From: Marsupella aquatica
Lineage: Eukaryota; Plantae; Marchantiophyta
Direction: 5' to 3'
Length of the DNA: 64,000 bases
Assembly (NCBI GenBank): GCA_973895155.1
Contig: OZ316894.1
Span: 3,930,944-3,994,943, forward strand
Part shown: positions 1 to 64,000 of the stretch, piece by piece
Numbering within the stretch: the first letter of the stretch is position 1
How the letters are laid out: the number at the start of each line of letters is the position of its first letter
Program-made: the position numbers and the translations under genes
The notes under the pieces: model-generated
Seen by the model: only the letters and a program-made list of their open reading frames with translations
What the model was told of the DNA's origin: nothing
Databases searched by the model: none

Positions 1-1674
1 TTATGAATGACAAATGTATGGTTAAATACACATATTTAGCCCTATAGTCACCAGGAAGACTAATGGCACCAGTACATTGATATATGACTAGGTCATTCTA
101 ATTATAAGTCATCACTTTCACAACTGATAGTTGCAAGAATTACTTAAGTGATTCTCAATCATAGTTCACTGGTTTCACTGATTGCCAGTTATTTTTTATG
201 GTCAAAAACAGGAGGTATTATAATACATACCCTCTTCTAAATTATGTTCTTCCGGTTTTTTTATATATAGCCAACCTTGTAGTCCATATAAAAATATAGA
301 CCCCTGTCTATTATACAAGAGTTGCATCCCTAGCTCGGACCCCTTAAGTAAGGAAAATAATAATAATAATAATAATTGCTATATGAGCACGCTATAAAAA
401 TGGAATATTCCAAATTCTCATTAAAAAGGCCCTAATGTCTTGTAAGTCTCACCGAGGGCCTCATTCAATTAGAAAGACAAAAAAGGAAGAATCAAGCTGC
501 AGCAAGACCACTTGATCAGTGGTGGTAGCGTTACGAAGGGAGCGTTACCTAGTCTAATCATATATTATCTGACCAAGACACTTCTACCTGATTATATCTA
601 TTAGCGAATCAGATCAGATTAAATACACGGTAATCTGCATGGTAGAGAGAATTCGTTGGTTTGGGAACAAAACAAACAATACAAAACACGCAACTCGACC
701 ACGGTTCCATTCCAGGGGAACTTATCAGTTGTTCACCATAATAATATTGTTACTGCCTCTTACGTCACCTCATATATCACACTGGTTTCCTTGAATTGGC
801 GTTGAATCTTGAGTTGAGTTTTGGCCTAACTTGCATTGCATGAATGGCCAGCCTAGGCAACGCCTAGATCTGTCCCTCCCTAGCTTCCTCCTAGCTCCCC
901 GAGTTGTGTTGGATTGATGGAACTGTAGCTGTTGCACTACTGTGGCCGTATTTCTCAAGGTCTGAGGACTGCCCCAGACCAATTACTTGTTGATTACTAG
1001 CTACAGTAGCTAGCAATGAGGTGTCATAGGCAAAGCATTGCGGCTTAATTATTCTTGGTTTGAAGGTAGGGGTAGAAACAATCTCCATAATGAAAATCGA
1101 AAGAGCTCGTAAAACGCTACAAAGAAGGAGAAGTGAGGCGCATTCAATCAGTCTCCAGAGGGAAGCCCCTATTAGTTCAGCGCATCAAATGTGAATCATA
1201 ACTGTTATAGTACACAAAAATAACATTGTCTTAAGTCTTGAAATGAATGCGAGCCGCCCGACTCTTTCTCTCTGCACACTCAATGAAACCAAAATTTTAT
1301 CTAAAGTAGTCTCGGCATGTTGGCTCCAATTGCCTACAGTTCATAATAACTGGCCCTTAATGCCTTTTACACAACATTTTCGATTCAATATTGACTTTGA
1401 TAGCCCAAATTTTGGCCCTCAATATTCGCGCTCATACATCCAGATGAGCTGTATTTCCGTCACAAATGTCTGCCTGACCTCCATGGTGCCCATGGTGTCC
1501 CGGGCCTCCACTTCGGCCCTCACTGCAGTATCATTGGCCTCCCTGGCCTCCCTTTCAGCCCTCAATGCATCTTGCCTGGTTTGCCTGGCCAGCATTTCGG
1601 CCCCTCAATGTGGTTTCCCTTGCCTCCATGGCCACCATTTGAGCCCAAAATGGACCCTGACACCACCTCTGCCC

Positions 1675-2430
1675 TCATGCCTGCCTGCTATGCGTGGCCT
1701 CCCGTTCGGCCCTCAATGCATTGTGCCTGGCCTCCGTGGCCCGCATTTCGGCCCTCACTGCAGCCTGCCTGGACCGCCTCGCTTGTATTTCGGCACTTGC
1801 ATATCTGGCCACTTCGGCCCACATGTCGGGGCTCAATTCCTGTCCGACCTCCCATTCAGGAAAAACTATCGGGGCAGCCATCTCTCGTAGCATATTTTCC
1901 TCAATTGCAGCCCTTGATTCCTGGCTGCCCTCACTGTCAGGCATCACTTCCTGCGTATGTGCCTCCATCCGAGCATTGTGAAATTCTGTGGCGCGTTGCG
2001 GTGAGACACGAGATAGAACAGGAGCTTCGTATCCGCCTTTGTAAGGGTGTTGGCAGATCTCGCAGATAGTGTCTCCTTTCTCATTGCACCAACGTCGGAC
2101 ACATACTCGGTGGGCATACTTGATGCTCCCAGAGCAAGAGCATGGAGCCTCGAGGTTTCTGAGCTCGTCGTCATCATGGCAAATTCGACAAACACCAAAA
2201 GCCTCTATGCCCACACTTCTCTCAACCTCAATTACATTCTGTCCCAATTGCCCATAGGGAAGTAGACCAGGAGTGTATGAGAAATCATTTGGAGAAGTCA
2301 ATGACACATCCACCTCACCCACTACATCTAGGGTTGTAGCTTGTTCAACAGGAGAAAAGCTATGAGAGGCATCCTGAGTAAAGTCGTCCGGAGTAGAGGT
2401 TGTCATATCTTGACGAAGGTTCTCCGCCAT
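1675..2430 (-). CDS. Intronless RINGv (RING-CH/MARCH-type) zinc-finger protein with an Ala/Arg/Glu-rich repetitive C-terminus; possibly a decaying retrocopy
   Basis: The ORF contains CRICHDDD...[31 protein letters not shown], the C4HC3 pattern of plant RINGv proteins. No intron and no transmembrane tail are visible. LRAE-type repeats continue past the stop codon in shifted frames. Confidence 0.8.
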
Positions 2431-2654
2431 ATCTTCTTCTCAACCTTCCTGTTAGTGGCTCACAAAATCGAAATCAGGCACCCTAATAGACGATTTCCTG
2501 GGTGATGGGAACGTTGCTAAAATCTGTGTTGATCTAGAGTGACAAGCCTCAGACACCTCCTGTTGCCACAGCTATCAGATCGACGAGGCTGGAGGAGCAA
2601 AGTTGTTGTTGCTTGTAGGTGGAACCAACAATGCCAAAATGGATTTGCACTACC

Positions 2655-3080
2655 CCTCCAGGAGTCCTCAAGCCCCCTTTAAATGTTGCTCAATCACTTT
2701 TGCTGTCAGTAGTCAGTGCCGCACTGGACTGTGGCGACACCCTAAACCCTTAACTGATTTATGCTGAGTCACTTTAGCTGTCAGTACTTGGTGCCGCCCC
2801 ACAAATCTCCACATTCCCGTAGTCCTCCAGCTCCCTTAAATTAATGTTGCTAGCTCAATCACTTGACTTGCTCTCAGTAGCTAGTCAGTCCCACCCCATT
2901 AATTCCAGGAGTCCTCAAACCCCTCTCAATAGTTGATCAATCACTAAAGTGAATATATTGGCTGTCAATTATAGTCAGTGCCACCCCACTCCAAGAGCAA
3001 GTCCAGTAGACTCCCAGCCCCCGTTAGGAGTTGCTCAATCACTTTCGATCACTGGCTGTCGACAGTCAGAATCACCCACA
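2655..3080. repeat. Degenerate tandem repeat, about 90-100 bp unit, 4-5 copies, upstream of the RINGv gene
   Basis: The core ccaggagtcctc...gctcaatcactt...gctgtcagtagtcagtgcc recurs near 2658, 2816, 2905 and 3003. Confidence 0.6.
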
Positions 3081-6000
3081 TCTGCCTCTACCAGGCAACC
3101 TCCGATCCTCTCCCGCCTCCTCTAGCTGGGCTGCTATAATTGATAGTCACTGTTTATCTCGTCCTTAGTCCGCTCACCAAAGCAAAGGCCCCATGCATTC
3201 AATGATCCATAAACAGCCAGGGATGAAATTGCAGGAAGCAGCTAGCAAACTAATACATTGAGGTCACCTCAGACATTCAAGAATTCGTAAATTTCTGGTT
3301 TAAGTTTACAAGGCACAGTAAGTACCGCCGACTATATATGGTGGCTTAGCTTGATTTTCTGTTCTAGACTACTAGCTGCAGGAACTTGAGTCTTTCAATA
3401 CAATTGCATGAACTCGTCTTTTCTGGGTCAAAGCTTAGTTACTGGCTGGTTAATTAGCTTCTGCCTCCTCCATTCTGTGCAACTTACTAGGGGATCTCAC
3501 TCAATATATGGGTGTACATCACTTACGACCCTTTATTTTATTTATATGCTATTCCTAGGTTCTCTCTAAGCCAATCCTGTGATGACAGATGATTGTCATT
3601 TTTCCTTTTCAAACCCTGTACTCCCCAGGAGTTCTTACCAAGTGTTCCTAAGAACCAATAAAATGACTAAATGATTAGCTTCTCATTGGAGTTCCCACAT
3701 GTACGTTGGTGTCCCTTGTTAATCAATTATGTAGTCACTAAATAGACAATGAAAGCATTTAATTTGTAGATGCAGTCAAAGGAGGCAGCCAGGTACAGTT
3801 TGTTATTCATTTTAGTCACAATTGACATTTCTTTTCCAATATTACTGAACTTCAGACACCCCGCCTGAGCTTGTTGGAAGTGGAATCGAATCAGCCTTCC
3901 AACTATACAACGTTTACTTGATATTGATAACAGACAAGGAAGTGATGATCCAGAACGAATGCACAGATCGTTGGTTTCCAATTTTGAACTCGATCGATGC
4001 AGTTGTTCGACAATCTCTGGACCATGTAAGAAGCAAGGACGTACCATGGTTGGCTTCTTCTCGCTTGCCTCCACCAGAGGATGAGGACCAAAGAGAGCAA
4101 CTGCGGCTTCATTTCTTTGGTGTTGAGTTCCCGGTTGAATTTCCCAATTTGTCAAGAATTTTCTGACGCAAAATTTAGCCCTCCAGTTGCCCGCCATCAA
4201 ATTGCGATTGATATTTCTCTTTTAATTCCCAATTTCGGGCAAGAAAGGTAATCGAATCAGCTTTCCAACGATCAAACAATCACTTCATTTGGATAACAGA
4301 TGAGTAATTTGTGAACCAGAACCAACGCAAAGGTGAATGATTTTGATTTCCATGCAATTGTTCAACGAATCTCTGGTTGATTGACAACATAATAAAGCTG
4401 GTGTTAATTAATTTTCATATGAGATCTTCATTGCATTCCGTTAGGGAGTGTTGGTGAGTGTCCTTGCATTCCCTGTACGCTGTCAATTCCCTCGGCCGAC
4501 CGTGGGGATATATTGTGCTGAACTTGTGGAGCCATTCGGAACAAATATGGATCCAATCCCTCCCACCGGCGTCCTGTCACAAAATATCCCGTCACCCACA
4601 AATAGAAATCGAATATGCTACCACAGGTTGGTAACAATAAAAACTTGGAAGGCATTCGATTGTAAAACAACTGTGAGGGCAACAGGAAACACTTTTAGTG
4701 AGAGGGAAGATTGTCTAAGACTGAAGATTTCTCTAATAGATGGCGCCAGAAAAGTATACTGGGAGCAGAGTCCAATGCCGTAAAGCCATATTGCACTTCC
4801 ATTCTTGCAGTTGGCAGGCAGCCCTTTGATCCTTACACCGCCACCACCACACTCTATGCGGACGTCTACAATGAATCTACTGCAATACAGTCTCTCAAAT
4901 CAAGTGAGGCAAATTGATCGAGTTAAACAATTATCAAGTTTGGAGTCCATCGGGTATTCCGCAATCTGCGCGAGAAGAAAGAAAGGCAGGACCGTATTCA
5001 GGAAGGAAGCCGAAGCCGAGCATGAGGAGGCAACAATGAAACTGAACGAGAGGTACAGACAGAAGAGTACGTGCCACTGGCAGCTTCGACTTTGAATGAG
5101 GATAAAACTGTTCTCCCCTAGCCTTGAGATGGAGCGAGACATGCAATGTTGTGGTGGAGAGGGGAGGAGAAGGGAATTGAACATCCCGGCCACGGATATA
5201 CTCTTTCCGACCCATGATTTTTCCAGAGATGCGGTTCCAGTAAACGCGGTGCCAGTTTGAGGTGTTCATAGTCCTCCAGAAGAACTAGCAATTCTCGGCC
5301 GTAGGGGGGGATTGTTTTGATGGGGCTCATGACTTGCCTAGCTGATTTCTAGCACTTCTTCTCTCCTACTGAACCTAGTAATACCTTTTCCTAGCCCAAA
5401 TCCTTGTTACTTTGCCTTCGCAGAGGAAGATCGGTGAAAGCTGTCGTTCAAGCCTTGTGCAACCCTTCTCATTGTTTCTCAATCGACTCGCTATTGCCTT
5501 GTACCGAAATTGAAAGTCCTATTTGAAAGCTAAGAACCACTCACGTGTGATTAAGAACTGGTTCCGGTCATCCTTTCAGCAATCATGTACAGTTGCCTGA
5601 CATCAGGATACAGGCCAGATTGTTTGTTCTGCGTTTCCTCCAATTAGGTCCTTCCTGCAATTTCAATTATCATGTCTTCTCCAATTAGGTCCTTCCTGCA
5701 ATTTCATTTATTATGATTGTCTTCTCCTGAGCGCTAATGCTTGGATCTACATTAGTTCTGTACAGCGCTGAACTAGTCAGATTCAAATCGAAGTCCTTCG
5801 AGTCTCAGGGTTTCTGTGACATAGTAGACTGGTCTACTGCACACCCATCCATGTTCCCCAGAGTGTGCACTTGTCTACTGGGAACAAACCTGATTGGAGT
5901 CCAAGACAGTTGTTTCATCATGATCAATCATTCGCTCAGGTTGAAGTTTACAAAGCAATTTTTCCTAACATCCCAATATACCTATCTATTGATTTTTTGG

Positions 6001-6709
6001 TAACATCTCAATATACTTATCTGTTGATTTGCCTTTTACGAAGCAATTTTTCCTAACATCCCAATATACTTATCTATTGATTTGCTGTAATTAGTTTCAC
6101 ACGGAACAAAAGTTTTTGAAAGATGTCACCATAATTAAATAATGTGTAAGAGACTTGAAATTAAATACATGTTATTTTAAATTAGAGTAAATGACATAAT
6201 TTTAAATGACACTCAACTAGTGTGTGATGAATACATAATCAATGTGTATAGGATATGAAAAGTACAAATTTTTCTAGTAGTAAGATATATTTGTAAGGGC
6301 ATATAAAATTATAAAATTAAAATATCAATTGTCAATTGAAAGTCAGATTTTATTAAAAGTATGATGAAATGAAACCAGGTTATAAATACAATCAATTTAG
6401 AACAATAGATTGAACTCTGTACTTGTGCTAATATCTTTTCTTGTTTTAGATTTGTAGTCTCACCCTTATTAGTGTGTGTGATACTATTTATGCAGGGACT
6501 ATAAAAATTATGATACTAATTAGTGTAAATAGTGTAGCTGGCATGTCCGAAGGGACCTCCATTCACACTTTGCTTAGTTGTCAACTTGACTTGTAGAGAA
6601 GGTATGCCTGAACCAAATACCTCCATTCTCACTTTGCTTAGTTGTCAACTTGACTTGTAGAGTCTTTATGTTACTGCTCTACCCAGTTCACTCGCAAATA
6701 CTTGCATAC

Positions 6710-6880
6710 AGGGCTTGGAGGAAGAAGGTTCCCGACACGGCCAAGCTCCTAGACATGAATGACAATAATGGAGATTTAATGTATGCTGAGACTGAGGATG
6801 ACATGCAAGCCTTGAAAATCAAACACCACTCTGAAAAGCAATTTCTGGAGTATTTTGAGGACACATGGGTGTACTAAACA
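6710..6880 (+). pseudogene. Mutator-like (MULE) transposase exon remnant
   Basis: Translation AWRKKV...EKQFLEYFEDTWVY resembles the FxxYFxxxW motif of MULE transposases. It is flanked by cag| and |gtatgt splice-like sites. Confidence 0.45.
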
Positions 6881-7749
6881 GGTATGTGGTTTGCTACTTA
6901 GTTGACGCCTGTTCATTTTAGTTACACCGAATTCTCTATTGTCTATATCAATTTGGTGGAAGGTTTTGGTGTTGAATTTAATTCTTGCCATGTAATTTAG
7001 TTTTGCAATGTCTATAGCTGTTCTGTAGTGCACAGTATAGTATGTCTTTGTAGCTATTGTGTATTGCACAGTATAATATTCTTTGTAACTATTCTGTATT
7101 GCACAGTTTCTTGTATCTGTGTAGTCCTTCTATACTTCACAACTCCCTCTGAATCTTTGGTACTAAAACTTGTGACATGTCTTAACCCATATTTAGATGA
7201 AACTGGACAATTAGTGCAAATTGGATTGATTGAAATTCCAATTGAATCATATTTAATGAAAATAAATTGATTATCACTAAGTTAACTCTCACATATACCA
7301 AAAAAACCATAATTTGTACCCCTTGTTTCTCGTTTTTCTCACATTGTCTTGACTAGGCAATGGTACCCCTTGTTTCTCATGGAAATCCAACGTTTCGCGT
7401 AACGAGCTACCCCCTGTTTCTTAAAATGTACACTTCTATCAAATATTCATTGTTTCTCATGGTCGTGGCTAGGTGATGACTAATTGTCTATCATTTGTTC
7501 TCTTCCGGGGGTTAGTGCCGGATGTGATCTAAGTATTCACTAGACCGTGGTCGTTACTTCGATACATTAGTAGTCGCTTTTTCCCGTGATCATTACTTTG
7601 ATACATTAGTCAAGTCACCTTTTTTTATACCCTAGAAAGTTAGTGTCCTTCCAGCTGGTCATATTGTCCATGTTGTTGCATTGCTCTCGAACACCTGCGT
7701 TTCAATGAACAAGGAAACTTTGCACTTTTCAATGAACAAGAAATCTTTG

Positions 7750-7950
7750 CACTTTCTGCACTGGTGGATGGGACCCTGTCAATAAGATGGGCAGAGTCCA
7801 CGACCGCTCACCACATAGCCTAACCGAGGGGAATTATCATGTATGCTCTGTTCCTGATCACAATGGAAATGTCCACGAGCTTACAATTGACAGCCTTCCA
7901 TGCACCTTTTTCAAAGGCTAAGGATGAGACTTTCGAAAAATCCCCAAGGA
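7750..7950 (-). pseudogene. Highly degenerate copia integrase-like remnant
   Basis: Manual minus-strand translation gives VIRNRAYMIIPLG*AMW*AVVDSAHLIDRVPST, similar to the copia integrase segment FWAEAVxTAxYLINRxPS. It contains stops. Confidence 0.3.
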
Positions 7951-9179
7951 GTGCTGACCAAATCAACGTGAGTTGTCTTAAACATCGATTGACTTAAGAA
8001 AAGACCACTAAAGCTCTTCCGATGGTCAACACTGTCAGTAAAGCCCTCAGCATCGTAGTCATGATGAATTTGTCAACAGCACAATCAGAGAGACTGTGTC
8101 AGTTCTCAAAGATAAAACCATCATTGGGCAACTCTAGCAGATGATGATGATCAGTCTTATCATGAGGACAGAAACCCCAAGATCTCTCAGACAACAACCA
8201 TTTGCAAGTTTAAACAGCTTCTCTCAGACAAACCTCGTTTATGCTTCACGACACTGGCAAGCCAGCTACTACAGAGAGGGCATTGGGCAAACACGACTGA
8301 AATAGTACATTTCAATCATGTAGTTTCAATGTCAATCCGAAGTAAGAGTTCAGTCTCGACATCGTTTGGTCATCCCTGAGAAACTCCCTTTCCTTAACCT
8401 ACTTAATATTACAAGTAGATGCGGTAATCAGGACCGTATCTAACCATCGTCGACATCCTGCCTGCATCCCTTGAGTGAAATGGGTAAAATGCAGCGACAA
8501 CATCTAGATAATGAACAGTCAGTCCATTTCAAATACAGAGTAGTGCAGTAAGGCTCACAGGCTTCGGCTGGACATTATGCTATAGTTCTTTACATTCACC
8601 CTAGGCAACAGATCCACGATATACAAAAGAGCCAGAGCTGCACCATACTACAGGCAACCAGGAACACAATTTTTCACCCACAACCAAGACTATGTCAAGG
8701 ACAAGACAAGATGAGTGCCAGCATAATGCAAAGCAAGTATTGTTTATAGCGAGAAAAATGACCCAGCGCAAACAATCCTCTAATCGAAAGCAACCTAAAG
8801 CAACTCAGAGGACAGAATGAAAGCAAAGCTGGACACATGCCTGGCTGTGTCGAATCGATGCCTCAAATTTAGCCCAAGATCAAGTCCGACAAACAGTTAC
8901 AAACCCACCTACACCTAAGGGACGACAAAAACCGGAACACGTATATACGGCGAGTGACATTTTCCGGCGAGAATGAAAAGCCAGCAAGAAGCATCCTCCC
9001 ACCTTTACAACCTAACAAACGACGCGAAACAAACGGAGAGCAACATCTGAATCCTGCAAATGACGTTCTCAGCGCAAATGACGATCTAGCGGGAGGCATC
9101 CTGAGACTCGTCCGAACCTAACGAAACTCACGAAATTAGGAAGACAGCCAATATTACATCGACACTGAATGGGTTGTAG

Positions 9180-9450
9180 GCGGTGCAAAGCCGGTGTGTA
9201 GAACCGACCAAGACGATATCAAATCCTCCATCGTTGGCCCATCACAGGAACTTGTCAAATCTTGTGACCTGCTGCGCAACTCACAAGCACTCATCTATTC
9301 ACACTCACGCTTCAAACTCACGAAGCTCAGTAGACAGCCATTACATAGACGCTGGAATGGTTTTAAGCGGTGCAAAGCCGGCGAGCAAAACCACCCAAGG
9401 CGACATCAAATCCTCCATCTCTGGCCCATCACTGGAACTTGTCAAATGTA
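9180..9450. repeat. Imperfect direct duplication of about 80 bp, copies about 187 bp apart
   Basis: ggtgcaaagccgg...atcaaatcctccatc...ggcccatcac.ggaacttgtcaaat occurs near 9182 and 9369. Confidence 0.65.
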
Positions 9451-10346
9451 ATCACCTGGGCAATTTAGAAGCACACTGTGCACAAGAAGGCGCTCATCTA
9501 GCGACACTAACGCGTCGTCGCCGACAGGCAGTATTTGAAGCGCCTGGACTGGATGGGCGGATGAATCACTTATTAGGGTTTGGTAACACGTCAGCTCTTC
9601 GTAAGTGTAACTCCCGTAAGTGCACACCTGATGCTAATTGGAAGGTGGACCCCTTCTTCCCTTTCTTCTCCCATACCATTGTGAAGTTTTTTGCACTATT
9701 TGTAAGAGCACTTGTGCCAGCCATTGTTTCTAGCTGGGGGCGAGTGTAGCGGTACCTGCCCACCGCCATTGAGGGCTTGGGCCTTGGGGGTCTCACAATA
9801 TGGAGACTCCCCATCACGTGCAAAGTTTTGAAGGCTCAACACCCCAAGTAAAACTCAAGCAAGAGAAAAAACAAATGTACAAATTTTACCCTAATTGTAT
9901 GGAATCTACTTAGAATATATACTCCAATTTTTCTGTTTAAAAGGCCCATCACATCTTAGAAATTTTCAAATTGGACTGATCAGACCCTAATAATTATTCT
10001 TCTGCAAAATAGAAAGAACCAACAAAATGACCTTATGATTTGTTGCACATGATGTGTCATTTTGGTGTAAGTGAGATCCTCAAGATTGAGGATGCCCTGT
10101 CCATGCACCCTAATGTCCTGGCCTGCATTTTTCCAATCCAAAGTTAGTAGTCCTACCCTCCACAACCTAGCAGGATACAGCCCACCAAAGATGATCAACC
10201 ATTGCCATTATCCACCTCAATTTGTATTGAATGTCTCAGCAGAGTGACTGGAGAGGCACTTCAGCTCAGAAAGGCCAGACAGGTGGTTTGCAGATCTTTC
10301 ACAAATGCAGATGTGCATTCACCAAACAGCTTGTTAAACTCTCCCA

Positions 10347-10510
10347 ATGTTGGTGCTGTCTGGTGAGCACTGGTGGGAGTGCTTTAAGTGCAAAGAGGGT
10401 ACCACTAAGCAACAAATGTGCAGGTGCAAAGTCCTCTATAAGAAGTGTACAGTTATGGGTGAGAGCAAAAAATCAAATGTGGAGCTCTTATGGAATCACC
10501 TAGAAATAAC
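10347..10510 (+). pseudogene. Possible BED-zinc-finger remnant (hAT-like transposase N-terminus)
   Basis: WWECF...CRCKVLY...SNVELLWNHLE loosely matches the BED pattern W..F...C..C...L..HL. Confidence 0.25.
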
Positions 10511-11715
10511 TGAAACCCTTTTTAAGTTTACCATAGGGAGGTATGATTGGAGGGATCATGTCTAGATGGTGGTTTAGGGAGGCTCAAGAATCCTACTTGA
10601 ACGTCATATGACAACTTCTTGCATGGACACTAGCATGCTCATTGTGGAACATGCTTGATTTGTTGTCTTGTAGTGATCTGAAAGTAAATAAAATATGAGA
10701 GCATAACTAGAAGGATAAAATAATGTAAGTAAAGTGTGTGCCAAGAAAAACACAGTGACCAATGTGTTACTCATTTCAATAAAAACCATAAAATTGGGAG
10801 GAAAGACATGAGGGGGACTTAAGACACCATGTGTTCATGCTATTCAGAATCATTTCTCTCACTCATGAGAATACTTTGTTCAAGTTGTGGAGGAGTTGGT
10901 TTCATCCCTACGAGATTACAAACTTTAAAAGTTATAAGGGGGCTGCCAAAATAAGTTCAAAATACTCTAGAACACCTAAAATTAAAGGGGTCTAAAACTT
11001 AATTTAAAATGTATATGATACAAAGGCTGCCGCTTGATAAGGCACATTGAAATAAAAATACATGACACAAAAAATCTGAATAAGACAAAATCTGAAGGAT
11101 TCACCATATATAGCATCTCTGCCCCTTGAGAAGGCACATTTGAAATAACAATACATGACACAAAAAAATCTGAATAAGACAAAATCTGAAAGGTGGATTC
11201 ACCATATATAGCATCTCCAAAACTTTGCTTCATATGACAACTTCTTGCATGGACACTAGCAACAAGAAGAATCAGCATGTTGCTTATCTACAAGTCAAAG
11301 TCTGAAAATGTCCACTTATTATGCAGTGCAAACCACCTGTAAGTGCAAAACTCTGGGTTCTTCCTGGGAGTGTGCACTTATAAAGAGTTCATTATACTGT
11401 CCAAGGTAGGGTAATTCTTGTTCTTTTTGACAAGAATTTTAAACCAGATCCAAAGGTGACCCAAAAAGGTGGTCAAACCATTTCCATGCTCTGGCTCCTT
11501 CATCCAAAGTTGTATTACTTTCTAAAGATTACTTCCCAACTATTTTTGGTGACTTGGAGACTGTCTTTTGAACATGAAGTGCTGGTCCAGTTACTTTGCC
11601 TTGGGATAAAAAGAAGACAGTGATCTCAAGTGGTCCCACCCCCATTTCTTGTAAAGCCACATGCAGTCTGCCCATGTTTGGCCTCCAAGGGGGCAAGGCA
11701 TTTGGGACTGATGCA

Positions 11716-12048
11716 TGTTAAGGATTGCTCTTAGTCTTGTGACTCATAGGTTACGGCACTTAGGCTAACCACAGTTAGGATCTTAGCTGAGGTTAGGTTA
11801 GTCGTGTGTGACCTTGTATATACCAGGGCTAGTGTAAGCCGCTGGTGTGTGATGCTTACTAATGGTAACGGAGCAACTTGAGGAAGAGGGAGAGCATGTG
11901 TGTTCGTTTACTCTTGAAGTAAAAGCTTGAGTGTTCATGTGGACGTAGCCTTGGAGAAGAGGTGAACCACGTAGAGATTGTGTCGACTATGTGTGCATGG
12001 AATGAATCATGGTTGTATGGTCATTGCGAATGACGTCTTAGTTCAACA
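11716..12048 (+). repeat. 5' LTR of the copia element
   Basis: tgttaaggattgctc...ttagttcaaca is a direct repeat of 46378-46710. I count 7 substitutions by eye. Confidence 0.97.
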
Positions 12049-12050
12049 AT

Positions 12051-12062
12051 TGGTATCAGAGC
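12051..12062 (+). promoter_or_regulatory. Primer-binding site complementary to initiator tRNA-Met
   Basis: TGGTATCAGAGC lies 2 nt after the 5' LTR; this is the canonical plant copia PBS. Confidence 0.95.
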
Positions 12063-12662
12063 AAGCCTGGGAGGTGACGTTGAGGTGATCAAAATTTGCG
12101 TGACGTGTTGGTGACGGTTTTTCCAGCGGTTAGAGTTGGTGGATTTCACGGAGATCTATCGCATGGAACTTGGAGGTGTTGGGCTCAACGGATAGATCGA
12201 GGCAAGGGCTTTCCGACGGTGCAAAGAAATCTCTGAACGGAGTTCATGGTGCGGAGGAATTCACGTTTCCGTCGTTCTGGATTTTTTGTGATTCGTGTTC
12301 GACGGTTTTCTTTGACGGTTCTTTTGGGGGGAACTGAGATCGTTTTCCCTCGCGTTTTCCCGACGGTGTGAGCTTTGTGGTGCGCAAGGCGTCATAACCT
12401 TTAGCTCAAATCATAGATCGGGCAAAGCTGATCATTTCGGTAGCTGGTTTGCTATCGAGGGTGTAGTGAGTGCGATGTACCAAGCAAAAGAGCCGTTCTG
12501 AGTTTCTGACTGGCTATGGAGTCTTCTTTTGACTGAAGCGGGGTTTCTTGTCGTTGCGTTCGACTCAAAGGAAGAAACGGGAAGTGCAACGGCTCAACGG
12601 AGAGATCGCGGTGCAGTGGTCATTTTGAGTCCAAGATTGACACTTGACGCGGAGTGAAGGAG

Positions 12663-12766
12663 TTTAGGGTTTAGGGTTTAGGGTTTAGAGCTAGAGTTGC
12701 AAACGGTGCTAGTGCAATTCGGTAACATTTCCCATCGACCCTAAACCCTAAACCCTAAACCCTAAA
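12663..12766. repeat. Inverted pair of short plant telomere-repeat tracts in the copia leader
   Basis: (TTTAGGG)3TTTAG at 12663-12688 and (CCCTAAA)4 at 12739-12766. Confidence 0.9.
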
Positions 12767-12947
12767 TCCCATTACACCAGATAAAGTGATAACGACAATG
12801 TGAGTAACCCAACAAATTTATTTTTTGTGCACATTTTGCCTTAAAATAGGCTTTTTGGTGGTGTGTATACACACCCTCCCGACCCTTGCACCCCTGTCAA
12901 TACCCCGTTGGCGACCCCCTCCTCCTCCTCGCTAATACTCCCATCGT

Positions 12948-13095
12948 GGACATCCCGGACGTCCCGACCGTCCCGGATGTCCCGACCGTCCCGGACGTCG
13001 CAGCCGGCACGGACATCCAAGACGTCCCGGCCGGCGCGGACGTCCCAGACGTCCCGACCGTCACGGCCGTCCCAGACGTCCCAGCCGTCGCAGCT
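12948..13095. repeat. GC-rich 9-bp-period minisatellite in the copia leader
   Basis: Units of the form gacgtcccg / accgtcccg / gccgtccca repeat. They generate the periodic VPD/RDG/SRT ORFs seen in several frames. Confidence 0.85.
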
Positions 13096-13818
13096 CCATC
13101 CCTGCCCATTTTGACTCGGTTTTTTACTCCCCAGCCCCCTGTGCACTGCCTGGCCCATCACGCGTCGCCTATACGCGGATGCGCCTTTTTTAAGACAGTA
13201 TTTTTGTGTTAAGGGGCTTAAACCCCCTTAGGCCCGGTTTTTTAATCCTTTCTAGGCTCCTCATTCGTTAAACGGCATCCCGGGCCCGGTGACCCACCAA
13301 ATTAACCGTTTGGACAAGGGGAACGGCCCCCTATGAGACCTGTTGCACAGTCCAAGAAATATTCCAAAAAAAACAAAGAGTTGTTTTTTGGCCTTTAGTC
13401 GAAGATTCCAAGGTCCAAACAGTAACTTTTTTCGGATCTTTTTTGGCGAGAACGTAGCCACTAAAGCTAGCAACGCGGTGTACCACTTGATTTGAATTTT
13501 CGATGACGGGTGGTACTTGGAATTTTTCTTATTCCCCAAGGTGGTCAAAACGGGGAAGAATTTTTGAGTTTTACCCACCCCGACCGAAAAGTGAAAAAGT
13601 TTTTCGTCGGAACTCGATTTCAATTTCGGATTTCAGCGTTGGCTTGCTAGGTTGGTGGGCTAAGTGGCGGTGACAAGTTTCAAGTTTTTTTTGGAAAGTT
13701 GCAAAAAATGACATTTTTTCGTGATTTGGATTTGAGTCAACGAGAAGGAAGCTAGGAAGGAAAAAGCATATAGGGAGCAGCACAGCAATAGCACGTGGAG
13801 AACGTTGAGAGGACAACG

Positions 13819-16800
13819 ATGGCATCCAAGTTTGGAGGTGTCAAGTTTGAGGTGGAAAAATATGATGGGCGCACAGATTATTTGCTATGGGAGAAGCAGG
13901 TTAAGGGAATTCTTCGTGCTATGGACCTAGATCATCTGCTATCGACTCGCGAGGAGTCTAGCAGTGAGGAGGAGATCCCGTTGAGGAAATGGAGGCAAGA
14001 GCAAGTGATTGCTGTGAATGCGGTTATGCTGTATCTGAAGCCGCATATCATTAAGAAGCTGGACGACTACGAGGATTGCGTATCCTTATTCAAGGCCCTC
14101 AGAGAGAAGTACTACCGAGAGGATGCCTCAGATTGGTTGTACAAGAAGTCTCTCTTGATGAGCTTGAGGCTAAAAGAAGGAGGCAAGCTTCGAGATCACT
14201 TGGATGAATTCGACAGCCTAGCTGTAGATTTGTCAAATCTTGGCAAGGGAGTGGAGGATAAAGATAAGGCATTGCTTCTTCTCAGTTCCTTACCCCCATC
14301 GTATCAAGGTTTGAAGCAGGTTCTCTTGTATAGAGATCTCAAAACCATTTCATATGATGAGGTGGTAAGCTCTTTGCTGTCAGATGATGCACAGAAGAAA
14401 CTGGGTCATGCCCAGACACCATCTTCATCTGGTAGTGCATTGAATGTGAACCGCGGGAGGACTCAACAGCGGATGACTGGTGAAAACAGGTCCTTTTCAC
14501 AAACGTACCCCTCACGGAATAGAGGCAAGAAGAAGGCTCGGTCTAAGTCTAGATCCAGGTCTAGAGAGAAATCTCTAGAAAGGAAACCAATTATATGCTG
14601 GAAATGTAGCAAGCCTGGCCACATGAAACGAGACTATCGAGTCAAACAAACTCATCAACCATCAGTGAACGCAGCCACTGATGTTGATATGATTGACTTG
14701 CTTGATGATGAAATCTTGTGAAGTCCAGATATTGCCCTTTGCATTTTATCCAGTAACAACGGTGATGAATGGATTTTAGATTGTGCCTGTACCTATCATA
14801 TTTGTTGTATGAAAGAGTTTTTTACTTCTTACTCAATATCAACCGGTTCCGTGTTGATGGGGAATGATCATCCTTGTCAAATTGTTGGAATTGAATCCGT
14901 GAAAATTTGGATGTTTGATGGAGCTGTGCGAACAGTGAGTAATGTCAGACACATACCTGACATGAAAAAGAACTTGATTTCTCTTGGAATGCTGGAAGCA
15001 AATGGATGTCGGTGGAGTTATGCTGATGGTATTCTTCAAGTGTCAACCGGAGGCAAGGTTGTCATGAAGGGTCAGCGGCACAGGAATCTATATTTGTTGG
15101 AGGGCAACGTAATTTGTGAAGAAGCCAATGTAACTAGATCTCAAGGCGAGATGACTCAGTTATGGCACTGCAGATTGGGACACATGAGTGAAAAGGGTTT
15201 GGCGGTACTTCGCAGGAAAGGGCTTCTTTCTAATTTGGAATCTACTAAGCTAGATTTTTGTGAACACTGTGTGCTTGGGAAGCAGCACAGGAGAACCTTT
15301 GGTGTTGGAACTCACAATACCAAAGCTATACTTGAGTATGTACATAGTGATGTGTGGGGTCCAGCCCCAACTCCCTCACTTTCTAGAAAATTGTACTATG
15401 TCACGTTCATTGATGATTACTCACGATATGTGTGGATCATATTTCTACACGCCAAGTCTGAAGTTTTTGGCACTTTTAAGAAGTGAAAAGCCCAAATTGA
15501 GAATCAGACTGGATCCAAGGTGAGATATCTGCGATCAGATAACGGCGGGGAGTACAATTCAAGTGAATTTGAACTATATTGTGCAGAGCAAGGGATTACT
15601 CGTCATCTCACGATAGTTTATACTCCTCAACAGAATGGTGTTTGTGAGCGGCTAAACCGAACACTATTGGAGCGATCGAGGAGTATGTTGAGCCAATCAG
15701 GTTTACTGCATGAATTTTGGGCTGAAGCTATAAATACGGCAGCTTATTTGGTAAATCTTTCTCCTTCAAGTGCAATCAATTTCAAGACGCCGTTTGAAAT
15801 GAGGTATGGACGGCACGCAGACTATCAGGTTTTGAGAGTCTTTGGAAGTGATGCATATGCTCTCACACCTAAGCAGAATCGATCTAAACTAGATTCTACT
15901 TCCAAGAAGTGTTTTTTTCTTGGTTATCAACCAGGTGTGAAAGGTTACAGGCTATGGGATCCAGAAGCTTGTACGTTGCTTGTCAGTAGAGATATATCCT
16001 TTAATGAATCCAGATCATCAAAGGAGGGGGGAATGCTCAGACTTCCCGTAGTGACAAAGGTAAATCTCCTATCCTGGACCATGTTGTGGGGGAGATTGGT
16101 CATGAGAGTTTTCATGACATAAATGAAGGAGGTGCTCCGAGAATGGAGCTGGTTCCGGTATTGGAACAAGAGGAGTAAGTTGTTGTTGGAATACCTCAAA
16201 TTCAACCAACAGAACAAGATCAACCAGAATCATCAGCTAGAAAATCAAGACGTACTACTCGAGCTCCTACAAGGTATGGACAATGGACAGATTCATCAAG
16301 GTTAGATGATGTTGACATTGCACCTGAAGATGATGACAAAGCACTGATCTTGGAAGAAGGAGAACCTTCTTCTTATCATGAGGCGTGCATTTTAGACGAG
16401 AAAGATGAATGGAATGCAACGATGCAGAGGGAGTTGTAATCTTTAAGTGACAATAGAACATAGGAGCTGGTGCAGCTGCCAAGTGATCAACAAGTGGTGG
16501 ATAGCAAGTGGATTTACAAGCTGAAGGACAACTCTTCAGATGGAGGAGATAAGATATACAAGGCAAGGCTTGTTGCCAAGGGATTCACTCAAGAGAAGGG
16601 AGTGGATTACAATGAGGTCTTCTCTCCAGTTGCCAAGTATTCTACGATACGAATTTTGTGTCAACTTGTTGTGTTTTTTGATCTGGTGTTAGATCAAATG
16701 GATGTTGTTACTACTTTTCTCTATGGCACCTTGGAAGAACAAATTTTCATGAGGCAACCACTGGGCTTTGTGAAGAAGGGCCAAGAGAGTTTAGTTTGCA

Positions 16801-17945
16801 GGTTGCTTAAGTCCTTGTATGGATTGAAGCAAGCTCCTCGATAGTGGAACAAGCGGTTTGATGATTTCATACTTGCACAAGGATTCACTAGGATGGTGTA
16901 TGACCTTTGTGTGTATACAAAATCAGTCAAGAATGGTGTGTTTGGTTTGCTCATTCTGGTGCTCTAGGTGGATGACATGTTGATTGCGGCTAAGGATCAA
17001 ACTGAGGTTGACAAACTCAAAGCAAAATTGAGTTCTGAATTCTGAATGAAGGATCTTGGGAAAGCCAAGAGGATCTTAGGTATGGAGATTACGAGGAACT
17101 TTGAAACTGGACAATTGTGGCTGAATCAAGGCAAGTATGCTGAAAAGGTACTTGCAAGATTCAATATGGAAAATTGTAAGCCAGTAAGTATTCCTTTGGC
17201 TCCACATTTCAAGTTATCATCGGCTTTCTGCCCCATGGATCCAGTGGAGAGAGGCTTGATGACTAACCGGTTCCTTATGAGAAGGCAGTGGGCAGTCTAA
17301 TGTATTTGATGACATGTACCAGGCCTGATCTAGCCCTAGCAATGAGCAAAGTGAGTAGATTCATGTCAAATCCAGGGAAGGTACATTGGGAGGTTGTGAA
17401 ATGGATTCTCAGGTATCTTAAGGGCACAATAGACTATGGTCTGTTGTTTGATAGTAGATCAAACAAAACCAAATCTTTGGTTGGCTATGTAGATTCTGAC
17501 TACGGAGGCTGTCTGGAAACAAGGAGGTCAACGATTGGGTATGTGTTTACTCTTGGAAGAGGATGCATAAGTTGGAGATCTACTTTGCAGAAGTGTGTAT
17601 CTCAGTCTACTACAGAAGTAGAATATGTTGCAGCAGCAGAAGCAGCAAAGGAAGCAATTTGGTTGGATAAGCTGGTCACTGAGATGGGATTGGAGCATGG
17701 AAAAATGACTCTTCATTGTGACAGCCAAAGTGCGCTTCACCTAGCTATTAACCAGGTTATGGATAGCAGGGTGAAACACATTGACATCAGGTACCATTTT
17801 ATTAGGCAAGCAGTGTCTGATAAAATGTTTGAGCTTTCAAGATTGATGGAAAGCTCAACCCGGCTGATGCTTTTACCAAAGTGATTCCTTTGGAAAGTTA
17901 CTCAAGACACCGTGCTACTTTGCAAGTTTTGCATTTGCAGCACAA
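13819..17945 (+). pseudogene. copia gag-pol polyprotein with multiple stops and frameshifts
   Basis: Gag MASKFGGVKFEVEKYDG with a damaged knuckle CWKCSKPGHMKRDY. Protease WILDCACTYHIC. GAG-pre-integrase WHCRLGHMS. Integrase VHSDVWGP / LRSDNGGEY / [30 protein letters not shown] and L*VDDML. RNase H GYVDSDY, STTEVEY and NPADAFTK. The final codon is split by the CACTA insertion. Confidence 0.95.
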
Positions 17946-17959
17946 CACTAGAAGAAAAC

Positions 17960-18335
17960 AGGGCCCTTTATGACCAATCACCCAATGACAGAGATGAATA
18001 AATGACCAAAAGTTTTAATGACACAAAAAGAATGACGGGGGAATGACTGTCCACAATGACCAATAGACTGAAATGACAAAATGTTAATTTTTTCGTCATT
18101 TTGTATAATGTCTATAATGACTGATGCGACCAAAATGACCCAATTTCCCTAAATGGTCAATTTAGACACATGTCTTAAATGACACAATTAATAACAACAA
18201 TGATAAATCAGTGTTTAGCAACATTATAGTCACTCTGGACAATGACTGAAATGACCAAAAATCTATTTGCATCATTTTGGACAACGGTGATAAATGACAA
18301 AAAATGTATTATCGTCATTTTAACCAACGGTGTTA
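17960..18335. repeat. Left subterminal repeats of the outer CACTA (AATGAC/GTCATT in both orientations)
   Basis: Dense aatgac and gtcatt motifs directly inside the TIR, mirrored at 45437-46145. Confidence 0.85.
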
Positions 18336-18850
18336 AATGACAAAATTTAGGGTCAATCTGAAAATGAGAATATATCAGTGTTTACAACAACATATTGTCA
18401 TTATGGACTTCTGCCATAAATGACTAACTCTAGGGTCAATCTTGAAATTAGGACATATTAGTGTTTACAAGAACATACCGTCATTATGGACTTCTCTCAT
18501 AAATGACTAACTCTAGGGTCAATCTTGAAATTAGGACATATCAGTGTTTACAAGAATATACCGTCATTATGGACTTCTCTCATAAATGACTAACTCTAGG
18601 GTCAATCTTGAAATTAGGACATATCAGTGTTTACAAGAATATACCGTCATTATGGACTTCTCTCATAAATGACTAACTCCACAGTCAATCTTGAAATTAG
18701 GATATATCGGTGTTTTCAACAACATACTGTCCTTATGGACTTGTCGCATAAATGACTAAATATAGGGTCAATCTAAAAATCAGGATATATCAATGTTTAC
18801 AATAACATACAGTCATTATGGACTTATTACATAAATGACTACTTATAGAG
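18335..18850. repeat. 83-bp tandem repeat, about 6 copies
   Basis: aaatgac unit starts at 18335, 18418, 18501, 18584, 18667, 18750 and 18833, an exact period of 83. Confidence 0.93.
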
Positions 18851-18929
18851 TCATTAAAGAACCCAAGAGATATGAAGATTAAAATACTCAATAGTCATTC
18901 CAGACACCTATCATAATTGTAGAGTCATA

Positions 18930-21900
18930 CACCTTTGGAGTGATTTTCCAGAAGTGTCATCATATATAGATGCGCGCATACTATCGTATCCATGGGGCAA
19001 ATGAAACCTTTTTGTCTCTCCAAGAAGTAGGGCAATACCAATGGAAGGTTGTCATGCTTTGTTGTAATTGTGTCATGTTTGTGCCGGTGTTTAGACGGGG
19101 AATATTTTAATTTGCAAATAAATGCATGCATACCATCACATCCAAAGGCAAATAAAAGTTGTTTTTTGGTTCTCCAAGAGGTAGTGCTGCCCCAATGGAA
19201 TGGGCAGGGGAGTCATGCTTTTAGGGTATGGTGTGGGTGCAGATTTAGGGAAGAGGAATATTCTAACCTTGCAAGGAATCTAAAGCTGGCTCTCTTTGGA
19301 GGTACTAGGGCCTTTATTGGGTCATATGTGAGCAATGGCCCGTCATAAATGCCAATGACTAAAAGTAGGGTCATTAAAATTGTCATATGGAGAGTCATAT
19401 CAGTCTAATGACTGGATTTGTGGTCATTTGAGGGGTCCCTTATGTAGTCATTAAGGAAAAGCACAAATGACCATTTTGGGGCTAGGGGCTTGAGGTAGGC
19501 CCTAGAGTGCCATGGGCCCCACATAGAGGTGAGAACCCCTCCACTGCGTGCGGGACACTATACTGTCCAACCACTAGTTGCGACATAAACACTTTGGACA
19601 CAAGTTTTTGTGTTTCCTTAAGGCATGATGCACCTTTGGGGAAATCACTCCCAAGTCGTATGACTTTGGAGTGATTTGCCAAAAGTGTTGCCATGCATGC
19701 ACACCATCACATACAAAGGCAAATAAAAGTTGTTTTTGGGTTCTCCAAGAGGTGGTGCTGCACCAATGGAATGGGCAGGGGAGTCATGCTTCTCAGTATG
19801 GTGTGGGTGCGGGTTTAGGGAAGAGGAATATTCCAATCTTGCAAGGAATCTAAAGCTGGCTTTAGTTGGAGGTACTAGGGCCTTTATTGGGTCATATGTG
19901 AGCAATGGCCCGTCATAAATATCAATGACTAAAAGCAGGGTCATTAAAACTGTCATATGGAAAGTCATATCAGTCTAATGACTGGATTTGTGGTCATTTG
20001 AGGGGTCCCTTATGCAGTCATTAAGGAAAAGCACAAATGACCAGTTTGGGGCTAGGGGCTGGAGGTGGGCCCTAGAGTGCCATGTGGCCCCACATAGAGG
20101 TGAGAACCCCTCCACTGCGTGCGGGACACTATACTCATCATTGTCCAACCACTAGTTGCGACATAAACACTTTGGACACATGTTTTTGTGTTTCCTTAAG
20201 GCATGATGCACCTTTGGGGAAATCACTCCCAAGTCGTATGACTTTGGAGTGATTTGCCAAAAGTGTTGCCATGCATGCACACCATCACATCCAAAGGCAA
20301 ATAAAAGTTGTTTTTTGGTTCTCCAAGAGGTGGTGCTGCACCAATGGAATGGGCAGGGGAGTCGTGCTTCCCTGTATGGTGTGGGTGCGGGTTTAGGGAA
20401 GAGGAATATTCCAACCTTGCAAGGAATCTAAAGCGGGCTCTCTTTGGAGGTACCAGGGCCTTTATTGGGTCATATGTGAGCAATGGACCGTCATAAATAT
20501 CAATGACTAAAAGCAGGGTCATTAAAACTGTCATTTGGAGAGTCATATCAGTCTAATGACTGGATTTGTGGTCATTTGAGGGGTCCCTTATGCAGTCATT
20601 AAGGAAAAGCACAAATGACCAGTTTGGGGCTAGGGGCTGGAGGTGGGCCCTAGAGTGCCATGTGACCCCACATAGAGGTGAGAACCCCTCCACTGCGTGC
20701 GGGACACTATACTCATCATTGTCCAACCACTAGTTGCGACATAAACACCTTGGACACATGTTTTTGCGTTTACTTAAGGCATGATGCACCTTTGGGGAAA
20801 TCACTCCCAAGTCGTATGACTTTGGAGTGATTTGCCAAAAGTGTCACCATGGATGCATACCACTGTTCCAAACGCAAATGAAGCCCTTTTTTGTCTCTCC
20901 AAGAGGTAGCGCAACACCAATGGAATGGGTGTGGCAGTGGTGCTTCCCTCTATGATGTGTCTGATGTTTAAAGGTATACGATTATTCCATTTTTGCAAGG
21001 AATGTAGAGCGGGCTCTCTCTGGCGGTGCTAGGACCTTCTTTGGGTCATTTTTTAACAAAGTCATGTCATAAGTGTCAATGACCACAAGTAGGGTCATTG
21101 AATTGGTCATATGGGATGTCATATAATTCAAATGACTGGACTTGTTGTCATTTGAGGGGTCTCTAGTGCAGTCATTGAAGACAAGCATGAATGACCAATT
21201 TGGAGCTAAGGGCTGGAGGTGGGCCCTAGAGTGCCATGTGGCACCACATAGAGCTCGCAACCCCTCCACTAGGTGTCAAATACTATAATTACTATTCTCC
21301 AACCACTAGTTGCACCATTAGCAGTTTGGAGCCATGTTTTTGTGTTTACTTAAGGGATGATATAATCTTGGGGAAATCACTCCCAAGTCGTACGACTTTG
21401 GAGTGATTTGCCAAAAGTGTCACCATTGATGCATACCATCCTATCTAAAGGAAATGAAGCCATTTTTTTTTGTCTCTGCAAGAAGTAGTGCAAGGCTGTT
21501 GTCCTTCCATGTAATTGTGTCATGTTTGTGCCGTTGTTTGGATGGGGAATATTCTATTTTGCAAATGAATAGTCTGTGATGGGGCACTCAAGAAGGTAGT
21601 GTAATCTTCATTGAGTCATTTCTGAAAAAATTGGTGTCATAAATACCAATGACTACAAGTAGGGTTATTAAATCTGTCATATGGGCTGTCACATAAGTCA
21701 AATGACTAGATTTGTGGTCATTTGAGGGGTCCCTTGTGCAATCATTAAGCAGAAGCACAAATGACCAGTTTGGGGCTAGGGGCTGGAGGTGGGCCCTAGA
21801 GTGCCATGGGGCCCCACATAGAGGTGAGAACCCCCTCCACTAGGTGCGGGACACTATACTCATCATCGTCGAACCACTAGTTGTGTCATGAACACTTTGG

Positions 21901-22920
21901 ACACATGTTTTTGCATTTACTTAAGGCATGATGCACCTTGGGGAAATCACTCCCAAGTCATACAACTTTGGAGTGATTTGCCAAAAGTGTCACCATGGAT
22001 GCATACCACCGTATCCAAGCGCAAATGGAGCCATTTTTTGTCTCTCCAAGAAGTAGCGCAACACCAATGGAAGGTTGTCATCTTGTGATGTAATTGTGTC
22101 ATGTTTGTGCCGGTGTTTGGATGGGGAATACTCCATTTTGCATATGAATAGTGTCGGGGCATTGTGAGTAGGTGTTGTAATCTTCATTGGGTCATTTTGG
22201 AGGAATAGTGTGTCATTAATGCCAAAGACTACAGTAAGGGTCATTTTGGCAGTCCTTTTGGAAGTCATTTGTGCCAAATGACTCCATATGGGGTCATTAT
22301 AGAGGTCCCTCATGGTGTCATTACGGACCATCAGAAATGACCCTTTTGGGTCTAGGAGCTTAAGGTGGCCCTAGTGTGCCATGGGGCTCTACATGAAGGT
22401 GGCAACCTCTCCACAAGGTGCGGGGTACTATACCCACCGTACTATTCTCCAACCACTAGTTGCACCATGAGCACTTTGGAGCCATGTTTTTGCAATTACT
22501 TAAGGGATGATGCAACCTTGGGGAAATCACTCCCAAGTCATACAACTTTGGAGTGATTTGCCAAAAGTGTCACCATGCATGCATACCATCCCAAGGCATG
22601 CATACAAAAATTGTTTTTGTCTCTCCAAGAGGTATATAGTGCAATACTAGTGGAAGACTATGTCCTTCTATATAACTATGTCATGTTTGTGCCGATATTT
22701 GGATTTTGGATATATTCTATTAAATTCCAAAGGAATTGTAAAGGGGCACTCCGAGAGGTAGTATACTCTTCATTGGGTCATTTTCACATAATGTGTGTCA
22801 TTAATGTCAATGACTACAATAAGGGTCATTTTGGTAGTCAGTTAGAGGTCATTTGGAGCAATTGACTGCATATGTGGTCATTAGAGAGGTCCCTCATGGT
22901 GTGTCATTAATGGAAACACC
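18930..22920. repeat. About 578-bp tandem repeat, 6-7 copies, each with a conserved hairpin
   Basis: gaaatcactcccaagtc occurs at 19641, 20219, 20797, 21373, 21943 and 22523, giving periods of 578, 578, 576, 570 and 580. Confidence 0.93.
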
Positions 22921-24249
22921 TCAAATTAGGGTAATCTTGGTTGTCATACTAGAGGTCAGAAGTACCAAATGACTGGAAATGTGGTCTTTACAAAGGCTAT
23001 TGGGGGGTTCTCTTTGGAGGTACAAGGGAGTTCATTGGGTCATTTGTGAATTAAATGGTGCTTCAATCTGAGGACTAAACGTGGGGTCACTCACGCTGTC
23101 ATATTCGAAGCCATTAATGTTGGCATATTGGAGGTCATATAGTCATGGGAAGGCTCACTTATTAATGCTTTGGTGTAATGCTCTCAAAAACTCTTAGACA
23201 ACATAGCCTCATATGTAGTGGTCATGTAGCATGTAAGGGACCCTATAATTGTGCTTGAGTCATGAATGAGGGTTTCTCTCAATTGAGTCAGGAGTGGAGA
23301 GCTATTAAATGCTAATATTTGGATGAGTATCACTATCATATGGTGAGACAATAAGGTAGTCCAAAATGGTGTTCATGCATGCGGGTTATGGGTTTATATC
23401 GCGGGCATATATCGGACCTTTTATATCGCTAGCATCATTTTTTATATATAACATTGGTCCTTAACATTCTTGTTGGCACCTACACAAACAGCCATGACCT
23501 TATGGGGGGGGTCGTGACATTATGAGTTATTAACCTTGCCTTCCCTATTTAGGGCCTTATGGGGGCGTCCGGACCTTGTTATTAACCTCTATAGTCGGTA
23601 TTTCCCTAGGGCCTTATGGGGGGGGGGTTTACATTGTTATTAACCTAGTCTCAACTTCCCTAGGGCCTTATGGGGGGTCCAGACATGTGAGAGATATTGT
23701 CAGAATATAACCCTAATTAATGACCCACAATATCCACCATCCCCATCCAACAGAATACCTTACCTTTATGGGGTTTAGGGGTCCAGCATTAGGTTTTTCC
23801 CGCTAAGTGTTCTTGCGTACCAACAGGAGCCCTTTTTCCTGAAAAAACATCGAGAGGGCAACGCTCGATGTGCTCATTTCTTGGCATGCCTTTGTGTGCA
23901 CATTGCAAGGGCTTAGGGTTGCGCAGCGTTGTGCTCCATTCCACCAAGCTTCGACACCCTTCGAAGCGTTGGGCGAGGCATTGTTCGGGCAAGCATTGGG
24001 TGAGGCATTGTTTGAGTGAACCGTTGGACGTGGCATTGTTTTAGTGACCATTTGCAAGGTTTAGAGGAGGAGCTCCGACCCGAAGCCATTCAGGCTACAA
24101 TTGTTTTTGAGCTTGTTGCGCGCGGTCGGTGGAGCACCTCGGTAGGACTTGGGAGCTTCTTTGGAGGACCCTGCGCTTTGGAGGACATTCGGGCTTTGGA
24201 GTGCCCGATTGCAGGGTCAAGGCAATAGCTTCTTTACATTTGTCCTTGT

Positions 24250-24525
24250 TGCGGGTGAGGAGCGGAGGATGAGCTGCAATCGGCGATAAGCTGCGGGTGA
24301 GGAGCGGAGGATGAGCTGCAATCGGCGATAAGCTGCGGGTGAGGAGCGGAGGACGACCTACAATCGGCGATAAGCTGCGGGCGAGGAGCGGAGGACGACC
24401 TACAATCGGCGATAAGCTGCGGGTGAGGAGCGGAGGACGAGCTGCAAATCAGCGACAAGTTGCAATCAGCAGCAAGCTACAATCGGCAAGAAGCTGTGGG
24501 TGAGGAGTTGCAATCGGCGAGAACC
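24250..24525. repeat. 42-bp GC-rich tandem repeat, about 5-6 copies
   Basis: gcgggtgaggagcggaggatgagctgcaatcggcgataagct repeats; the minus-strand ORF shows a 14-aa periodicity. Confidence 0.9.
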
Positions 24526-24852
24526 TACAGGAGGTTCCATCAAGGAGCTGCGAGAACTTATATCTGTGGGAGCGAGTTTGGGCTGAGGTGCGAGAAGGTC
24601 AGTTGTGCAATTTTGCGCTTCTTCCCCTTCTGGCCATTTGTTCATTCTGCATTTTTGCTTTGCTTTTGCCAATGTGCTACCAATGTGCTGTCAGTCCATG
24701 AATCCAATGTTGCCTTCTTGTTCTGTTGCTTAGTGTCTGCTAGTATGCTTATGGCAATGACAGAGAAGCTCCGATTGCTAAGAGACTATTTGCTCTCTCT
24801 TTCTCGCTCTCTCTCTGTCCCTCTCTCTCTAAGTGCCTGAGTTTTGCACCAG

Positions 24853-24986
24853 TTTTTGAATGTCTACAATGTTGAGTTCCCTTTGCAGAGAAATGTGAAT
24901 GCAGTTTTCGAATGTCTACAATGTTGAGTTCCCTTTGCAGAGAAATGTGAATGCAGTTTTCGAATGTCTAGAATGTTGAGTTCCCT
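24853..24986. repeat. 52-bp tandem repeat, about 2.5 copies, following a CT-rich tract
   Basis: tttt(c/t)gaatgtctacaatgttgagttccctttgcagagaaatgtgaatgcag starts at 24853, 24905 and (partial) 24957. Confidence 0.85.
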
Positions 24987-26860
24987 GACGTGATGCGATG
25001 GAGCATCCTGGACGCGCACTGATTGAAGCAGTTGTGCGTGTCGTCAGCATTGTCATGGATTGGAGAAGGAAATCCCATAGAACTAGCCATTGCACTTTCT
25101 TGCACAATGCCTGCATTTCCTTCCCTGTACCATGCTAGCTCCACTGCGACCTTCCACTGCTATCTATGTTGATTCCTTCCACTGCTACAAAATTCTGCTT
25201 TGCAATGGCATCCCAATGCTCATATGTCCCAGTAAAATTCGGGTAGACATAAGTATTAGGCGCGGACTCTTCTCTCTCTGCCTGCCCAAGATCAGGGTTT
25301 ACTGGTTCTAATTGCTAATTCAGTCCCCATTTAGAAAGACCTAAGAAATTTAACTATCTTTGAGCTTTATTGTTTGTTTTGGCAAAATCTTCCCTTGCGG
25401 CCAGCAGCTGAGGCCCAGCGTCCACAATGTCCGATACATTTTTCAAGACATAAGTAAGCTGGCTGGGAAATGCCTTTCTCCTCAATCTCAAGAGATGATT
25501 TTTCTGGAGTCTGCTCACGTATTGCTCTTGCTTGTCCAGAACCTGAACGGCTATTTACCACAACTGAATCAAGTGCCCGAGTTCTGACCAAGTTGTCCTT
25601 TGTCTGTCTGCTGTTGATTTCTGATTGCTACTTGTTGGATTTGTCTGCTATGTTCAGTTCAGTTTGTTGTCTTGTTGTCGTCTGACAATCTTTGTGGTGC
25701 AAGGTGAGCTTGATCTCTTATTATTACAATGTAGTCCTTAGTTTTCCATTGTATGATGTTTTCCTTAGTCTGTCTATGTTCCTCAATGAATTGGTTTCCT
25801 TACTCTTCTTTTGACATCCCTCTGTATCATAGCCCTTTTCTTTTCTCTTTTTTTTACTGAAGAGAAGTGCAGGCATGTATGGTGAATCCTCACTTGATTC
25901 CAGCAGCGACTCTATAGAATTTTGTCGCCAAAAAGTTTCAGAGTTTCGTGTGTGGTTTGCCAACTGCTGTGCCACCTCAGAGAATTCCTTAGTGGCTTTT
26001 GTACAAGCCTTGCTCTTCAACTATGGTAATTTACAGCTAACTGTCTGATGTTCACACAACATCCATACACAACAATGAATACAACTCCATGAATACAGCC
26101 ACATGATTTCCTTTGGTCTGCAAACTGGACGAAACTAAACTAAAATCAGCTTGGTCAATTTTAAATTCTTCGTAAGGGTCTCTGACAGCAGCCCGGTATA
26201 GTCATTTGTGCACGAAGATAGAGTACGGTGCAGCTTTTGAAAAAGTGGGTGGACCAGCAGCTTGTTGAGAGTAAAGCAACTTATGGTTCTGTAACAGATG
26301 TGTGCAGCAGCTTAAGATGTAGAAGGCACACAATAAAACTTGATTTTTACAGATTTAAAAAAGGGCAGGGTGAGTGAGCACTGCATGTTGAACTCACAGG
26401 TCCGAATCTTGATTTGATTTCGCTGCTAAAATTCGTATCTCTTGCCTGAGTCCCAGTTTGCTGGAGTTTTGTTGCTCTCTGTGCTTTGTTGTGCACATTG
26501 TTGTGTTTGCTCTGTCCATTTTAAAACTTGAGAGCCAAATGAATGCTTTGCTGAAACTCAATTGCTATTTGTTCTGTGTTGCCCTTACAGATTTTAAAAA
26601 GGCAAGGTGAGTGAGCACTGCTGTACAGCAAGCAAAGGCATACAGGTTGCAATATTTGTGATTGCTTCCAATCATCTAGGCCAAGGTTATTTGCGCTGCT
26701 CAGTCCTAAATGCTTTGCCATCTATAAAGCATTGGTTTATGCTGCACCCTTGTGGTTACATGTCATATTTTATGCTGCACCCTCATTCTTTTGTGTCATA
26801 CTGCACCCTGTTATTCCTTCTTGTTTCACAATCTGATGTAGGGTCTGAGTGTGCAGGACC

Positions 26861-27520
26861 ATGGCTCGCAATAAGCAGAAGGCCATGAATCGTTGCAGAG
26901 GTGAATCCTCTCAAGCACCTCAATTGTCCTTATATTCAGACATTGAGATTAACCAGAATAGTCCACATGTATGTGCAATTTGTGATGAGGGAGGGGATCT
27001 CATTGTTTGTGATGGGCCTTGCCACCGACATTTCCATAAGAATGTTTCCTGTCCTTTGGGTCAGCAATGGCTATGCCCAACTATATCCCTCGCTGATGGC
27101 CATGTTGGAGAATGGCTTTGTGTTGATTGCAAGAATGAGGAACATTCTTGCTTTAAGTGCCATGTGTCTGGAAAAATTGGTGAAGAGGTAAGAAAATGTC
27201 CAGACTCTCTCTGTGCCCGGTTTTACTGTCGGCAGTGTTTGGTTCCTGGCACAGCATCATGTGGACTCCATATTTGTCTTACTTGTGGACAGGGGCCCAA
27301 TGATGGGGCTAATGGCTTTTTGGTTCAGTGCATGAGGTGTCCTAAGGCATGGCACAAAGACTGCCTGCTGTTTATCCAGCAGAGGGGATTTGCCCATGAT
27401 CGAACAATTTGGGATCACTCAGCGCATGGGCAGCCCAAGAAGGGGATGTTTTACTGTCCTGACCATGACATTGACCCTACACTAGGCACTCCTGCTAGGA
27501 GCCACATATCTTGGATTTGA
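26861..27520 (+). CDS. Stand-alone EDM2/NSD-type composite PHD-finger protein (219 aa) carried by the outer CACTA
   Basis: Uninterrupted ORF; the ATG is in an accATGG context just after a tgcag acceptor. CAICDEGGDLIVCDGPCHRHFH...CVDC.EEHSCFKC...CGLHICLTC...CMRCPKAWHKDCL...YCPDHDIDPTLGTPARSHI matches the EDM2 PHD module as I recall it, including the YCxxHxIDxxLxTPxRxH tail. Confidence 0.88.
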   Translation: MARNKQKAMNRCRGESSQAPQLSLYSDIEINQNSPHVCAICDEGGDLIVCDGPCHRHFHKNVSCPLGQQWLCPTISLADGHVGEWLCVDCKNEEHSCFKCHVSGKIGEEVRKCPDSLCARFYCRQCLVPGTASCGLHICLTCGQGPNDGANGFLVQCMRCPKAWHKDCLLFIQQRGFAHDRTIWDHSAHGQPKKGMFYCPDHDIDPTLGTPARSHISWI

Positions 27521-28117
27521 TTGAGGCTGGATGGAACACAAACTTGAAATAGAGCTTTTTGATGGTTTCACGTGGACTTAAACAATTTTCAGAGTGCTAA
27601 AACATGTGGACTATTTATATGCAGTTTGATGAACTCCTCATGTATACACACTCTACGACAGTGCATTGCGGATTGAGGCAATTAATTTTGAGAAATCAAC
27701 TTTATTATCTTTTCCAGGGTAGGATTCCGATTTTCAAGCATGTACTTTGAGTGTGACTTTCCTCCATATTGATGTCTAAACTTCACTTGTAAATTTGTCA
27801 CTGGTGTCACAAACGTTACTTATTCTAGACCTGTCTGCTCACATTCCTAATAGGCAAACAAATACTGGAAATGATGAAGCCACAGAGATTTACGTTCATA
27901 GTATCATTCTGATGACACTGTATGTGATGCTCTATTTGTATGCAAGGAGAAGGTGCCCTACTACAGTGGATTTGAGAAACTGGGCTCTGTGGGTTTGAGC
28001 AATTGGACTGTGGTTGGCATCGGTTGTACAACTGTGACGGTAGGCCCAATTTTGTATGCATGTCACTCTGATTAAGTTTGAAAATCATAGTTTGAATACA
28101 ATTTCAATCAAGCTAGC

Positions 28118-30911
28118 ATGGCACAATTGCCACAGAATACGTTAGGTGTGGGTAGAACTCCAAAGTTGCCGCTCTTCCATCCAGCTAGAGTACAACATCG
28201 TGATGATGCTTTGTGGGTTCGAGAACAGAAGGCCTGCCACAAGAGTGGGGACCATAAGATGTACTGCCCTTGTGTGAACTGCAAAGGGAATTATAGGACT
28301 AATCGGAATACTGCTAGACTGCACCTTATTAAACATGGTCGGTACCCTGCATGTCAAGTGTGGGTGGGAGAGGGACAGGACTCTTCTGATGAAGAGTGGG
28401 GTGCTGACTACATGCCACAACATGGCCCTGAGGCATTGAGGGTAGCAAACCTTCAGCAGGCAACCTGTGCACAACAGCCAATTGTAGATGTTGAAGAACA
28501 TTTATTTGTAGATGTTCCAGAGTATCCAACTGTGGATGTTCAAGAACATCCAACTATAGATGTCGAAGAACATATCAGGGCTCTACTGGAAGAAACGTTG
28601 CTGAGAACCAGTGAAGAATCCCCTGAGCATGAGCTAGATGATCAGGACCGTTTTGACTTGGATTTTGTACTTGGGGATGATGAGAGTGAAGGAGGTGCCC
28701 ATCCTGTAAACCCCCTTGAAACCTCCAAAACTCCTGTGGAGACTGATCCTGCACAGTTATCTTTAGATGCAGCAATGCAACCTTTGTTCCCAGGCAGCAA
28801 AATAGATGTTGTGTCATTCATGTTGCTTCTGCTGAACATCTGTCATGGCCATGGATTCTCAAACAAAGGAGTGAATGCATTGTTGTCTTTGATGGGGGAG
28901 CATGGTATGCCTACAGAGCATAATCTGCCCAAGAACTTATATGCTGCAAAGCAGCTATTGAGAAAGCTTGGCTTGGATTATGAGAGAATCCCTGTCTGTG
29001 AGAAAGGTTGTATGCTCTTTAGGGGTGAGAATGCCAAGTTAGAAAACTGTTTAGTGTGTCAGCAGCCCAAGATGAAGAGAGTGGGGAATTCATTACAGGC
29101 AAGGAAGGTAGTGCGGTATTTCCCTATAATTCCCAGGTTGAAGAGATTGTATGCCACTGCTGGTACATCTAAACTCATGACTTGGCATCATGAGAATAGA
29201 AGCACAGACAACATGGTTCGGCACGCAGCAGATTCAAAGGCTTGGAAGCATGTGGATACAAATATTGATCGGGAATTTGCAGCTGAACCAAGGAATGTGC
29301 GATTTGGGTTGGCACTTGATGGGGTGAATCCCTTTGGGAATAATTCCACAGCTTGGTCTACCTGGCCAATACTGTTGTTGAATTACAATTTACCTCCTTG
29401 GCTTACCACCAAGAAGTTCTTTGTCATGCTAGCTATGCTGATTCCAGGACCTGATTCAGTAACAGAGGAACAGCTAGACATAATATTGGGCCCATTCTAT
29501 GAGGAGTTGGAGCTGTTGTGGAAGAAAGGAGTGCCCTGCTTTGACAAATTGCCATGCCCAGGATTGTCTCAACACTTCAACCTTAGGGCTGTGCTATTGT
29601 GGACAATCAATGATTACCCTGCATATGGTTTAATATCTGGACAACAACACTCTGGATACAAAGGATGTGTCATCTGTGGACCAGAATGTGTGGCACGTGG
29701 TTCTAAGCACTTGCAGAAATTAGAGTACAGTGGCCACCGTCGATGGTTAGCAGCAAGGCATCTTTTTCGTAGACCAGATAGTGCACAATACTTTGATGGT
29801 GCAATTGAGAGTCGACCTGCACCGTGTAGAATGACAAGCTCTGATAGAAAGAAGTGGTCTGAAATGATGGCCATGCATCATTATATATTAGAGAATGAAG
29901 AGACAGTGGCTCCATGGTACAGGTACATAAACCCTAGAAACTCTCCTATCCTTAGGCATATGGATCATAATTATGTTGCCCCATTGTGTTTGTATATTCA
30001 TGGTGGATCGTGCACTAATGTCTTCAGTGTTGTTGTTGCCATGCAGGATATATGATGCTACCAATGAGACTGTTACCAAACAAAGAGTGGATTTCCGGAA
30101 GGAGTGGATGAGGAAGCCTGCCAATCGAAGAAAACCAGTGGAATTTCCCGTAGACTGCCAAGAATTGCCACCTTTCAGGGAATGGTTTCAAACATTAGTC
30201 AATACCCATAATTTTGAGAAAGAGTCTGAGCGGTCATTACTATCTGCATACTCCACACCACCTAGTTTGAAGGCACGACTGTATAGGGCATGTAGAGCCT
30301 ATGGGCACCATTGGAGGACTATTCCATCCTTGGGGTGTTTGAGTGATTGTGATTCTGGTGCTTTCAGCACTTTTGATTCTGGGATGGCTTCTACATTCAC
30401 TGAGAAGCGAGTGGACAGGTCTGGTGCAACCATAGAAGAATCTGTACAGTATGTAGGGGCCTTGACAGATATCTTGGTACTGAATTATGGCAGCTTGAGG
30501 AAAGAGGTGATTCTTTTCAAAGGGAAATGGGCAGATCCATCATGGACTCCTAAATCCTCTGCCAGTATGAGGTATACCAAGTCTGGTCTTTGGCAGGTGA
30601 ATTTCCATAGAGAACTGGGTGTGTCCAAGAAAATGGATTACGTTTTCCCAAAGCAAGTGGAGCAGGTTTTCTTCCACCCCAATGAGAAGGGGATAGCATG
30701 GAGAACAATCCTCCACAAAGAATCCAGGTCCACAAGGGTGTTAGGTGATTACACAGACATTGATTTCCATGCTACAATGGAAAACAATGCCAAATTACAC
30801 ATCGAATTGGCTAAGGCCTGTAGGTCCAGAGAAAATCCAGGACCAAGTACTGGTCCCAAACGAGGCAGAGATGCAGAGGGATCTGCAAGAAAGGGCAGGC
30901 CTAATCAGTGA
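28118..30911 (+). pseudogene. CACTA TnpD/Tnp2-type transposase of the outer element, internally deleted; exons 28118-29922 and 30047-30911
   Basis: N-terminal CPCVNC...HLIKHG, then VRYFPIIPRLK, VRFGLALDGVNPF and WTINDYPAYG. C-terminal LFKGKW...YVFPKQVEQVFF (DUF4216-like). A GT-AG intron at 29923-30046 joins the frames. The MHIE/KxHD/WMYxxER block is absent. Confidence 0.9.
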
Positions 30912-31002
30912 ATAGGTTTTAGCTAGGTGTGTGAAGTCCATAGATGGACTACATGTATGGACTATTTATGAAATCAGACTAATGGTTTACCCATTTGTGC
31001 AG

Positions 31003-34000
31003 TTGGTGAATGCAGCCTGTGAAAGGAAGATTGCAAGGGTTGTCACATTCTGTGAATCCTTATGAGGAGGCCCGAAATCGGAACATAGAGCATAATGTCA
31101 GAATTATGCGTGATCTAGGACTGGGGCCAGACTGCAAGCTGATGTGTGTGTTGATATGTCTATTGCAAATTTGATTTAGTAGATGGAGTTGTCAGGTTCA
31201 TGTTCTGTTTTCATATTCCAGATTGGTCTCATACTAGTATGGATCCTGTACATAAGTACTAGTGTTACGGTGTTGTAGATTCATTTTGCATGTATCTTTG
31301 ATCTGCATTGGTGTATGTTGATGATTGCTTTGTTCCTTAGAGGCCCAACCACACATGTACAACGAGAGAGAGGAAAGCCTGCTTTGGTGAAAGGTACTTC
31401 AACTGAAACATTGCCAAACAGGAGGAGCTCTAGACTATCAGAAGTTACCAAGGTGAACATGGCAGAGTTTGGTGATGATGGCTATGGTTCTCCTTCTGAG
31501 TATGACACTGAGGATTCTGACATTGGAGGATCAGAACCAGAGAGTGCACAACAGGTAATGCTTGAACTTCATCATCCTAATAGGAAGGGATCCTTGTCCC
31601 TTTTTCAAATTATATGTTGATATGCTTACGTTGTCCATGATGTAGGTACAGAAACAAAATCGTGGTCCTAAGAAGACTGGGCCTGGTGGAGGTGGGCTAG
31701 TGAGATGTTGGAAAGACCCAGACACTGGACTCTTATATGAAAGTGAGTGGATTGTACTGTTCTACTTTTCAGGTGTGTTTGGAAGTTGATATTCTACTTG
31801 GAAATGAAATTAATTGAAGTGCTTTGGTGTTGTGTGTTTGTTTAGTGGTTCCATCAGCATCTCAAGGCAGATCAGGTCAATCTGATGTACTACATTCCAG
31901 AGGATCTTCAGGTAATACACAATCTGCTCGTCATGCATATGCAAGTACATTTGCTCAACTTTTCAATCATGTACATATTTTTTGATTGAATGCATGTGTG
32001 TGCATTGCAGGAGGGGCCTCTGAGATGCGCAGGGAACGAAGGCATGCTAAGAAGCAGTTTGATAATGCTGCCAAACAACGAAGGGATTGCGGAGAGGTGC
32101 CCAAACACATTAAAGTGAGTATTGTACTTGTTTTGAATGTAGATTTAGACAAATCTGATCCTCTCTGTTGTTGTGTGTATAAAACCTGGACTCTGCATAA
32201 ATTCCAGAGTTATGATCTGACATTTTCTGTGAAATGCAGATTTATGACAATGATATTGATGATTCTGATGGCAACAAACAATACTGGCTGGAGGAACTTC
32301 GTGGCAACGTACTCAGAGTCTTTGATGTATCAAAGCCAAAATGGACTGATCATCCACAAGTTCATACAACCACTATGTGGAATAACATGGCAGCTGAGTG
32401 GGAGTATGTGGGTGGGGAATTTATTAACACCAAATTCCAGAGTCATTGTCGTGGCATATTGAAGAGAGAGCGCCATAAAATGCATGTTTATTGGAAGAAA
32501 GTTTGCAATGAGGATCCAACCAAACCTGGGCCATCTGGTGTTGATCCAAAGAAATGGGCAGCTTTGGTATCTCATTTTACCAGTCCAGCATTGATATCTT
32601 TGAGTAAACAGATGACTGATAAAAGAGCACGAGTGCAAGATACCTCTCACTTTGGAAAGGGAGGGCATGCTGCAGAAGCAAAGAGAATGGTAAATTGTCT
32701 ATCATTTTCACTATCAATTCTGTCTTGTTTGTGAATCTTGATGAAAACAAACTCTGTGATTTCTCATTCATTGTGTGTTTGAACAGAAGCAGAAGAGAGG
32801 ATCAAGCCCAGGTATATCTGACCTGAAAGAAAACCATGGTAGTCAGGGTTCATTGCCAAAGGTGACAATGAGCCCATCATTGGCAAGTGCAGAAGGTCAG
32901 ACTGGTAGTTTTGTGGGAGCAAAGGTGAGCCCATCATTGGCAAGTGGGGAGGGTAAAAGTGCTAGCTTACTGGGGCAAGGAAACAGACATGGATCAGCTG
33001 TGAGTATTGTCATACCAATTTGATTTGTACATCATTCTCCATTTGACAGAGCTAGTGTTGTGTCATTTGTAAGTTTGACAGTGAGACTGTTGTGTTGGTT
33101 TGTGGTTCATTTACAGACCCCACATTCAAAAGAAGAGATCACTGCCATTGGGGCTGTGAAATTGGATGTCGCTGAGTTGAAAGGCACTGTGAGGGAGTTG
33201 ACAAACATGATGACTACGTGGATGGCACATCACCCCAGTAATGCACAAGTTCCAACAGTTGTGCCTAGTCACAGTAAGTTGACTACAACTACCAAACAAG
33301 GTAGTAGAAAGCGATCTCTTACTTTTTCAGGCGATAATGAAGGTAAAATTCTCTATCATGTATACACTGTCCATTCAATGTAATTATTGTGATGTGTATA
33401 TGTCATTGCATGTTTATAATGTTCTTGCATGTTTTTAGTGTGATTATATGTTGCTGGTGTATACATGTTTGTTTATGCATTTCTTTTGTGTGTGTTTTAT
33501 GACAGCATCTTTAGGGGAGCCTCCTGTGTCGCAGGGAAGACCAACTGACACAGCTAACAGTACTCTAAAGCAAACTGAATTGGAAGTGAACCTTTTGCCA
33601 TCTAAATTGCCCAAAGAAGCCATTTCAGATGCCTTTCAGTTGCCAGAGGATAAGTCGACTCAGTTGACACCAGATGTAACCCCAGAATCATCTGAGTTGC
33701 CAAAAGAAACTCCCATTCCAAGTGAACAAGATGACACTCCATCAACTAGAAAGGGAAAGAAGAAAAGGAAGAAAGGATCCTCAGCAAATGCATCACCTGC
33801 ACAGAAGAAACCAATGCAGTCTTCTAAACCCGTTGCAAAGGTAAATGTGTGTTTGATTTGAGTGTTCTTCTATCTTTCAATTTCTGTTTATTGCATTTTT
33901 AACAAAATGTGTTGTTCACAGTTTGCAAGAGGAGATTTGGTGAAGATGAAGAGCGTTGTGGACAATTCCATGATAGTGGTAGAAGGTGAGGTGACAGGGC

Positions 34001-34182
34001 TGCCAGGAGAAGATAAGTTTCATTGTGCAGATTTTGAAAGCCCTTTCTTGTGAGTGCGTGTGATTGAAGTGTTTGTAGATGTGGCATTGCCATTTGCCAA
34101 TTCAGGGGAGAACCAGTCTAAATTATCTGATGTGAAAGGGATGAATGCCCTATGGAACTCTAGATTGCTTAAGAAGCAATAG
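31003..34182 (+). pseudogene. Multi-exon CACTA TnpA/ORF2-like accessory gene of the outer element; exon boundaries approximate
   Basis: NPYEEARNRNIEHNVRIMRDLGL near 31053. KPGPSGVDPKKWAALVSHFTS...TSHFGKGG resembles Ptta/En/Spm transposase_24. Coiled-coil and basic NLS-like segments follow. The C-terminal VVEGEV...VRVIEVFVDVALP...ALW domain has an in-frame TGA at 34051. Confidence 0.72.
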
Positions 34183-34399
34183 AAATAGCACTCTATCAAG
34201 AAACAATAGACATGATAGAATGACAACTCTGTTTTTCTATAAACATGCAGAGTGATTGGTATGTCAGGTTGTAACAATTGACAATCTAATATTATTGATG
34301 TCAATGTAATTTTGTTTCATAAATTTGCATTGAGTTCAATATTTACCGTGAGACTTATGAAGGTATCTTGTATGAATATCACACTACTACATATTTGCC

Positions 34400-34940
34400 A
34401 ATTTTGCGAAGGCGTTTTACAAGAGGAAGAAAGCTTTGCAAGATTAATCTCATCGCTAAACTTGCGATACGATATGCATTGCACTTAGCGAATCTACACA
34501 CATCGCAACACATAATTGCGAAACTTAGACCATCGCAACATTTTACCACACTTTAGGTATCGCAAAACATTTCCGAAGCAATTACCATTGAACAAGTTAG
34601 CGATCTTTACCGCTTCGCAAATTCATTGAGATGCGCCGGAAAACTAAATGGTTGCGAATATTTAAGCATCTCAAAATATTTTGCGAGTCTTATTGTCTCG
34701 CAAATGAGCGATGTTTGTGGAATATATGGCTAACTTGCGATAGTAATAGGCTCGCAAATCCTGTGCCTATCTAGGGTCTCATTTTGTGAATGTTTTGGTT
34801 TCGCAACTTTGAGATGGTGGTATCTTCGGAAGTTTGCGATGAGGGGATGATGGCAATTAGGGAGCAGTTAAGTATCGCAAATGTAGCGATGAGTTTGCGG
34901 GTGTAGGGGTTTCGCAAGATGTTTCGCAAAATATTATGAG
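34400..34940. repeat. Left subterminal TCGCA/TGCGA array of the inner CACTA
   Basis: Many tcgca, ttgcga and agcga motifs in both orientations, mirrored at 44790-45260. Confidence 0.85.
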
Positions 34941-35735
34941 CGCTTCAAAGAGGTGGAAAAGGAATGGGATTGGGGAGGGAGGGTAAAGGAGGGTGGATAC
35001 ATGTAATTTTTAGGGAGGGACAATGAAAAGGAGGAGGAAGGGAATGGGGCTAGGAGGGACAAGGAACGGAGGGATCCAAGAGGGAGGATACAGGTTTAGG
35101 GGGCACAAGGAAATGAGGGAGGAGGAAGGGTATGTGGATATAGTTTTAGGGAGGGTTTGGATTTAGGGAGTGAAAATAAAAGGAGGGAGTTTAGGGTTTA
35201 GAGAGGGACAAGGAAAGGAGGGAGGGTATTGGTTTAGAGAGGGACAAGGAAATGAGGGAGGTTTAAGGGTATAGGTTTAGGAGGGAGGAGAGAAGCTAGG
35301 TTGTATAGGTAAGAGTGGGGGACAGGGGTGGAAAGTAAGGAAAGTATAGGGTTGAAATAGAAAGCCAGGGGTTGGGACAAGGAGAGGAAGGAGGAAGGAG
35401 GGTTTAATAAGAGGGACAGACAATGAAAGAAAGGAGGAGGGAGGTGGGTACAAGTAATAAGGAGAATAGCTAGGGGGGGATTAGGAAAGCATGGAGGATA
35501 GAGGACTACAAGCAACATGAGTTTTCTTTGCATAAAGTCTACCAAAAGGTGTGGTGAGTGTGGGGTAGGGATGGGAGATATAGAAAACAACATTTGAAAA
35601 TGATATACTTACAAAACATAAGTTTATTGATAATTGAGAAGCACATATTTCTCCATTCTACCGAGAAGAGAAATCTTCATATCATCAAATCGAACTATAT
35701 ATCCGTGTAGCTATATATCCACAAACACAGACCCC

Positions 35736-38700
35736 TCAAACTTGGTCCTCATCATCTTCAGGTTGGGACACAACCAGAATATCAGGCTTTTCCCCAACGA
35801 TTGAACGAGACCGTGGCACATATGTGATGACAAGTGACCATTCCTCTGGGTTTGGGGGGTATGGAATATAGAAACATTGTTCCACATGACTTGGAAAAGT
35901 GAACGGCTCTGATGTTTGCCAATGAGATGGCTGGAAACTAGTGGCAGACGTCTTCAGTCGTGTAAATCCACACTCATCTTGAACCACAGTAGGATTGTTA
36001 CCTGCAAGGTTCACTTTGAACCACTTGCACTTGAAGACATACTCTTCAAACTTTGATTGTGCATCATAAGATATCACTAGAATCTCTTCTACCTTTCCAT
36101 AATGTGGCACAACATCTCGAATTATATTTGTGTCATGGCGACTGCTGCGGGAATCTTGAGAGAATTGTCCTTGAACTCCACAATCAAAGGTACGACCCCT
36201 CTTCTCATCAAGGGAAGAAATCCTAAAATCCATCAAACTATAAGGATATGTTACACAAAAATAGACACAAACATATTCCAATTAATTGAACACACCAAGA
36301 ATCTGCCTCTTCAATATACGTGCTTGTATTACAAATGAATTAAATTAAACCAAGTGATTCAAATCAAAGGTTACTAAGGTAGATGGAGATCACCTGAAAT
36401 GTCTTCCTTGTGTCCACATTGCTGTCCTTGTTGTAACCACTCTCAAGGGACCATGAACAATGGTACGAACATCATCTGTGATAGCCGGAAAATGTAATAC
36501 ACTCTCTCCCCTGACCACCATGTCATCCACCTCAACTAACTTCTCCTTCATATAGTCAAGGTACTTTGGAAAAATCCTTGGTCTTGTGCTGTTACTTTTG
36601 GCATCCTCATAGAAATCCCTCCATTCTTCCATGATAGTGTTGTTACTCAACATGAATGTGGTCAGTTGTTTCACCTCCACTGGTGTCAACATGCGAGTTT
36701 TCCTAGCACTTGTTAAACGATCCTCTTCATCTTCCCTCTCCTCTACCCAAGTACGGGGAGAGGTACAATCAATTGTGGCCAATATGTTACTACAATAGAA
36801 CATACTCTCAGCTGCTAAGTATCCTGTAGCCATGCTTCCCTCAACCCGTGCACGGTTACGTACATAACCTTTTAACACTGCCATGTATCGTTCTAGCCAA
36901 TACATCCACCGACAATGCACAGGACCTGCAATGGCCACCTCATGAACAAGATGAACAAGTAAATGCACTTGACAGTCAAAAAAGGAAGCAGGAAGGGCCT
37001 TCTCCAACTTGCATACCACCTCTGCTGCCAAAACCTCCATCCCAGGGATCTCATCAGTATATATCTCCTTAGAGCATACCCATCTCAATAGTTTTCCCAA
37101 TGACCAAAGGGCATCTTGCACTTCTTCACTTGCCAAACCTATTATGGCCACAGGCAATATGTGCTGCAATAACCTATGGTAGTCATGTGTCTTGAGATAC
37201 CTTGGCCACTTATGATTGTCCTCCATCCCAAAGGCCTTTCGGAGATTGGCACCATAACCAGTAGGAAACCGCATGTCTCCTATGCGATTCTGAAACTCCC
37301 TTCTCTGGCCAATAGGAAGCACCCATGGAGCTGAAGGTCGATGCTCGATCCCTGTGATAGGATCACTTATGACCCACATGTCTGGATGCATCTCAAGATC
37401 CTCACAAGCCTCCCTGAAGTTAGTGTCTTTCTCTCCATAGAAAGCCTTTATCAAAGCCTTTCCCATATTTCCCTCAATGTGCATGGGGTCTAATAGATGG
37501 CGGATCTTCAACTCACCCCAATAGGGCAAAGTGGTTAATATACTCCACCTTGTCAAGCCACTACTGTCAAATTGCATGGGATCCTCTGGGTCTACCACTC
37601 TTGCAGCCATGTCTTTCCAGTGTGTAAAAGTTGTTGGCTCAGGTACATCATGCTCGTCACCAAAGGGCATATCAATAGAGGAAAATAGTAGTGGGTCACG
37701 CCTCATCTGATGTCCCATTGGAAGAAACTTTGTATGCCCAAGATAAACAATCTTGCGAAGATGTGATGAATACTTGGCTACATCACCAAGGCTTGGGCCA
37801 CAAGTGGAGCAAGCCTTGTAGCCTTGGGTTTGCAACCCACTCACAAAGCCAAATCCTGGTCATATAAACACACATTATGTTAGGATTAGCACATGGAAAT
37901 GAGGGGATACCATGCATTAGAATATGATGCATTTAAACAACAAAGTTCTTACCTGGGTAGTCATGCATGGTCCACATACAAACCCCTTTGAGTTTGAAAA
38001 CCCGTGGGGTACCCCCTGTAGTCTTTCGACCATCATATGCCCATACTCCTTCCCATAATTTCTGGAGTTCCTGAACCAGTAATGTCAAATAGGTGTCCAT
38101 GTTCTTCACCTTCTTTGGCCCTGGGATAATCAAAGATAGCAACAAAAAACCCTTTTTCATGGACAACCATGGTGGAAGGTTGTAATTCATGAGAACCACA
38201 GGCCAGACCGATGTAGGTCTCCCCTTCCCTCCAAGTGAATGAGGGCTAACTCCATCTGATGCCAACCCCAGTCGCACATGCCGAGGGTCACGCTCAAAAT
38301 CTGGCCATGTTGATTCCACATGTTTATGAGCAGGAGAGTCAACTGGTAATCGCATGACACCAGGCTCCGAACGATGTTTCTTGTGCCATACCATCAACTC
38401 GGCCAAGTCAGAACATCTATACATGTGCAACAAGCGAGGAATTATGGGGAACCAACGACTGCTTTCCTTGGTACCTTCTGGGTTAGCATGTTTGGCTCAT
38501 ACCGTGGCTCATGACACACTGTGCATTCTGTGATATGGGCTGTATCCCCATGAAATAACATGCAATCATTCACACAGGCATGAATAATATGGTAATCCAT
38601 ACCAATGGATGAGAGAACCTTCTTTGCATCCTTCCAGGTCCCTGGCAACACATTCTCCGAGGGTAACATCAAGTCATGACAATATTCAAATATGTCTGAT

Positions 38701-40506
38701 AACATAGAATTGCTTATCTTGTGTTTGGCTTGAATGTTCAAGAGCCCCAATATGGCAGAAAGACGGCTCAACCGAGCACCCTCAAAAATAGGTGTTCGAG
38801 CATGTTCCTCTGCCTCTTTCCATTGTTGTTGTCCCTCTGGAGTATGTTGTGGCCGTGGGTCATTTGAAGGGCCAACCTCATGACCAATGTGAGGCACATC
38901 ATCCTCAACATCGGCACCAAACCAATCAACCATGAAGTCATCCATGGCTCTATCTTGATCATGCATGACCTGGTCATCAGTCCGAGGTGCGGCTTCCTCA
39001 TCAGCACCACCTACATCATTACTTGATGAGGAATCACCCTCTGATGGTTCTCCCTCTTCTGGCATACCCATCTCCCGATATGTTGCTCTCAACCTTCGTG
39101 GTAACATTTGTTGAGATGGTTGCGCATTCTATGCACATTACAACCAAAAAACCTCCTCATGTATATTTGACCAAGTACAACAAATTAAAATAGACTTAAC
39201 ACCATTCATTCAAGACATTAAGAATTAAAGTAAATGCATGGGCTAAAACCTTATTACTCCAAAATGAGCCCAAAGGCCATATATATAATAGTAAATGGGA
39301 AGTCCAAAATAGGTGCAAGAGGATAAAGGACATGATTTCCTAATCCCACTCATAGTGTGTGAATAACTCATCTCCTGCTCTAATGGTCCTAGTAGCAAGA
39401 ACTAAGCAATGGTCCTTATGATATGTCGTGCCATATGGTGCCGGCATTGGACCATCAGTAAAAACCCACTCACAATTGGCCCTACGCTTGGGCCGAGTCC
39501 CCACAGTACTATTTATGAAACCAGCAATATTCCCATTACGTATGGGATCACCATCTATCACCCGCTGCTCACTATACCTTCTAGTGCTACCATCAAAAGT
39601 ATCCATCTCTAGAGCATATGTTTTCCACTCAGGATGTTGTGCAAGGATCATGTTCCAATGTCTTCTCTTGTAGATGGGTCCACCGTATGGGAACAAAGTA
39701 GGACCCTCTCTACCACGAACACTTGACCCACCCTCCTCATCCATGATGATATCCTCACAAGCAAATACTCCATATCCATGTCTCTCTCCAAGTGTGGAAG
39801 TTTTCACAATCCAACGTCTACCCCAAACCACAATCTCCTCATCAAAATCTGTAAAATAAGGCAAGCCAAGAGTGATAGGTTCCCAATCCTTGATGATAGA
39901 GGCACACTTGCTAGTGAATGAACAAACACCCCACCTACCCTGAACTAGTGTTCTGGATGGGTCATTGGGTGCTCGTGGCCTCCTGTTGGATTGGGGCCTA
40001 GACCGGGGTCTTCGTGTCTCAGTGGGCACATGAGGGTGTTCCCCTTCTGTCCCATGACTGGTACTAATTCCCAAACCCAAGGCTTGTGAAAGTGCATTGC
40101 CTATAGCATCTAAAACTCCTTGTGATGGGACATAGGGTGGTGGTGTCACCAATCTACGCATACTGGATCCCTATTCCATGCAAACACCCACAAACAACCA
40201 AATGTGTAAACCATATGTGTAAACATTGATTCACCTCTAAAAATAACAGTAAAGAACGGCAATCAATTGAAACAAACTTACCATATGGGATGAAGAAGCC
40301 CCGGGAGTAAGACCTCTATGACGTCCATATCTCTCAATATGTTGAGCACACACATAAGATTTTTGAGAAATTTGGCCCACACATCTGGTGCAGTCATAAA
40401 GTCTTCGGGGTGGACCACGAGGACCAGTAATCTCGGGCTGAGGAGGAGGGGGTATATCATCATCGGAGGAGTACTCACTACTGGATAGTTCAGAGGACGA
40501 GGACAT
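35736..40506 (-). pseudogene. TnpD/Tnp2-type transposase of the inner CACTA; predicted exons 40506-40282, 39128-37953, 37855-36394 and 36222-35736; one frameshift near 38457
   Basis: Motifs VRLGLASDGVSP, WTMHDYPG, LDPMHIEGN, LKTHDYH, HLLVHLVHEV, WMYWLERYM, FKCKWF and EPFTFPSHVEQCFY. All three predicted introns are GT-AG and preserve frame. Restoring 1 nt gives VRWFPIIPRL. Confidence 0.9.
39340..40506 (-). CDS. SET-domain protein (putative lysine methyltransferase) of the inner CACTA; exons 40506-40282 and 40170-39340
   Basis: STLGERHGYGVFA (motif I), PYGG, IDG...GNIAGFINS...ANC (NHS-like) and LATRTIRAGDELFTHY (ELxxDY-like). No post-SET cysteines. The SET exon is uninterrupted, and a phase-0 GT-AG intron at 40281-40171 links it to the upstream exon. 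Confidence 0.85.
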
Positions 40507-40639
40507 ATCCACTGCCACATTACATTGCATGTAGGGCATGATTAGGAAAAATTAGGCCATATATAAAGCGATTTAAAAAAAAATGAACTCAAAAAACAAT
40601 TAGGTTGGTTTATACATGGGGTTTTATTACCCTTTTATA

Positions 40640-41680
40640 TTTGTTAGCATGAAACCCAAATTAAGGTGAGTGTCATGCAAGAAGAAACCACATTATAACC
40701 TTTGGGAAAATTGTAATACCCTATGTCCTAAGTGAGGTTAGATTATTACCTGAATGAGACCCGGGCTCAACAGTGCCTATAGGTCACGTGGCTTTTGGAA
40801 CATTTGCCAAATCTAGAAGTAGGAGGAAAATACTGGAAACAAAATATAAGTTTGGATGGTAATTAGCAGCCGTCAAGTTGTGGAATCTTAGACATTTACC
40901 CACATATATCATGGCACAACAAAGAAGGGCAAGCATAAAAATCTGTACTAACAACATTGACTGTATACATGATGTTATACCTTTTAGATGCCCGGGTTCC
41001 CACAATGCATATGCATTAGACAAAAGTTGAGGTAGTAGTGTTGGCCCTGCGTTGTATCATGATTACATGGGTTTTCCCCTCAATTGTTAGCATAAAACCC
41101 TAAACCCTAAACCCTTATCCCCCCTCGAGTGAAAGGTGAGTGTCATGCAATAAAAACCCACCCTAGACCCCTGGGAAAACTCTAAAGGCCTAAGCCCAGA
41201 ATGAAGTTGGACAATAATTACCTGAATGAGATCCGGACTCAATAGTGCCTGTAGGTCGTGTGGCTCATTGAACATGAGCTGAATCTAGAAGCACGAGGGA
41301 AAATACTGGAAACAAAAAAGTAAGTTTGGATAGCCATTAGCTTCTCTCAAGTTGTAGACCCCCAAACATGTGCATATAGATATTCTTGCACAACAAAGAA
41401 GGGCAAGGTTTATGAACAATCTCTTTATCAAACCCTGCTAACATACATGTTTAAATATACCTTTTAGATGTCCGGGTTCCCACAATGCATATGCATTAGA
41501 CAAAAGTTGAGGAAGCAGTGATGGTCCTGCACTGGATCATGATTACATGGGATTTCCCTCAATTGTTAGCATAAAAACCAAAACCTCATCCCGCTTCAAG
41601 TGAAAGGTGAGTGTCATGCAATAAAAACCCACCATAGACCCTTGGGAACTCTAAAAGCGTAAGCCAATGAAGTTAGCAAA
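40640..41680. repeat. About 450-480 bp tandem duplication, about 2.3 copies, in the divergent-promoter region of the inner CACTA
   Basis: ttgttagcat...aaggtgagtgtcatgcaa occurs near 40641, 41084 and 41563. cccacaatgcatatgcattagacaaaagttgagg occurs twice. Confidence 0.85.
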
Positions 41681-42418
41681 AACCTAAATGGTCAATTCCC
41701 TTCAACCATCCTATGCTTCTCTCTACCATAATTATATGCCACCCCTCTTGGTTACCCTCCTAAGATACCATAAAAGTAACCCAAGATACTATAAAACTGA
41801 AACCTCTCTTTCAAACCCTCCTAAGTTGGCCTAAACCCCAAAACCCAAAACATAAAACCCCTCCTAGCTCTTACCCTCCAATACATATAACCCCAACCTT
41901 CATAAATAAAACCCCCCTGCAAACCCAAAACATAAAACCCCTCGTATCTAAGCCAATCTAAGCCCAACCTTCACAAAAGAAACCCTCCCCTAACCAGGCC
42001 AAACCCCCTCCTCTTACCCTGCAATATAACTCCTTCAATTTTCTAACCCCCCCAATCCTTATCTCATCACATCCCACTAAAATGCAACATAATCCTCTAC
42101 ATCTACCCCATTTAATGTTCATAAGCCCCCTTAGTATCCCTAACAACACATCAAATACGCATGCGAGACGGGGGTTATGGCAAAACCAAACAGCGAAGGC
42201 TTTTGCGAATCTTGAAGCTTCGCAAAGATAGAATTTGCGAAGCTTTTTGCGAAGGCCGATGCATCGCAAATTGCGATGCGAAACGAATCGCAAAGCCCAA
42301 TATTTTGAATCCTTATGGATTGCCAAGCGCGGACAAGGCGGATTCAATTCATTCAGGCCTGAGGAGAGCAACGAGGGCAAGGGCGGAGCGATGGCGAGCG
42401 AAGAGGGGACTGGTGGTG

Positions 42419-44544
42419 ATGGAGGAGCTTCTGGCAGCAGCGGAGGCAACCGAGGGGGGGGGGGATCGATTGAAGGCGATTGTGGATGAGCATTTTTCGG
42501 TTGCACAGTTGAGTCAAATTGATTTCACCAGTCCAGCAGGGCTGGCATCATTGAGTGCCCTTCTGGGCCAAGCCTTGCAAGCAGGTCTCACTGCAGGGCA
42601 AGCAGCAGTGGAGGAGGATGCAAGGAAGGCAGCAGAGCAGGCGGCTGCTGAGAGGAAGCGAAAGAGGGACGAGAGAGCTCAAGCTGGAGTGCTCTTGCCT
42701 CAAGCATTGGAAAAGAAGAGGAGGAAAGATGAGAGAGACCTGATCAGGAAACAGAGGGAGGAGCAAAGAAAGAAGGAGGCAGCAAGGAGGAAGCTGCCTC
42801 TGATTACTTTAGAGGATGAGGGGATTCCCACCGAGCTTGCTTACAATGGGGCCAAGAGCACAATCAGGCACATTGTATCCACAAATTTTGCAAGAGGAGT
42901 CGAGTGGGGCACTCGCTCAAAGGCAGAGCAGAAGCGAGTCATCAATCAGGTGAAAGATGCATTTCGAAATGGAGGAGAGATGGATTCACAGTGGCTTGCT
43001 GACAAAATTTCAAACTCCATGTCACAAGCTAGATACCATGATAGAATGAAGATCAGGTCTCACCTTAGAGATTTGGAGGAGTATAGGAATTTGCAGAGGC
43101 CGCTGCAATTCTCATAAGATATCTGGCAGGCCTTCTACCAGACAGAGGTGAAGTTGAAAGCAGCCAGGCTCCTCAATGATTTCACAGAGAAGCTGACAAA
43201 GGCTCAAAGGGCAAAGGAGGCCGGGAAGTCTGACCGGGACCTGAAGGTGATGGAGCAGAAGGTAGCCCAGCTCCAGCAGGTTGTAGCAGAAGTAGGCGAT
43301 CCACCCAACAAGTTCCTGAAGGCAGCTGAGCGAGTCCGAGACAAGCCCAACATCACCCACAAGCTGGGTCAAGGTGGCCTCCCCGGCCTCAAAGCAGCAT
43401 TCGTGAGTGCACCTCCCTCTCCTCCCTTGACTTCTTGCTACTCCAATTCGTATTCCAACACACCTGCAATGAGCCAACTCTTTCTTGCATTTCCACCAAG
43501 TAGTTACAATTAGACTTGTTGTGTCAGATTAGGTCACGTACAGTTGCTTCCCTCTCGGGTTTTTGCCATGACAGAGTTTGCGATACATTTGCGATGCGGG
43601 TAGCTTCGCAAATCCTTCGCAAACCTTATTATGCCCTTTTTTTGCTTACGTTTGTGAAGGCGTTGCGAAGACGTTCGCATTGCAACCAGCTTCGCAAACG
43701 TAATTGTCCTTATGATTGCGAAGCTGGCGCCTTCACAAAATTTCAAAAATTTGAATTTTTAAATTTTCCGATCGTTTAAGTGTTCTTTGAGGGTCTTCCC
43801 CATATATGCCACCCTCCATAACCCCAAAACCTTGATGCACCACCCCACCAGCCCCAACAAACCCCCTAATTTTTAGAAGCCATGTGAATCGGGTTATGGG
43901 TTGGTGTTAACCCAATTGTGCTGGTTTTGTTTTGGCTTAGTACAAGAGGTACAAGAGGAAGATTACGGCGGCTGAGATGGAGGTGGGCCAGAAACATGGG
44001 AAGGAGCATCTCTTTCAGCAAGTTGATGAATTATTGGTGAGAATTTTTAGGTTATTACATTCATTGCAATTTTGAATGAATATCTCTTTTGTTCACACTT
44101 GTAAAGAATATGAGACTAACAGACACCCTGGTTTGCTAATGGAAGCAGGGAGGGGAGGATGGTGACTCCCATACCGAGGGTGGCACCGATAGTAGTGATG
44201 AGGATGTGGAGGGGACAGGGGAGGGGAGCACAGCTCCTGCTACTCAAGCCAGGCCAACTAGCACTGGAGACCAGTCATTTGCATCAGCACGTTCCAGTGG
44301 TGCTAGGGGTGGTAGCGCGGCAAGCCAGGGCGGTGGAGGTGGGGATGAGGATGAGGATGAGGATGAGGGTGACCCCGAGGGTGACCAAGAGGAGGAGGAA
44401 GTCCAGATTGCACCCCCCCCCAAGAGCACACAAGGGCAAGGAGAAGGCCAAGGGGAAGAAGGCAAGGAGGGGCAGGAACACTCCTTTCTAGCTCGATGTA
44501 GACAAGTTGTAGCTAGAGCACTTACATCGAGTTCACATGTATAG
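42419..44544 (+). pseudogene. Probable TnpA-like accessory gene of the inner CACTA, divergent from TnpD; exons about 42419-43402, 43941-44035 and 44149-44544; premature TAA at 43115
   Basis: Coiled-coil/basic N-terminus, RPLQFS*DIWQAFY, ITHKLGQGGL (resembles the HxxGxxG of Ptta-type proteins) and an acidic Gly-rich tail. gtgag donors and ag acceptors are present. Confidence 0.65.
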
Positions 44545-45436
44545 CGATCAGCATGCATGGCCGTGGCACTTTACCTAAGGGTTTTTACCCTTCCATTTTG
44601 TAACTTTTGTACTTTTTCAGTAATGCCATTTTAATTGCGGCAGACTGGGTCAACATCACTTTCATCCCTCCTTCAAAACCCATGAATGGTCTCCCTCACC
44701 CTCACCCTAACCCAAATACACAAAAACCCATGAAATATACATTTTGTGAAGCTTTTGAGAACCAACCCCCATCTCAAAGACCCACGGTGAACGTATCGCA
44801 ACCATTCCGAGGAGAAACGCATCGCAACACTTGCGATGTTGTCTAAATCACAACCCTAGCGAAGACTTCCTCTCCACATGTTTGCGAGTTAAATGCCTTC
44901 GCAACAAAGCGGTCATCCACTTCTCGCAATCTTACGAGTTTGTTTGCATCGCAAGTTATAGAGAAATTTAACATCGGAAATTGCGATGTAAATGTTATCG
45001 CAACGCGAGCGATTCATTTGTTCTCGCAAAATAATGAAATTTGTCGTTTCTCAATATTTGCAAGGACAGTGCCGTTGCAACGTTGCGGAGATGTTGCGAC
45101 GTATTTAGAATCGCAAGTTGCGAAGTAGTTGCGAAGGGCCGTTTGCGAAGAATTTGAGATGGGAAGTAGCGAATACGTTGCGATGCGAGTAAGTTCGCAA
45201 ATTGGGTATTTCGGATTTTGTTTCCTTTGTATGATGCGAAGGGTGGTGGTTCGCAAAAGAGGTGCATAGTGTTGTAGTGTCAATTGGATTTGTGATATAT
45301 ATCGAATGTTTCTTTAAGTTTTCATTCAGCAAATCTATTGAATGGCTTTGTAATGTATGATTTTTGATTGACATCAAGTTTTATCTATCATGATCACTTA
45401 AATTTGAATTTCTCCAAATCATTGAATACTTCGTCT

Positions 45437-46145
45437 GAATGACTAGCTTGAATGACTAAATGACTGGCTAGAATGACTGATGTAATGGTCATTATTCACA
45501 ACTATCTTTGTGACCAATATGACTCAACTCTGGTCATTAAAGACATAGACTAAATGATTCAAAGAATGACATATACAATGACCTTTCTCATGGTCATTAT
45601 AAACAAGTCCACTATGACTCACTTTATGTCATTCAAGACATGTCATTAATGACTAATGTGTATCTTTACGTGTCTTCTCCCAATTGAACCACGTGTCTCA
45701 ATATGACTTGTTTATACTGTAGTCATTTTGGACATGTCCAAAATGACCCAAATATATTGCCAAATGGTGAATCCTCTTTGAACCACGTGTCACTATTTGA
45801 TTTGTTATATAATGTACGTCATTTTGGACAAGTCCAAAATGACCAATGTTATTTGTTTTTTTATTGCCACGTGTCGTTGTGTGATTGGGTACGGGGACCA
45901 CCGACGGTCAACGGCAATTGACCGTCGATGGTGATTTGTGTCGTCATTTTGGACCGTTCAACATTTATGACCATATCATAAAAACGGTCATTTAGGATAG
46001 TATGAAATGACCACATGTTTTTAGCGTCATTTGTCCAAAAGGACCGTGACCAAAATGTCCGTTGTGACGCGTCTGGAAATACGAGAACAATTGCGTCATT
46101 GTTTTGTTAAAAAGACCTGATTAATAGTCATTGTTTCGGTCATAA
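45437..46145. repeat. Right subterminal AATGAC/GTCATT repeats of the outer CACTA
   Basis: Dense aatgac/gtcatt motifs lead up to the right TIR. Confidence 0.85.
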
Positions 46146-46367
46146 AATATTTGTTTTCTACTAGTGCAAGTAGAGTAACTTAACAATATGTAATTTCTGT
46201 ATATGGGTTACTCAATCCTGTTATGGTTACGGCTTAATTCTAGTTAACCCTTAGTTAACCTTAAATGGTTTTTAGGGGGACACCTATGGTTTTAGGTGAT
46301 TGTCTAGAATTTCCCGCTGAGTATCTCATATGGATAGCAGAAATTGTAGTCCCCAAGACTAGAGTCA

Positions 46368-46375
46368 AGGGGGAG
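46368..46375 (+). promoter_or_regulatory. Polypurine tract of the copia element
   Basis: AGGGGGAG lies 2 nt before the 3' LTR. Confidence 0.9.
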
Positions 46376-46377
46376 TT

Positions 46378-46710
46378 TGTTAAGGATTGCTCTTAGTCTT
46401 GTGACTCATAGGTTACGGTACTTAGGCTAACCACAGTTAGGATCTTAGCTGAGGTTAGGTTAGTCGTGTGTGACCTTGTATATACCAGGGCTAGTGTAAG
46501 CCGTTGGTGTGTGATGCTTACTGATGGTAACGGAGCAACTTGAGGAAGAGGGAGAGCATGTGTGTTCGTTTACTCTTGAAGTAAAAGCTTGAGTGTTCAG
46601 GTGGACGTAGCCTTGGAGAAGAGGTGAACCACGTAGAGATTGTGTCGACTACGTGTGCATGGAATGAATCATGGTTGTATGGTCGTTGCGAATGACATCT
46701 TAGTTCAACA
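46378..46710 (+). repeat. 3' LTR of the copia element
   Basis: Direct repeat of 11716-12048, followed by the TSD ATGCA. Confidence 0.97.
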
Positions 46711-49039
46711 ATGCAATGGCCAAACAAACTTGAGACTGGGACCCATGTGATTGGTTTGGGATTAACCTCGGGATTAACTTGGATTGGGCCAAACTTATTT
46801 TCCATTTTGATTGAAATTGTTTGGATGGTGAACGGGAACTTTCCAGCCTGTGGATGGGGGTATTAGACAAAATACTCAATCATGTTTTTGGCCAGGGATC
46901 CCTTTGGATATGCAACTCTTGTATAATAGGCAGGGTCTACATTTTTATATAGACTAAAAGTTTGGGTAAAAAATAAATTTAAAAAGCTGGGCTTTCCACT
47001 TAATTTTTTTTTGAGTCATATCTAAAGTTTGATTTGTTAGTTTTCCATGTAGGATTAGTCAATACGTCATGGTGATCCTTAGTAATGGCATGTCATCTTG
47101 ACGTCTTTCAGGTTCAAGGTCATCAAGTCGTCAAGTTACCAAGAAAATTGGTTTGGAAATGTAATTGAAACTGGCTGCAATGGTAAGGAGACCGTTTACA
47201 GGTCACATTTCCAGTCAAAAGTGTAAAATGATTAAATGTTTAGACTTTCTAAGTCAGTTCAAATGTTTTGAGCAAGTCCATCCAAGCTTTGCTAGGTCCA
47301 TCTGGGCTTCATATATAGACAACGTGGAGGTCCATCAGGGCACTACATATATACATCTAAAGTTTTTCCATATCAAAACAAGTATGTTTGTTTTTTAAAC
47401 TAAGTTATATTTTGAAATCCTTGAATTGAAAGGTACAAGAGTTTGGTAGACTAAAATGACACTTCACATGGTCAATTGAATATAAAGCCACTATAATGAA
47501 TCAAAGGCTTGCATTATAAGAAAAGGGAGTTGTTTATCCAAGGGGGAGTCATCACACAACCAAGTATTGTTACACCAATGACCACATGGATGTAATGAGT
47601 CTACATGCACACTGATGTAATCAGTCCAAAGGCAAACCCAGTAGTATCAAATTTGCAGATGTATGCTTGCTGGTTTTGTAAGCATGGTCTCTCCATCCCA
47701 CCATTCATAAATTTGTCTCAAACATTCGAGCCCATTCAGATTGCGGAAAATCAAATGCAGATTTAAAGTGATCCAATGACATAATAGAGCATTCGCGTGG
47801 CTTCAAATTAAAGTCTTTTAGACCTACAGTAGCCTTCCATCAATTTCTGACCTAACAAGTTTCAACCAAGCCCTGAGCTAAACTCCCATGACATTGTATT
47901 TGAGTTTTGATTATCTATTTTCTAATTGGTATTTGAGTTTTGATTATATATTTCATCTTTTGTACTTGCAGGGTGTTGTGTCATAATTTTGCCATTGTGT
48001 TCAAATATTGGGGTTGTCATATGTTTGCTAACTTAACGACAACGCTCGGGTGTCTTACTTAGCTTATAAATCTTACTTATAAGCATCAACCACAAGCTAG
48101 AATTTAGACCTAGGCTTCTAGAGTGAAACCTCTAGACAGTAACTTCATGGCCCACCATGTGGATAGGAAAATTCATGGCTATGGTGTATGTCAAATGATA
48201 ATACATGATTTTTGTTTACATCCAAAAAATGTACTCTATGGCCCCACCATAATATATGTGCGTAGAAAGAGTGATGTGCATGAAAAGAAGGATGATATGT
48301 ATGTATGATTATTAAAATGCTAATCATGTCTCCCGGTTGGGCGCTCTTTCCTTTGTGGAGTGTGATAATTTATACTATATATGATATGATAATTGGTTTT
48401 TTATCATTCTCTTAACCTTCAAAGGATGTGAATGAGGAATCTCCTTTGGTGACACTTTTATTGAACTCTCCGCTAGTCACTATCAAAGGGGCTAGTTGTG
48501 TTAAATAAACATTCTCTTCTAATTTAATACACTATCAAAGGGGCTAGTTGTGTTAAATAGACATTCTCTTCTGATTTGATATGTCTTTTCTCATGGGACC
48601 CACCAAAATTTCCCGGATTTCGAACACACAGACATGGCGATGTGTTAGGAGACAGCAACGTTGCTTTGATTGACGATATGGCCTGCAACCGAGAGCAGCT
48701 GCCGATTGTATATATGGGCAGGAATGGTCACCCTGCCATTGCAAGAATTGCCAATCACGTAATCTGCTGAACACGACGATGTCTTCAGTGACCCGAATCC
48801 GACTCACACCACATTGACAAAGGCGGATATAGTCAGATGTCCACAAAATCGTCTTTGGAAAAGCGCAGATGCTCGTATATGCTCGTATTCCAACCGCCGC
48901 CGGATCTAAGAATTGTAAAGAAGTGGGCACGACAGCAAGTAGTGTGGAAATTACGAAGTTGTTCTGCGTGTTGGGTTGATGGTGAGGGTCATCCTGATAC
49001 TAGCTTCGTTCCTGTGTCCACCTCAGTGCATGTCGTCTG

Positions 49040-49560
49040 ACGATTGGGCTTGTTGCACAGCTCAAAAAGCTGCTCGGATTGCTTTGCCGATGAGATCATG
49101 GCAAATTGTGCATTTGGAAACTTCGGTATAATTTTCTTTGCTTGCCTTTTACAATTCTTGCTTCCCCGCAATGCCTTTGCGAAGTGCTGGTTGACTGTTT
49201 GGCTTGATGCACATGTTGGAAATCTGCGCTCCAACGCAGCTTGGTTTGGTTTGCCGATGAGATCATCACAAACTGTGCAAGCACTCGGAAACTTTGGTGC
49301 TTCTGCGTACCTTTTACAATTATTGCTTCCCGTCACAGCCTTTGCGAGGTGCTGGTTAACTCTTTTGGTTTGATGCATATGTAGAGAATTTGCGCTCCAA
49401 AGCTGGTCGGTTTGCTTTGCCGATGAGATCATGACAAACAGTGCAAGCACTCGGAAACTTTGGTGCTTTTGCGTGCCTTCTGCATTTATTCCTTCCTCTC
49501 AAAGCAATTGCGAAAATTGAAGGACGATGCTTCGTCGAAGCACATGTAAACGCGTATCAT
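49040..49560 (-). repeat. About 168-bp triplicated Cys/His-containing coding-like repeat with frameshifts
   Basis: tttgccgatgagatca occurs near 49083, 49250 and 49416. The minus-strand unit reads PKFPSACTVCxDLIGK...TCAS...NQHFAKAxxGSxNCKR. Confidence 0.6.
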
Positions 49561-50604
49561 AGCATAAAATATCTACAGCAGCGAAATACGATGCAGATGG
49601 CACCAAAGGATATTCAGAAACAGGGAATCACGATGCAGATCGCGTTCAGGTCGAGGAAAGGAGGCGTTCACTCCATGTAAATTCCCTCGATCTTCCTTGG
49701 GTCTACCGCCGCTCAGCCAAGTCTCAGCTTCCAGACCTTTACGACATCTTCTTCAGCCCTAGCAGCAGCACTGTGACTGGCAACCGAGGCAAGGCAATTG
49801 CTCTGAAAGGAATGCTCTGACTAGAACTAAGCGATCATTGAAGCCATGGATCGAGCTGCAGGGAAGTAGGTTGTTGGCCGACGAGTTTTTCGTCCACTGG
49901 ACTGAGCATCTTTGCTGTAAAAGAAGTCATCAGTTCAGCAGCAGCTACGGATCGGAGGACTTCTGCGTTGGTTGAATCTTGCCTCGTCTCTCCTTCAGTG
50001 CTGAAGAGCCAGGTGATACTGCGACGGAGCAGGCTTTGCCGTATACGAAGGAGTCGGTGAATTGAAATGTTTGCGAGGAATTGACAAAGAGGTTGGTGCG
50101 AGATGATCTTTTCAAATGACTCGGTCCGGGTGATCACAAGAAACAGAACGAAAGGACTGAGGCCAGGAGACACAATTTGGTGCTACAGCTGTTGAACATA
50201 GCAGGAATCTGGATTTCTCGAAGGATCGTAAGTGGCCGGCAACTGAGGACGGAAAGCCCGGACGTGCTGTGGTGGGAGCGAGGGCGGGAGCCGAGCTTTC
50301 CTTCCAAGATGCGGAATGGCTTTTTGGATAACAAAATTGAATCAAAGATCGGCTTTTCTTTAGTTCCTCGAATCCAGACATGGTAAGTCCCTGACATCGG
50401 CATGCAAAAGTTTCACAGAAGCTGATAGCCTCGCCAATTTGTTGGCGATGTGGATTTGGGGTAGAAGTGCGACAAATTTTCTTACCCTGATGCACAGATG
50501 TTGATAGATACCTCTGTAGTACTACTGTTAATACTCGAAGTTAATCTCCGAGTGTGAACAACGGTTTTAACACAACTTGTTTTGGCAGAGAACAAGGTAA
50601 ACAA

Positions 50605-53600
50605 ATGCCGATAGGTCAGATTTCACGTAGCAGCACTTCTACAGCGAGACTCTCTTCAAGCAGCTTTGACACGGACCCAGTAAAGTCAGAGCCTCGGATT
50701 ATAGACATGCCGACCAGTGAAATAACTCCTGGCGGCACTTCTACAACAAGTCTGCAAGATGCGCTCACCAGTGAAATAACTCCTTGCGGCACTTCAACAA
50801 CAAGTCTGCAAGATGCGCTCACCAGTGAAATAACTCCTCGCGGCACTTCTACAACAAGTCTGCAAGATGCGCTCAGCCCAGCCCAGAGCCTCGGTACTTC
50901 TACGATCATTGCCATTGCTGTGAAGGCACACGAGAAACTGCGACTGGAGCCGTTTGCTTATGCATTCCACCAATTGCTTCAACACCGGAACTGCAAAGTG
51001 GTGGTCATCTGCTGTCTGTCTCGGGTGCAGAGCGAAAGTAAGTGTCGATCGGCTTGGGAAGGCAGCTCGTTCACTAACGAAATAGACTTTCGTGGACCAC
51101 TGGAGCGGCACTGAACTGAGATTTTCTGGATTCGATCGTTCTGAGTGTGAACATGTCCAATTCTTTCCAAGCTTCTACTTCTCCCTGCTTTCTCTTGCTA
51201 CGTAACGCATCAGGAAAGGTTTAAAAGAAAGAAAGGTTGAAAAGGGCTGCCATTCTCGTTGCAACCTGCTAGGTCCCATCTCAGTTTTGGCTTGCACAAT
51301 AATCTGAAGTCCGATGTGGTGCTCTGTAACGTCATTGCAGTAGGACATAATCTCATGATTGACGACTCATTCGGTGGCATTTCAAGCAAAAAGCTGACGG
51401 CCGCCGTTAACGAGCAGGAGAATAACTTGAACCATTATCTGAAGGCGTTTCGGGAGGAGTTGGACAAGAAAGGGGTACTTCTTCGATTCCTTGACTCCTT
51501 CCAAGGCCAATGGCTATGAATCAAAGTTACGGATGTGTATCAAAGAATCCCACTAGAGTTTTGTTCTTTGCTCACTGGTAGGCTTGACCTGTGTTGTATT
51601 CACAGGTTGCTCTAGAAGTCGAAATTTCCGTAGGCCGCAAAAGTGAGGACGCTCTGGTGCAAGCGGCCAAAACACTGCACCCGCTTTGGGTGGTGCTGGA
51701 CATGTATGGATCCAATGCCAACCCGCACCACCATCATTTATTAGCAGTTTCAAAGTTTTGTTTCAGATTACAGTGTGCGAGGCTCAGGGCTAACTTGTAT
51801 CTGTTCACTGTCAGACAGTCATTCACGTCCATATCCCAGCTTTTTCATTCGAGTGTCCTTTCGTCAGTAATAGACCGTAATTGTTGTGCTTGGGTGTATT
51901 TAATTTCGTGGGCAGCTCTTGGGCAACTTTCTCTGGGAGTCAACACAAAACTATCCGGGCAGCGCTTCCAGAATGCAACTTGGTGGTGATGAAAACTTCG
52001 AAGCCTCCGATTGTCCATCGATCGAGGGAGCCCTGTCCCCCCCTTCAAGAAAGCCATCATCAGGTGACGTCTGAAGAGCCTGTCTCGGACACCTCCAGCC
52101 CTAGTTCACGGAATTCTAGCTCGAGTCTGATTACTGCCATCATAATGTCGGAAGTGATTCCTAGCTCGAATCCTGAAATTACATCAACCATAACCACGGA
52201 AGCTCCTAGCTCGACTCAGAGTACTCAAACTGTAACTGGGGAAACTTCTAGCTCGAACGGAACTACTCCAACTATAACCCCGGAAACGTCTAGCTCGAAT
52301 TGGACTACTCCAGCCATAGTCCCTCAGGAAACTTCTAGCTTGAATGGAGCTCCGGAATTTTCTAGTTCGAATTGGACTATTCCAACAGCAACTTCAGAAA
52401 TTTCTAGCTCTAGTGGGACTACTCCAAGCATAACTGCTGAAAGTTCTAGCGCGAATGGAACTCCTGCAACCACAACCACAACCACGGAAACGTTTAGCTC
52501 GACTGGGATTGTTCCATCCACGACCGCGGAAACGTCTAGCTCGGACATGTCCGTGAGGGGTTACGACACAACAAGCGCAACAACTTCCAACACCAATTCA
52601 AAGGTCTGTACGCTGTAGATGCCCACGATGGATTCAAAATCAAAGCAGGGGATGAGGGGCTCACGGTGGAAACAACACCTCGCTCCCGGACTCAATTTCG
52701 TGATTTCTCTTTGTCACGCTAGAACTGCAATGGGCTTTGTTTCCCAGATGTTATGAAGTTTAGCTCATCTCTCTCGGATTCTTAATCTTAATTTTGCAGA
52801 GTGAGAGTGGAACTTCAGCACAGGCTACAACGATTCCGTCTCCACCACCAAGTCAGGTTGCCAAACCAGGACGTCTCAGAGATATCTTTACCAGATTCAC
52901 TTCTCCAGCTCCACTGTTTCCGAACCTCACGATCCCACTGTATGATACACCGAATTCAGGTTCTGGGACATCGTCACCTCAGGGTCAAGCTTATCGAAGA
53001 AGTCCGTCGAATCCAGGTTCTTGGAGATCATCACCTCAGAGCCAAGCAAATCAAAGAAGTCCATTGACGCCAATTACTCCATCACCTTCAGGTTCTGTGA
53101 CATCTACGGACGGGTCATATCGAAACAGGACACAGAAGACACAGGTCATGAAAATTAGTAAGATATTGTCAGATTCTGGAAGACATACAGTCCAAGCAAA
53201 TCGAAATGCTTCACTTCGAAGTGAAGACGCTTCCTATGAGAAGGATCTAGCTGTGGCTATGCAGAAGTCAATTCAATCTGCTATACAGGAGGGCATTCCA
53301 CTGTCTCGAAGCTCTCGGGAAGAAGGGGGCCCTACCAGGGAAGCGTATAACAGAACCGACCCAGATCATGTAGGCGAGTTAGGGTATTTGGCCGACCAAC
53401 GTAACTACATTGGTTTGAGATCAGGGCTTGGAACTTCTACCGCAGATATCCTCCATCAGTATGGAAGCCCTCAACCTACACCTTACTCATCTCCAATACT
53501 TGCCGACAATCCGAGCCAGTCCTTCGCTCCGTCTGCTCCACCTCTTCCCATCGATGGTGCAATTCGATATCCCTCTGTGGATATGCCATCAGTTGAGATA

Positions 53601-53813
53601 GATATTGGATATCCTAGACTTCCAGCTGACCAGAAGCAGAAAGCTGAAGAAAAATCAAGCCGCTGTGTTATTTGCTTGGACGCACAACCAGATGCGGCTT
53701 GTATACCATGTGGCCACGTAGTAGGTTGCAAGAATTGCTTGACGGAAGCGAAGAGATGGGGCTGCCCCGTGTGCAGGGCAAAAATTGAGCAAATCGTGAA
53801 ACTATATCTATGA
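50605..53813 (+). CDS. USP-like (adenine nucleotide alpha-hydrolase-like) domain + Ser/Thr-rich linker + XBAT34/35-type C3HC4 RING protein; 5 predicted exons (about 50605-51037, 51341-51474, 51606-51703, 51916-52602, 52800-53813)
   Basis: IIAIAVKAH...VVVICCL, VALEVEISVG...LWVVLD and CNLVVMK form the USP-like part. LAVAMQKSIQSA, PSAPPL...IRYPSVD and CVICLDA...CIPCGHVVGCKNCL...WGCPVCRAKIEQIVKLY match the XBAT35-type C-terminus as I recall it. Introns are GT-AG. Confidence 0.8.
50713..50876 (+). repeat. 54-bp coding tandem repeat, 3 copies (TSEITPxGTSTTSLQDAL)
   Basis: Near-identical units are visible in both DNA and protein. Confidence 0.9.
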
Positions 53814-55924
53814 AGTGTATAACAATTATTGTAGTAGCAATTGAACACCATGGAGCAGGATTTTGCTAAAAGGACGAGGCCAAGCTGGTACCCGCTTCCT
53901 TGACGCATATTCTGTCATCAGACTGAGCGAGAGTTTCACGTCCTGCATCTGCACGTACTACATCTAATCTCAATTCTGTGTATAGGGGTTACAATCAGTA
54001 TTTTGTATCAAGAACGGATTCTCAAACTTACTTTCCTGAGATAAAATCTCTCATCTGTGCTCGGTTTGGCATTAGAGCTCATCTTTGCGATCTTCAATAG
54101 AGTGTTTTTAGGCACCGATTGTGTCAAGAAAAGAAAATAGGCAGTCTCCGATATCAAAAAGTGCCTTTCTTGGACAATTTCAAGACGCAATTAGGTAAAG
54201 AATATTACAGTAGAATGTTGGACAATTTCAAGAAGCAAGCAGCTACAGAACATTGCTATACAACATAATGGAAAAGTTCATCCAGCAGTTAACAGTAGAC
54301 ATCGATGCTCCGACTTAACGTTATAACTACGCAAACTTCCTGCTACCCAACACGGTCCTAAACAAGACTGAAAATTCGAGGTTGTGCAGAAAAAGGAGGT
54401 TACCAAAGGTGGGAGTTGGGAACATTTCCGTTGATACCCAAGGATTTCAATATCACTAATCCATAGTAACCCCGGAAACTCAAATGACTTAGTTTTCCTC
54501 TGAGAGTCTGTTTAGCACTATAGAGAGAGAACGTGCTAGCATTACTGTGCTCGAGGAGACATAATAGAAGAAATTGCCAGAGTACCACAACAACGCTTTG
54601 GTACTGCACACCCTATTTAATATGTGACAACTGAGATCAAAGTCATGTTACATTGAACATGACTAGGGAGTATGATGCAACCCTGAGTCGACAGCACAGT
54701 CAATCGGACTGGCACGGCTCGGTGGACTAAAGATTCTGAACTATACAACGGCCGGTAACTTGGCATAGACTGTCTGTACACAACACTTTGGACAATGAAT
54801 TGGAATTGCTAGATTTGGTCTAAGAATATCTTCCACTTCCGTCAGACACAAGGTTATGCACTAAAGACCTAATGGATGCACAGGCAGCCAACCGACCTAA
54901 CAATCTGATCTGAATTCTGGGGGTATGAGGCAACTGTACATGAAAGCTAAAAAGATGACCAGAACCAGTTCTCGATCACACGCCAGTAAATATTTTATCG
55001 TTGAGAGCATGCAAACGAAATTTGCAGCACTCAATTTTGTTACTTAAGTAAAATCATTTCACCGTGACAAGGGCCATCACAAAATGTCTCATATGATATA
55101 CATCCTTCTTACAGATGCGGTTGCTTTCGATATTTTAGCTATGTCAGACTACCAGTTTTCGACGACCAGAACCGGCTTTCCTACGCCAGACTTCCATGGT
55201 GGGAAGACCAGAACTCAAGACCGAGAAGATATGCCCTAGACTGCAAAGGTCTTGCCAGTAACTCCTGTACTCAGGATTTTTCAAGAGGCAGATGAAAACG
55301 ATCAAACGATATTTTCCGGGTGATGCGCCAAGCCACTGGACTCTAAAACTGTCGAAGAATACATCCCGCAAGCAGATTTGACCATGACAATAATGAAACT
55401 ACAACTATCTGCCACCATTCCTCGACATGCAATCACCATCGTAAAGCCTTAAACATTGTTTTGACCTGTAGCTTTTGGTCCTTCATCTATCCAACGTCTC
55501 AGACAGAAGAGGCCCAACATCTACGGATGTCGAATATATCAGCGATTCCCTTCGGTACAGTCTTCGTCCGTGTGTTGCTTGCCACTCTCAAGCAAAACAT
55601 GCAACTCTGCAATGCACCAAGCAACCAGATCAATAAACTTGGATGCAAGAAGATGAGTAAGAGATGTACAAAACAAATCAGGTCATTTCCTATGAAAGAT
55701 ACTTGGACCAGAATCAAAGTAAAGGTTGATACATGACCCTCAGTATTGCACTTCCACGGATTTCAATGATACCTCTTCTCATCAAATGTACATGGACGAC
55801 ACCGCTGGACTAGGCCACAAATAACGTGTTACAATTCTCACAGCAATTCTGTGCTTTACCTGAGATTAGTAAGTCACACTCCACAGTCGCTGTCAGTGTC
55901 TAGAAGGTTCTCGCCTGGCACACC

Positions 55925-57890
55925 CTACAGACCAGGTTCTACTCGGAGAACAAGCCTTTTAATAATTCTTTGAAGGGCAGCCGCACTAGCCGTACAATCT
56001 GAGTCCTGGCCAAAACAAGAGCGCCCTTCTTCGGCTGCTTTACCGAGCTTTGGGTCCATTGGAACTCGACCTAAGAATGGGACTCCCATGTCCTTTGCCA
56101 TCTTCTCTGCGCCTCCTTCCACGTGGAATATCTCCATATGACCAAACAATGGTAACAAGTGCGGTGCATGTTTCTGTAATTCAGCTAAGGCATATTCTGT
56201 GACATCCTTCTCTTCACCTTCCTCGCCAACATCCTTGAAACGAAGACTTGATATCTTTTGCTGTAGCCCACTCATGTTTTCAACGACTCCAAGCACGGGT
56301 ATGCCAACAGTCTTGCAAAAATTGATCTCCTTTCGAACATCAATAAGGGAGACTTCTTGAGGAGTCGTTACAATTACTGCTCCATCAACATTTGCCGCGC
56401 CAAGATACCTGTCAAATTCAATCCAGAAGCACTAGCGCATTAGATGTGGAAAACAAAAACAGCCCCTACACACTTCCCCTTCTGGAAACATAACTGCAAT
56501 CTCTTTATCTTGCCCATTTAGCGACCCGTGAAGTGATTATGCAATTAAGTCAGTCACGTCCACAATTGATTTCTGAAGTCCAAAATATTGGAGATCATAC
56601 GTACTGCATGATAGATATATGTTCGTCAGATGTTCCTGGAGGAGTGTCCACTACTAAATAGTCCAGCTCTCCCCAAAAGACATCTCTTAGAAACTGCTTG
56701 ATTAATCCATTCTTTCGAGGCCCTCTCCATATGACAGGGTTGTCAGAATTGGGTAGCAAGAATCCAATCGACATGACTGCCAAGTTATCCTCCACGTAGA
56801 CGGGCGACCATCCTAAATTGCTTTGATGGATTTCCTGGATCAAGCCGATTAACAACAAAATCAGGGTATGGTATGTCCTACATTCTCCAGGCGACGAAAG
56901 TTGTGGAAAACATACAAAAGGAAACAATATTGTATCTAGTACCTTCTACCGTGAACGCCACACCAGAATGCAAAGGCTTTGTTTGAGACTAACCTGGCCT
57001 TCAAGGCCGACCATCCGGGGAATACTCGGTCCGCAAAGATCAATGTCTAATAACCCTACTTGCTTATCTTGTCCTGGGGCGGCTAAGGCAAAGGCTAGCT
57101 GAGCAGAGAAAGTGCTTTTGCCAACACCGCCCTTGCCAGACAGCACCACTATTTTATGCTTGACAGTGCTCATTCGCTCGCCGATCGCGACCAAATCTGT
57201 GGACCACTCACAACCATGTTAGCTTCTTCAAGGAAACGATGGAGATGGCGGCATCGACTCCAAGTCTTTCATGTTTTGCTCCTTCTCTATATTCACAACA
57301 AAACCTAAAAATCGGCCCAAACGTTTCAATTGAGAACATCAATTCAAAACATTCTGCTCTTTGTCCCAACGTACCGAACACAATCAATTCAAGGTTGCTG
57401 CCACCTTAAGCTTACCAGGATCAGGCCCTTTTGGAGCCGTGGCACATATTTGTTGGTTGGGACAGCCATCGCAAGCTGACGACTTTCCTGCAGCCTCCGC
57501 CTCCGTGCCAGGGCAATCTGTCCATTGGGATTGACAAAGGCCATCATGTCATTATCCGGTCGTGGGAGAAAATGCAAAACTACCACATCAAATTCCTCTC
57601 TTGAGAACAAACGAACTGACATACGAAAGTGGAATACAGCACTGGAGAAAGAAGCCACGAATAAACCCTTCCAGGATAAGTAAATACGAGCACGAGAACA
57701 AAAGACTAAGTAAGACAGGACTTCATGACTGCTAAAACGCAATCACAGATAGAAAACGGCAACAAGACGAGCGATTTTCAAAGCAAAGGGGAAAGGAGGC
57801 AGGCTAACGAAATGACTCACGTTCATTGGCATTGTCTGGCACCTGGCCACGAACTTCTACTTCCTCTTGTGTGGCACTTCCGTTTTGCAT
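55925..57890 (-). CDS. NBP35: Cytosolic Fe-S cluster assembly factor NBP35 (Mrp/MinD P-loop NTPase); exons about 57890-57821, 57517-57416, 57196-56994, 56836-56602 and 56409-55925
   Basis: N-terminal Fe-S motif HCPG...[16 protein letters not shown]. Walker [13 protein letters not shown]. Also [42 protein letters not shown] and GVVENMSG. Confidence 0.96.
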
Positions 57891-60800
57891 CTTGCCTAAA
57901 AGTACCGTAAACCTACGCTTTCTCCGTAGTCAGGTTTGAAAAGCAGCTAGCGAAGTACACCTATGAGGAACTGAGGTACATAAGTCAAGGAACCACGAAC
58001 GGGGATTACTCTGCAGGCGCAAAAAAAAACCTTAGCAACCCTTAAAACAGTTTCTATCCAAATTCAGGTATAATTCGGGAAACACAGCTACAACACTTCC
58101 CGAATACCAAACAGATATTCACGAGTAAAGTGATCAGCTCGTAATGTCTGATTGAATCCTCGCTAACTGCTTCTACTCATACACTGGTGCGCTCTCTCCA
58201 ACACCTGAAACTCCAAATCCTTCCAAAATTCAGACGATCATAAGGAATCAGCATGTAATATGAAATTCACCGGGGTCTAACCTAATTCGACCCAGTCCAA
58301 ATGGAATCGTCGCTAACTCCTTGCCCTCACACCAAATTCGTCCCAACAAGACACTAAACCCTAAACCAGAAAGAAAAAGGCCGTAACCTCAGCCAACACT
58401 AACACCACCATCGATTGGATTGCAGTAGCGAGTCACGCGAGCCGAAGAACGCAAACTATTCGAACACTCGGAAATCAAGTAAACCAAACTAAATCAAAAG
58501 AATCACCAAAAGAGAAAGGAACTCTCTCTCACCTTCAATCGATCCTTCCAAAACAGAGTCGATGGCGATCACACTGAGCTTAACTTCGGTTCTCGTGCTC
58601 CTCGAGCTAGTCAAGTCGAATTGATGACAGGGTCCGGTGCTCTGTTGAATCTGGTCGAAAGTGTCCACAAATGGAAATAGCGATGGTGGTGAGTCCGGGA
58701 TTTGAAGTCCACACGAGAGACAGAGTGCAGAGTGCAGAGAATGAGAGAGCGAAAGACCTGACGAACGTTCCTCCTGTGTTTTGTTTAGGGAAGGTTCCAT
58801 GGGTAGGGGGGTGAAAGGTCGCCCCCAATTCATGGCCGCACCGCCAAGTCACTTTTAGCTCGCAAACAATAAGCAAGTTATTGTTAAGAGAATAAAATAC
58901 ACTAACGTAGCCACAAAAAATATTGACTAATGTAGGTAGTCGAAACGTGGCTAGTAAAATCAGTTTTGGGGACTCCTCTTGTTTTACCATCTTGGAGAGC
59001 CATATGCGGGAAAGTCTTGCATGTCCTGTTCGGAGGGGGTCCCACCTAAGCATAACAAATATTTTCTTACCTTACGCAACCTTCCCTTCCCTTGGTCTTT
59101 GCACTACGACGTGCTTCAGAAAGGCAAATGTAAAGGTTTGCAAAGCACATGGTACAGAACTTTGTTTTGGAATACTTTTGGCTAGCAAATTCACTAGCCA
59201 TCTGGAGTCTTTGAAATGCACTTAGAAATCCCACTAATGTGTCTCATGTTTTTTGTTTAGCGGTAGGAGGTCAAAGATTGTCCCAATTCATGGCCGCACT
59301 ACCAAGTCACTTTTTGCTCGCAAACAGTAAAATAAATCTACTGTTACGAGAAAAAAGACCACTTCACTAGCAAAGTTAGTCCCTAGCTAGTCAAAACCTG
59401 GTTAGTAAAATCCATTTTTTGGACTTTTCTTTTGGCTAGGGCACTTGCTAGTCATGTGGAGTCTAAGAAATCCACTCAAAATATGAAAGTCAGCAAAAAT
59501 CAAAAGAAAATAATTGAAAACCACTAACAACGTGCTAACCAACATCGTCCTTGCTATCAACAATTCATGTTTTCTTGCATCATACAATATCAAGTTTTGT
59601 CTTGGCTGAACGGCTGAACATACTTTTGCCATCCTTTCTACTTTAATTATTATATTCAGAAGAATCAGGGTGATTGGAGGATTGCTGATACTATAAAATA
59701 CTGGGTAAACCTGGTAACGGTTAGTCACATTTGAGTCAAAAGTCAAAGATCCAAGTCAATTTTGATGTTCTCTTGAAGTATATCTGAGCTTTGCCAGTCT
59801 GTCCAAGTTTTAGAGACAAGTCCTCAGTCCATCCTAGCCTAAGTTTGCAGAATATTGATGAATATTATTCTCCTTCTTATTTAAAATAAATTTTACAATT
59901 ATTTTTCATTTGAGGAACTAAAGCAAGGCCAGAATGTCATTCAAATTTGAACCCCCCATGAATCACAAGGTCACTCTTTGGTTCCCCCATGGACCAGATT
60001 TTCCAAACTTTGAGATTAATTGTAATAATTTGATTCATAAACCCTTAGTTGTAAGTTTTGGGGATATACTAGAGGAGTATGTAGGTTACACTTTTATCAA
60101 AAGTGACAATGCATTTTGTCTATTTTGGTTGAGTTTTTTCATCATAAAATGTAGAAGAGTAATTTTATAGTTTTCATTGTGCTAATATTATTGAACATAG
60201 ACGACATTGTCATTGTGCTAATATTGTTGAGCATAGATGATATTCAGATAAACACATGACACATCCAACAAACAAATGATTAACACAAAAATACGTAACT
60301 CACCTATTTACGTCTATGTTCAAAAGAACACATAAGAAAACTTTATTGAACTCAAAGAACAACTTTATTGAACTCAAAGAAGAAACACAAATCCCACTCA
60401 AAGGAACCACACTCCCAAATGCACATTGTAACCCAGTCTCTAGCTTTGTAACAGTCCAAGAGCACCATGTGACCCATCTCAATCCTTGTGACAGTCCAAG
60501 GGCACCATGCTACCCGATCTCTTGCTTTGTGACATCTCTTGCTTTGTGACAGGTTCAGCAACTTGGTGTAAATCACCTAAGAGTCTCAAGCTATGGCCCA
60601 AAAATGTGTATAAATGCTACCCTTGGTCTATGTGGAACTCTTGGGTCCAACATAATACTCTACCTGTGCAGCCACTTCACGGGCTTTTCAAACTGGCCTC
60701 GGATAAAACGATAAGACAAGCAATCTGGATTATCCTTGCATTGATTTCCTACGCACAAAGAAGACTAAACAAATTGGCCATATCCATCATCAGATGGTTT

Positions 60801-61715
60801 GCTTTTCGAGGAAGCTTTATGGTTTGGCCAGTTCCACACCCTAGGGGACTGAAGACTAAACAAGTTGGCCATATCTATCATCTGATGGTTTGATTTTCAA
60901 GGAAGTTATATGGTTTGGCCACTTCCACACCCTAGTGGACGGAAAGAATACCCAGCTGTGAAGCCATTATCTACGTAAAATCTAAGCTCTTGTCATTGTC
61001 CTAAACTAACGCCACCTTGCCATCTTTCTGGACCCAGTGTTTGTCTTATCGTTCAGTAACAATGGGTTCAAGACAAAACAAGCCGGTTGGGGATCCAAGC
61101 CATGCCGGATGCACTGAATACGGTCACCAATTCATCCACCAAACACTGCAATCAAGAACTTAATTCACAGGATGACAGCATTCAAGATTACCTTCCAGTA
61201 ATTGCCCATGTAGTCTGAGCAATTGTGGCACTAAAGTACGATCTAATCGAAAGACGGGCACTGGCCAGGCTTATCCAAGCTCATGAAGCAAACCGATACC
61301 CAAAATTACACAGTAAGAACTCGGACCTGGCATCCATAATATTACATCTGGTTGGTGAGTCACAGAAGAATCCTGTAAATATCCTGGACTGACTGATATT
61401 TAACTCGTCACAAATTATCACTGAACGGTGTCGTCTACACATTGCCTACTAGTTTACAGTGTCTGCAGTTGTTGCTCTAGCGAACCACTTCCTTTCGACT
61501 TAACATAATGTTAACTACATCGTAGGGCATATTCTCATGTAGACATCATCGAAGGTGCACGGCTCAAAAACTGAGGGCCTAAATACTGACTCAATCTCAG
61601 CTGAGCTACAGGTGATCGCCTCATCGTCATGTTGGTGTTGTTCTAGTCACCCTTCATCAGAGTTGTGGCCAGCAACTTCTGCCACCAGTCCTTTCCTGAC
61701 TCTAGACATCTCCCA

Positions 61716-63726
61716 TTACAAGAAGACGTCGCAGCGGGTTTGCTGGATAAATTGCAAATACCATTTCCAGAAGCCTCGCAGTGAGTAATCAGAAGAGTTG
61801 GTGTGGGCGGCTAGACTAGGCTTGTCCAGTAACAGAGGCCTGATCCCAAGGGAAGAGTTGAATGAACCGCTGCACCCAATACATTGAAGACGGGGACCCT
61901 AACGGTACAATGTATAATGACCCCACAACAATTATGAACAGAAAAGTGGTGGTCACATATCTATGAAGAGAATACCAATCCAATTTCTATGATTGCTCTA
62001 TAGGATGCTAGAAGAGAATAGTTTCTAAACCTAGAATTTGTACGAGACACGCAGAATGTCACCGACATTTCTGCGCTTCATTAACACTACATTGCAGAGC
62101 AGATTATGCTCGTAGAAACCCTTGCCACCCCGAAGGTGCCTGTCCAGAGGTCAACAACGACAACAATTTTCTTCAGTAAGCTGATAAAAGAGAGACAACC
62201 CAAGGGACCACCTTCCCCATATATTAAGACTTCTGATTTCATCGATATCAATTTCGCAATTAAAGTTCCGCAAATGACCAAAGGTGATGATTTCAGAAAG
62301 GGCCCTCTTTCAACGCTCCACTTCAGCAAGTATGGTGGACGAATCGACTCAGACCATCACTGACAGAAGAAGCTTACTTGTCAAGTATTACCCAGGTTGC
62401 CTCCATATCCTCTGCTTGTTGAACAACCATATACTTCGTACGTCCGGCTACTATTTTCACATCAAGATTGACCTGCATTCACAGATGGCAGAGCGAATTC
62501 GTCAAACCATAAGAAACGCACCACAACCGCTTTCGTGGAATGAAACATGATTGACTACGATTATATAGAGGTGGAGAAGGCAAATCTGTAAACAGTTCCG
62601 AGTGTCTGAGCTTGCAGCCAATTTTAGTGGCCTAACAATGACACGGCAGCTTAAGTTGAGTTTCAAAAGTGGGGAAACCCTGGCTACAAAAATCCAGGCA
62701 ACTCCCAAAACGCATGAATAGCAACCCTGTTCGCAATTTACTTCTTAGGATACTCTAGTTCACAATGAATTCGTTGAGGCCCAACAAACGTCCATCTGAA
62801 AGCCGTGAACTTACTCCTTTCTTCTCACAGATTTTGTAAAAATGTTGGAGCATGCTCAAATTCTGGAACACTTCCTTCTTTTTTGATACTTCGTCTTCAA
62901 CGAGTTGATGCTGGTGTAGGTACTCCTCACTACCCCGCCAGCAGGCGGCTGAATAGAAGGAAGAAGAATATAGATGAGAATGACACTACCCACTATTCAA
63001 CAGGTTATTACAGCGTTTAAGAAGAAATCCAATGTTATGTCGTGAGATTCATATCCTGTGAACGAAGTGCTTTAGAATTTCAAAGGTAGAATTAAACCTC
63101 GGAGGTATTGGAAAATATTAAATTCAAGTAATGTGAACGAAGTGCCTTGGAGATCCAGACTACGTGCAGATTGACGCTCTCAACACTACCTCCGAAGTGA
63201 AGTGGGTCCAGGTAGAATGAAACAATGGGAGTCGGAACCCCCGAGAACTAGCTCGGAAAAGCCCCTTTCCCAATGCGTGTATTTGTATACATGTTCTAAA
63301 ACAAAAAAGAATTGTTACTAGCTATCGGAAACAGCGGAACTCTCAATCAAAGACTGCAGCAAATTACAGGGGTAAACCAGAGGCACTCGGTTATCAAGAA
63401 GAAGGTACTCAAGCTTTGCGTTTAGAACACATACAAATTCTTGTCATTAGCGCTTGCAGCAATGCTTTCGTATTTACTCCGCACAGAAAATCGCCATCTG
63501 GAATAACTCCGAGAAGAGTTACAGTATCTCCATCCTGAACGACGTTAATCAAAGCCCACTCTAAAGCGTCCATGGTAAGATCCTTTGTTGCATCAACCGC
63601 CACCATCACTCTCACAGCTTCCCCATTCCCCCTGCGTGGCGACCCCTGTGGAGGCCCCTCCCCTTCCGAAAGCCATCCGTCGTAGGTCTCCAGCTCCGTC
63701 TCGGCATCCAGGAGAGACGCCGTCAT
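61716..63726 (-). CDS. USP-like domain protein of the type found N-terminal in some plant cytoplasmic kinases; no kinase domain seen; 3' end uncertain
   Basis: Exon 1 RVMVAVDATKDLTMDALEWALINVVQDGDTVTLLGV. Exon near 62948-62815 ends ...FYKICEKKG|gtaagt. Exon near 62472-62378 reads VNLDVKIVAG...ATWVILD. Exon near 62139-62043 reads HLRGGKGFYEHNLLCNVVLMKR. Confidence 0.75.
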
Positions 63727-64000
63727 GATGCCCTGTAGCTTCAAATTACCACACGCTCCAAATTAGCTAAAAGCTCCAAATGCACTAAAAACAACAAATC
63801 ACCCCAAAGCTCCAAAGTTATGACCGATGATGATGATCATAAAGATGTTCTACTTTGGCAGGCCCCCTAATCGGTGTTCCCTTTCCGTTTCTTTTGAGTT
63901 CTTTCCAGGAATAGTGAAGAACCCAAAATGCGCTGACTACTCTCGTCCTTCGAGTGCCTTCCAGGATGAGAGAACGGACTTGGCAAATACAGTATGTATA

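Follow-up and report, generated by a model that had tools for sequence, protein, structure and literature searches.

A small gene inside a CACTA/EnSpm transposon of the liverwort Marsupella aquatica represents a real, selected and apparently undescribed family of CACTA accessory genes. Its product, a 219-aa protein, is related to EDM2 without being one. What marks it out most is an N-terminal tail resembling the first ten residues of histone H3, carried in front of a composite PHD zinc-finger cassette. The gene lies within the element, is found in copies from other organisms as well, evolves under purifying selection and is a member of an old family of stand-alone genes. Our preferred reading, to which we give a probability of roughly 0.4, is that the protein may be a histone mimic that baits host readers and modifiers of the H3 tail, helping the element to escape silencing.

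The window (the whole stretch of DNA analysed, 64,000 nucleotides) holds the PHD open reading frame (ORF) and the transposons around it in the following arrangement.

26861–27520, plus strand: stand-alone PHD ORF, open from ATG to TGA, 219 aa
26864–26893, plus strand: H3(1–10)-like tail, residues 2–11 (ARNKQKAMNR), predicted to be disordered
26933–27517, plus strand: EDM2/NSD-type composite PHD cassette, residues 25–219
17946–46166, plus strand: outer CACTA/EnSpm element with CACTAG...CTAGTG termini and terminal inverted repeats (TIRs), some 17.3 kb long once the nested element is subtracted
17946–22926: left TIR and subterminal region of the outer CACTA, with 35 ATGAC/GTCAT motifs in 17946–19300 and tandem arrays
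23800–24700, plus strand: region that retains CpG (observed/expected 0.86, compared with 0.2 in coding sequence) and contains a 42-bp tandem array
28118–30911, plus strand: TnpD transposase with Transpos_assoc, Transposase_21 and DUF4216; predicted intron 29923–30046
31005–34183, plus strand: multi-exon TnpA-like gene, exon limits approximate
45283–46166: right subterminal region and right TIR of the outer CACTA, with 27 ATGAC/GTCAT motifs
11716–46712, plus strand: copia-type LTR retrotransposon, the recipient of the CACTA insertion, with duplication ATGCA

The outer CACTA is bounded by a 3-bp target duplication (CAA at 17943–17945 and 46167–46169). The LTRs of the surrounding copia element (11716–12050 and 46378–46712) are identical at 328 of 335 positions, and the CACTA insertion is therefore young. 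The left arm of the outer CACTA contains about six copies of a 570–578-bp unit (19122–22926) and at least six of an 83-bp unit (18227–18890). In the 5' region of the copia element, two telomere-like (TTTAGGG)n tracts face each other in inverted orientation at 12641–12788, and a GC-rich array with a 9-bp period lies at 12924–13103. Beside the transposon nest stand host exons of a RING-variant protein (1675–2439, minus strand), a C3HC4 RING protein (52764–53813, plus strand) and a NUBPL/ParA-type NTPase (55925–56431, minus strand).

The original prediction had described an intact, intronless ORF made almost entirely of a PHD module, about 600 bp upstream of the transposase and co-oriented with it. 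The position is borne out, with the PHD ORF upstream on the same strand and 597 bp between it and the start of TnpD at 28118. The frame is likewise intact over 219 codons, its intronless state being read from the DNA only; residues 2–11, in turn, are H3-like and not PHD. CpG observed/expected is 0.22 in both the PHD ORF and TnpD against 0.66–0.67 in the host genes. We rejected the idea that a host gene is overlapped here by a transposon, as the ORF lies inside the TIRs and is CpG-depleted like TnpD. The CpG-retaining stretch at 23800–24700 is likely to be the promoter and first exon of the outer CACTA; maize Spm has a GC-rich control region comparable to this island. Sites resembling AG splice acceptors precede the PHD ORF.

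Damage to TnpD and TnpA had been part of the original prediction too, and here the picture is mixed. TnpD retains a strong Pfam match to Transposase_21 (PF02992, 4e-66) and reads through 890 aa with no premature stop once its one predicted intron is removed; its DUF4218 region is gone from the window copy through an in-frame deletion near 29857, at which point (29855–29857) the contigs of sequencing runs X1 and X2 continue into other sequence. The last exon of the TnpA-like gene has a premature TGA at 34051, a position that shows T>C in all four runs. Both lesions look specific to this copy, and other copies seem free of them. For this reason the contrast between an intact PHD ORF and damaged neighbours is weak evidence, and we rejected an argument for selection built on it. 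The TnpA-like gene had no Pfam match, and its label rests solely on its position and on an Atlas lead to Transposase_24, present in 32% of one cluster.

Protein searches recovered at least 33 equally short relatives, 38–83% identical to the window protein and sharing its start region and end; no relative found in these searches bears a functional name. A quick, unrooted maximum-likelihood search placed 26 family sequences on one side of a branch with SH-aLRT support of 100 and 52 host sequences on the other. Identity to host proteins reached at best 33–36% over 123 sequences, which do not include the source organism's own EDM2, so the ORF is nowhere near-identical to any of these host exons; Selaginella EDM2 and Marchantia proteins of the EDM2-like type are among the closest host matches.

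The gene is also not confined to the window copy but travels regularly with the element. Of the 12 runs listed, five, spread over three organism labels, contained half or more of the words sampled, and in four of four runs (organisms A, B and C; three studies) contigs covered the ORF together with all 30 bins of 23500–34400, though these runs had been found using the PHD gene and organism A is possibly the source of the window. Among the contigs listed, none bridges the PHD ORF to the start of TnpD. Run X3 alone gave 420 contigs of graded identity over a 721-bp stretch with the PHD ORF, with no indel listed; summed contig depth does not measure copy number and was not treated as doing so, and nothing was drawn from the small-share runs X8 (two contigs) and X9 (none). 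A locus search in metagenome contigs returned one short locus, and one in viral and prokaryote contigs returned none. The single relative for which DNA was at hand, L001, is intronless as well, has a premature stop and little flank, and resembles the window over the ORF only, apart from two weak short pieces; linkage of the PHD gene to a CACTA is established for the window's subfamily only.

Sequence variation among the copies speaks of constraint. Runs X3 and X6, which share one organism label, listed 34 variants and no indel, 33 of the variants falling within the PHD ORF, and these comprised 19 synonymous changes and 14 replacements, none of which alters a conserved Cys/His ligand. Scored singly, with two pairs sharing a codon, the 19 synonymous variants compare with 8.7 expected (p 1.6e-4), corresponding to an omega of about 0.27 and not to neutral drift. 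The synonymous excess tells against short length alone, which the original prediction had allowed as an explanation of the intact frame.

These data bear directly on the reading that a host exon was captured passively, as in Pack-CACTA elements, and is intact merely because it is short and young. The youth of the window copy is in its favour, as are the truncations seen in several relatives, L001 among them. However, the variants are mostly synonymous, host identity is low and the family forms a separate deep lineage, so this is not a stray host exon and passive capture is unlikely; a start, an end and family-specific residues common to proteins only 38–83% identical also tell against it. We regard this reading as largely refuted and give it very little weight. 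Of the four outcomes that the original prediction had named as refuting it, three (presence in a single copy or neutral evolution among them) did not come about.

The cassette itself is of the EDM2/NSD type, as had been proposed from sequence: Pfam detected PHD_NSD (5e-8) and PHDvar_NSD (2e-7), with PHD-1st_NSD below the cut-off, and the closest PDB matches of the ORF were the PHD cassettes of NSD3 and NSD2 (2e-10). PHD families are all that was found in the 219 aa, with no ELP methyltransferase-like, PGR or acidic domains. An AlphaFold2 model (53 rows) had a mean pLDDT of 90.2 and a pTM of 0.83, with residues 1–20 uncertain, and a Foldseek search with it returned PZP and NSD PHD-C5HCH structures at low TM-scores. 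The prediction is thus of a zinc-finger cassette that folds well, preceded by a tail that is disordered and free. Every zinc-ligand position of the host module is kept, as are Asp51 and Trp85, and the family adds features of its own: a [FW][ST]xxExxQ helix, His36, Cys123 and His186.

Fingers 1 and 2 each differ from their host counterparts. An acidic residue within the six positions before Cys1 of finger 1 is found in none of 33 family sequences, against all 103 host fingers matched by the pattern, and the AIRE Asp aligns with the near-invariant His36 of the family. In BAZ2A/B, acidic patches of the PHD fingers are required for H3 binding (PMC5415848). Finger 2 has exchanged a ligand His for Cys in 26 of 27 family sequences and lost a loop, the span being nine residues in the family vs 14–45 in hosts.

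How far such a cassette may be compared with EDM2 is the crux of the main competing reading. In EDM2, atypical PHD fingers, two and a half in number, are accompanied by ELP methyltransferase-like, PGR and acidic domains (PMC7529245), and the protein is reported to bind H3K9me2 chromatin and to promote full-length transcripts (PMC7529245, PMC7472560). The window protein might be a trimmed reader. Its cassette would recognise tails of the H3K9me2 type and would either rival ASI1-AIPP1-EDM2 or draw it in, to the benefit of full-length element transcripts, and its basic tail would be no more than a nuclear localisation signal or a nucleic-acid-binding patch. The retained zinc-ligand positions, Asp51 and Trp85 are in keeping with this, and so is the presence of Selaginella EDM2 and Marchantia EDM2-like proteins among the best host matches. 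The reported role of EDM2 PHD fingers in binding H3K9me2 and suppressing proximal polyadenylation in intronic transposon sequence (PMC7529245, PMC7472560) would suit an element with a long multi-intron unit, and basic residues at the N-terminus can serve in localisation. On the other hand, all the remaining EDM2 domains are missing and the acid before Cys1 is lost in every family sequence, with His36 aligned to the AIRE Asp, while Ala at positions 1 and 7 and Arg rather than Lys at position 2 of the tail are specific to order in a way that goes beyond mere basicity. Given the H3-like tail and the missing acid before Cys1, EDM2-like reading of H3K9me2 cannot be assumed, and the transfer of the H3K9me2 and ASI1-AIPP1-EDM2 role made in the original prediction is not supported in that form for a protein of a separate lineage, stripped of the other domains and altered in finger 2. 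We consider a trimmed reader rather unlikely.

We return to the tail, on which the histone-mimic reading turns. The N-terminus of histone H3 is ARTKQTARKS (PMC5415848); the window protein starts MARNKQKAMNR and its closest relative, P0001, MARTKQKAYKQ. A published rule for mimics of the H3 N-terminus, iM-Z-R-X-K, is reported to hold for 48 of 20,996 human proteins (PMC8166343), and the window start, MARNK, satisfies it. Among 33 family sequences the rule holds at the called start in 11, compared with none of 123 host sequences; of the others, two have the motif behind an internal Met, 14 have it away from the tip and six lack it as called. Left out of this count were P0008, P0054 and P0068, whose N-termini could not be used; P0136, in which the first Cys is altered; the near-copies P0006 and P0154; and the late additions P0228–P0231. 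In one subclade an ARK[ST]-like half stands in place of the iM-Z-R-X-K start.

To quantify the resemblance we took the 45-residue stretch that precedes the first finger and scored its best match to the H3(1–10) 10-mer. The 33 sequences had a mean of 16.1 against 10.2 +/- 1.1 for permuted motifs, only one of 2000 of which scored as high, and the ten sequences below 55% identity had 14.6 against 9.3 +/- 1.2 (3 of 5000); the test was chosen post hoc and the sequences are related by descent. Taken singly, 17 of 33 family sequences passed, compared with 8 of 95 host sequences over the same region. Column by column, position 1 is A, S or T in 28 of 28 sequences, R2 is present in 28 of 29, K4 in 25 of 28 and A7 in 21 of 29, and positions 8–9 are mostly K or R; the adjoining linker is unconserved and varies freely. 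The family retains R2, K4, A7 and basic positions 8–9 in register with H3. Position 3 departs from it, being Pro in 12 of 27 sequences and Thr in three, with Asn in the window protein. A T3A change in H3 abolishes binding to the BAZ2 PHD fingers (PMC5415848), and the prevalence of Pro at this position thus speaks against close mimicry of the T3-dependent kind. Neither a PDB search with the tail alone as query nor a profile search with the PHD family gave a match, in the latter case to a histone.

The host side offers a possible source of the tail. Thirteen of the 123 host sequences start MAR, including Selaginella EDM2 and Marchantia proteins. A set of EDM2 and EDM2-like proteins from Selaginella, Marchantia and relatives (P0010–P0014, P0019, P0063 and P0077) begins MAR[TVA], and most other host sequences have an acidic start of the MASSDDE type. 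The MAR[TVA] start of host EDM2 could possibly be a partial H3 mimic itself, and the MAR start of EDM2-like proteins outside the seed plants may be where the H3-like tail came from.

A tail of this kind might also be directed at the protein that bears it. As a built-in switch, it would bind its own first finger in cis or that of a second copy in trans, be released when modified and so gate chromatin binding, and it might descend from the MAR[TV] start. Intramolecular histone mimicry is reported for the BAZ2B PHD finger (PMC5663869); the linker, at about 29–42 residues, is long enough, Asp51 is kept, and the MAR start is met in 13 of the 123 host sequences. The tail, however, was docked in neither AlphaFold2 model (pLDDT 51–62, with no strand), which is weak evidence. 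The disorder and accessibility of the tail are predictions of these models. Modelling P0001 as a complex of tail and cassette, with the alignment not used, gave a score of 0.02, which weighs on neither side. The motif is off the free N-terminus in 14 of 33 sequences and the acid before Cys1 is lost, and we judge a switch improbable.

Under the histone-mimic reading, an EDM2-like host gene would have been captured and all its other domains lost. The gene would be expressed as a splice form of the element transcript, and the protein would be anchored to chromatin, or to a partner, through its folded cassette. The free H3-like tail could then titrate or recruit host factors that act on H3 tails, and silencing of the element would be eased by a decoy or an adaptor.

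The outer CACTA is not the only element in the window with cargo of this sort. A second CACTA is nested in it, and its empty site is visible in the contigs of runs X1 and X2.

34382–45279, minus strand: second, nested CACTA with target duplication TCA, TCGCA/TGCGA subterminal motifs and a broken TnpD on the minus strand
39340–40170, minus strand: SET-domain ORF that stands alone, immediately upstream of TnpD in the nested CACTA

The subterminal TCGCA/TGCGA motifs number 17 in 34382–35000 and 20 in 44700–45279, and they resemble the core of the target reported for Arabidopsis TnpA-Spm1, CCVTCGCAAA (bioRxiv 10.64898/2026.08.24.746577). The motif also clusters in the interior of the nested element, near 42150–42300 and 43560–43730. 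A second gene of this element (42125–44544, plus strand) runs opposite to TnpD and SET and had no Pfam match. The SET ORF likely has an additional 5' exon near 40280–40520. It has 48 relatives, the named ones from Sphagnum and Calypogeia; some of them belong to clusters with over 100 members, the largest numbering 360, and in one Sphagnum gene model SET is joined to TnpD sequence. The SET gene is probably a widespread bryophyte CACTA cargo, and as it occupies the same slot relative to TnpD as the PHD gene, it suggests that CACTAs of this lineage use the slot for chromatin-directed cargo.

The nesting also invites the thought that the PHD protein is a targeting adaptor, guiding the transpososome to a chromatin state such as that of other repeats, with no part in anti-silencing. 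PHD cassettes are chromatin-binding modules, and the window copy has inserted into a copia element and has itself received a further CACTA. A single insertion, though, is uninformative on bias, and the H3-like tail would go unexplained; this reading is in our view a long shot.

The histone-mimic reading can be widened to the lineage, in a form that we hold tentatively and with slightly less confidence than for the window protein. CACTAs of non-seed plants, probably bryophytes, may carry an old family of histone mimics in which a copy of the H3 tail is mounted on an EDM2-derived PHD scaffold and decoys or redirects readers and writers of H3K4 and H3K9, with SET-bearing CACTAs pursuing a parallel strategy in the same genomes.

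Several known systems share parts of this design. With EDM2 and EDM2-like proteins the window protein has in common a homologous two-and-a-half-finger module with equal ligand spacing at 33–36% identity; unlike EDM2, it is transposon-borne, of its own lineage, furnished with an H3-like tail and altered fingers, and devoid of further domains. As an accessory gene within a DNA transposon it recalls VANC of VANDAL elements and TnpA of Spm/CACTA, being likewise element-encoded and kept by selection. VANC has been proposed to be a captured chromatin regulator, MAIN (PMC13547354), and VANC and TnpA are reported to act through DNA motifs that they bind, with hypomethylation as the result (bioRxiv 10.64898/2026.08.24.746577); the PHD protein differs in its PHD cassette and histone-like tail, and it is additional to a TnpA-like gene. 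SET, TET/JBP and PAG1-3 are reported as cargo of HarbingerS, MuDR, EnSpm and Plavaka elements (bioRxiv 10.1101/2025.02.11.637652, PMC12730594), and like the PHD gene they are chromatin-directed accessory genes kept by DNA transposons, the CACTA superfamily included; the cargo described there writes or erases marks and comes from red algae, oomycetes and fungi, whereas the PHD protein lacks a catalytic domain and is from a land plant. Known H3-tail mimics include influenza NS1 (ARSK) and G9a (ARKT), and the window protein fits the iM-Z-R-X-K rule for mimics of the H3 N-terminus (PMC8166343). The known cases are human or viral, none described as transposon-encoded or fused to a PHD cassette of its own; the PHD protein is a putative mimic by its sequence. 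The term 'PHD' is missing from the main texts of PMC13547354, PMC12730594, PMC13317346, bioRxiv 10.1101/2025.02.11.637652 and bioRxiv 10.64898/2026.08.24.746577, and a literature search whose scope excluded Repbase, subscription journals, figures and supplements showed no paper on a plant transposon that encodes a PHD protein of the stand-alone kind or a histone mimic.

The counter-defences known from transposons work by binding DNA (VANC, TnpA) or by modifying DNA or histones (TET, SET). If our reading is true, a non-catalytic PHD protein with a copy of a histone tail would be a further kind of counter-defence, and histone mimicry, described so far for viruses and host proteins, would have a transposon counterpart. 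The protein is small, predicted to be well folded and available in many natural variants, which makes the idea directly testable. The ligands of EDM2/NSD-type PHD cassettes are poorly defined, and the protein may also reveal what such cassettes are used for and how they are controlled, the MAR[TV] start of EDM2 in non-seed plants included.

What the first reader, a model, noticed from the sequence alone, without database searches (positions are those of the whole stretch)
26861..26893. The PHD protein begins with a histone H3 tail look-alike: MARNKQKA versus MARTKQTA
Seen: the first ATG gives M-A-R-N-K-Q-K-A, 6 of 8 identical to the H3 N-terminus and in register. A1, R2, K4, Q5 and A7 are kept; no K9 equivalent is present. 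Known: PHD fingers and H3K4 enzymes recognise a free A1-R2-x-K4 after Met removal, and histone mimics exist in influenza NS1 and G9a. Inference: a transposon-encoded histone mimic fused to a histone reader, acting as a decoy, an auto-inhibitory tail or a methylation-controlled switch. An 8-residue match could be chance.
Basis: partly seen in the sequence, partly recalled or inferred. Interest (0 to 1): 0.85.

Follow-up and report, generated by a model that had tools for sequence, protein, structure and literature searches.

The report
Transposon protein with histone-tail mimic
A plant cut-and-paste transposon carries a small gene for a predicted histone-reading protein whose front end resembles the tail of histone H3 and is conserved across its relatives, so it likely acts as a histone mimic that engages the host's gene-silencing machinery.

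Summary
Confirmed and more than chance. The 219-aa ORF (26861-27520) starts MARNKQKA and encodes an EDM2/NSD-type PHD cassette inside a complete CACTA element (17946-46166). The closest homologue starts MARTKQKAYK, 7 of 9 identical to H3 residues 1-9. In 32 family members the tail keeps H3 register: R2 31/32, K4 29/32 (never R), A7 22/32, K9 15/32 (column-permutation p=0.0002; 0.014 beyond the A-R-x-K core). This copy has drifted at T3 and K9. Long host relatives have an acidic stretch here instead. Against a simple reading: the motif follows Met directly in only 16/32, T3, Q5 and T6 are not conserved, a basic localisation signal is not excluded, and neither the start codon nor any binding is shown. 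The nearby SET gene belongs to a different, nested CACTA element. Best reading: an H3(1-9) mimic read through R2/K4 by host chromatin proteins, tethered to a captured reader. The scan noted this mini-EDM2 gene before on other pieces of this genome, and an H3-like tail plus PHD on a fungal mobile gene. Five literature searches found no transposon-encoded H3 mimic.

The parts
26861..26890 (+). Start Met plus H3(1-9)-like tail (A1 R2 K4 Q5 A7 match H3; positions 3 and 9 are Asn in this copy)
   Evidence: disordered in both AlphaFold2 models
26861..27520 (+). Single-ORF gene, 219 aa: tail, variable linker, stand-alone EDM2/NSD-type PHD cassette
26933..26968 (+). Family-specific conserved segment before PHD1 (aromatic at -13 in 35/35, Glu -9 30/35, Gln -6 33/35, His -2 33/35), replacing the acidic stretch and Asp -3 of long host relatives
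26972..27517 (+). PHD cassette (Pfam PHD-1st_NSD, PHD_NSD, PHDvar_NSD)
26800..26856 (+). Likely intron 3' end (pyrimidine tract and CAG acceptor) 4 nt before the ATG
   Evidence: sibling copies diverge upstream of about 26822-26844; predicted, no RNA
26353..26369 (+). Candidate 17-nt 5' leader micro-exon, no ATG
   Evidence: predicted from splice signals only
26591..26606 (+). Candidate 16-nt 5' leader micro-exon, no ATG
   Evidence: predicted from splice signals only
17946..46166 (+). Outer CACTA/En-Spm element carrying the gene; 15-nt TIRs matching at 14 of 15 (17946-17960, 46152-46166), 3-bp target duplication CAA
28091..30911 (+). TnpD-like transposase of the outer element (Transpos_assoc, Transposase_21, DUF4216); likely internally deleted near 29856
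   Evidence: no DUF4218 hit; loose ends at 29847-29860 in runs X1, X3, X5
34382..45279 (-). Second, nested CACTA element (target duplication TCA) with its own transposase (35736-39128)
39340..40170 (-). SET-domain ORF; belongs to the nested element, not to the PHD-carrying element

Best explanation
The gene is a transposon accessory gene that joins a PHD cassette, likely captured from an EDM2-like host gene, to a conserved N-terminal motif that likely works as a histone H3(1-9) mimic for host chromatin proteins. Shown: the gene lies in a CACTA element; the motif [A/S]-R-x-K-x-K-A-[K/R]-[K/R] is conserved across clades, joined to the cassette by a linker of variable length and sequence, and matches H3 at positions 1, 2, 4, 7 and 9. 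Inferred: the cassette docks on chromatin, as EDM2 does on H3K9me2-marked transposons, and the disordered tail presents a surrogate H3 tail there. Because R2 and K4 are strict while a free N-terminal Ala is dispensable in half the family, the most likely partner reads R2/K4 side chains and tolerates a short extension: a WD40 histone-tail binder of the RBBP4/MSI1 or WDR5 type (recalled, not tested), or an H3K4/K9 methyltransferase followed by a methyl reader. The likely purpose is to keep the element transcribable in silenced chromatin by diverting repressive complexes or recruiting activating ones.
For: Closest homologue (83% identical) starts MARTKQKAYK. R-T-K recurs in a distant clade (P0029, P0117). 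Tally of 32 rows: A/S1 28, R2 31 (K 1), K4 29 (R 0), A7 22, K9 15, K/R9 24. Treating the family as one observation, column permutation p=0.0002, 0.001 with column 1 fixed, 0.014 beyond the core; 18 rows found after the motif was defined give 0.0004, 0.002, 0.028. H3 fits better than eight other R-x-K N-termini from PMC8166343 (2.25 versus 0.36-1.43 identities outside R2/K4; 28 rows). Met-adjacent A-R-x-K occurs in several separate branches of a tree built without the tail. 13 of 32 meet the published H3TM definition against 48 of 20,996 human proteins. Minor sibling copies carry Thr at position 3 and change Met9. 56 long host relatives have net charge -2 to -24 in the 40 residues before PHD1. 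EDM2 was pulled down by H3K9me peptides and binds transposon chromatin.
Against: T3 3/32, Q5 5/32, T6 0/32, R8 7/32, S10 1/32: the close H3 likeness of this copy and P0002 is the upper tail of the family; Pro is the commonest residue 3 (14/32) and Lys the commonest residue 6 (17/32). Only 16 of 32 have Met directly before the motif, and in 4 of those I chose an internal Met of a longer database call. Three members lack K4 (P0021, P0025, P0026). The tail is basic and could double as a localisation signal. The permutation test is not corrected for other histone tails that might have been compared, and later homologues were found with a profile that contained the tail. PHD1 lacks the host Asp at -3, so chromatin reading by this cassette is not assured. 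One of 11 exon chains puts an in-frame Met upstream. Whether the homologues all sit in transposons was not tested.
Confidence: 0.5

Rival explanations
1. The tail is a conserved basic nuclear-localisation or DNA-binding segment whose likeness to H3 is incidental.
For: K/R-rich (K6 17/32, K/R at 8 and 9 interchangeable); position relative to Met varies; MADS-box MEF2 proteins also start with small-R-x-K; a 219-aa nuclear protein needs an import signal (general knowledge).
Against: R and K are not interchangeable at 2 and 4 (31 R to 1 K; 29 K to 0 R), and small residue 1 and Ala7 are conserved, which a charge-based signal does not need; register matches H3; MEF2C fits far worse than H3.
Confidence: 0.25
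2. The tail folds back on the protein's own PHD cassette as an auto-inhibitory pseudo-ligand that is released or locked by K4/K9 modification.
For: Tail and cassette are always linked by a flexible 30-45 residue spacer; PHD1's best sequence hits in the PDB are AIRE, CHD4, ATRX, PHF21A and TRIM24 fingers, which I recall as readers of unmethylated H3K4; Asp after Cys3 is kept in 34/35; BAZ2B gives a precedent for intramolecular mimicry (abstract).
Against: Canonical PHD pockets favour a free N-terminal amine (PMC8166343), absent in 16 of 32; the acidic residue before PHD1 is lost.
Confidence: 0.18
3. The motif is not the real N-terminus (coding upstream exon or start at the second Met) or is an unselected relic.
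For: No RNA evidence was obtained; a splice acceptor lies 4 nt upstream and the leader frame is open in several chains; one long-exon chain (26457-26606) has an in-frame Met.
Against: A Met lies 0, 2 or 6-7 residues before the motif in all 32 rows; ATG1 has A at -3 and G at +4; an in-frame stop lies 4 codons upstream in the genomic frame; Met9 is not conserved.
Confidence: 0.07

Closest known systems
H3 N-terminal mimicry proteins (H3TMs; PMC8166343, parts 1-4 of 7 read)
   Same: Met-small-R-x-K at the N-terminus, disordered tail; window protein and 13 of 32 family rows fit the definition
   Different: Those are human host proteins; here the carrier is a transposon, the match extends to A7 and K9, the tail is fused to a PHD cassette, and half the family has a short extension before the motif
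Influenza NS1 (ARSK) and G9a/GLP (ARKT) histone mimics (PMC6028506, passages read)
   Same: Short H3-like linear motif; NS1 shows that a parasite's H3K4-like motif can work without a free N-terminus
   Different: NS1 is viral and C-terminal; G9a mimics K9 only; this motif spans both K4 and K9 positions and sits on a DNA transposon protein
Arabidopsis EDM2 (PMC7529245, PMC3632883, PMC6208443; passages read)
   Same: Array of atypical NSD-type PHD fingers; the nearest non-family hits are mostly long proteins, six of 13 scanned with a DNMT1-RFD hit before the cassette.
   Different: 219 aa only: no RFD, acidic stretch or methyltransferase-like domain; separate clade on a long branch; new basic H3-like tail; Asp before PHD1 lost
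Transposon accessory chromatin proteins: VANC of VANDAL, SET-carrying Plavaka, Helitron and HarbingerS elements (PMC13317346, bioRxiv 10.1101/2025.02.11.637652; passages read)
   Same: Extra gene in a DNA transposon, thought to counter or reshape silencing
   Different: VANC binds DNA motifs and PAG2 is an enzyme; the passages read name no histone mimic or EDM2-type reader
BAZ2B histone-mimicking linker (PMC5663869, abstract read)
   Same: H3-like basic segment next to a PHD finger in one chain
   Different: Electrostatic likeness in an internal linker of a host protein, not a position-specific N-terminal motif

Membership tests
H3TM (H3 N-terminal mimicry proteins) | Initiator Met followed directly by a small residue | tested here: inconclusive
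   Sequence gives Met-Ala and 16 of 32 relatives have Met directly before the motif, but the start is inferred; no RNA
H3TM (H3 N-terminal mimicry proteins) | Arg at 2 and Lys at 4 | tested here: met
   Window R2, K4; family 31/32 and 29/32
H3TM (H3 N-terminal mimicry proteins) | Disordered N-terminus | tested here: met
   pLDDT under 50 for residues 1-23 and 1-28 of P0002; prediction only
H3TM (H3 N-terminal mimicry proteins) | Binds H3K4 readers or NuRD-type complexes, methylated at K4 | not testable with these tools
   Needs peptide assays
G9a-type H3K9 mimic | A-R-K-[S/T] around the K9-like lysine | tested here: not met
   Window has A-M-N-R; of the 28 rows printed only P0033 has ARKT; R8 7/32, S10 1/32
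EDM2 proteins | Array of atypical NSD-type PHD fingers | tested here: met
   Pfam PHD_NSD and PHDvar_NSD above cut-off, PHD-1st_NSD below; NSD2/3 best in PDB; full-cassette matches to long plant-type proteins
EDM2 proteins | Acidic regions, PGR and methyltransferase-like (ELP) domains, long protein | tested here: not met
   ORF ends at 219 aa; all full-length family members are about 210-245 aa from their likely Met; features listed in PMC7529245
EDM2 proteins | Binds H3K9me-marked chromatin | not testable with these tools
   Shown for EDM2 in papers, not for this protein
Unmethylated-H3K4 PHD readers (AIRE/CHD4 type) | Acidic residue just before the first Cys, plus Asp after the third Cys (roles recalled) | tested here: inconclusive
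   Asp after Cys3 in 34/35, but Pro/Ala at -3 and His at -2; a conserved Glu lies at -9
CACTA/En-Spm transposons | CACTA termini, 3-bp target duplication, subterminal repeats, TnpD transposase | tested here: met

The most novel reading that the evidence does not exclude
Plant DNA transposons encode a true histone H3 tail decoy wired to a captured heterochromatin reader: the cassette finds silenced element copies and the fake tail, modifiable at K4 and K9, hijacks the host's H3-tail writers and binders there. The design may have arisen more than once, since a separate clade of short EDM2-like proteins also starts M-A-R-x-K (3 of 6 rows).
Probability: 0.4. Interest if true: 0.9.

Novelty: new variant of a known kind. 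Interest (0 to 1): 0.72.

Why it matters
Histone mimicry is established for viruses and host proteins, but five searches of the held literature returned no transposon-encoded H3 mimic in titles, abstracts or the passages read. If the tail works as inferred, it is a new anti-silencing strategy distinct from VANC-type DNA-motif binding, and it is cheap to test: a nine-residue peptide with natural variants (exact N-terminal, extended, K4-less) already supplied by the family. It would also give a small soluble model of the EDM2-type PHD cassette.

Tried and rejected
No whole genome is held for this window, so copy number and element context of homologues were not measured. No RNA holder listed; the runs laid show no GT-AG joints and behave like DNA, so they say nothing on splicing or expression. 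Complex prediction of P0002 tail (2-31) against its cassette (26-225) gave no verdict: score 0.02, alignment not used, peptides untested by the tool; not used as evidence. Two AlphaFold2 models left the tail disordered; with 15 and 32 sequences this does not test docking. Protein atlas gave no answer. The shuffle test picked the wrong Met for P0015 and P0032 and ignores relatedness; one search also ignores relatedness; both are superseded by the column permutation. Fold searches gave only modest matches (best VIA Z 6.6, rmsd 3.0 over 85 residues, NSD2 PHD-C5HCH). Two primary EDM2 peptide-binding papers are not held, so finer EDM2 specificity is not cited. Rejected: pairing with the SET ORF as one system, since it is in a separate nested element. 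Rows left out of the 32-row tally: P0003, P0004, P0027, P0037 (call starts inside or after the motif), cluster duplicates P0017-P0019, outlier P0016, C-terminal fragments P0059, P0074. No supplements were read; TE-product tables in the supplements of PMC13547354 could list related proteins.

Full report
Observation. The ATG at 26861 opens a 219-aa ORF (stop at 27518-27520) starting MARNKQKAMN. Against the H3 peptide printed in PMC8166343 it matches at Met, A1, R2, K4, Q5 and A7. The rest of the protein is a PHD cassette: Pfam PHD_NSD and PHDvar_NSD pass their cut-offs, PHD-1st_NSD and PHD fall below; NSD2/NSD3 are the best PDB matches by profile and by fold.

Context. The gene lies in a complete CACTA element from 17946 to 46166, with 15-nt terminal repeats matching at 14 positions and a CAA target duplication, just upstream of a TnpD-like transposase. 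A second CACTA element, 34382-45279 with a TCA duplication, is nested in its 3' part; public contigs run on past 34381 with sequence like that after 45279. The outer transposase lacks a DUF4218 hit and other copies hold extra sequence near 29856, so this copy is likely internally deleted. The host is a land plant by its gene relatives and TTTAGGG repeats; earlier scan notes call it a liverwort, which I did not test.

Is the Met the start? A pyrimidine tract and CAG acceptor end 4 nt before the ATG, the genomic frame has a stop 4 codons upstream, and the ATG has A at -3 and G at +4. Two candidate micro-exons upstream contain no ATG. Of 11 candidate exon chains, 10 give no in-frame Met and one (26457-26606) does. 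The second Met is replaced in homologues and in a minor sibling copy. No RNA data were available, so the start is inferred.

Conservation. Three word-based searches and one exhaustive profile search gave 36 distinct family rows used here; 32 include the tail (drops listed under Tried and rejected). The closest homologue starts MARTKQKAYK. Across 32 rows: A1 18 (Ser 10), R2 31, T3 3 (Pro 14), K4 29, Q5 5, T6 0 (Lys 17), A7 22, R8 7 (Lys 11), K9 15 (Arg 9). So five of the six best conserved columns agree with H3 in register, and position 6 does not. Arg and Lys do not swap at 2 and 4, but do at 8 and 9. The linker behind the motif varies in length and sequence. Permuting motif columns, which treats the family as one observation, gives p=0.0002, 0.001 with column 1 fixed, and 0.014 for positions beyond A-R-x-K; the 18 rows found after I defined the motif give 0.0004, 0.002 and 0.028. 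These values are not corrected for other histone tails, motif positions were read off an alignment with some set by hand, and later searches used a profile holding the tail. In public contigs of four runs, minor sibling copies carry Asn3-to-Thr, Gln5-to-His and Met9-to-Ile changes, and no change at R2 or K4 was listed (small numbers).

Position of the motif. Met directly precedes it in 16 of 32 rows, 13 of which meet the H3TM definition Met-small-R-x-K (48 of 20,996 human proteins do). Six rows have two extra residues and ten, mostly one clade, have six or seven; three Met-adjacent rows lack K4. On a tree built from the cassette alone (28 rows), Met-adjacent A-R-x-K appears in several separate branches, which suggests it is the older state; the root is unsure. 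In ten rows I used an internal Met of a longer database call.

Origin. The family forms one clade (support 98, FastTree, 155 rows) on a long branch apart from the other hits. Most other hits are long proteins; six of 13 scanned have a DNMT1-RFD hit before the cassette, an architecture I recall as EDM2's. In 56 long relatives the 40 residues before PHD1 are acidic and Asp is at -3 in 45; the transposon family instead has a basic tail and its own conserved segment. Of 94 non-family rows examined, 3 have A/S-R-x-K upstream of PHD1, all short stand-alone proteins of a separate clade nested among the long ones. Capture from an EDM2-like gene is inferred; donor and direction were not tested.

Mechanism. 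Shown: conserved motif, H3 register, fusion to the cassette, location in a transposon. From papers: EDM2 is pulled down by H3K9-methylated peptides (passage, PMC6208443) and binds transposon chromatin to promote full-length transcripts (passages, PMC7529245); H3TM tails bind H3K4me3 readers when methylated and NuRD when not, in vitro (PMC8166343); NS1's internal H3K4-like motif binds host factors; bryophyte PRC2 marks transposons (passage, PMC11982613). Inferred: the cassette brings a surrogate H3 tail to element chromatin, where host proteins that read R2 and K4 engage it. The tolerance of N-terminal extensions points away from canonical PHD pockets and toward WD40 tail binders or methyltransferases (recalled). 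I put this at 0.5, a basic import or DNA-binding tail at 0.25, auto-inhibition at 0.18, and a wrong start or relic at 0.07.

Novelty. Histone mimics, H3TMs and transposon accessory chromatin genes are each known. The combination was not found (5 papers listed; 2; 9; 1; 0); I saw listings and abstracts for these, and passages of one review on mimicry in genetic conflict (PMC13165374), a review on gene capture (PMC13317346: no PHD, EDM2 or histone in the text) and an Arabidopsis TE-product atlas (PMC13547354: no PHD or EDM2 in the main text). Subscription journals are not covered. Earlier scan notes describe the mini-EDM2 gene in CACTA and P-like elements of this genome and an H3-like tail with a PHD-like finger on a fungal mobile gene; these are leads only.

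Verdict. Real, conserved and unusual; function inferred. New variant of a known kind, interest 0.72.

Noticed in passing
P0065, P0069, P0073: A separate clade of short stand-alone EDM2-type PHD proteins nested among long host proteins; 3 of 6 start M-A-R-x-K. Possible convergence on the same design.
   Followed up: partly
P0039, P0040, P0042, P0045, P0046, P0050, P0087, P0096, P0115, P0133: Ten long relatives, most near the base of the host tree, start M-A-R without K4; 14 of 140 new hits start MAR. The Met-Ala-Arg start could be inherited from a host gene.
   Followed up: no
window 34382-45279: Nested CACTA element with a SET-domain ORF (39340-40170, minus) directly upstream of its transposase: two CACTA families with chromatin genes at one site.
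   Followed up: partly
window 29847-29860: Other copies have extra sequence here and DUF4218 is missing: this transposase copy is likely internally deleted.
   Followed up: partly
window 31336-34183: Multi-exon ORF downstream of the outer transposase, probably TnpA-like; no Pfam hit for the three pieces scanned.
   Followed up: no
window 18400-22950: Long subterminal repeat arrays of the outer element, including roughly 580-nt units with an internal palindrome.
   Followed up: no
window 42125-43513: ORF on the plus strand inside the nested element, divergent from its transposase, with no Pfam hit.
   Followed up: no
window 13792-17884: Broken Copia retrotransposon; the outer CACTA element begins right after its coding region.
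   Followed up: no
window 1675-2439 (-), 52764-53813 (+), 55925-56431 (-): Host-like gene pieces: RING-variant, C3HC4 RING and ParA/NUBPL-type NTPase.
   Followed up: no
window 26436 onward, run X2: Summed contig depth rises about twenty-fold from the PHD gene through the transposase compared with the upstream leader region: the gene appears to travel with many element copies in organism B, while leaders differ.
   Followed up: no

What the first reader, a model, noticed from the sequence alone, without database searches (positions are those of the whole stretch)
26861..40506. Candidate system: two CACTA families each placing a chromatin gene (reader or writer) at the 5' end of the transposase unit
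Seen: the outer element has motif arrays, then PHD, TnpD and TnpA. The inner element has different motif arrays and SET inside TnpD, with a divergent TnpA-like gene. In both, the chromatin ORF is uninterrupted while the transposition genes carry lesions. Known: TE-encoded anti-silencing is described for VANDAL/VANC and Spm TnpA, and CACTAs are known to capture host fragments. I do not know of a description of EDM2-PHD or transposase-spliced SET cargo, but could not search. Inference: convergent acquisition of histone-mark tools by CACTAs, paired with family-specific cis arrays.
Basis: partly seen in the sequence, partly recalled or inferred. Interest (0 to 1): 0.9.

Follow-up and report, generated by a model that had tools for sequence, protein, structure and literature searches.

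The report
CACTA transposons with spliced-in chromatin genes
Two cut-and-paste transposons, one nested in the other, each carry a chromatin-type gene (a SET methyltransferase-fold exon that sits at the same spot in moss and liverwort relatives, and an EDM2-like PHD-finger gene that is likely family-wide), and these genes likely help the elements alter or sense their host's silencing marks.

Summary
The anatomy is real. A Copia element holds an outer CACTA (17946-46166, TSD CAA), which holds an inner CACTA (34382-45279, TSD TCA). The SET is not fused into the transposase: it is an exon with its own stop inside TnpD intron 1, predicted to be an alternative last exon that shares TnpD's zinc-finger exon 1. 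The layout recurs in a Sphagnum-type family and in Riccia gene models; SET is under purifying selection between families (dN/dS about 0.2) and keeps its catalytic Tyr. The outer element carries a stand-alone EDM2-like PHD gene at about the family's depth (roughly 30 copies). SET cargo is already known in HarbingerS, MuDR, Helitron and Plavaka (EnSpm) elements, so this is a new variant: land-plant CACTAs, shared-exon design, EDM2-type reader. No RNA or activity data; anti-silencing is inferred. The scan noted a SET-carrying EnSpm-like element in another genome before.

The parts
11716..46712 (+). Copia LTR retrotransposon that hosts the outer CACTA; LTRs 11716-12050 and 46378-46712
   Evidence: 328 of 335 LTR bases identical; gag-pol read in the sequence
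17946..46166 (+). Outer CACTA element, TIR CACTAG.AGAAAACA, TSD CAA
17946..23100 (.). Outer 5' subterminal AATGAC array, with an 83-bp tandem array (18334-18841) and a 570-580-bp tandem array (about 19000-23100)
24250..24463 (+). GC-rich 42-bp tandem repeats, likely in the 5' untranslated region
   Evidence: role inferred
26353..26606 (+). Two near-identical predicted 5' UTR mini-exons (26353-26369, 26591-26606), AG before and GTGAGT after each
   Evidence: sequence; no RNA
26861..27520 (+). Stand-alone 219-aa EDM2-like PHD-finger ORF; predicted acceptor at 26841
   Evidence: one contig of depth 701 spans it
28118..30911 (+). Outer TnpD (Transpos_assoc, Transposase_21, DUF4216); internal deletion near 29856 in this copy
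   Evidence: loose ends at 29855/29857 in run X1
31010..34182 (+). Outer TnpA-like multi-exon gene
   Evidence: sequence; family assignment from recalled motifs, no Pfam hit
34382..45279 (-). Inner CACTA element, TIR CACTAC.ACA, TSD TCA
   Evidence: empty-site joints
34382..34960 (.). Inner TCGCAA subterminal cluster (TnpD 3' side)
   Evidence: 17 vs 0.6 expected
35736..39128 (-). Inner TnpD exons 2-4 (39128-37951, 37859-36393, about 36217-35736); frameshift near 38457 in this copy
   Evidence: other copies carry one more base there
39340..40170 (-). SET exon, 276 codons, phase-0 acceptor, own TAG; predicted alternative last exon in TnpD intron 1
40282..40506 (-). Exon 1 shared by SET and TnpD: Ser/acidic leader and C-x2-C...H zinc motif like the Transpos_assoc region of the outer TnpD; phase-0 GTAAGT donor
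42150..42300 (.). TCGCAA cluster between the two divergent genes
   Evidence: 7 vs 0.5 expected; same place in Sphagnum-type loci
42411..44544 (+). Divergent TnpA-like gene; stop at 43115-43117 in this copy (sense codon in 6 of 6 loci read there); TCGCAA cluster in its intron (43560-43720)
   Evidence: family inconclusive
44780..45279 (.). Inner TCGCAA subterminal cluster (TnpA side)
   Evidence: 18 vs 1.0 expected
45280..46166 (.). Outer 3' subterminal AATGAC array
   Evidence: 22 vs 1.3 expected

Best explanation
These are two ordinary-ended, multi-copy CACTA families that each keep a chromatin-domain accessory gene inside the transposase transcription unit: the inner family is predicted to splice one exon 1 either to a SET last exon (351-aa protein) or past it to the transposase (about 1,100 aa), and the SET protein is likely an active lysine methyltransferase that likely works on the element's own chromatin to ease silencing, while the outer family likely makes a stand-alone EDM2-type PHD protein that would read or mask repressive histone marks. 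Shown: ends, nesting, exon order, conserved splice sites and stop, SET fold and motifs, constraint between families. Inferred, with my odds: two isoforms are made (0.8); SET is catalytically active (0.7); its substrate is a histone (0.55); it is brought to the element by TnpA bound at the TCGCAA clusters, through the shared exon 1 or the helix that opens the SET exon (0.35); the net effect is anti-silencing (0.45). PHD is family-wide (0.85), shares 5' UTR exons with TnpD and TnpA (0.6), binds H3 tails (0.6). The motif arrays are TnpA sites, not cargo sites (0.8).
For: Layout: 32 of 38 peat-metagenome SET loci also hold exon 1 (18), TnpD exon 2 behind SET (23) or the divergent gene (10), always in the window's order; they are essentially one family, L001 being 96% identical to Sphagnum jensenii P0001. 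Introns differ from the window's, yet the stop one codon after YEW is kept in 24 of 24 anchored loci, the GT donor in 10 of 10, the SET acceptor in 23 of 25 and the TnpD exon-2 acceptor in 21 of 22. Public gene models of Sphagnum and Calypogeia join exon 1 to SET and end there; Riccia models P0095, P0120, P0122 hold this SET (whole or part) before Transposase_21. Family: 152 clusters at 50% identity; G132 97%, G134 95%, N220 90%, E268 99%, Y273 98% among representatives covering each site (n 81-113). Fold: pLDDT 77.5, SET fold, Z 12.1 at rmsd 2.5 over 124 residues. Selection window vs moss-type: SET dN/dS 0.20-0.24 (CI 0.13-0.37), TnpD 0.13, TnpA-like 0.16; codon model rejects omega=1 for SET, 2dlnL 26. 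PHD: best long relative is an EDM2-like protein, E 2e-20, 29% over 224 columns, through the C-terminal C..H...TP.R.HI motif; 3 stand-alone homologues of 213-225 aa, 53-83% identical; single-contig depth 701 vs 800 (TnpD), 750 (TnpA) and 21.7 for host DNA in run X1. Context: TnpA-Spm1 binds CCVTCGCAAA clusters, removes CG methylation only at termini and leaves H3K9me in place (bioRxiv 2026.08.24.746577), which leaves room for a histone-level helper.
Against: No RNA evidence for either isoform; the exon joins are gene-model predictions. No activity or substrate evidence; the nearest folds (Set1, SET8, EZH2, SET7/9, NSD2, LegAS4) tie within about 1 Z unit, so even the sign of the mark is unknown. 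The His of the usual NH motif is Ser in 92% of the family and there is no post-SET region; LegAS4 also lacks that His. Among 9 moss-type copies SET evolves neutrally (omega 0.96), as does TnpD (0.90); counting estimates put SET nearer neutrality than TnpD (0.87-0.97 vs 0.57-0.62, p 0.07-0.12). Lesion density is the same in SET and TnpD. The PHD lacks the acidic residue that EDM2 has just before the first Cys, and nothing shows that its 3 homologues are transposon-borne. Depth is a rough proxy, and X1 is probably the window's own source (0 differences over 13,155 bases). Distant SET relatives in Ginkgo, Adiantum and Calypogeia have no shown link to a CACTA.
Confidence: 0.5

Rival explanations
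1. The SET protein is a functional regulator of the transposition machinery, methylating TnpA, TnpD or a host non-histone protein, or acting as a methyl-independent competitor through the exon 1 that it shares with the transposase.
For: Shares exon 1 with TnpD; minimal SET without pre- or post-SET regions, as near to SET7/9 and PRDM folds as to H3 enzymes; no match to a host histone methyltransferase at E<0.001.
Against: SET cargo recurs in unrelated transposons together with DNA-modifying domains, which points to chromatin; the catalytic Tyr is kept at 98%, against a pure competitor.
Confidence: 0.2
2. The cargo dampens rather than frees the element, or steers insertion: SET lays a repressive mark and PHD tethers the transposition complex to heterochromatin, which would favour nesting in other transposons.
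For: Both elements sit inside other transposons; EDM2 binds the silencing mark H3K9me2 (PMC7529245); EZH2 and G9a are among the fold matches.
Against: One locus cannot show a target preference; the PHD is a separate protein with no shown link to the transposase.
Confidence: 0.2
3. Both genes are neutral passengers amplified with their elements.
For: Neutral evolution and equal decay among moss-type copies; PHD has no DNA-level selection test.
Against: dN/dS about 0.2 between families, motif conservation across proteins 30-45% identical, kept splice sites and stop in diverged introns; post-insertion neutrality applies equally to TnpD. More open for the PHD than for SET.
Confidence: 0.1

Closest known systems
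Plavaka elements (EnSpm/CACTA superfamily) of red algae, accessory gene PAG2 (bioRxiv 10.1101/2025.02.11.637652; passages)
   Same: A SET domain carried as a fixed accessory part of an EnSpm-superfamily element over long times.
   Different: PAG2 is a separate gene fusing an N6-adenine methylase to SET; here SET is an exon inside the TnpD gene of a canonical plant CACTA, with no methylase. Homology of the two SETs not tested.
HarbingerS and oomycete MuDR families with SET genes; Helitrons with SET (cited in PMC12730594; the Repbase Reports themselves not seen)
   Same: DNA transposons that carry a SET-domain gene; function untested there too, as far as the passages say.
   Different: Other superfamilies and hosts; no shared-exon design mentioned.
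Spm/En TnpA-TnpD system (bioRxiv 10.64898/2026.08.24.746577; abstract, passages, section 4)
   Same: Alternative splicing or separate genes for TnpA and TnpD; family-specific motif clusters at the termini; the inner core TCGCAA lies within the TnpA-Spm1 motif.
   Different: No SET or PHD product there ('SET domain' 0 and 'PHD' 0 occurrences); anti-silencing works through host DNA demethylases.
EDM2 of flowering plants (PMC7529245; passages)
   Same: Colinear atypical PHD region with its C-terminal motif.
   Different: The element's gene is the PHD block alone, 219 aa against about 1,200, without the N-terminal and methyltransferase-like domains.
VANC of VANDAL (MuDR) and TET/JBP-carrying fungal EnSpm
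   Same: Transposon accessory genes tied to escape from silencing.
   Different: DNA-methylation level, other folds; VANC binds DNA motifs itself.

Membership tests
CACTA/EnSpm | CACTA terminal inverted repeats | tested here: met
   both elements
CACTA/EnSpm | 3-bp target site duplication | tested here: met
   CAA and TCA; empty site of the inner element
CACTA/EnSpm | TnpD transposase (Transposase_21, DUF4218, DUF4216) | tested here: met
   DUF4218 deleted in this outer copy
CACTA/EnSpm | Subterminal motif clusters | tested here: met
CACTA/EnSpm | TnpA-family second gene | tested here: inconclusive
   no Pfam hit, hhalign 0.1%, low-confidence model; position, constraint and recalled motifs only
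SET-domain lysine methyltransferases | SET fold | tested here: met
   Foldseek E 2e-7, Z 12.1, rmsd 2.5, 124 aligned
SET-domain lysine methyltransferases | GxG cofactor motif and C-terminal catalytic Tyr | tested here: met
   95-98% conserved; Y273 in register with the end of the SET8 and SET7/9 alignments (residue roles recalled)
SET-domain lysine methyltransferases | NH motif | tested here: inconclusive
   Asn 90%, His replaced by Ser 92%; LegAS4 also lacks the His
SET-domain lysine methyltransferases | Methyl transfer to a histone lysine | not testable with these tools
   needs an assay
A named host histone methyltransferase class (Set1, SET8, E(z), SUVH, NSD, ATXR5) | Class-specific sequence and flanking domains | tested here: inconclusive
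   fold scores tie; profile search of solved structures gives E 0.25 at best
EDM2 proteins | Atypical PHD block with C-terminal motif | tested here: met
EDM2 proteins | N-terminal domain and methyltransferase-like ELP domain | tested here: not met
   219-aa ORF; alignment with P0050
EDM2 proteins | Binding of H3K9me2 chromatin | not testable with these tools
   needs peptide arrays or ChIP
Plavaka PAG2 | Separate gene with N6-adenine methylase fused to SET | tested here: not met
   only SET is found by Pfam in the window ORF and in 48 relatives bar transposase or unrelated parts
VANC-type anti-silencing system | Accessory protein binds own motifs and causes hypomethylation | not tested
   no binding data; arrays are better explained by TnpA

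The most novel reading that the evidence does not exclude
An old land-plant CACTA lineage encodes its own class of minimal histone methyltransferase as a splice alternative to its transposase, docks it on TnpA at its own ends and rewrites the local histone mark; a second lineage uses an EDM2-type PHD as a decoy or reader. The choice between the near (cargo) and far (transposase) last exon would be a chromatin-sensitive switch: first disarm silencing, then transpose. The SET lineage may also have moved between peat mosses and leafy liverworts.
Probability: 0.25. Interest if true: 0.88.

Novelty: new variant of a known kind. Interest (0 to 1): 0.62.

Why it matters
Plant transposon anti-silencing is known at the level of DNA methylation (TnpA, VANC); published TnpA activation leaves H3K9 methylation in place. 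A constrained, transposon-specific SET clade wired to the transposase's first exon in mosses and liverworts gives a concrete, small, assayable candidate for counter-silencing at the histone level, in plants whose transposons carry H3K27me3 or H3K9me2. It also warns annotators that many 'SET domain-containing proteins' of Sphagnum, Calypogeia and Riccia are CACTA exons, not host genes.

Tried and rejected
No whole genome is held, so no genome-wide census or enrichment test. Run search: no RNA holder listed; the four runs laid were contigs with intron cover and no splice joints among the rows shown, so nothing on expression. In-frame SET-TnpD fusion: rejected on phases and the kept stop; fused public models (P0021, P0095, P0120, P0122) show linkage only and three of them drop part of SET. 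Intact-cargo contrast: rejected. Cargo-specific arrays: rejected as the simpler reading. phmmer of SET against solved structures: 0 hits. Inner TnpA-like fold: single-sequence model pLDDT 60.8, only generic helical matches. PHD in viral contigs: 1 weak 40-residue match, ignored. PHD fused to a transposase: not found among 1,323 longer candidates, weak evidence. Complex prediction of exon 1 plus helix with the TnpA-like protein was not available, and the Atlas did not answer for SET or TnpA: no verdict. P0176 (an S-layer protein) was dropped as a false hit before the motif count; L005, L038 and three apparent duplicate loci were dropped from the within-family count. Literature: ten searches listed no paper on SET or EDM2-PHD cargo in plant CACTAs; Repbase Reports, subscription journals and the supplements of the two bioRxiv preprints (which list curated EnSpm families) could not be seen and may hold such families.
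Full report
Observation. The region is a three-level nest. A Copia element with LTRs 328 of 335 identical holds an outer CACTA at 17946-46166 (TSD CAA), which holds an inner CACTA at 34382-45279 (TSD TCA). Contigs from 3 of 4 public runs join 34378 to 45280, so most outer copies lack the inner element and the nesting is particular to this copy. Pfam finds NSD-type PHD fingers at 26861-27520, Transposase_21 in both elements and SET at 39340-40170 on the minus strand. The outer ends carry AATGAC clusters and the inner ends TCGCAA clusters, 17 to 28 times the Markov-shuffle expectation.

SET anatomy. Exon 1 (40506-40282) holds a zinc motif like the Transpos_assoc region of the outer TnpD and ends at a phase-0 GTAAGT. 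Both the SET exon and TnpD exon 2 open with phase-0 acceptors. The SET exon ends in TAG, 212 nt before the TnpD acceptor, and its 5 consensus-like internal donors are all phase 1. The prediction is two mRNAs: exon1-SET (351 aa) or exon1-TnpD (about 1,100 aa). It is not a SET-transposase fusion. No RNA was available to show this.

The layout is a family trait. A metagenome scan gave 38 SET loci; 32 of 38 also hold exon 1 (18), TnpD exon 2 behind SET (23) or the divergent gene (10), in the window's order. They come from few samples and are essentially one family, L001 being 96% identical to a Sphagnum jensenii protein, so they count as one independent case. Their introns are unlike the window's, yet the stop is kept in 24 of 24 anchored loci and the donor in 10 of 10, the SET acceptor in 23 of 25 and the TnpD acceptor in 21 of 22. 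The TCGCAA clusters recur at the same four places, and CACTAC termini were found in 4 of 11 loci examined on the TnpA side. Named gene models of Sphagnum and Calypogeia join exon 1 to SET; three Riccia sorocarpa models place SET or part of it before Transposase_21. A profile search finds 152 clusters at 50% identity, with distant members in Calypogeia, Ginkgo and Adiantum whose context is unknown. Thirteen of 191 hits show the exon-1 zinc motif; one, P0056, is a single ORF on a 2.1-kb Logan contig, at most a weak hint of a spliced transcript.

Is SET functional? The model (pLDDT 77.5) has a SET fold; the best matches tie among Set1, SET8, EZH2, SET7/9, NSD2 and LegAS4, so no substrate can be read off. 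Across representatives the two Gly, Asn220, Glu268 and Tyr273 are 90-99% kept; the His of the NH motif is Ser in 92%. Window against moss-type copies: dN/dS 0.20-0.24 for SET, 0.13 for TnpD, 0.16 for the divergent gene; a codon model rejects neutrality. Among 9 moss-type copies both SET (0.96) and TnpD (0.90) are neutral, as expected for decay after insertion, though counting estimates put SET somewhat nearer 1 than TnpD (p 0.07-0.12). Selection therefore acts on the propagating lineage.

The lesion contrast fails. In the loci SET has 47 lesions in 23.2 kb (2.0/kb) and the TnpD exons 1.4-2.5/kb; paired test 26 of 86 lesions in SET, p=0.31, although the loci were picked by SET motifs. In the window, three lesions miss the cargo with p=0.6. 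Other copies in the runs carry one more base at 38457 and extra sequence at 29855-29857.

PHD. The ORF aligns colinearly with the PHD block of an EDM2-like protein, E 2e-20, including the C-terminal motif that NSD proteins did not cover, but lacks the rest of EDM2. Three stand-alone homologues, 53-83% identical, are known only from Logan contigs; their context is unknown. In run X1 one contig spans the ORF at depth 701, beside 800 (TnpD), 750 (TnpA), 506-607 (inner element) and 21.7 for host DNA: roughly 25-35 copies of each family, with PHD in most outer copies. The tool warns that depth is no copy number, and X1 is probably the window's source; runs X3 and X4, under a second organism code, also show high depth over the PHD. 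Acceptors before PHD, TnpD and TnpA and two upstream mini-exons suggest one promoter with alternative last exons; this is inference.

Arrays. Clustered family-specific motifs at the termini are what TnpA binds, and the published TnpA-Spm1 motif CCVTCGCAAA contains the inner core. The arrays need no cargo to explain them. The divergent gene is conserved and constrained, but its assignment to TnpA stayed inconclusive.

Mechanism. I commit to accessory chromatin genes co-expressed with the transposase: SET a likely active methyltransferase, likely aimed at the element's chromatin through TnpA, PHD a likely reader or decoy of the marks that EDM2 reads (EDM2 binds H3K9me2 and promotes full-length transcripts across transposons). 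Confidence 0.5 for the whole, about 0.9 for the architecture. Rivals: non-histone regulation of the transposition proteins (0.2), self-damping or targeting to heterochromatin (0.2), neutral passengers (0.1, mostly for PHD).

Known and new. SET accessory genes are described for Plavaka (EnSpm superfamily), HarbingerS, oomycete MuDR and Helitrons, TET/JBP for fungal EnSpm, and host-domain co-option for Arabidopsis En/Spm. Ten library searches listed no paper on SET or EDM2-type PHD cargo in plant CACTAs or on the shared-exon design; Repbase Reports and preprint supplements were not visible. Papers were seen as passages, one also as abstract and section 4; the others only as search listings. An earlier AI note reports a SET-carrying EnSpm-like element in a dinoflagellate, unchecked. 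Verdict: new variant of a known kind, interest 0.62. 'Convergence' rests on two acquisitions; enrichment is untested.

Noticed in passing
window 35736-40506 vs L017, L001; P0001, P0002, P0045, P0054: Possible moss-liverwort horizontal transfer: TnpD dS 1.10 (CI 0.94-1.33) between the window and the Sphagnum-type family; Calypogeia and Sphagnum SETs 63% identical, Riccia 37-45%; AU test rejects a Calypogeia+Riccia clade, p=3e-5, group named after seeing a tree. Old paralogy is the alternative; no host-gene dS for comparison.
   Followed up: partly
window 39343-39972: SET core has lower dS (0.63-0.69) than TnpD (1.10) and the divergent gene (1.24) between the same families: exon exchange between families or constraint on splicing signals.
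   Followed up: no
window about 40075-40125 (-) and about 42520-42600 (+): The amphipathic helix that opens the SET exon recurs in distant members and looks, by eye, like an Ala/Gly-rich helix near the start of the divergent gene; a possible docking surface.
   Followed up: no
window 19000-23100: A 570-580-bp unit repeated about seven times inside the outer element, rich in the AATGAC motif.
   Followed up: partly
window 40663-41106 and 41133-41585: Tandem duplication (359 identities, 80 mismatches) in the divergent promoter region; this spacer is about 0.8 kb in Sphagnum-type loci and 1.9 kb here.
   Followed up: no
window 34382-34960, 44780-45279 vs 26800-40550: CpG observed/expected is 1.3-1.7 in the TCGCAA clusters and 0.2-0.3 in the coding bodies: CG-bearing sites are kept while the body is depleted.
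   Followed up: partly
P0108, P0116 (Calypogeia), P0155 (Ginkgo), P0187, P0190 (Adiantum): Distant members of the same SET clade; multi-copy in Adiantum, one model beside retroelement sequence. Other transposons or domesticated genes?
   Followed up: no
window 12662-12766: Inverted pair of telomere-like TTTAGGG runs in the Copia leader.
   Followed up: no
window 1675-2439, 52764-53813, 55925-56431: Host genes by eye: a RING-CH-like exon, a C-terminal RING protein, and an NBP35-like exon (names recalled, not searched).
   Followed up: no

Follow-up and report, generated by a model that had tools for sequence, protein, structure and literature searches.

Does the transposase gene of a CACTA transposon in Marsupella aquatica also yield a SET-domain enzyme that begins with the transposase's own first coding exon? 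The question is raised by a locus in a 64,000-nucleotide stretch of DNA, the whole of which was analysed and is called the window here. In the inner of two nested CACTA elements, coding exon 1, a SET exon, and the TnpD transposase follow one another on the minus strand (Table 1). The termini of the inner element, CACTACTACA at 34382 and CACTACAACA ending at 45279, are CACTA-type inverted repeats alike at 9 of 10 positions, and a 3-bp target duplication, TCA, flanks them (34379-34381 and 45280-45282). With these ends, its Tnp2/TnpD domains, and its subterminal repeats, the element is of the CACTA/En-Spm type. TCGCAA occurs at 30-34 per kb in both subterminal regions (34383-34950 and 44750-45279), and a further rich stretch lies at 43560-43760. 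The TCGCAA-rich parts of the element carry 30-41 copies per kb, compared to 0.1-0.6 per kb elsewhere. Pfam identified Transposase_21 (PF02992, E 2e-40), DUF4218 (PF13960, E 3.5e-33), and DUF4216 (PF13952, E 3.3e-8) in TnpD, and its C(2)C and H(3-4)H motifs were both found, as CSTC and HLLVH. The inner element represents a transposon family in which a conserved SET exon separates coding exon 1 from coding exon 2 of TnpD, and the exon 1-SET-TnpD layout recurs in related moss and liverwort elements.

Table 1. Features of the inner element and of the outer element around it (window positions; a slash marks an exon boundary).
Feature	Position	Strand	Details
Outer CACTA element	17946-46166		CACTAG ends, CAA duplication; inner element inserted in it
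Outer TnpD	28091-30911	+	PF13963 motif and core share a single ORF
Inner CACTA element	34382-45279		10.9 kb; identified from sequence
TnpD exon 4	35736-36222	-	DUF4216 and stop
TnpD exon 3	36394-37855	-	End of Transposase_21, DUF4218
TnpD coding exon 2	37953-39128	-	Acceptor CATAG/AAT to donor CAG/GTAAGA
Spacer	39129-39339	-	211 nt, 43% T; 136-147 nt in related loci
SET exon	40170-39340	-	Stop TAG; frame intact in the window
Predicted intron 1	40171-40281	-	111 nt, 45% T, in-frame stop at 40237
C-x-C-x2-C-x13-H-x4-GR motif	40321-40398	-	Found by profile, alignment, and model
Coding exon 1	40506-40282	-	225 nt, 75 codons; phase-0 donor ATG/GTAAGT
Two tandem sets of short exon-like units	40750-41526	-	Conserved AG/GT ends
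TCGCAA cluster	42150-42320		Between the element's two genes; from motif density
Second gene	42419-44544	+	Head to head with the SET/TnpD unit; exon limits approximate

The sequence-only reading had proposed that an exon at 40506-40282 ends at a phase-0 gtaagt donor and that acceptors at 40170 and 39128 are both in frame with it. These coordinates proved correct, with 225 nt followed directly by GTAAGT and both frames open. Joining exon 1 to 40170 (AATAG/G) gives an in-frame product of 351 aa that ends in the SET domain, and joining it to 39128 reads in frame into NAQPSQQMLPRR, the transposase. In-frame AGs are common by chance: in 40281-38900, products longer than 150 aa result from 23 different AGs when these are joined to exon 1. 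Such frames alone therefore prove little, and it is conservation that carries the proof. Read-through of intron 1 was ruled out by the in-frame stop and by the intron's length of 116-118 nt in most loci (101-118 nt across the compared copies).

We next compared the window with 36 loci from a scan of metagenome contigs. SET served to pick out these loci, which by design excludes any copies without it. Most belong to one Sphagnum-type lineage about 75% (74-76%) identical to the window; among six loci compared with one another, five were 93-96% alike, and L005 formed a separate lineage at 78-79%. Locus counts are not independent, as they represent one lineage at 93-96% identity plus L005. For this reason, the independent comparisons for the donor and the SET acceptor are the window, the Sphagnum-type lineage, and L005, and those for the TnpD acceptor are the window, the Sphagnum-type lineage, and the lineage of run X5. 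Exon 1 lay upstream of SET in all 18 loci with room for it, the TnpD start lay downstream of SET in 20 of 21, and the head-to-head second gene was found in related loci too.

Both acceptors were conserved across these copies, the SET acceptor in 25/27 loci and the TnpD acceptor in 20/21, and the donor GT was kept in 21/21. Two other AGs in intron 1 were kept in 0/25 loci. In the spacer, five of the six other AGs were kept in 0/21 loci and one, at 39196, in 19/21. Among 97 GT sites in 40520-39060, the one at 40281 alone was both strong and conserved (7/7 loci); it scored 6.4 and the next TnpD donor 6.8 with an approximate matrix. As there is no second strong donor, a transcript probably yields either the SET or the TnpD product and not both. 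The middles of intron 1 and the spacer aligned with those of L006 at 45/85 and 60/191 positions, indicating that the predicted splice sites are conserved against a background of diverging introns. In L005 both the donor and the SET acceptor are retained, and a 6-nt indel before the internal Met preserves the frame. In run X5, eight contigs read T11-CCATAG/AAT AAG TGG CCC on the minus strand, with the same register at the TnpD acceptor. Several diverged contigs cease to match at 40276, the final base of the donor hexamer, and X5 has a loose end at 39116.

By simple pairwise counts, the median dS between the window and the loci was 0.7-1.5, and dN/dS was 0.11 in the exon-1 motif (codons 29-75), 0.46 in the linker, 0.22 in the SET core, 0.07-0.27 across TnpD, and 0.14 in the second gene. 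These ratios indicate that purifying selection acts on exon 1, SET, and TnpD.

Gene models uniting exon 1 and SET were found in Sphagnum jensenii, S. troendelagicum, S. tenellum, S. fallax, S. balticum, S. compactum, and Calypogeia fissa. The join was present in 8/16 database proteins examined and in 5/5 Sphagnum SET models examined, and 15 of the 22 SET relatives with a long N-terminus carried the motif. Five distant motif carriers at 33-44% identity comprised four Riccia models and one Logan protein. None of five proteins examined joined exon 1 straight to TnpD. The proposal of a shared exon with two acceptors was thus upheld by comparative conservation and by the gene models joining exon 1 to SET, and the junctions themselves are what we infer.

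These models also bear on an alternative, in which SET lacks the zinc module and comes from a gene of its own nested in TnpD, while exon 1 serves TnpD only. SET would then be made from its own promoter, or from leader exons spliced straight to 40170, and be translated from a Met behind the acceptor. A Met lies 4-6 codons behind the SET acceptor in the window, in Sphagnum-type loci, and in L005, many 263-aa database models begin there, leader exons with good donors lie upstream, and the motif is absent from 7/22 long SET relatives. However, three lineages have an acceptor that continues the exon-1 frame, and the L005 indel before the Met is in frame. Models of 343-351 aa unite both parts in five Sphagnum species and Calypogeia, distant relatives, including the assembly-contig protein P0115, hold motif and SET in one chain, and an intron 1 of merely 101-118 nt offers scant promoter space. 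We consider this alternative unlikely. The comparative evidence points instead to one transcript with a single exon-1 donor, likely spliced either to the SET acceptor or to the TnpD acceptor, and we hold it quite probable that both joins are in use.

Exon 1 encodes a Ser/acidic stretch followed by the Cys/His motif, and includes LYDCTRCVG...CAQHIERYGR. It was 79% identical to a Calypogeia model over 58 residues. The sequence-only reading had drawn a parallel between this motif and the N-terminus of the outer TnpD. The likeness was confirmed, in a weak form, and a direct Pfam match did not appear. The two motifs align without gaps, and the outer one passes the PF13963 cut-off. A profile of nine SET-linked motifs, which was seeded by the Cys pattern and is tilted to Cys-rich matches for that reason, was run against 1286 window peptides and ranked the outer TnpD first of the non-self ones (E 0.0015, with the runner-up at 0.049). 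Exon 1 gave no Pfam match in the window copy or in three locus copies, and the Riccia protein P0144 touched PF13963 at E 0.031, under the cut-off. The motif at the N-terminus of the outer TnpD is missing from the inner TnpD exon that begins at 39128; joining 40282 to 39128 would place the motif 294 codons before the TnpD core, compared to 314 in the outer element. These results suggest that the exon-1 motif is likely the element's transposase-associated, PF13963-like zinc module.

A structural model of the module (pLDDT 70) had two short strands and one helix. Foldseek matches had E values of 2-10, with zinc-finger entries in 10/11 rows, and VIA returned 2 of 48161 chains at Z 2.0-2.2. The model thus hints at a faint resemblance to C2H2 fingers. 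Because that likeness is so faint, DNA targeting by the module is a guess; the sequence-only reading had suggested that it could take SET to the element's own DNA or to the transpososome.

The SET exon encodes a low-complexity linker of about 70 aa, a family-specific pre-SET segment, and a SET domain at 39777-39352. PF00856 (27.2 bits against a cut-off of 22.4) was the only Pfam family in it; an adenine methylase fused to SET, as in Plavaka PAG2, was looked for, and the exon carried the SET family alone. The Atlas search placed the protein with SET clusters (0.97), and 97 relatives were found among 1.84 billion representatives. In PDB, a profile search gave a best E of 0.14 and a single-sequence search 0 matches. 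An AlphaFold model (27 rows, pLDDT 73) matched SET domains in Foldseek at E about 1e-7, and VIA gave Z scores of 10.8-10.1, with 10.8 for EZH2 and SET8 (rmsd 2.8-2.9 over 118-125 aligned residues), 10.6 for Set1, and 10.3 for SET7/9. The top fold rows lie within 1 Z of each other at 18-26% identity, and no mark subfamily leads.

SET enzymes are recognised by the GxG, YxG, NH, and ELxxxY motifs and a catalytic Tyr. Here GxG, YxG, the Asn of NH, and ELxxxY were retained in most of 138 homologues (G132 in 108/116, G134 in 112/116, G164 in 112/117, N220 in 99/115, and E268 in 88/92), and the Tyr at the catalytic position, Y273, was kept in 84/92. The usual NH is NS in this family, with Ser in 102/114. 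Pfam found no recognised chromatin-reader domain in the SET product, which also has no post-SET cysteines. The 351-aa exon 1-SET product is predicted to be a zinc-module-SET lysine methyltransferase.

Starting from the observed layout, signals, selection, and fold, we infer how the gene may work, from the two joins and polyadenylation to enzyme activity and target. One primary transcript would offer one donor to two competing acceptors. The SET exon would be an alternative last exon, chosen when a 3' end forms in the 140-210-nt spacer; the signals that end SET messages and the TnpD acceptor CATAG must both lie there. As candidate poly(A) signals, the window spacer contains AATAAG, AATGAA, and TGTA, and TGTA alone recurs among related loci. 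The module common to the SET form and TnpD may bring the enzyme to the element's chromatin, where it would most likely methylate a histone lysine and keep the element transcribable. Each SET message would cost one transposase message, damping activity. The SET exon may derive from capture at a long-standing intron position that follows the N-terminal module of the transposase. We give a probability of roughly 0.6 to both joins being in use together with a chromatin-directed role for the SET enzyme. A more specific version is put forward tentatively: an old bryophyte CACTA lineage in which a splice and poly(A) switch behind the zinc-module exon would yield the transposase or, alternatively, a lysine methyltransferase targeted to the element so as to reset its chromatin. 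In the spacer, GTTAAG at 39196 on the minus strand is kept in 19/21 loci. Used as an acceptor it would give a shifted or closed frame; it is possibly a branch or 3'-end signal.

The sequence-only reading had also linked the choice between proximal and distal polyadenylation to host EDM2. In Arabidopsis and rice, the ASI1-AIPP1-EDM2 complex acts where introns contain heterochromatin and promotes the use of distal poly(A) sites (PMC9292364); such an action would tip the balance towards the transposase form. A literature search combining the EDM2 complex with bryophyte names found no paper, and the link to the SET/TnpD choice was not supported.

The same two splice forms could also serve another end. 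The SET enzyme may act on a non-histone target, with TnpD, the product of the second gene, and a host silencing factor as candidates, or the short form may mainly compete with TnpD via the shared module. That no histone-mark family is ahead in sequence or fold, that post-SET cysteines and a recognised reader domain are missing, and that NS replaces NH would all fit. Yet the best fold matches are histone lysine methyltransferases, the SET genes of other transposons are thought to act on chromatin (PMC12730594; 10.1101/2025.02.11.637652), and the outer element holds an NSD-type PHD cluster as a second chromatin-type cargo. A non-histone or purely competitive role appears improbable to us, and we favour the chromatin-directed role.

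A transposase message running from exon 1 through a truncated SET into TnpD via an internal SET donor, as one fusion in SETMAR-like order, is very unlikely: six models that reach TnpD do pass through part of SET (P0021 and P0223 from Sphagnum; P0131, P0147, P0152, and P0209 from Riccia), and ATT/GTGAGT at 39473 is kept in 6/7 loci, but the models differ in their junctions, several lose the C-terminal ELxxxY of SET, the 39473 donor scores 0.8 against 6.4 for the exon-1 donor and, being phase 1, is out of frame with the conserved phase-0 TnpD acceptor, its letters are fixed by conserved C-E-W codons, and the SET stop and C-terminus are conserved. A weak first search for SET relatives of 484-2000 aa, which also speaks against the fusion, found none; a later search gave a 773-aa model.

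The exon had been described earlier as a shared first exon. The sharing is well supported by comparison; non-coding exons probably precede the exon, and we therefore call it the first coding exon. Upstream of it, exon-like units lie at 41526-41461 and 41046-40981 and at 41305-41222 and 40832-40750. They are doubled in the window and found in related loci, and are likely non-coding leader exons, as judged from their conserved ends. As coding exons they were ruled out by stops and by lengths varying over 65-85; the P0223 model nonetheless reads part of one unit. An AG five bases ahead of the exon-1 ATG is present in only 10/17 loci. Leader exons at these positions would place the promoter near 41550-42300, where it would serve the head-to-head gene as well. 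A tandem duplication of about 470 nt (78% alike, 40663-41674) doubles both leader-exon-like units, and the two leader-like units have a common GGCACTGTTG-AGCCC-like core. The second gene was assigned to no family by Pfam or Atlas; flanked by TCGCAA clusters, it is a candidate TnpA-like binder of TCGCAA motifs.

We also examined the state of the window's copy. The first motif Cys is Tyr in the window copy only (Cys37Tyr), and contigs of all five runs (X1-X5) read Cys at 40397 at full listed depth. TnpD is frameshifted near 38457, so that the window copy cannot make full TnpD, and four runs hold contigs with one more base there. The second gene has a premature TAA at 43115-43117, where 9/9 loci read GAA. 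The window copy is decayed or misassembled at these three places, and its SET frame is open.

Near-identical sequence was abundant in the five runs. Their contigs were continuous through introns (for example 40075-40370 and 39094-39368), and none of the contig joints listed for the five runs corresponded to 40282 to 40170, 40282 to 39128, or the ordinary introns of TnpD. For both reasons, the run contigs behave as DNA and are uninformative on expression. Among those listed, none skipped the SET exon (largest skip 311 nt); contigs drop rare forms.

We then compared the inner element with known systems. Alternative splicing of En/Spm into TnpA and TnpD was reportedly described by Masson in 1989. 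In maize En/Spm and Arabidopsis ATENSPM3, TnpA and TnpD come from one alternatively spliced gene (PMC13547354; 10.64898/2026.08.24.746577). The inner element is alike in being a CACTA element with one unit whose alternative splicing is predicted to yield an accessory regulator as well as a transposase. It differs in that the alternative product is a SET enzyme and not the DNA-binding TnpA; SET sits between TnpD coding exons and would share the N-terminal module of TnpD, and the second gene is separate and head to head.

Repbase Reports is said to hold entries on the SET cargo of HarbingerS and MuDR elements. SET cargo is reported in HarbingerS and oomycete MuDR elements (PMC12730594) and in Helitrons and the red-algal Plavaka PAG2 of the EnSpm superfamily (10.1101/2025.02.11.637652). 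These systems share with the inner element a DNA transposon with conserved SET cargo and a proposed chromatin modification. The HarbingerS, MuDR, Helitron, and Plavaka SETs are described as separate accessory genes, and that of PAG2 is fused to an N6-adenine methylase, whereas the SET of the inner element is an exon inside a land-plant Tnp2-type transposase gene.

VANC of VANDAL elements and TnpA of Spm resemble the present case in combining an element-encoded factor with clustered short motifs (TCGCAA here) and a possible self-directed chromatin change. VANC and TnpA are sequence-specific binders that remove DNA methylation, whereas the cargo of the inner element is a predicted writer enzyme. 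CSB-PGBD3 has an alternative 3' terminal exon that is in frame and sits within an intron (PMC2268245), and the inner element is alike in this respect. SETMAR is alike in having SET and a transposase in one locus, but the inner SET and the transposase core are predicted in separate chains. In CSB-PGBD3 and SETMAR, both from primates, a host gene captured a transposase, whereas here the SET exon belongs to a mobile element. Transposons with SET cargo and alternative splicing of En/Spm transcripts are each known already; no example of the two together, with a SET exon that lies in a plant TnpD gene and uses the same first coding exon, turned up in the literature searched, with Repbase, subscription journals, and preprint supplements outside the search.

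In the literature consulted, the plant transposon anti-silencing proteins VANC and TnpA are binders, and the SET cargo of oomycetes and red algae is described without a tested function. If the more specific version put forward above is true, a transposon-encoded histone writer would act as an anti-silencer in land plants, coupling chromatin state and transposition in one gene. A real switch would further show that capturing an exon behind a transposase module can create an accessory enzyme, and would make transposon cargo of many genes annotated as 'SET domain-containing' in Sphagnum and liverwort genomes. The SET family is small, intact, and strongly conserved, with many copies in Sphagnum and liverworts, which makes transposon-written histone marks testable in transformable bryophytes.

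Named SET relatives come from Sphagnum, Calypogeia fissa, and Riccia sorocarpa, and the Sphagnum-like and Calypogeia SET proteins are 67% identical. Between 35736-43430 of the window element and loci L001-L036, dS is 0.7-1.5 and the introns are still alignable. The low dS, the alignable introns, and the 67% SET identity hint at horizontal transfer among bryophytes.

The window also contains spliced genes and retroelement remains. In the outer CACTA element, an intact ORF at 26849-27520 on the plus strand encodes NSD2/NSD3-type PHD fingers (PHD_NSD, PHDvar_NSD; PDB E 2e-10), which presumably resemble the PHD fingers of EDM2. This ORF lies just before the outer TnpD, a reader cargo beside the writer-type cargo of the inner element. 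The left part of the outer element (18334-23100) holds tandem arrays of units of about 83 nt and about 570 nt with internal palindromes. The outer element lies in turn inside a Copia-like LTR retroelement with 335-nt repeats 98% alike (11716-12050 and 46378-46712) and gag/pol ORFs at 13792-17884, making three nested layers in all. A short run of the plant telomere repeat CCCTAAA was found interstitially at 12739-12766.
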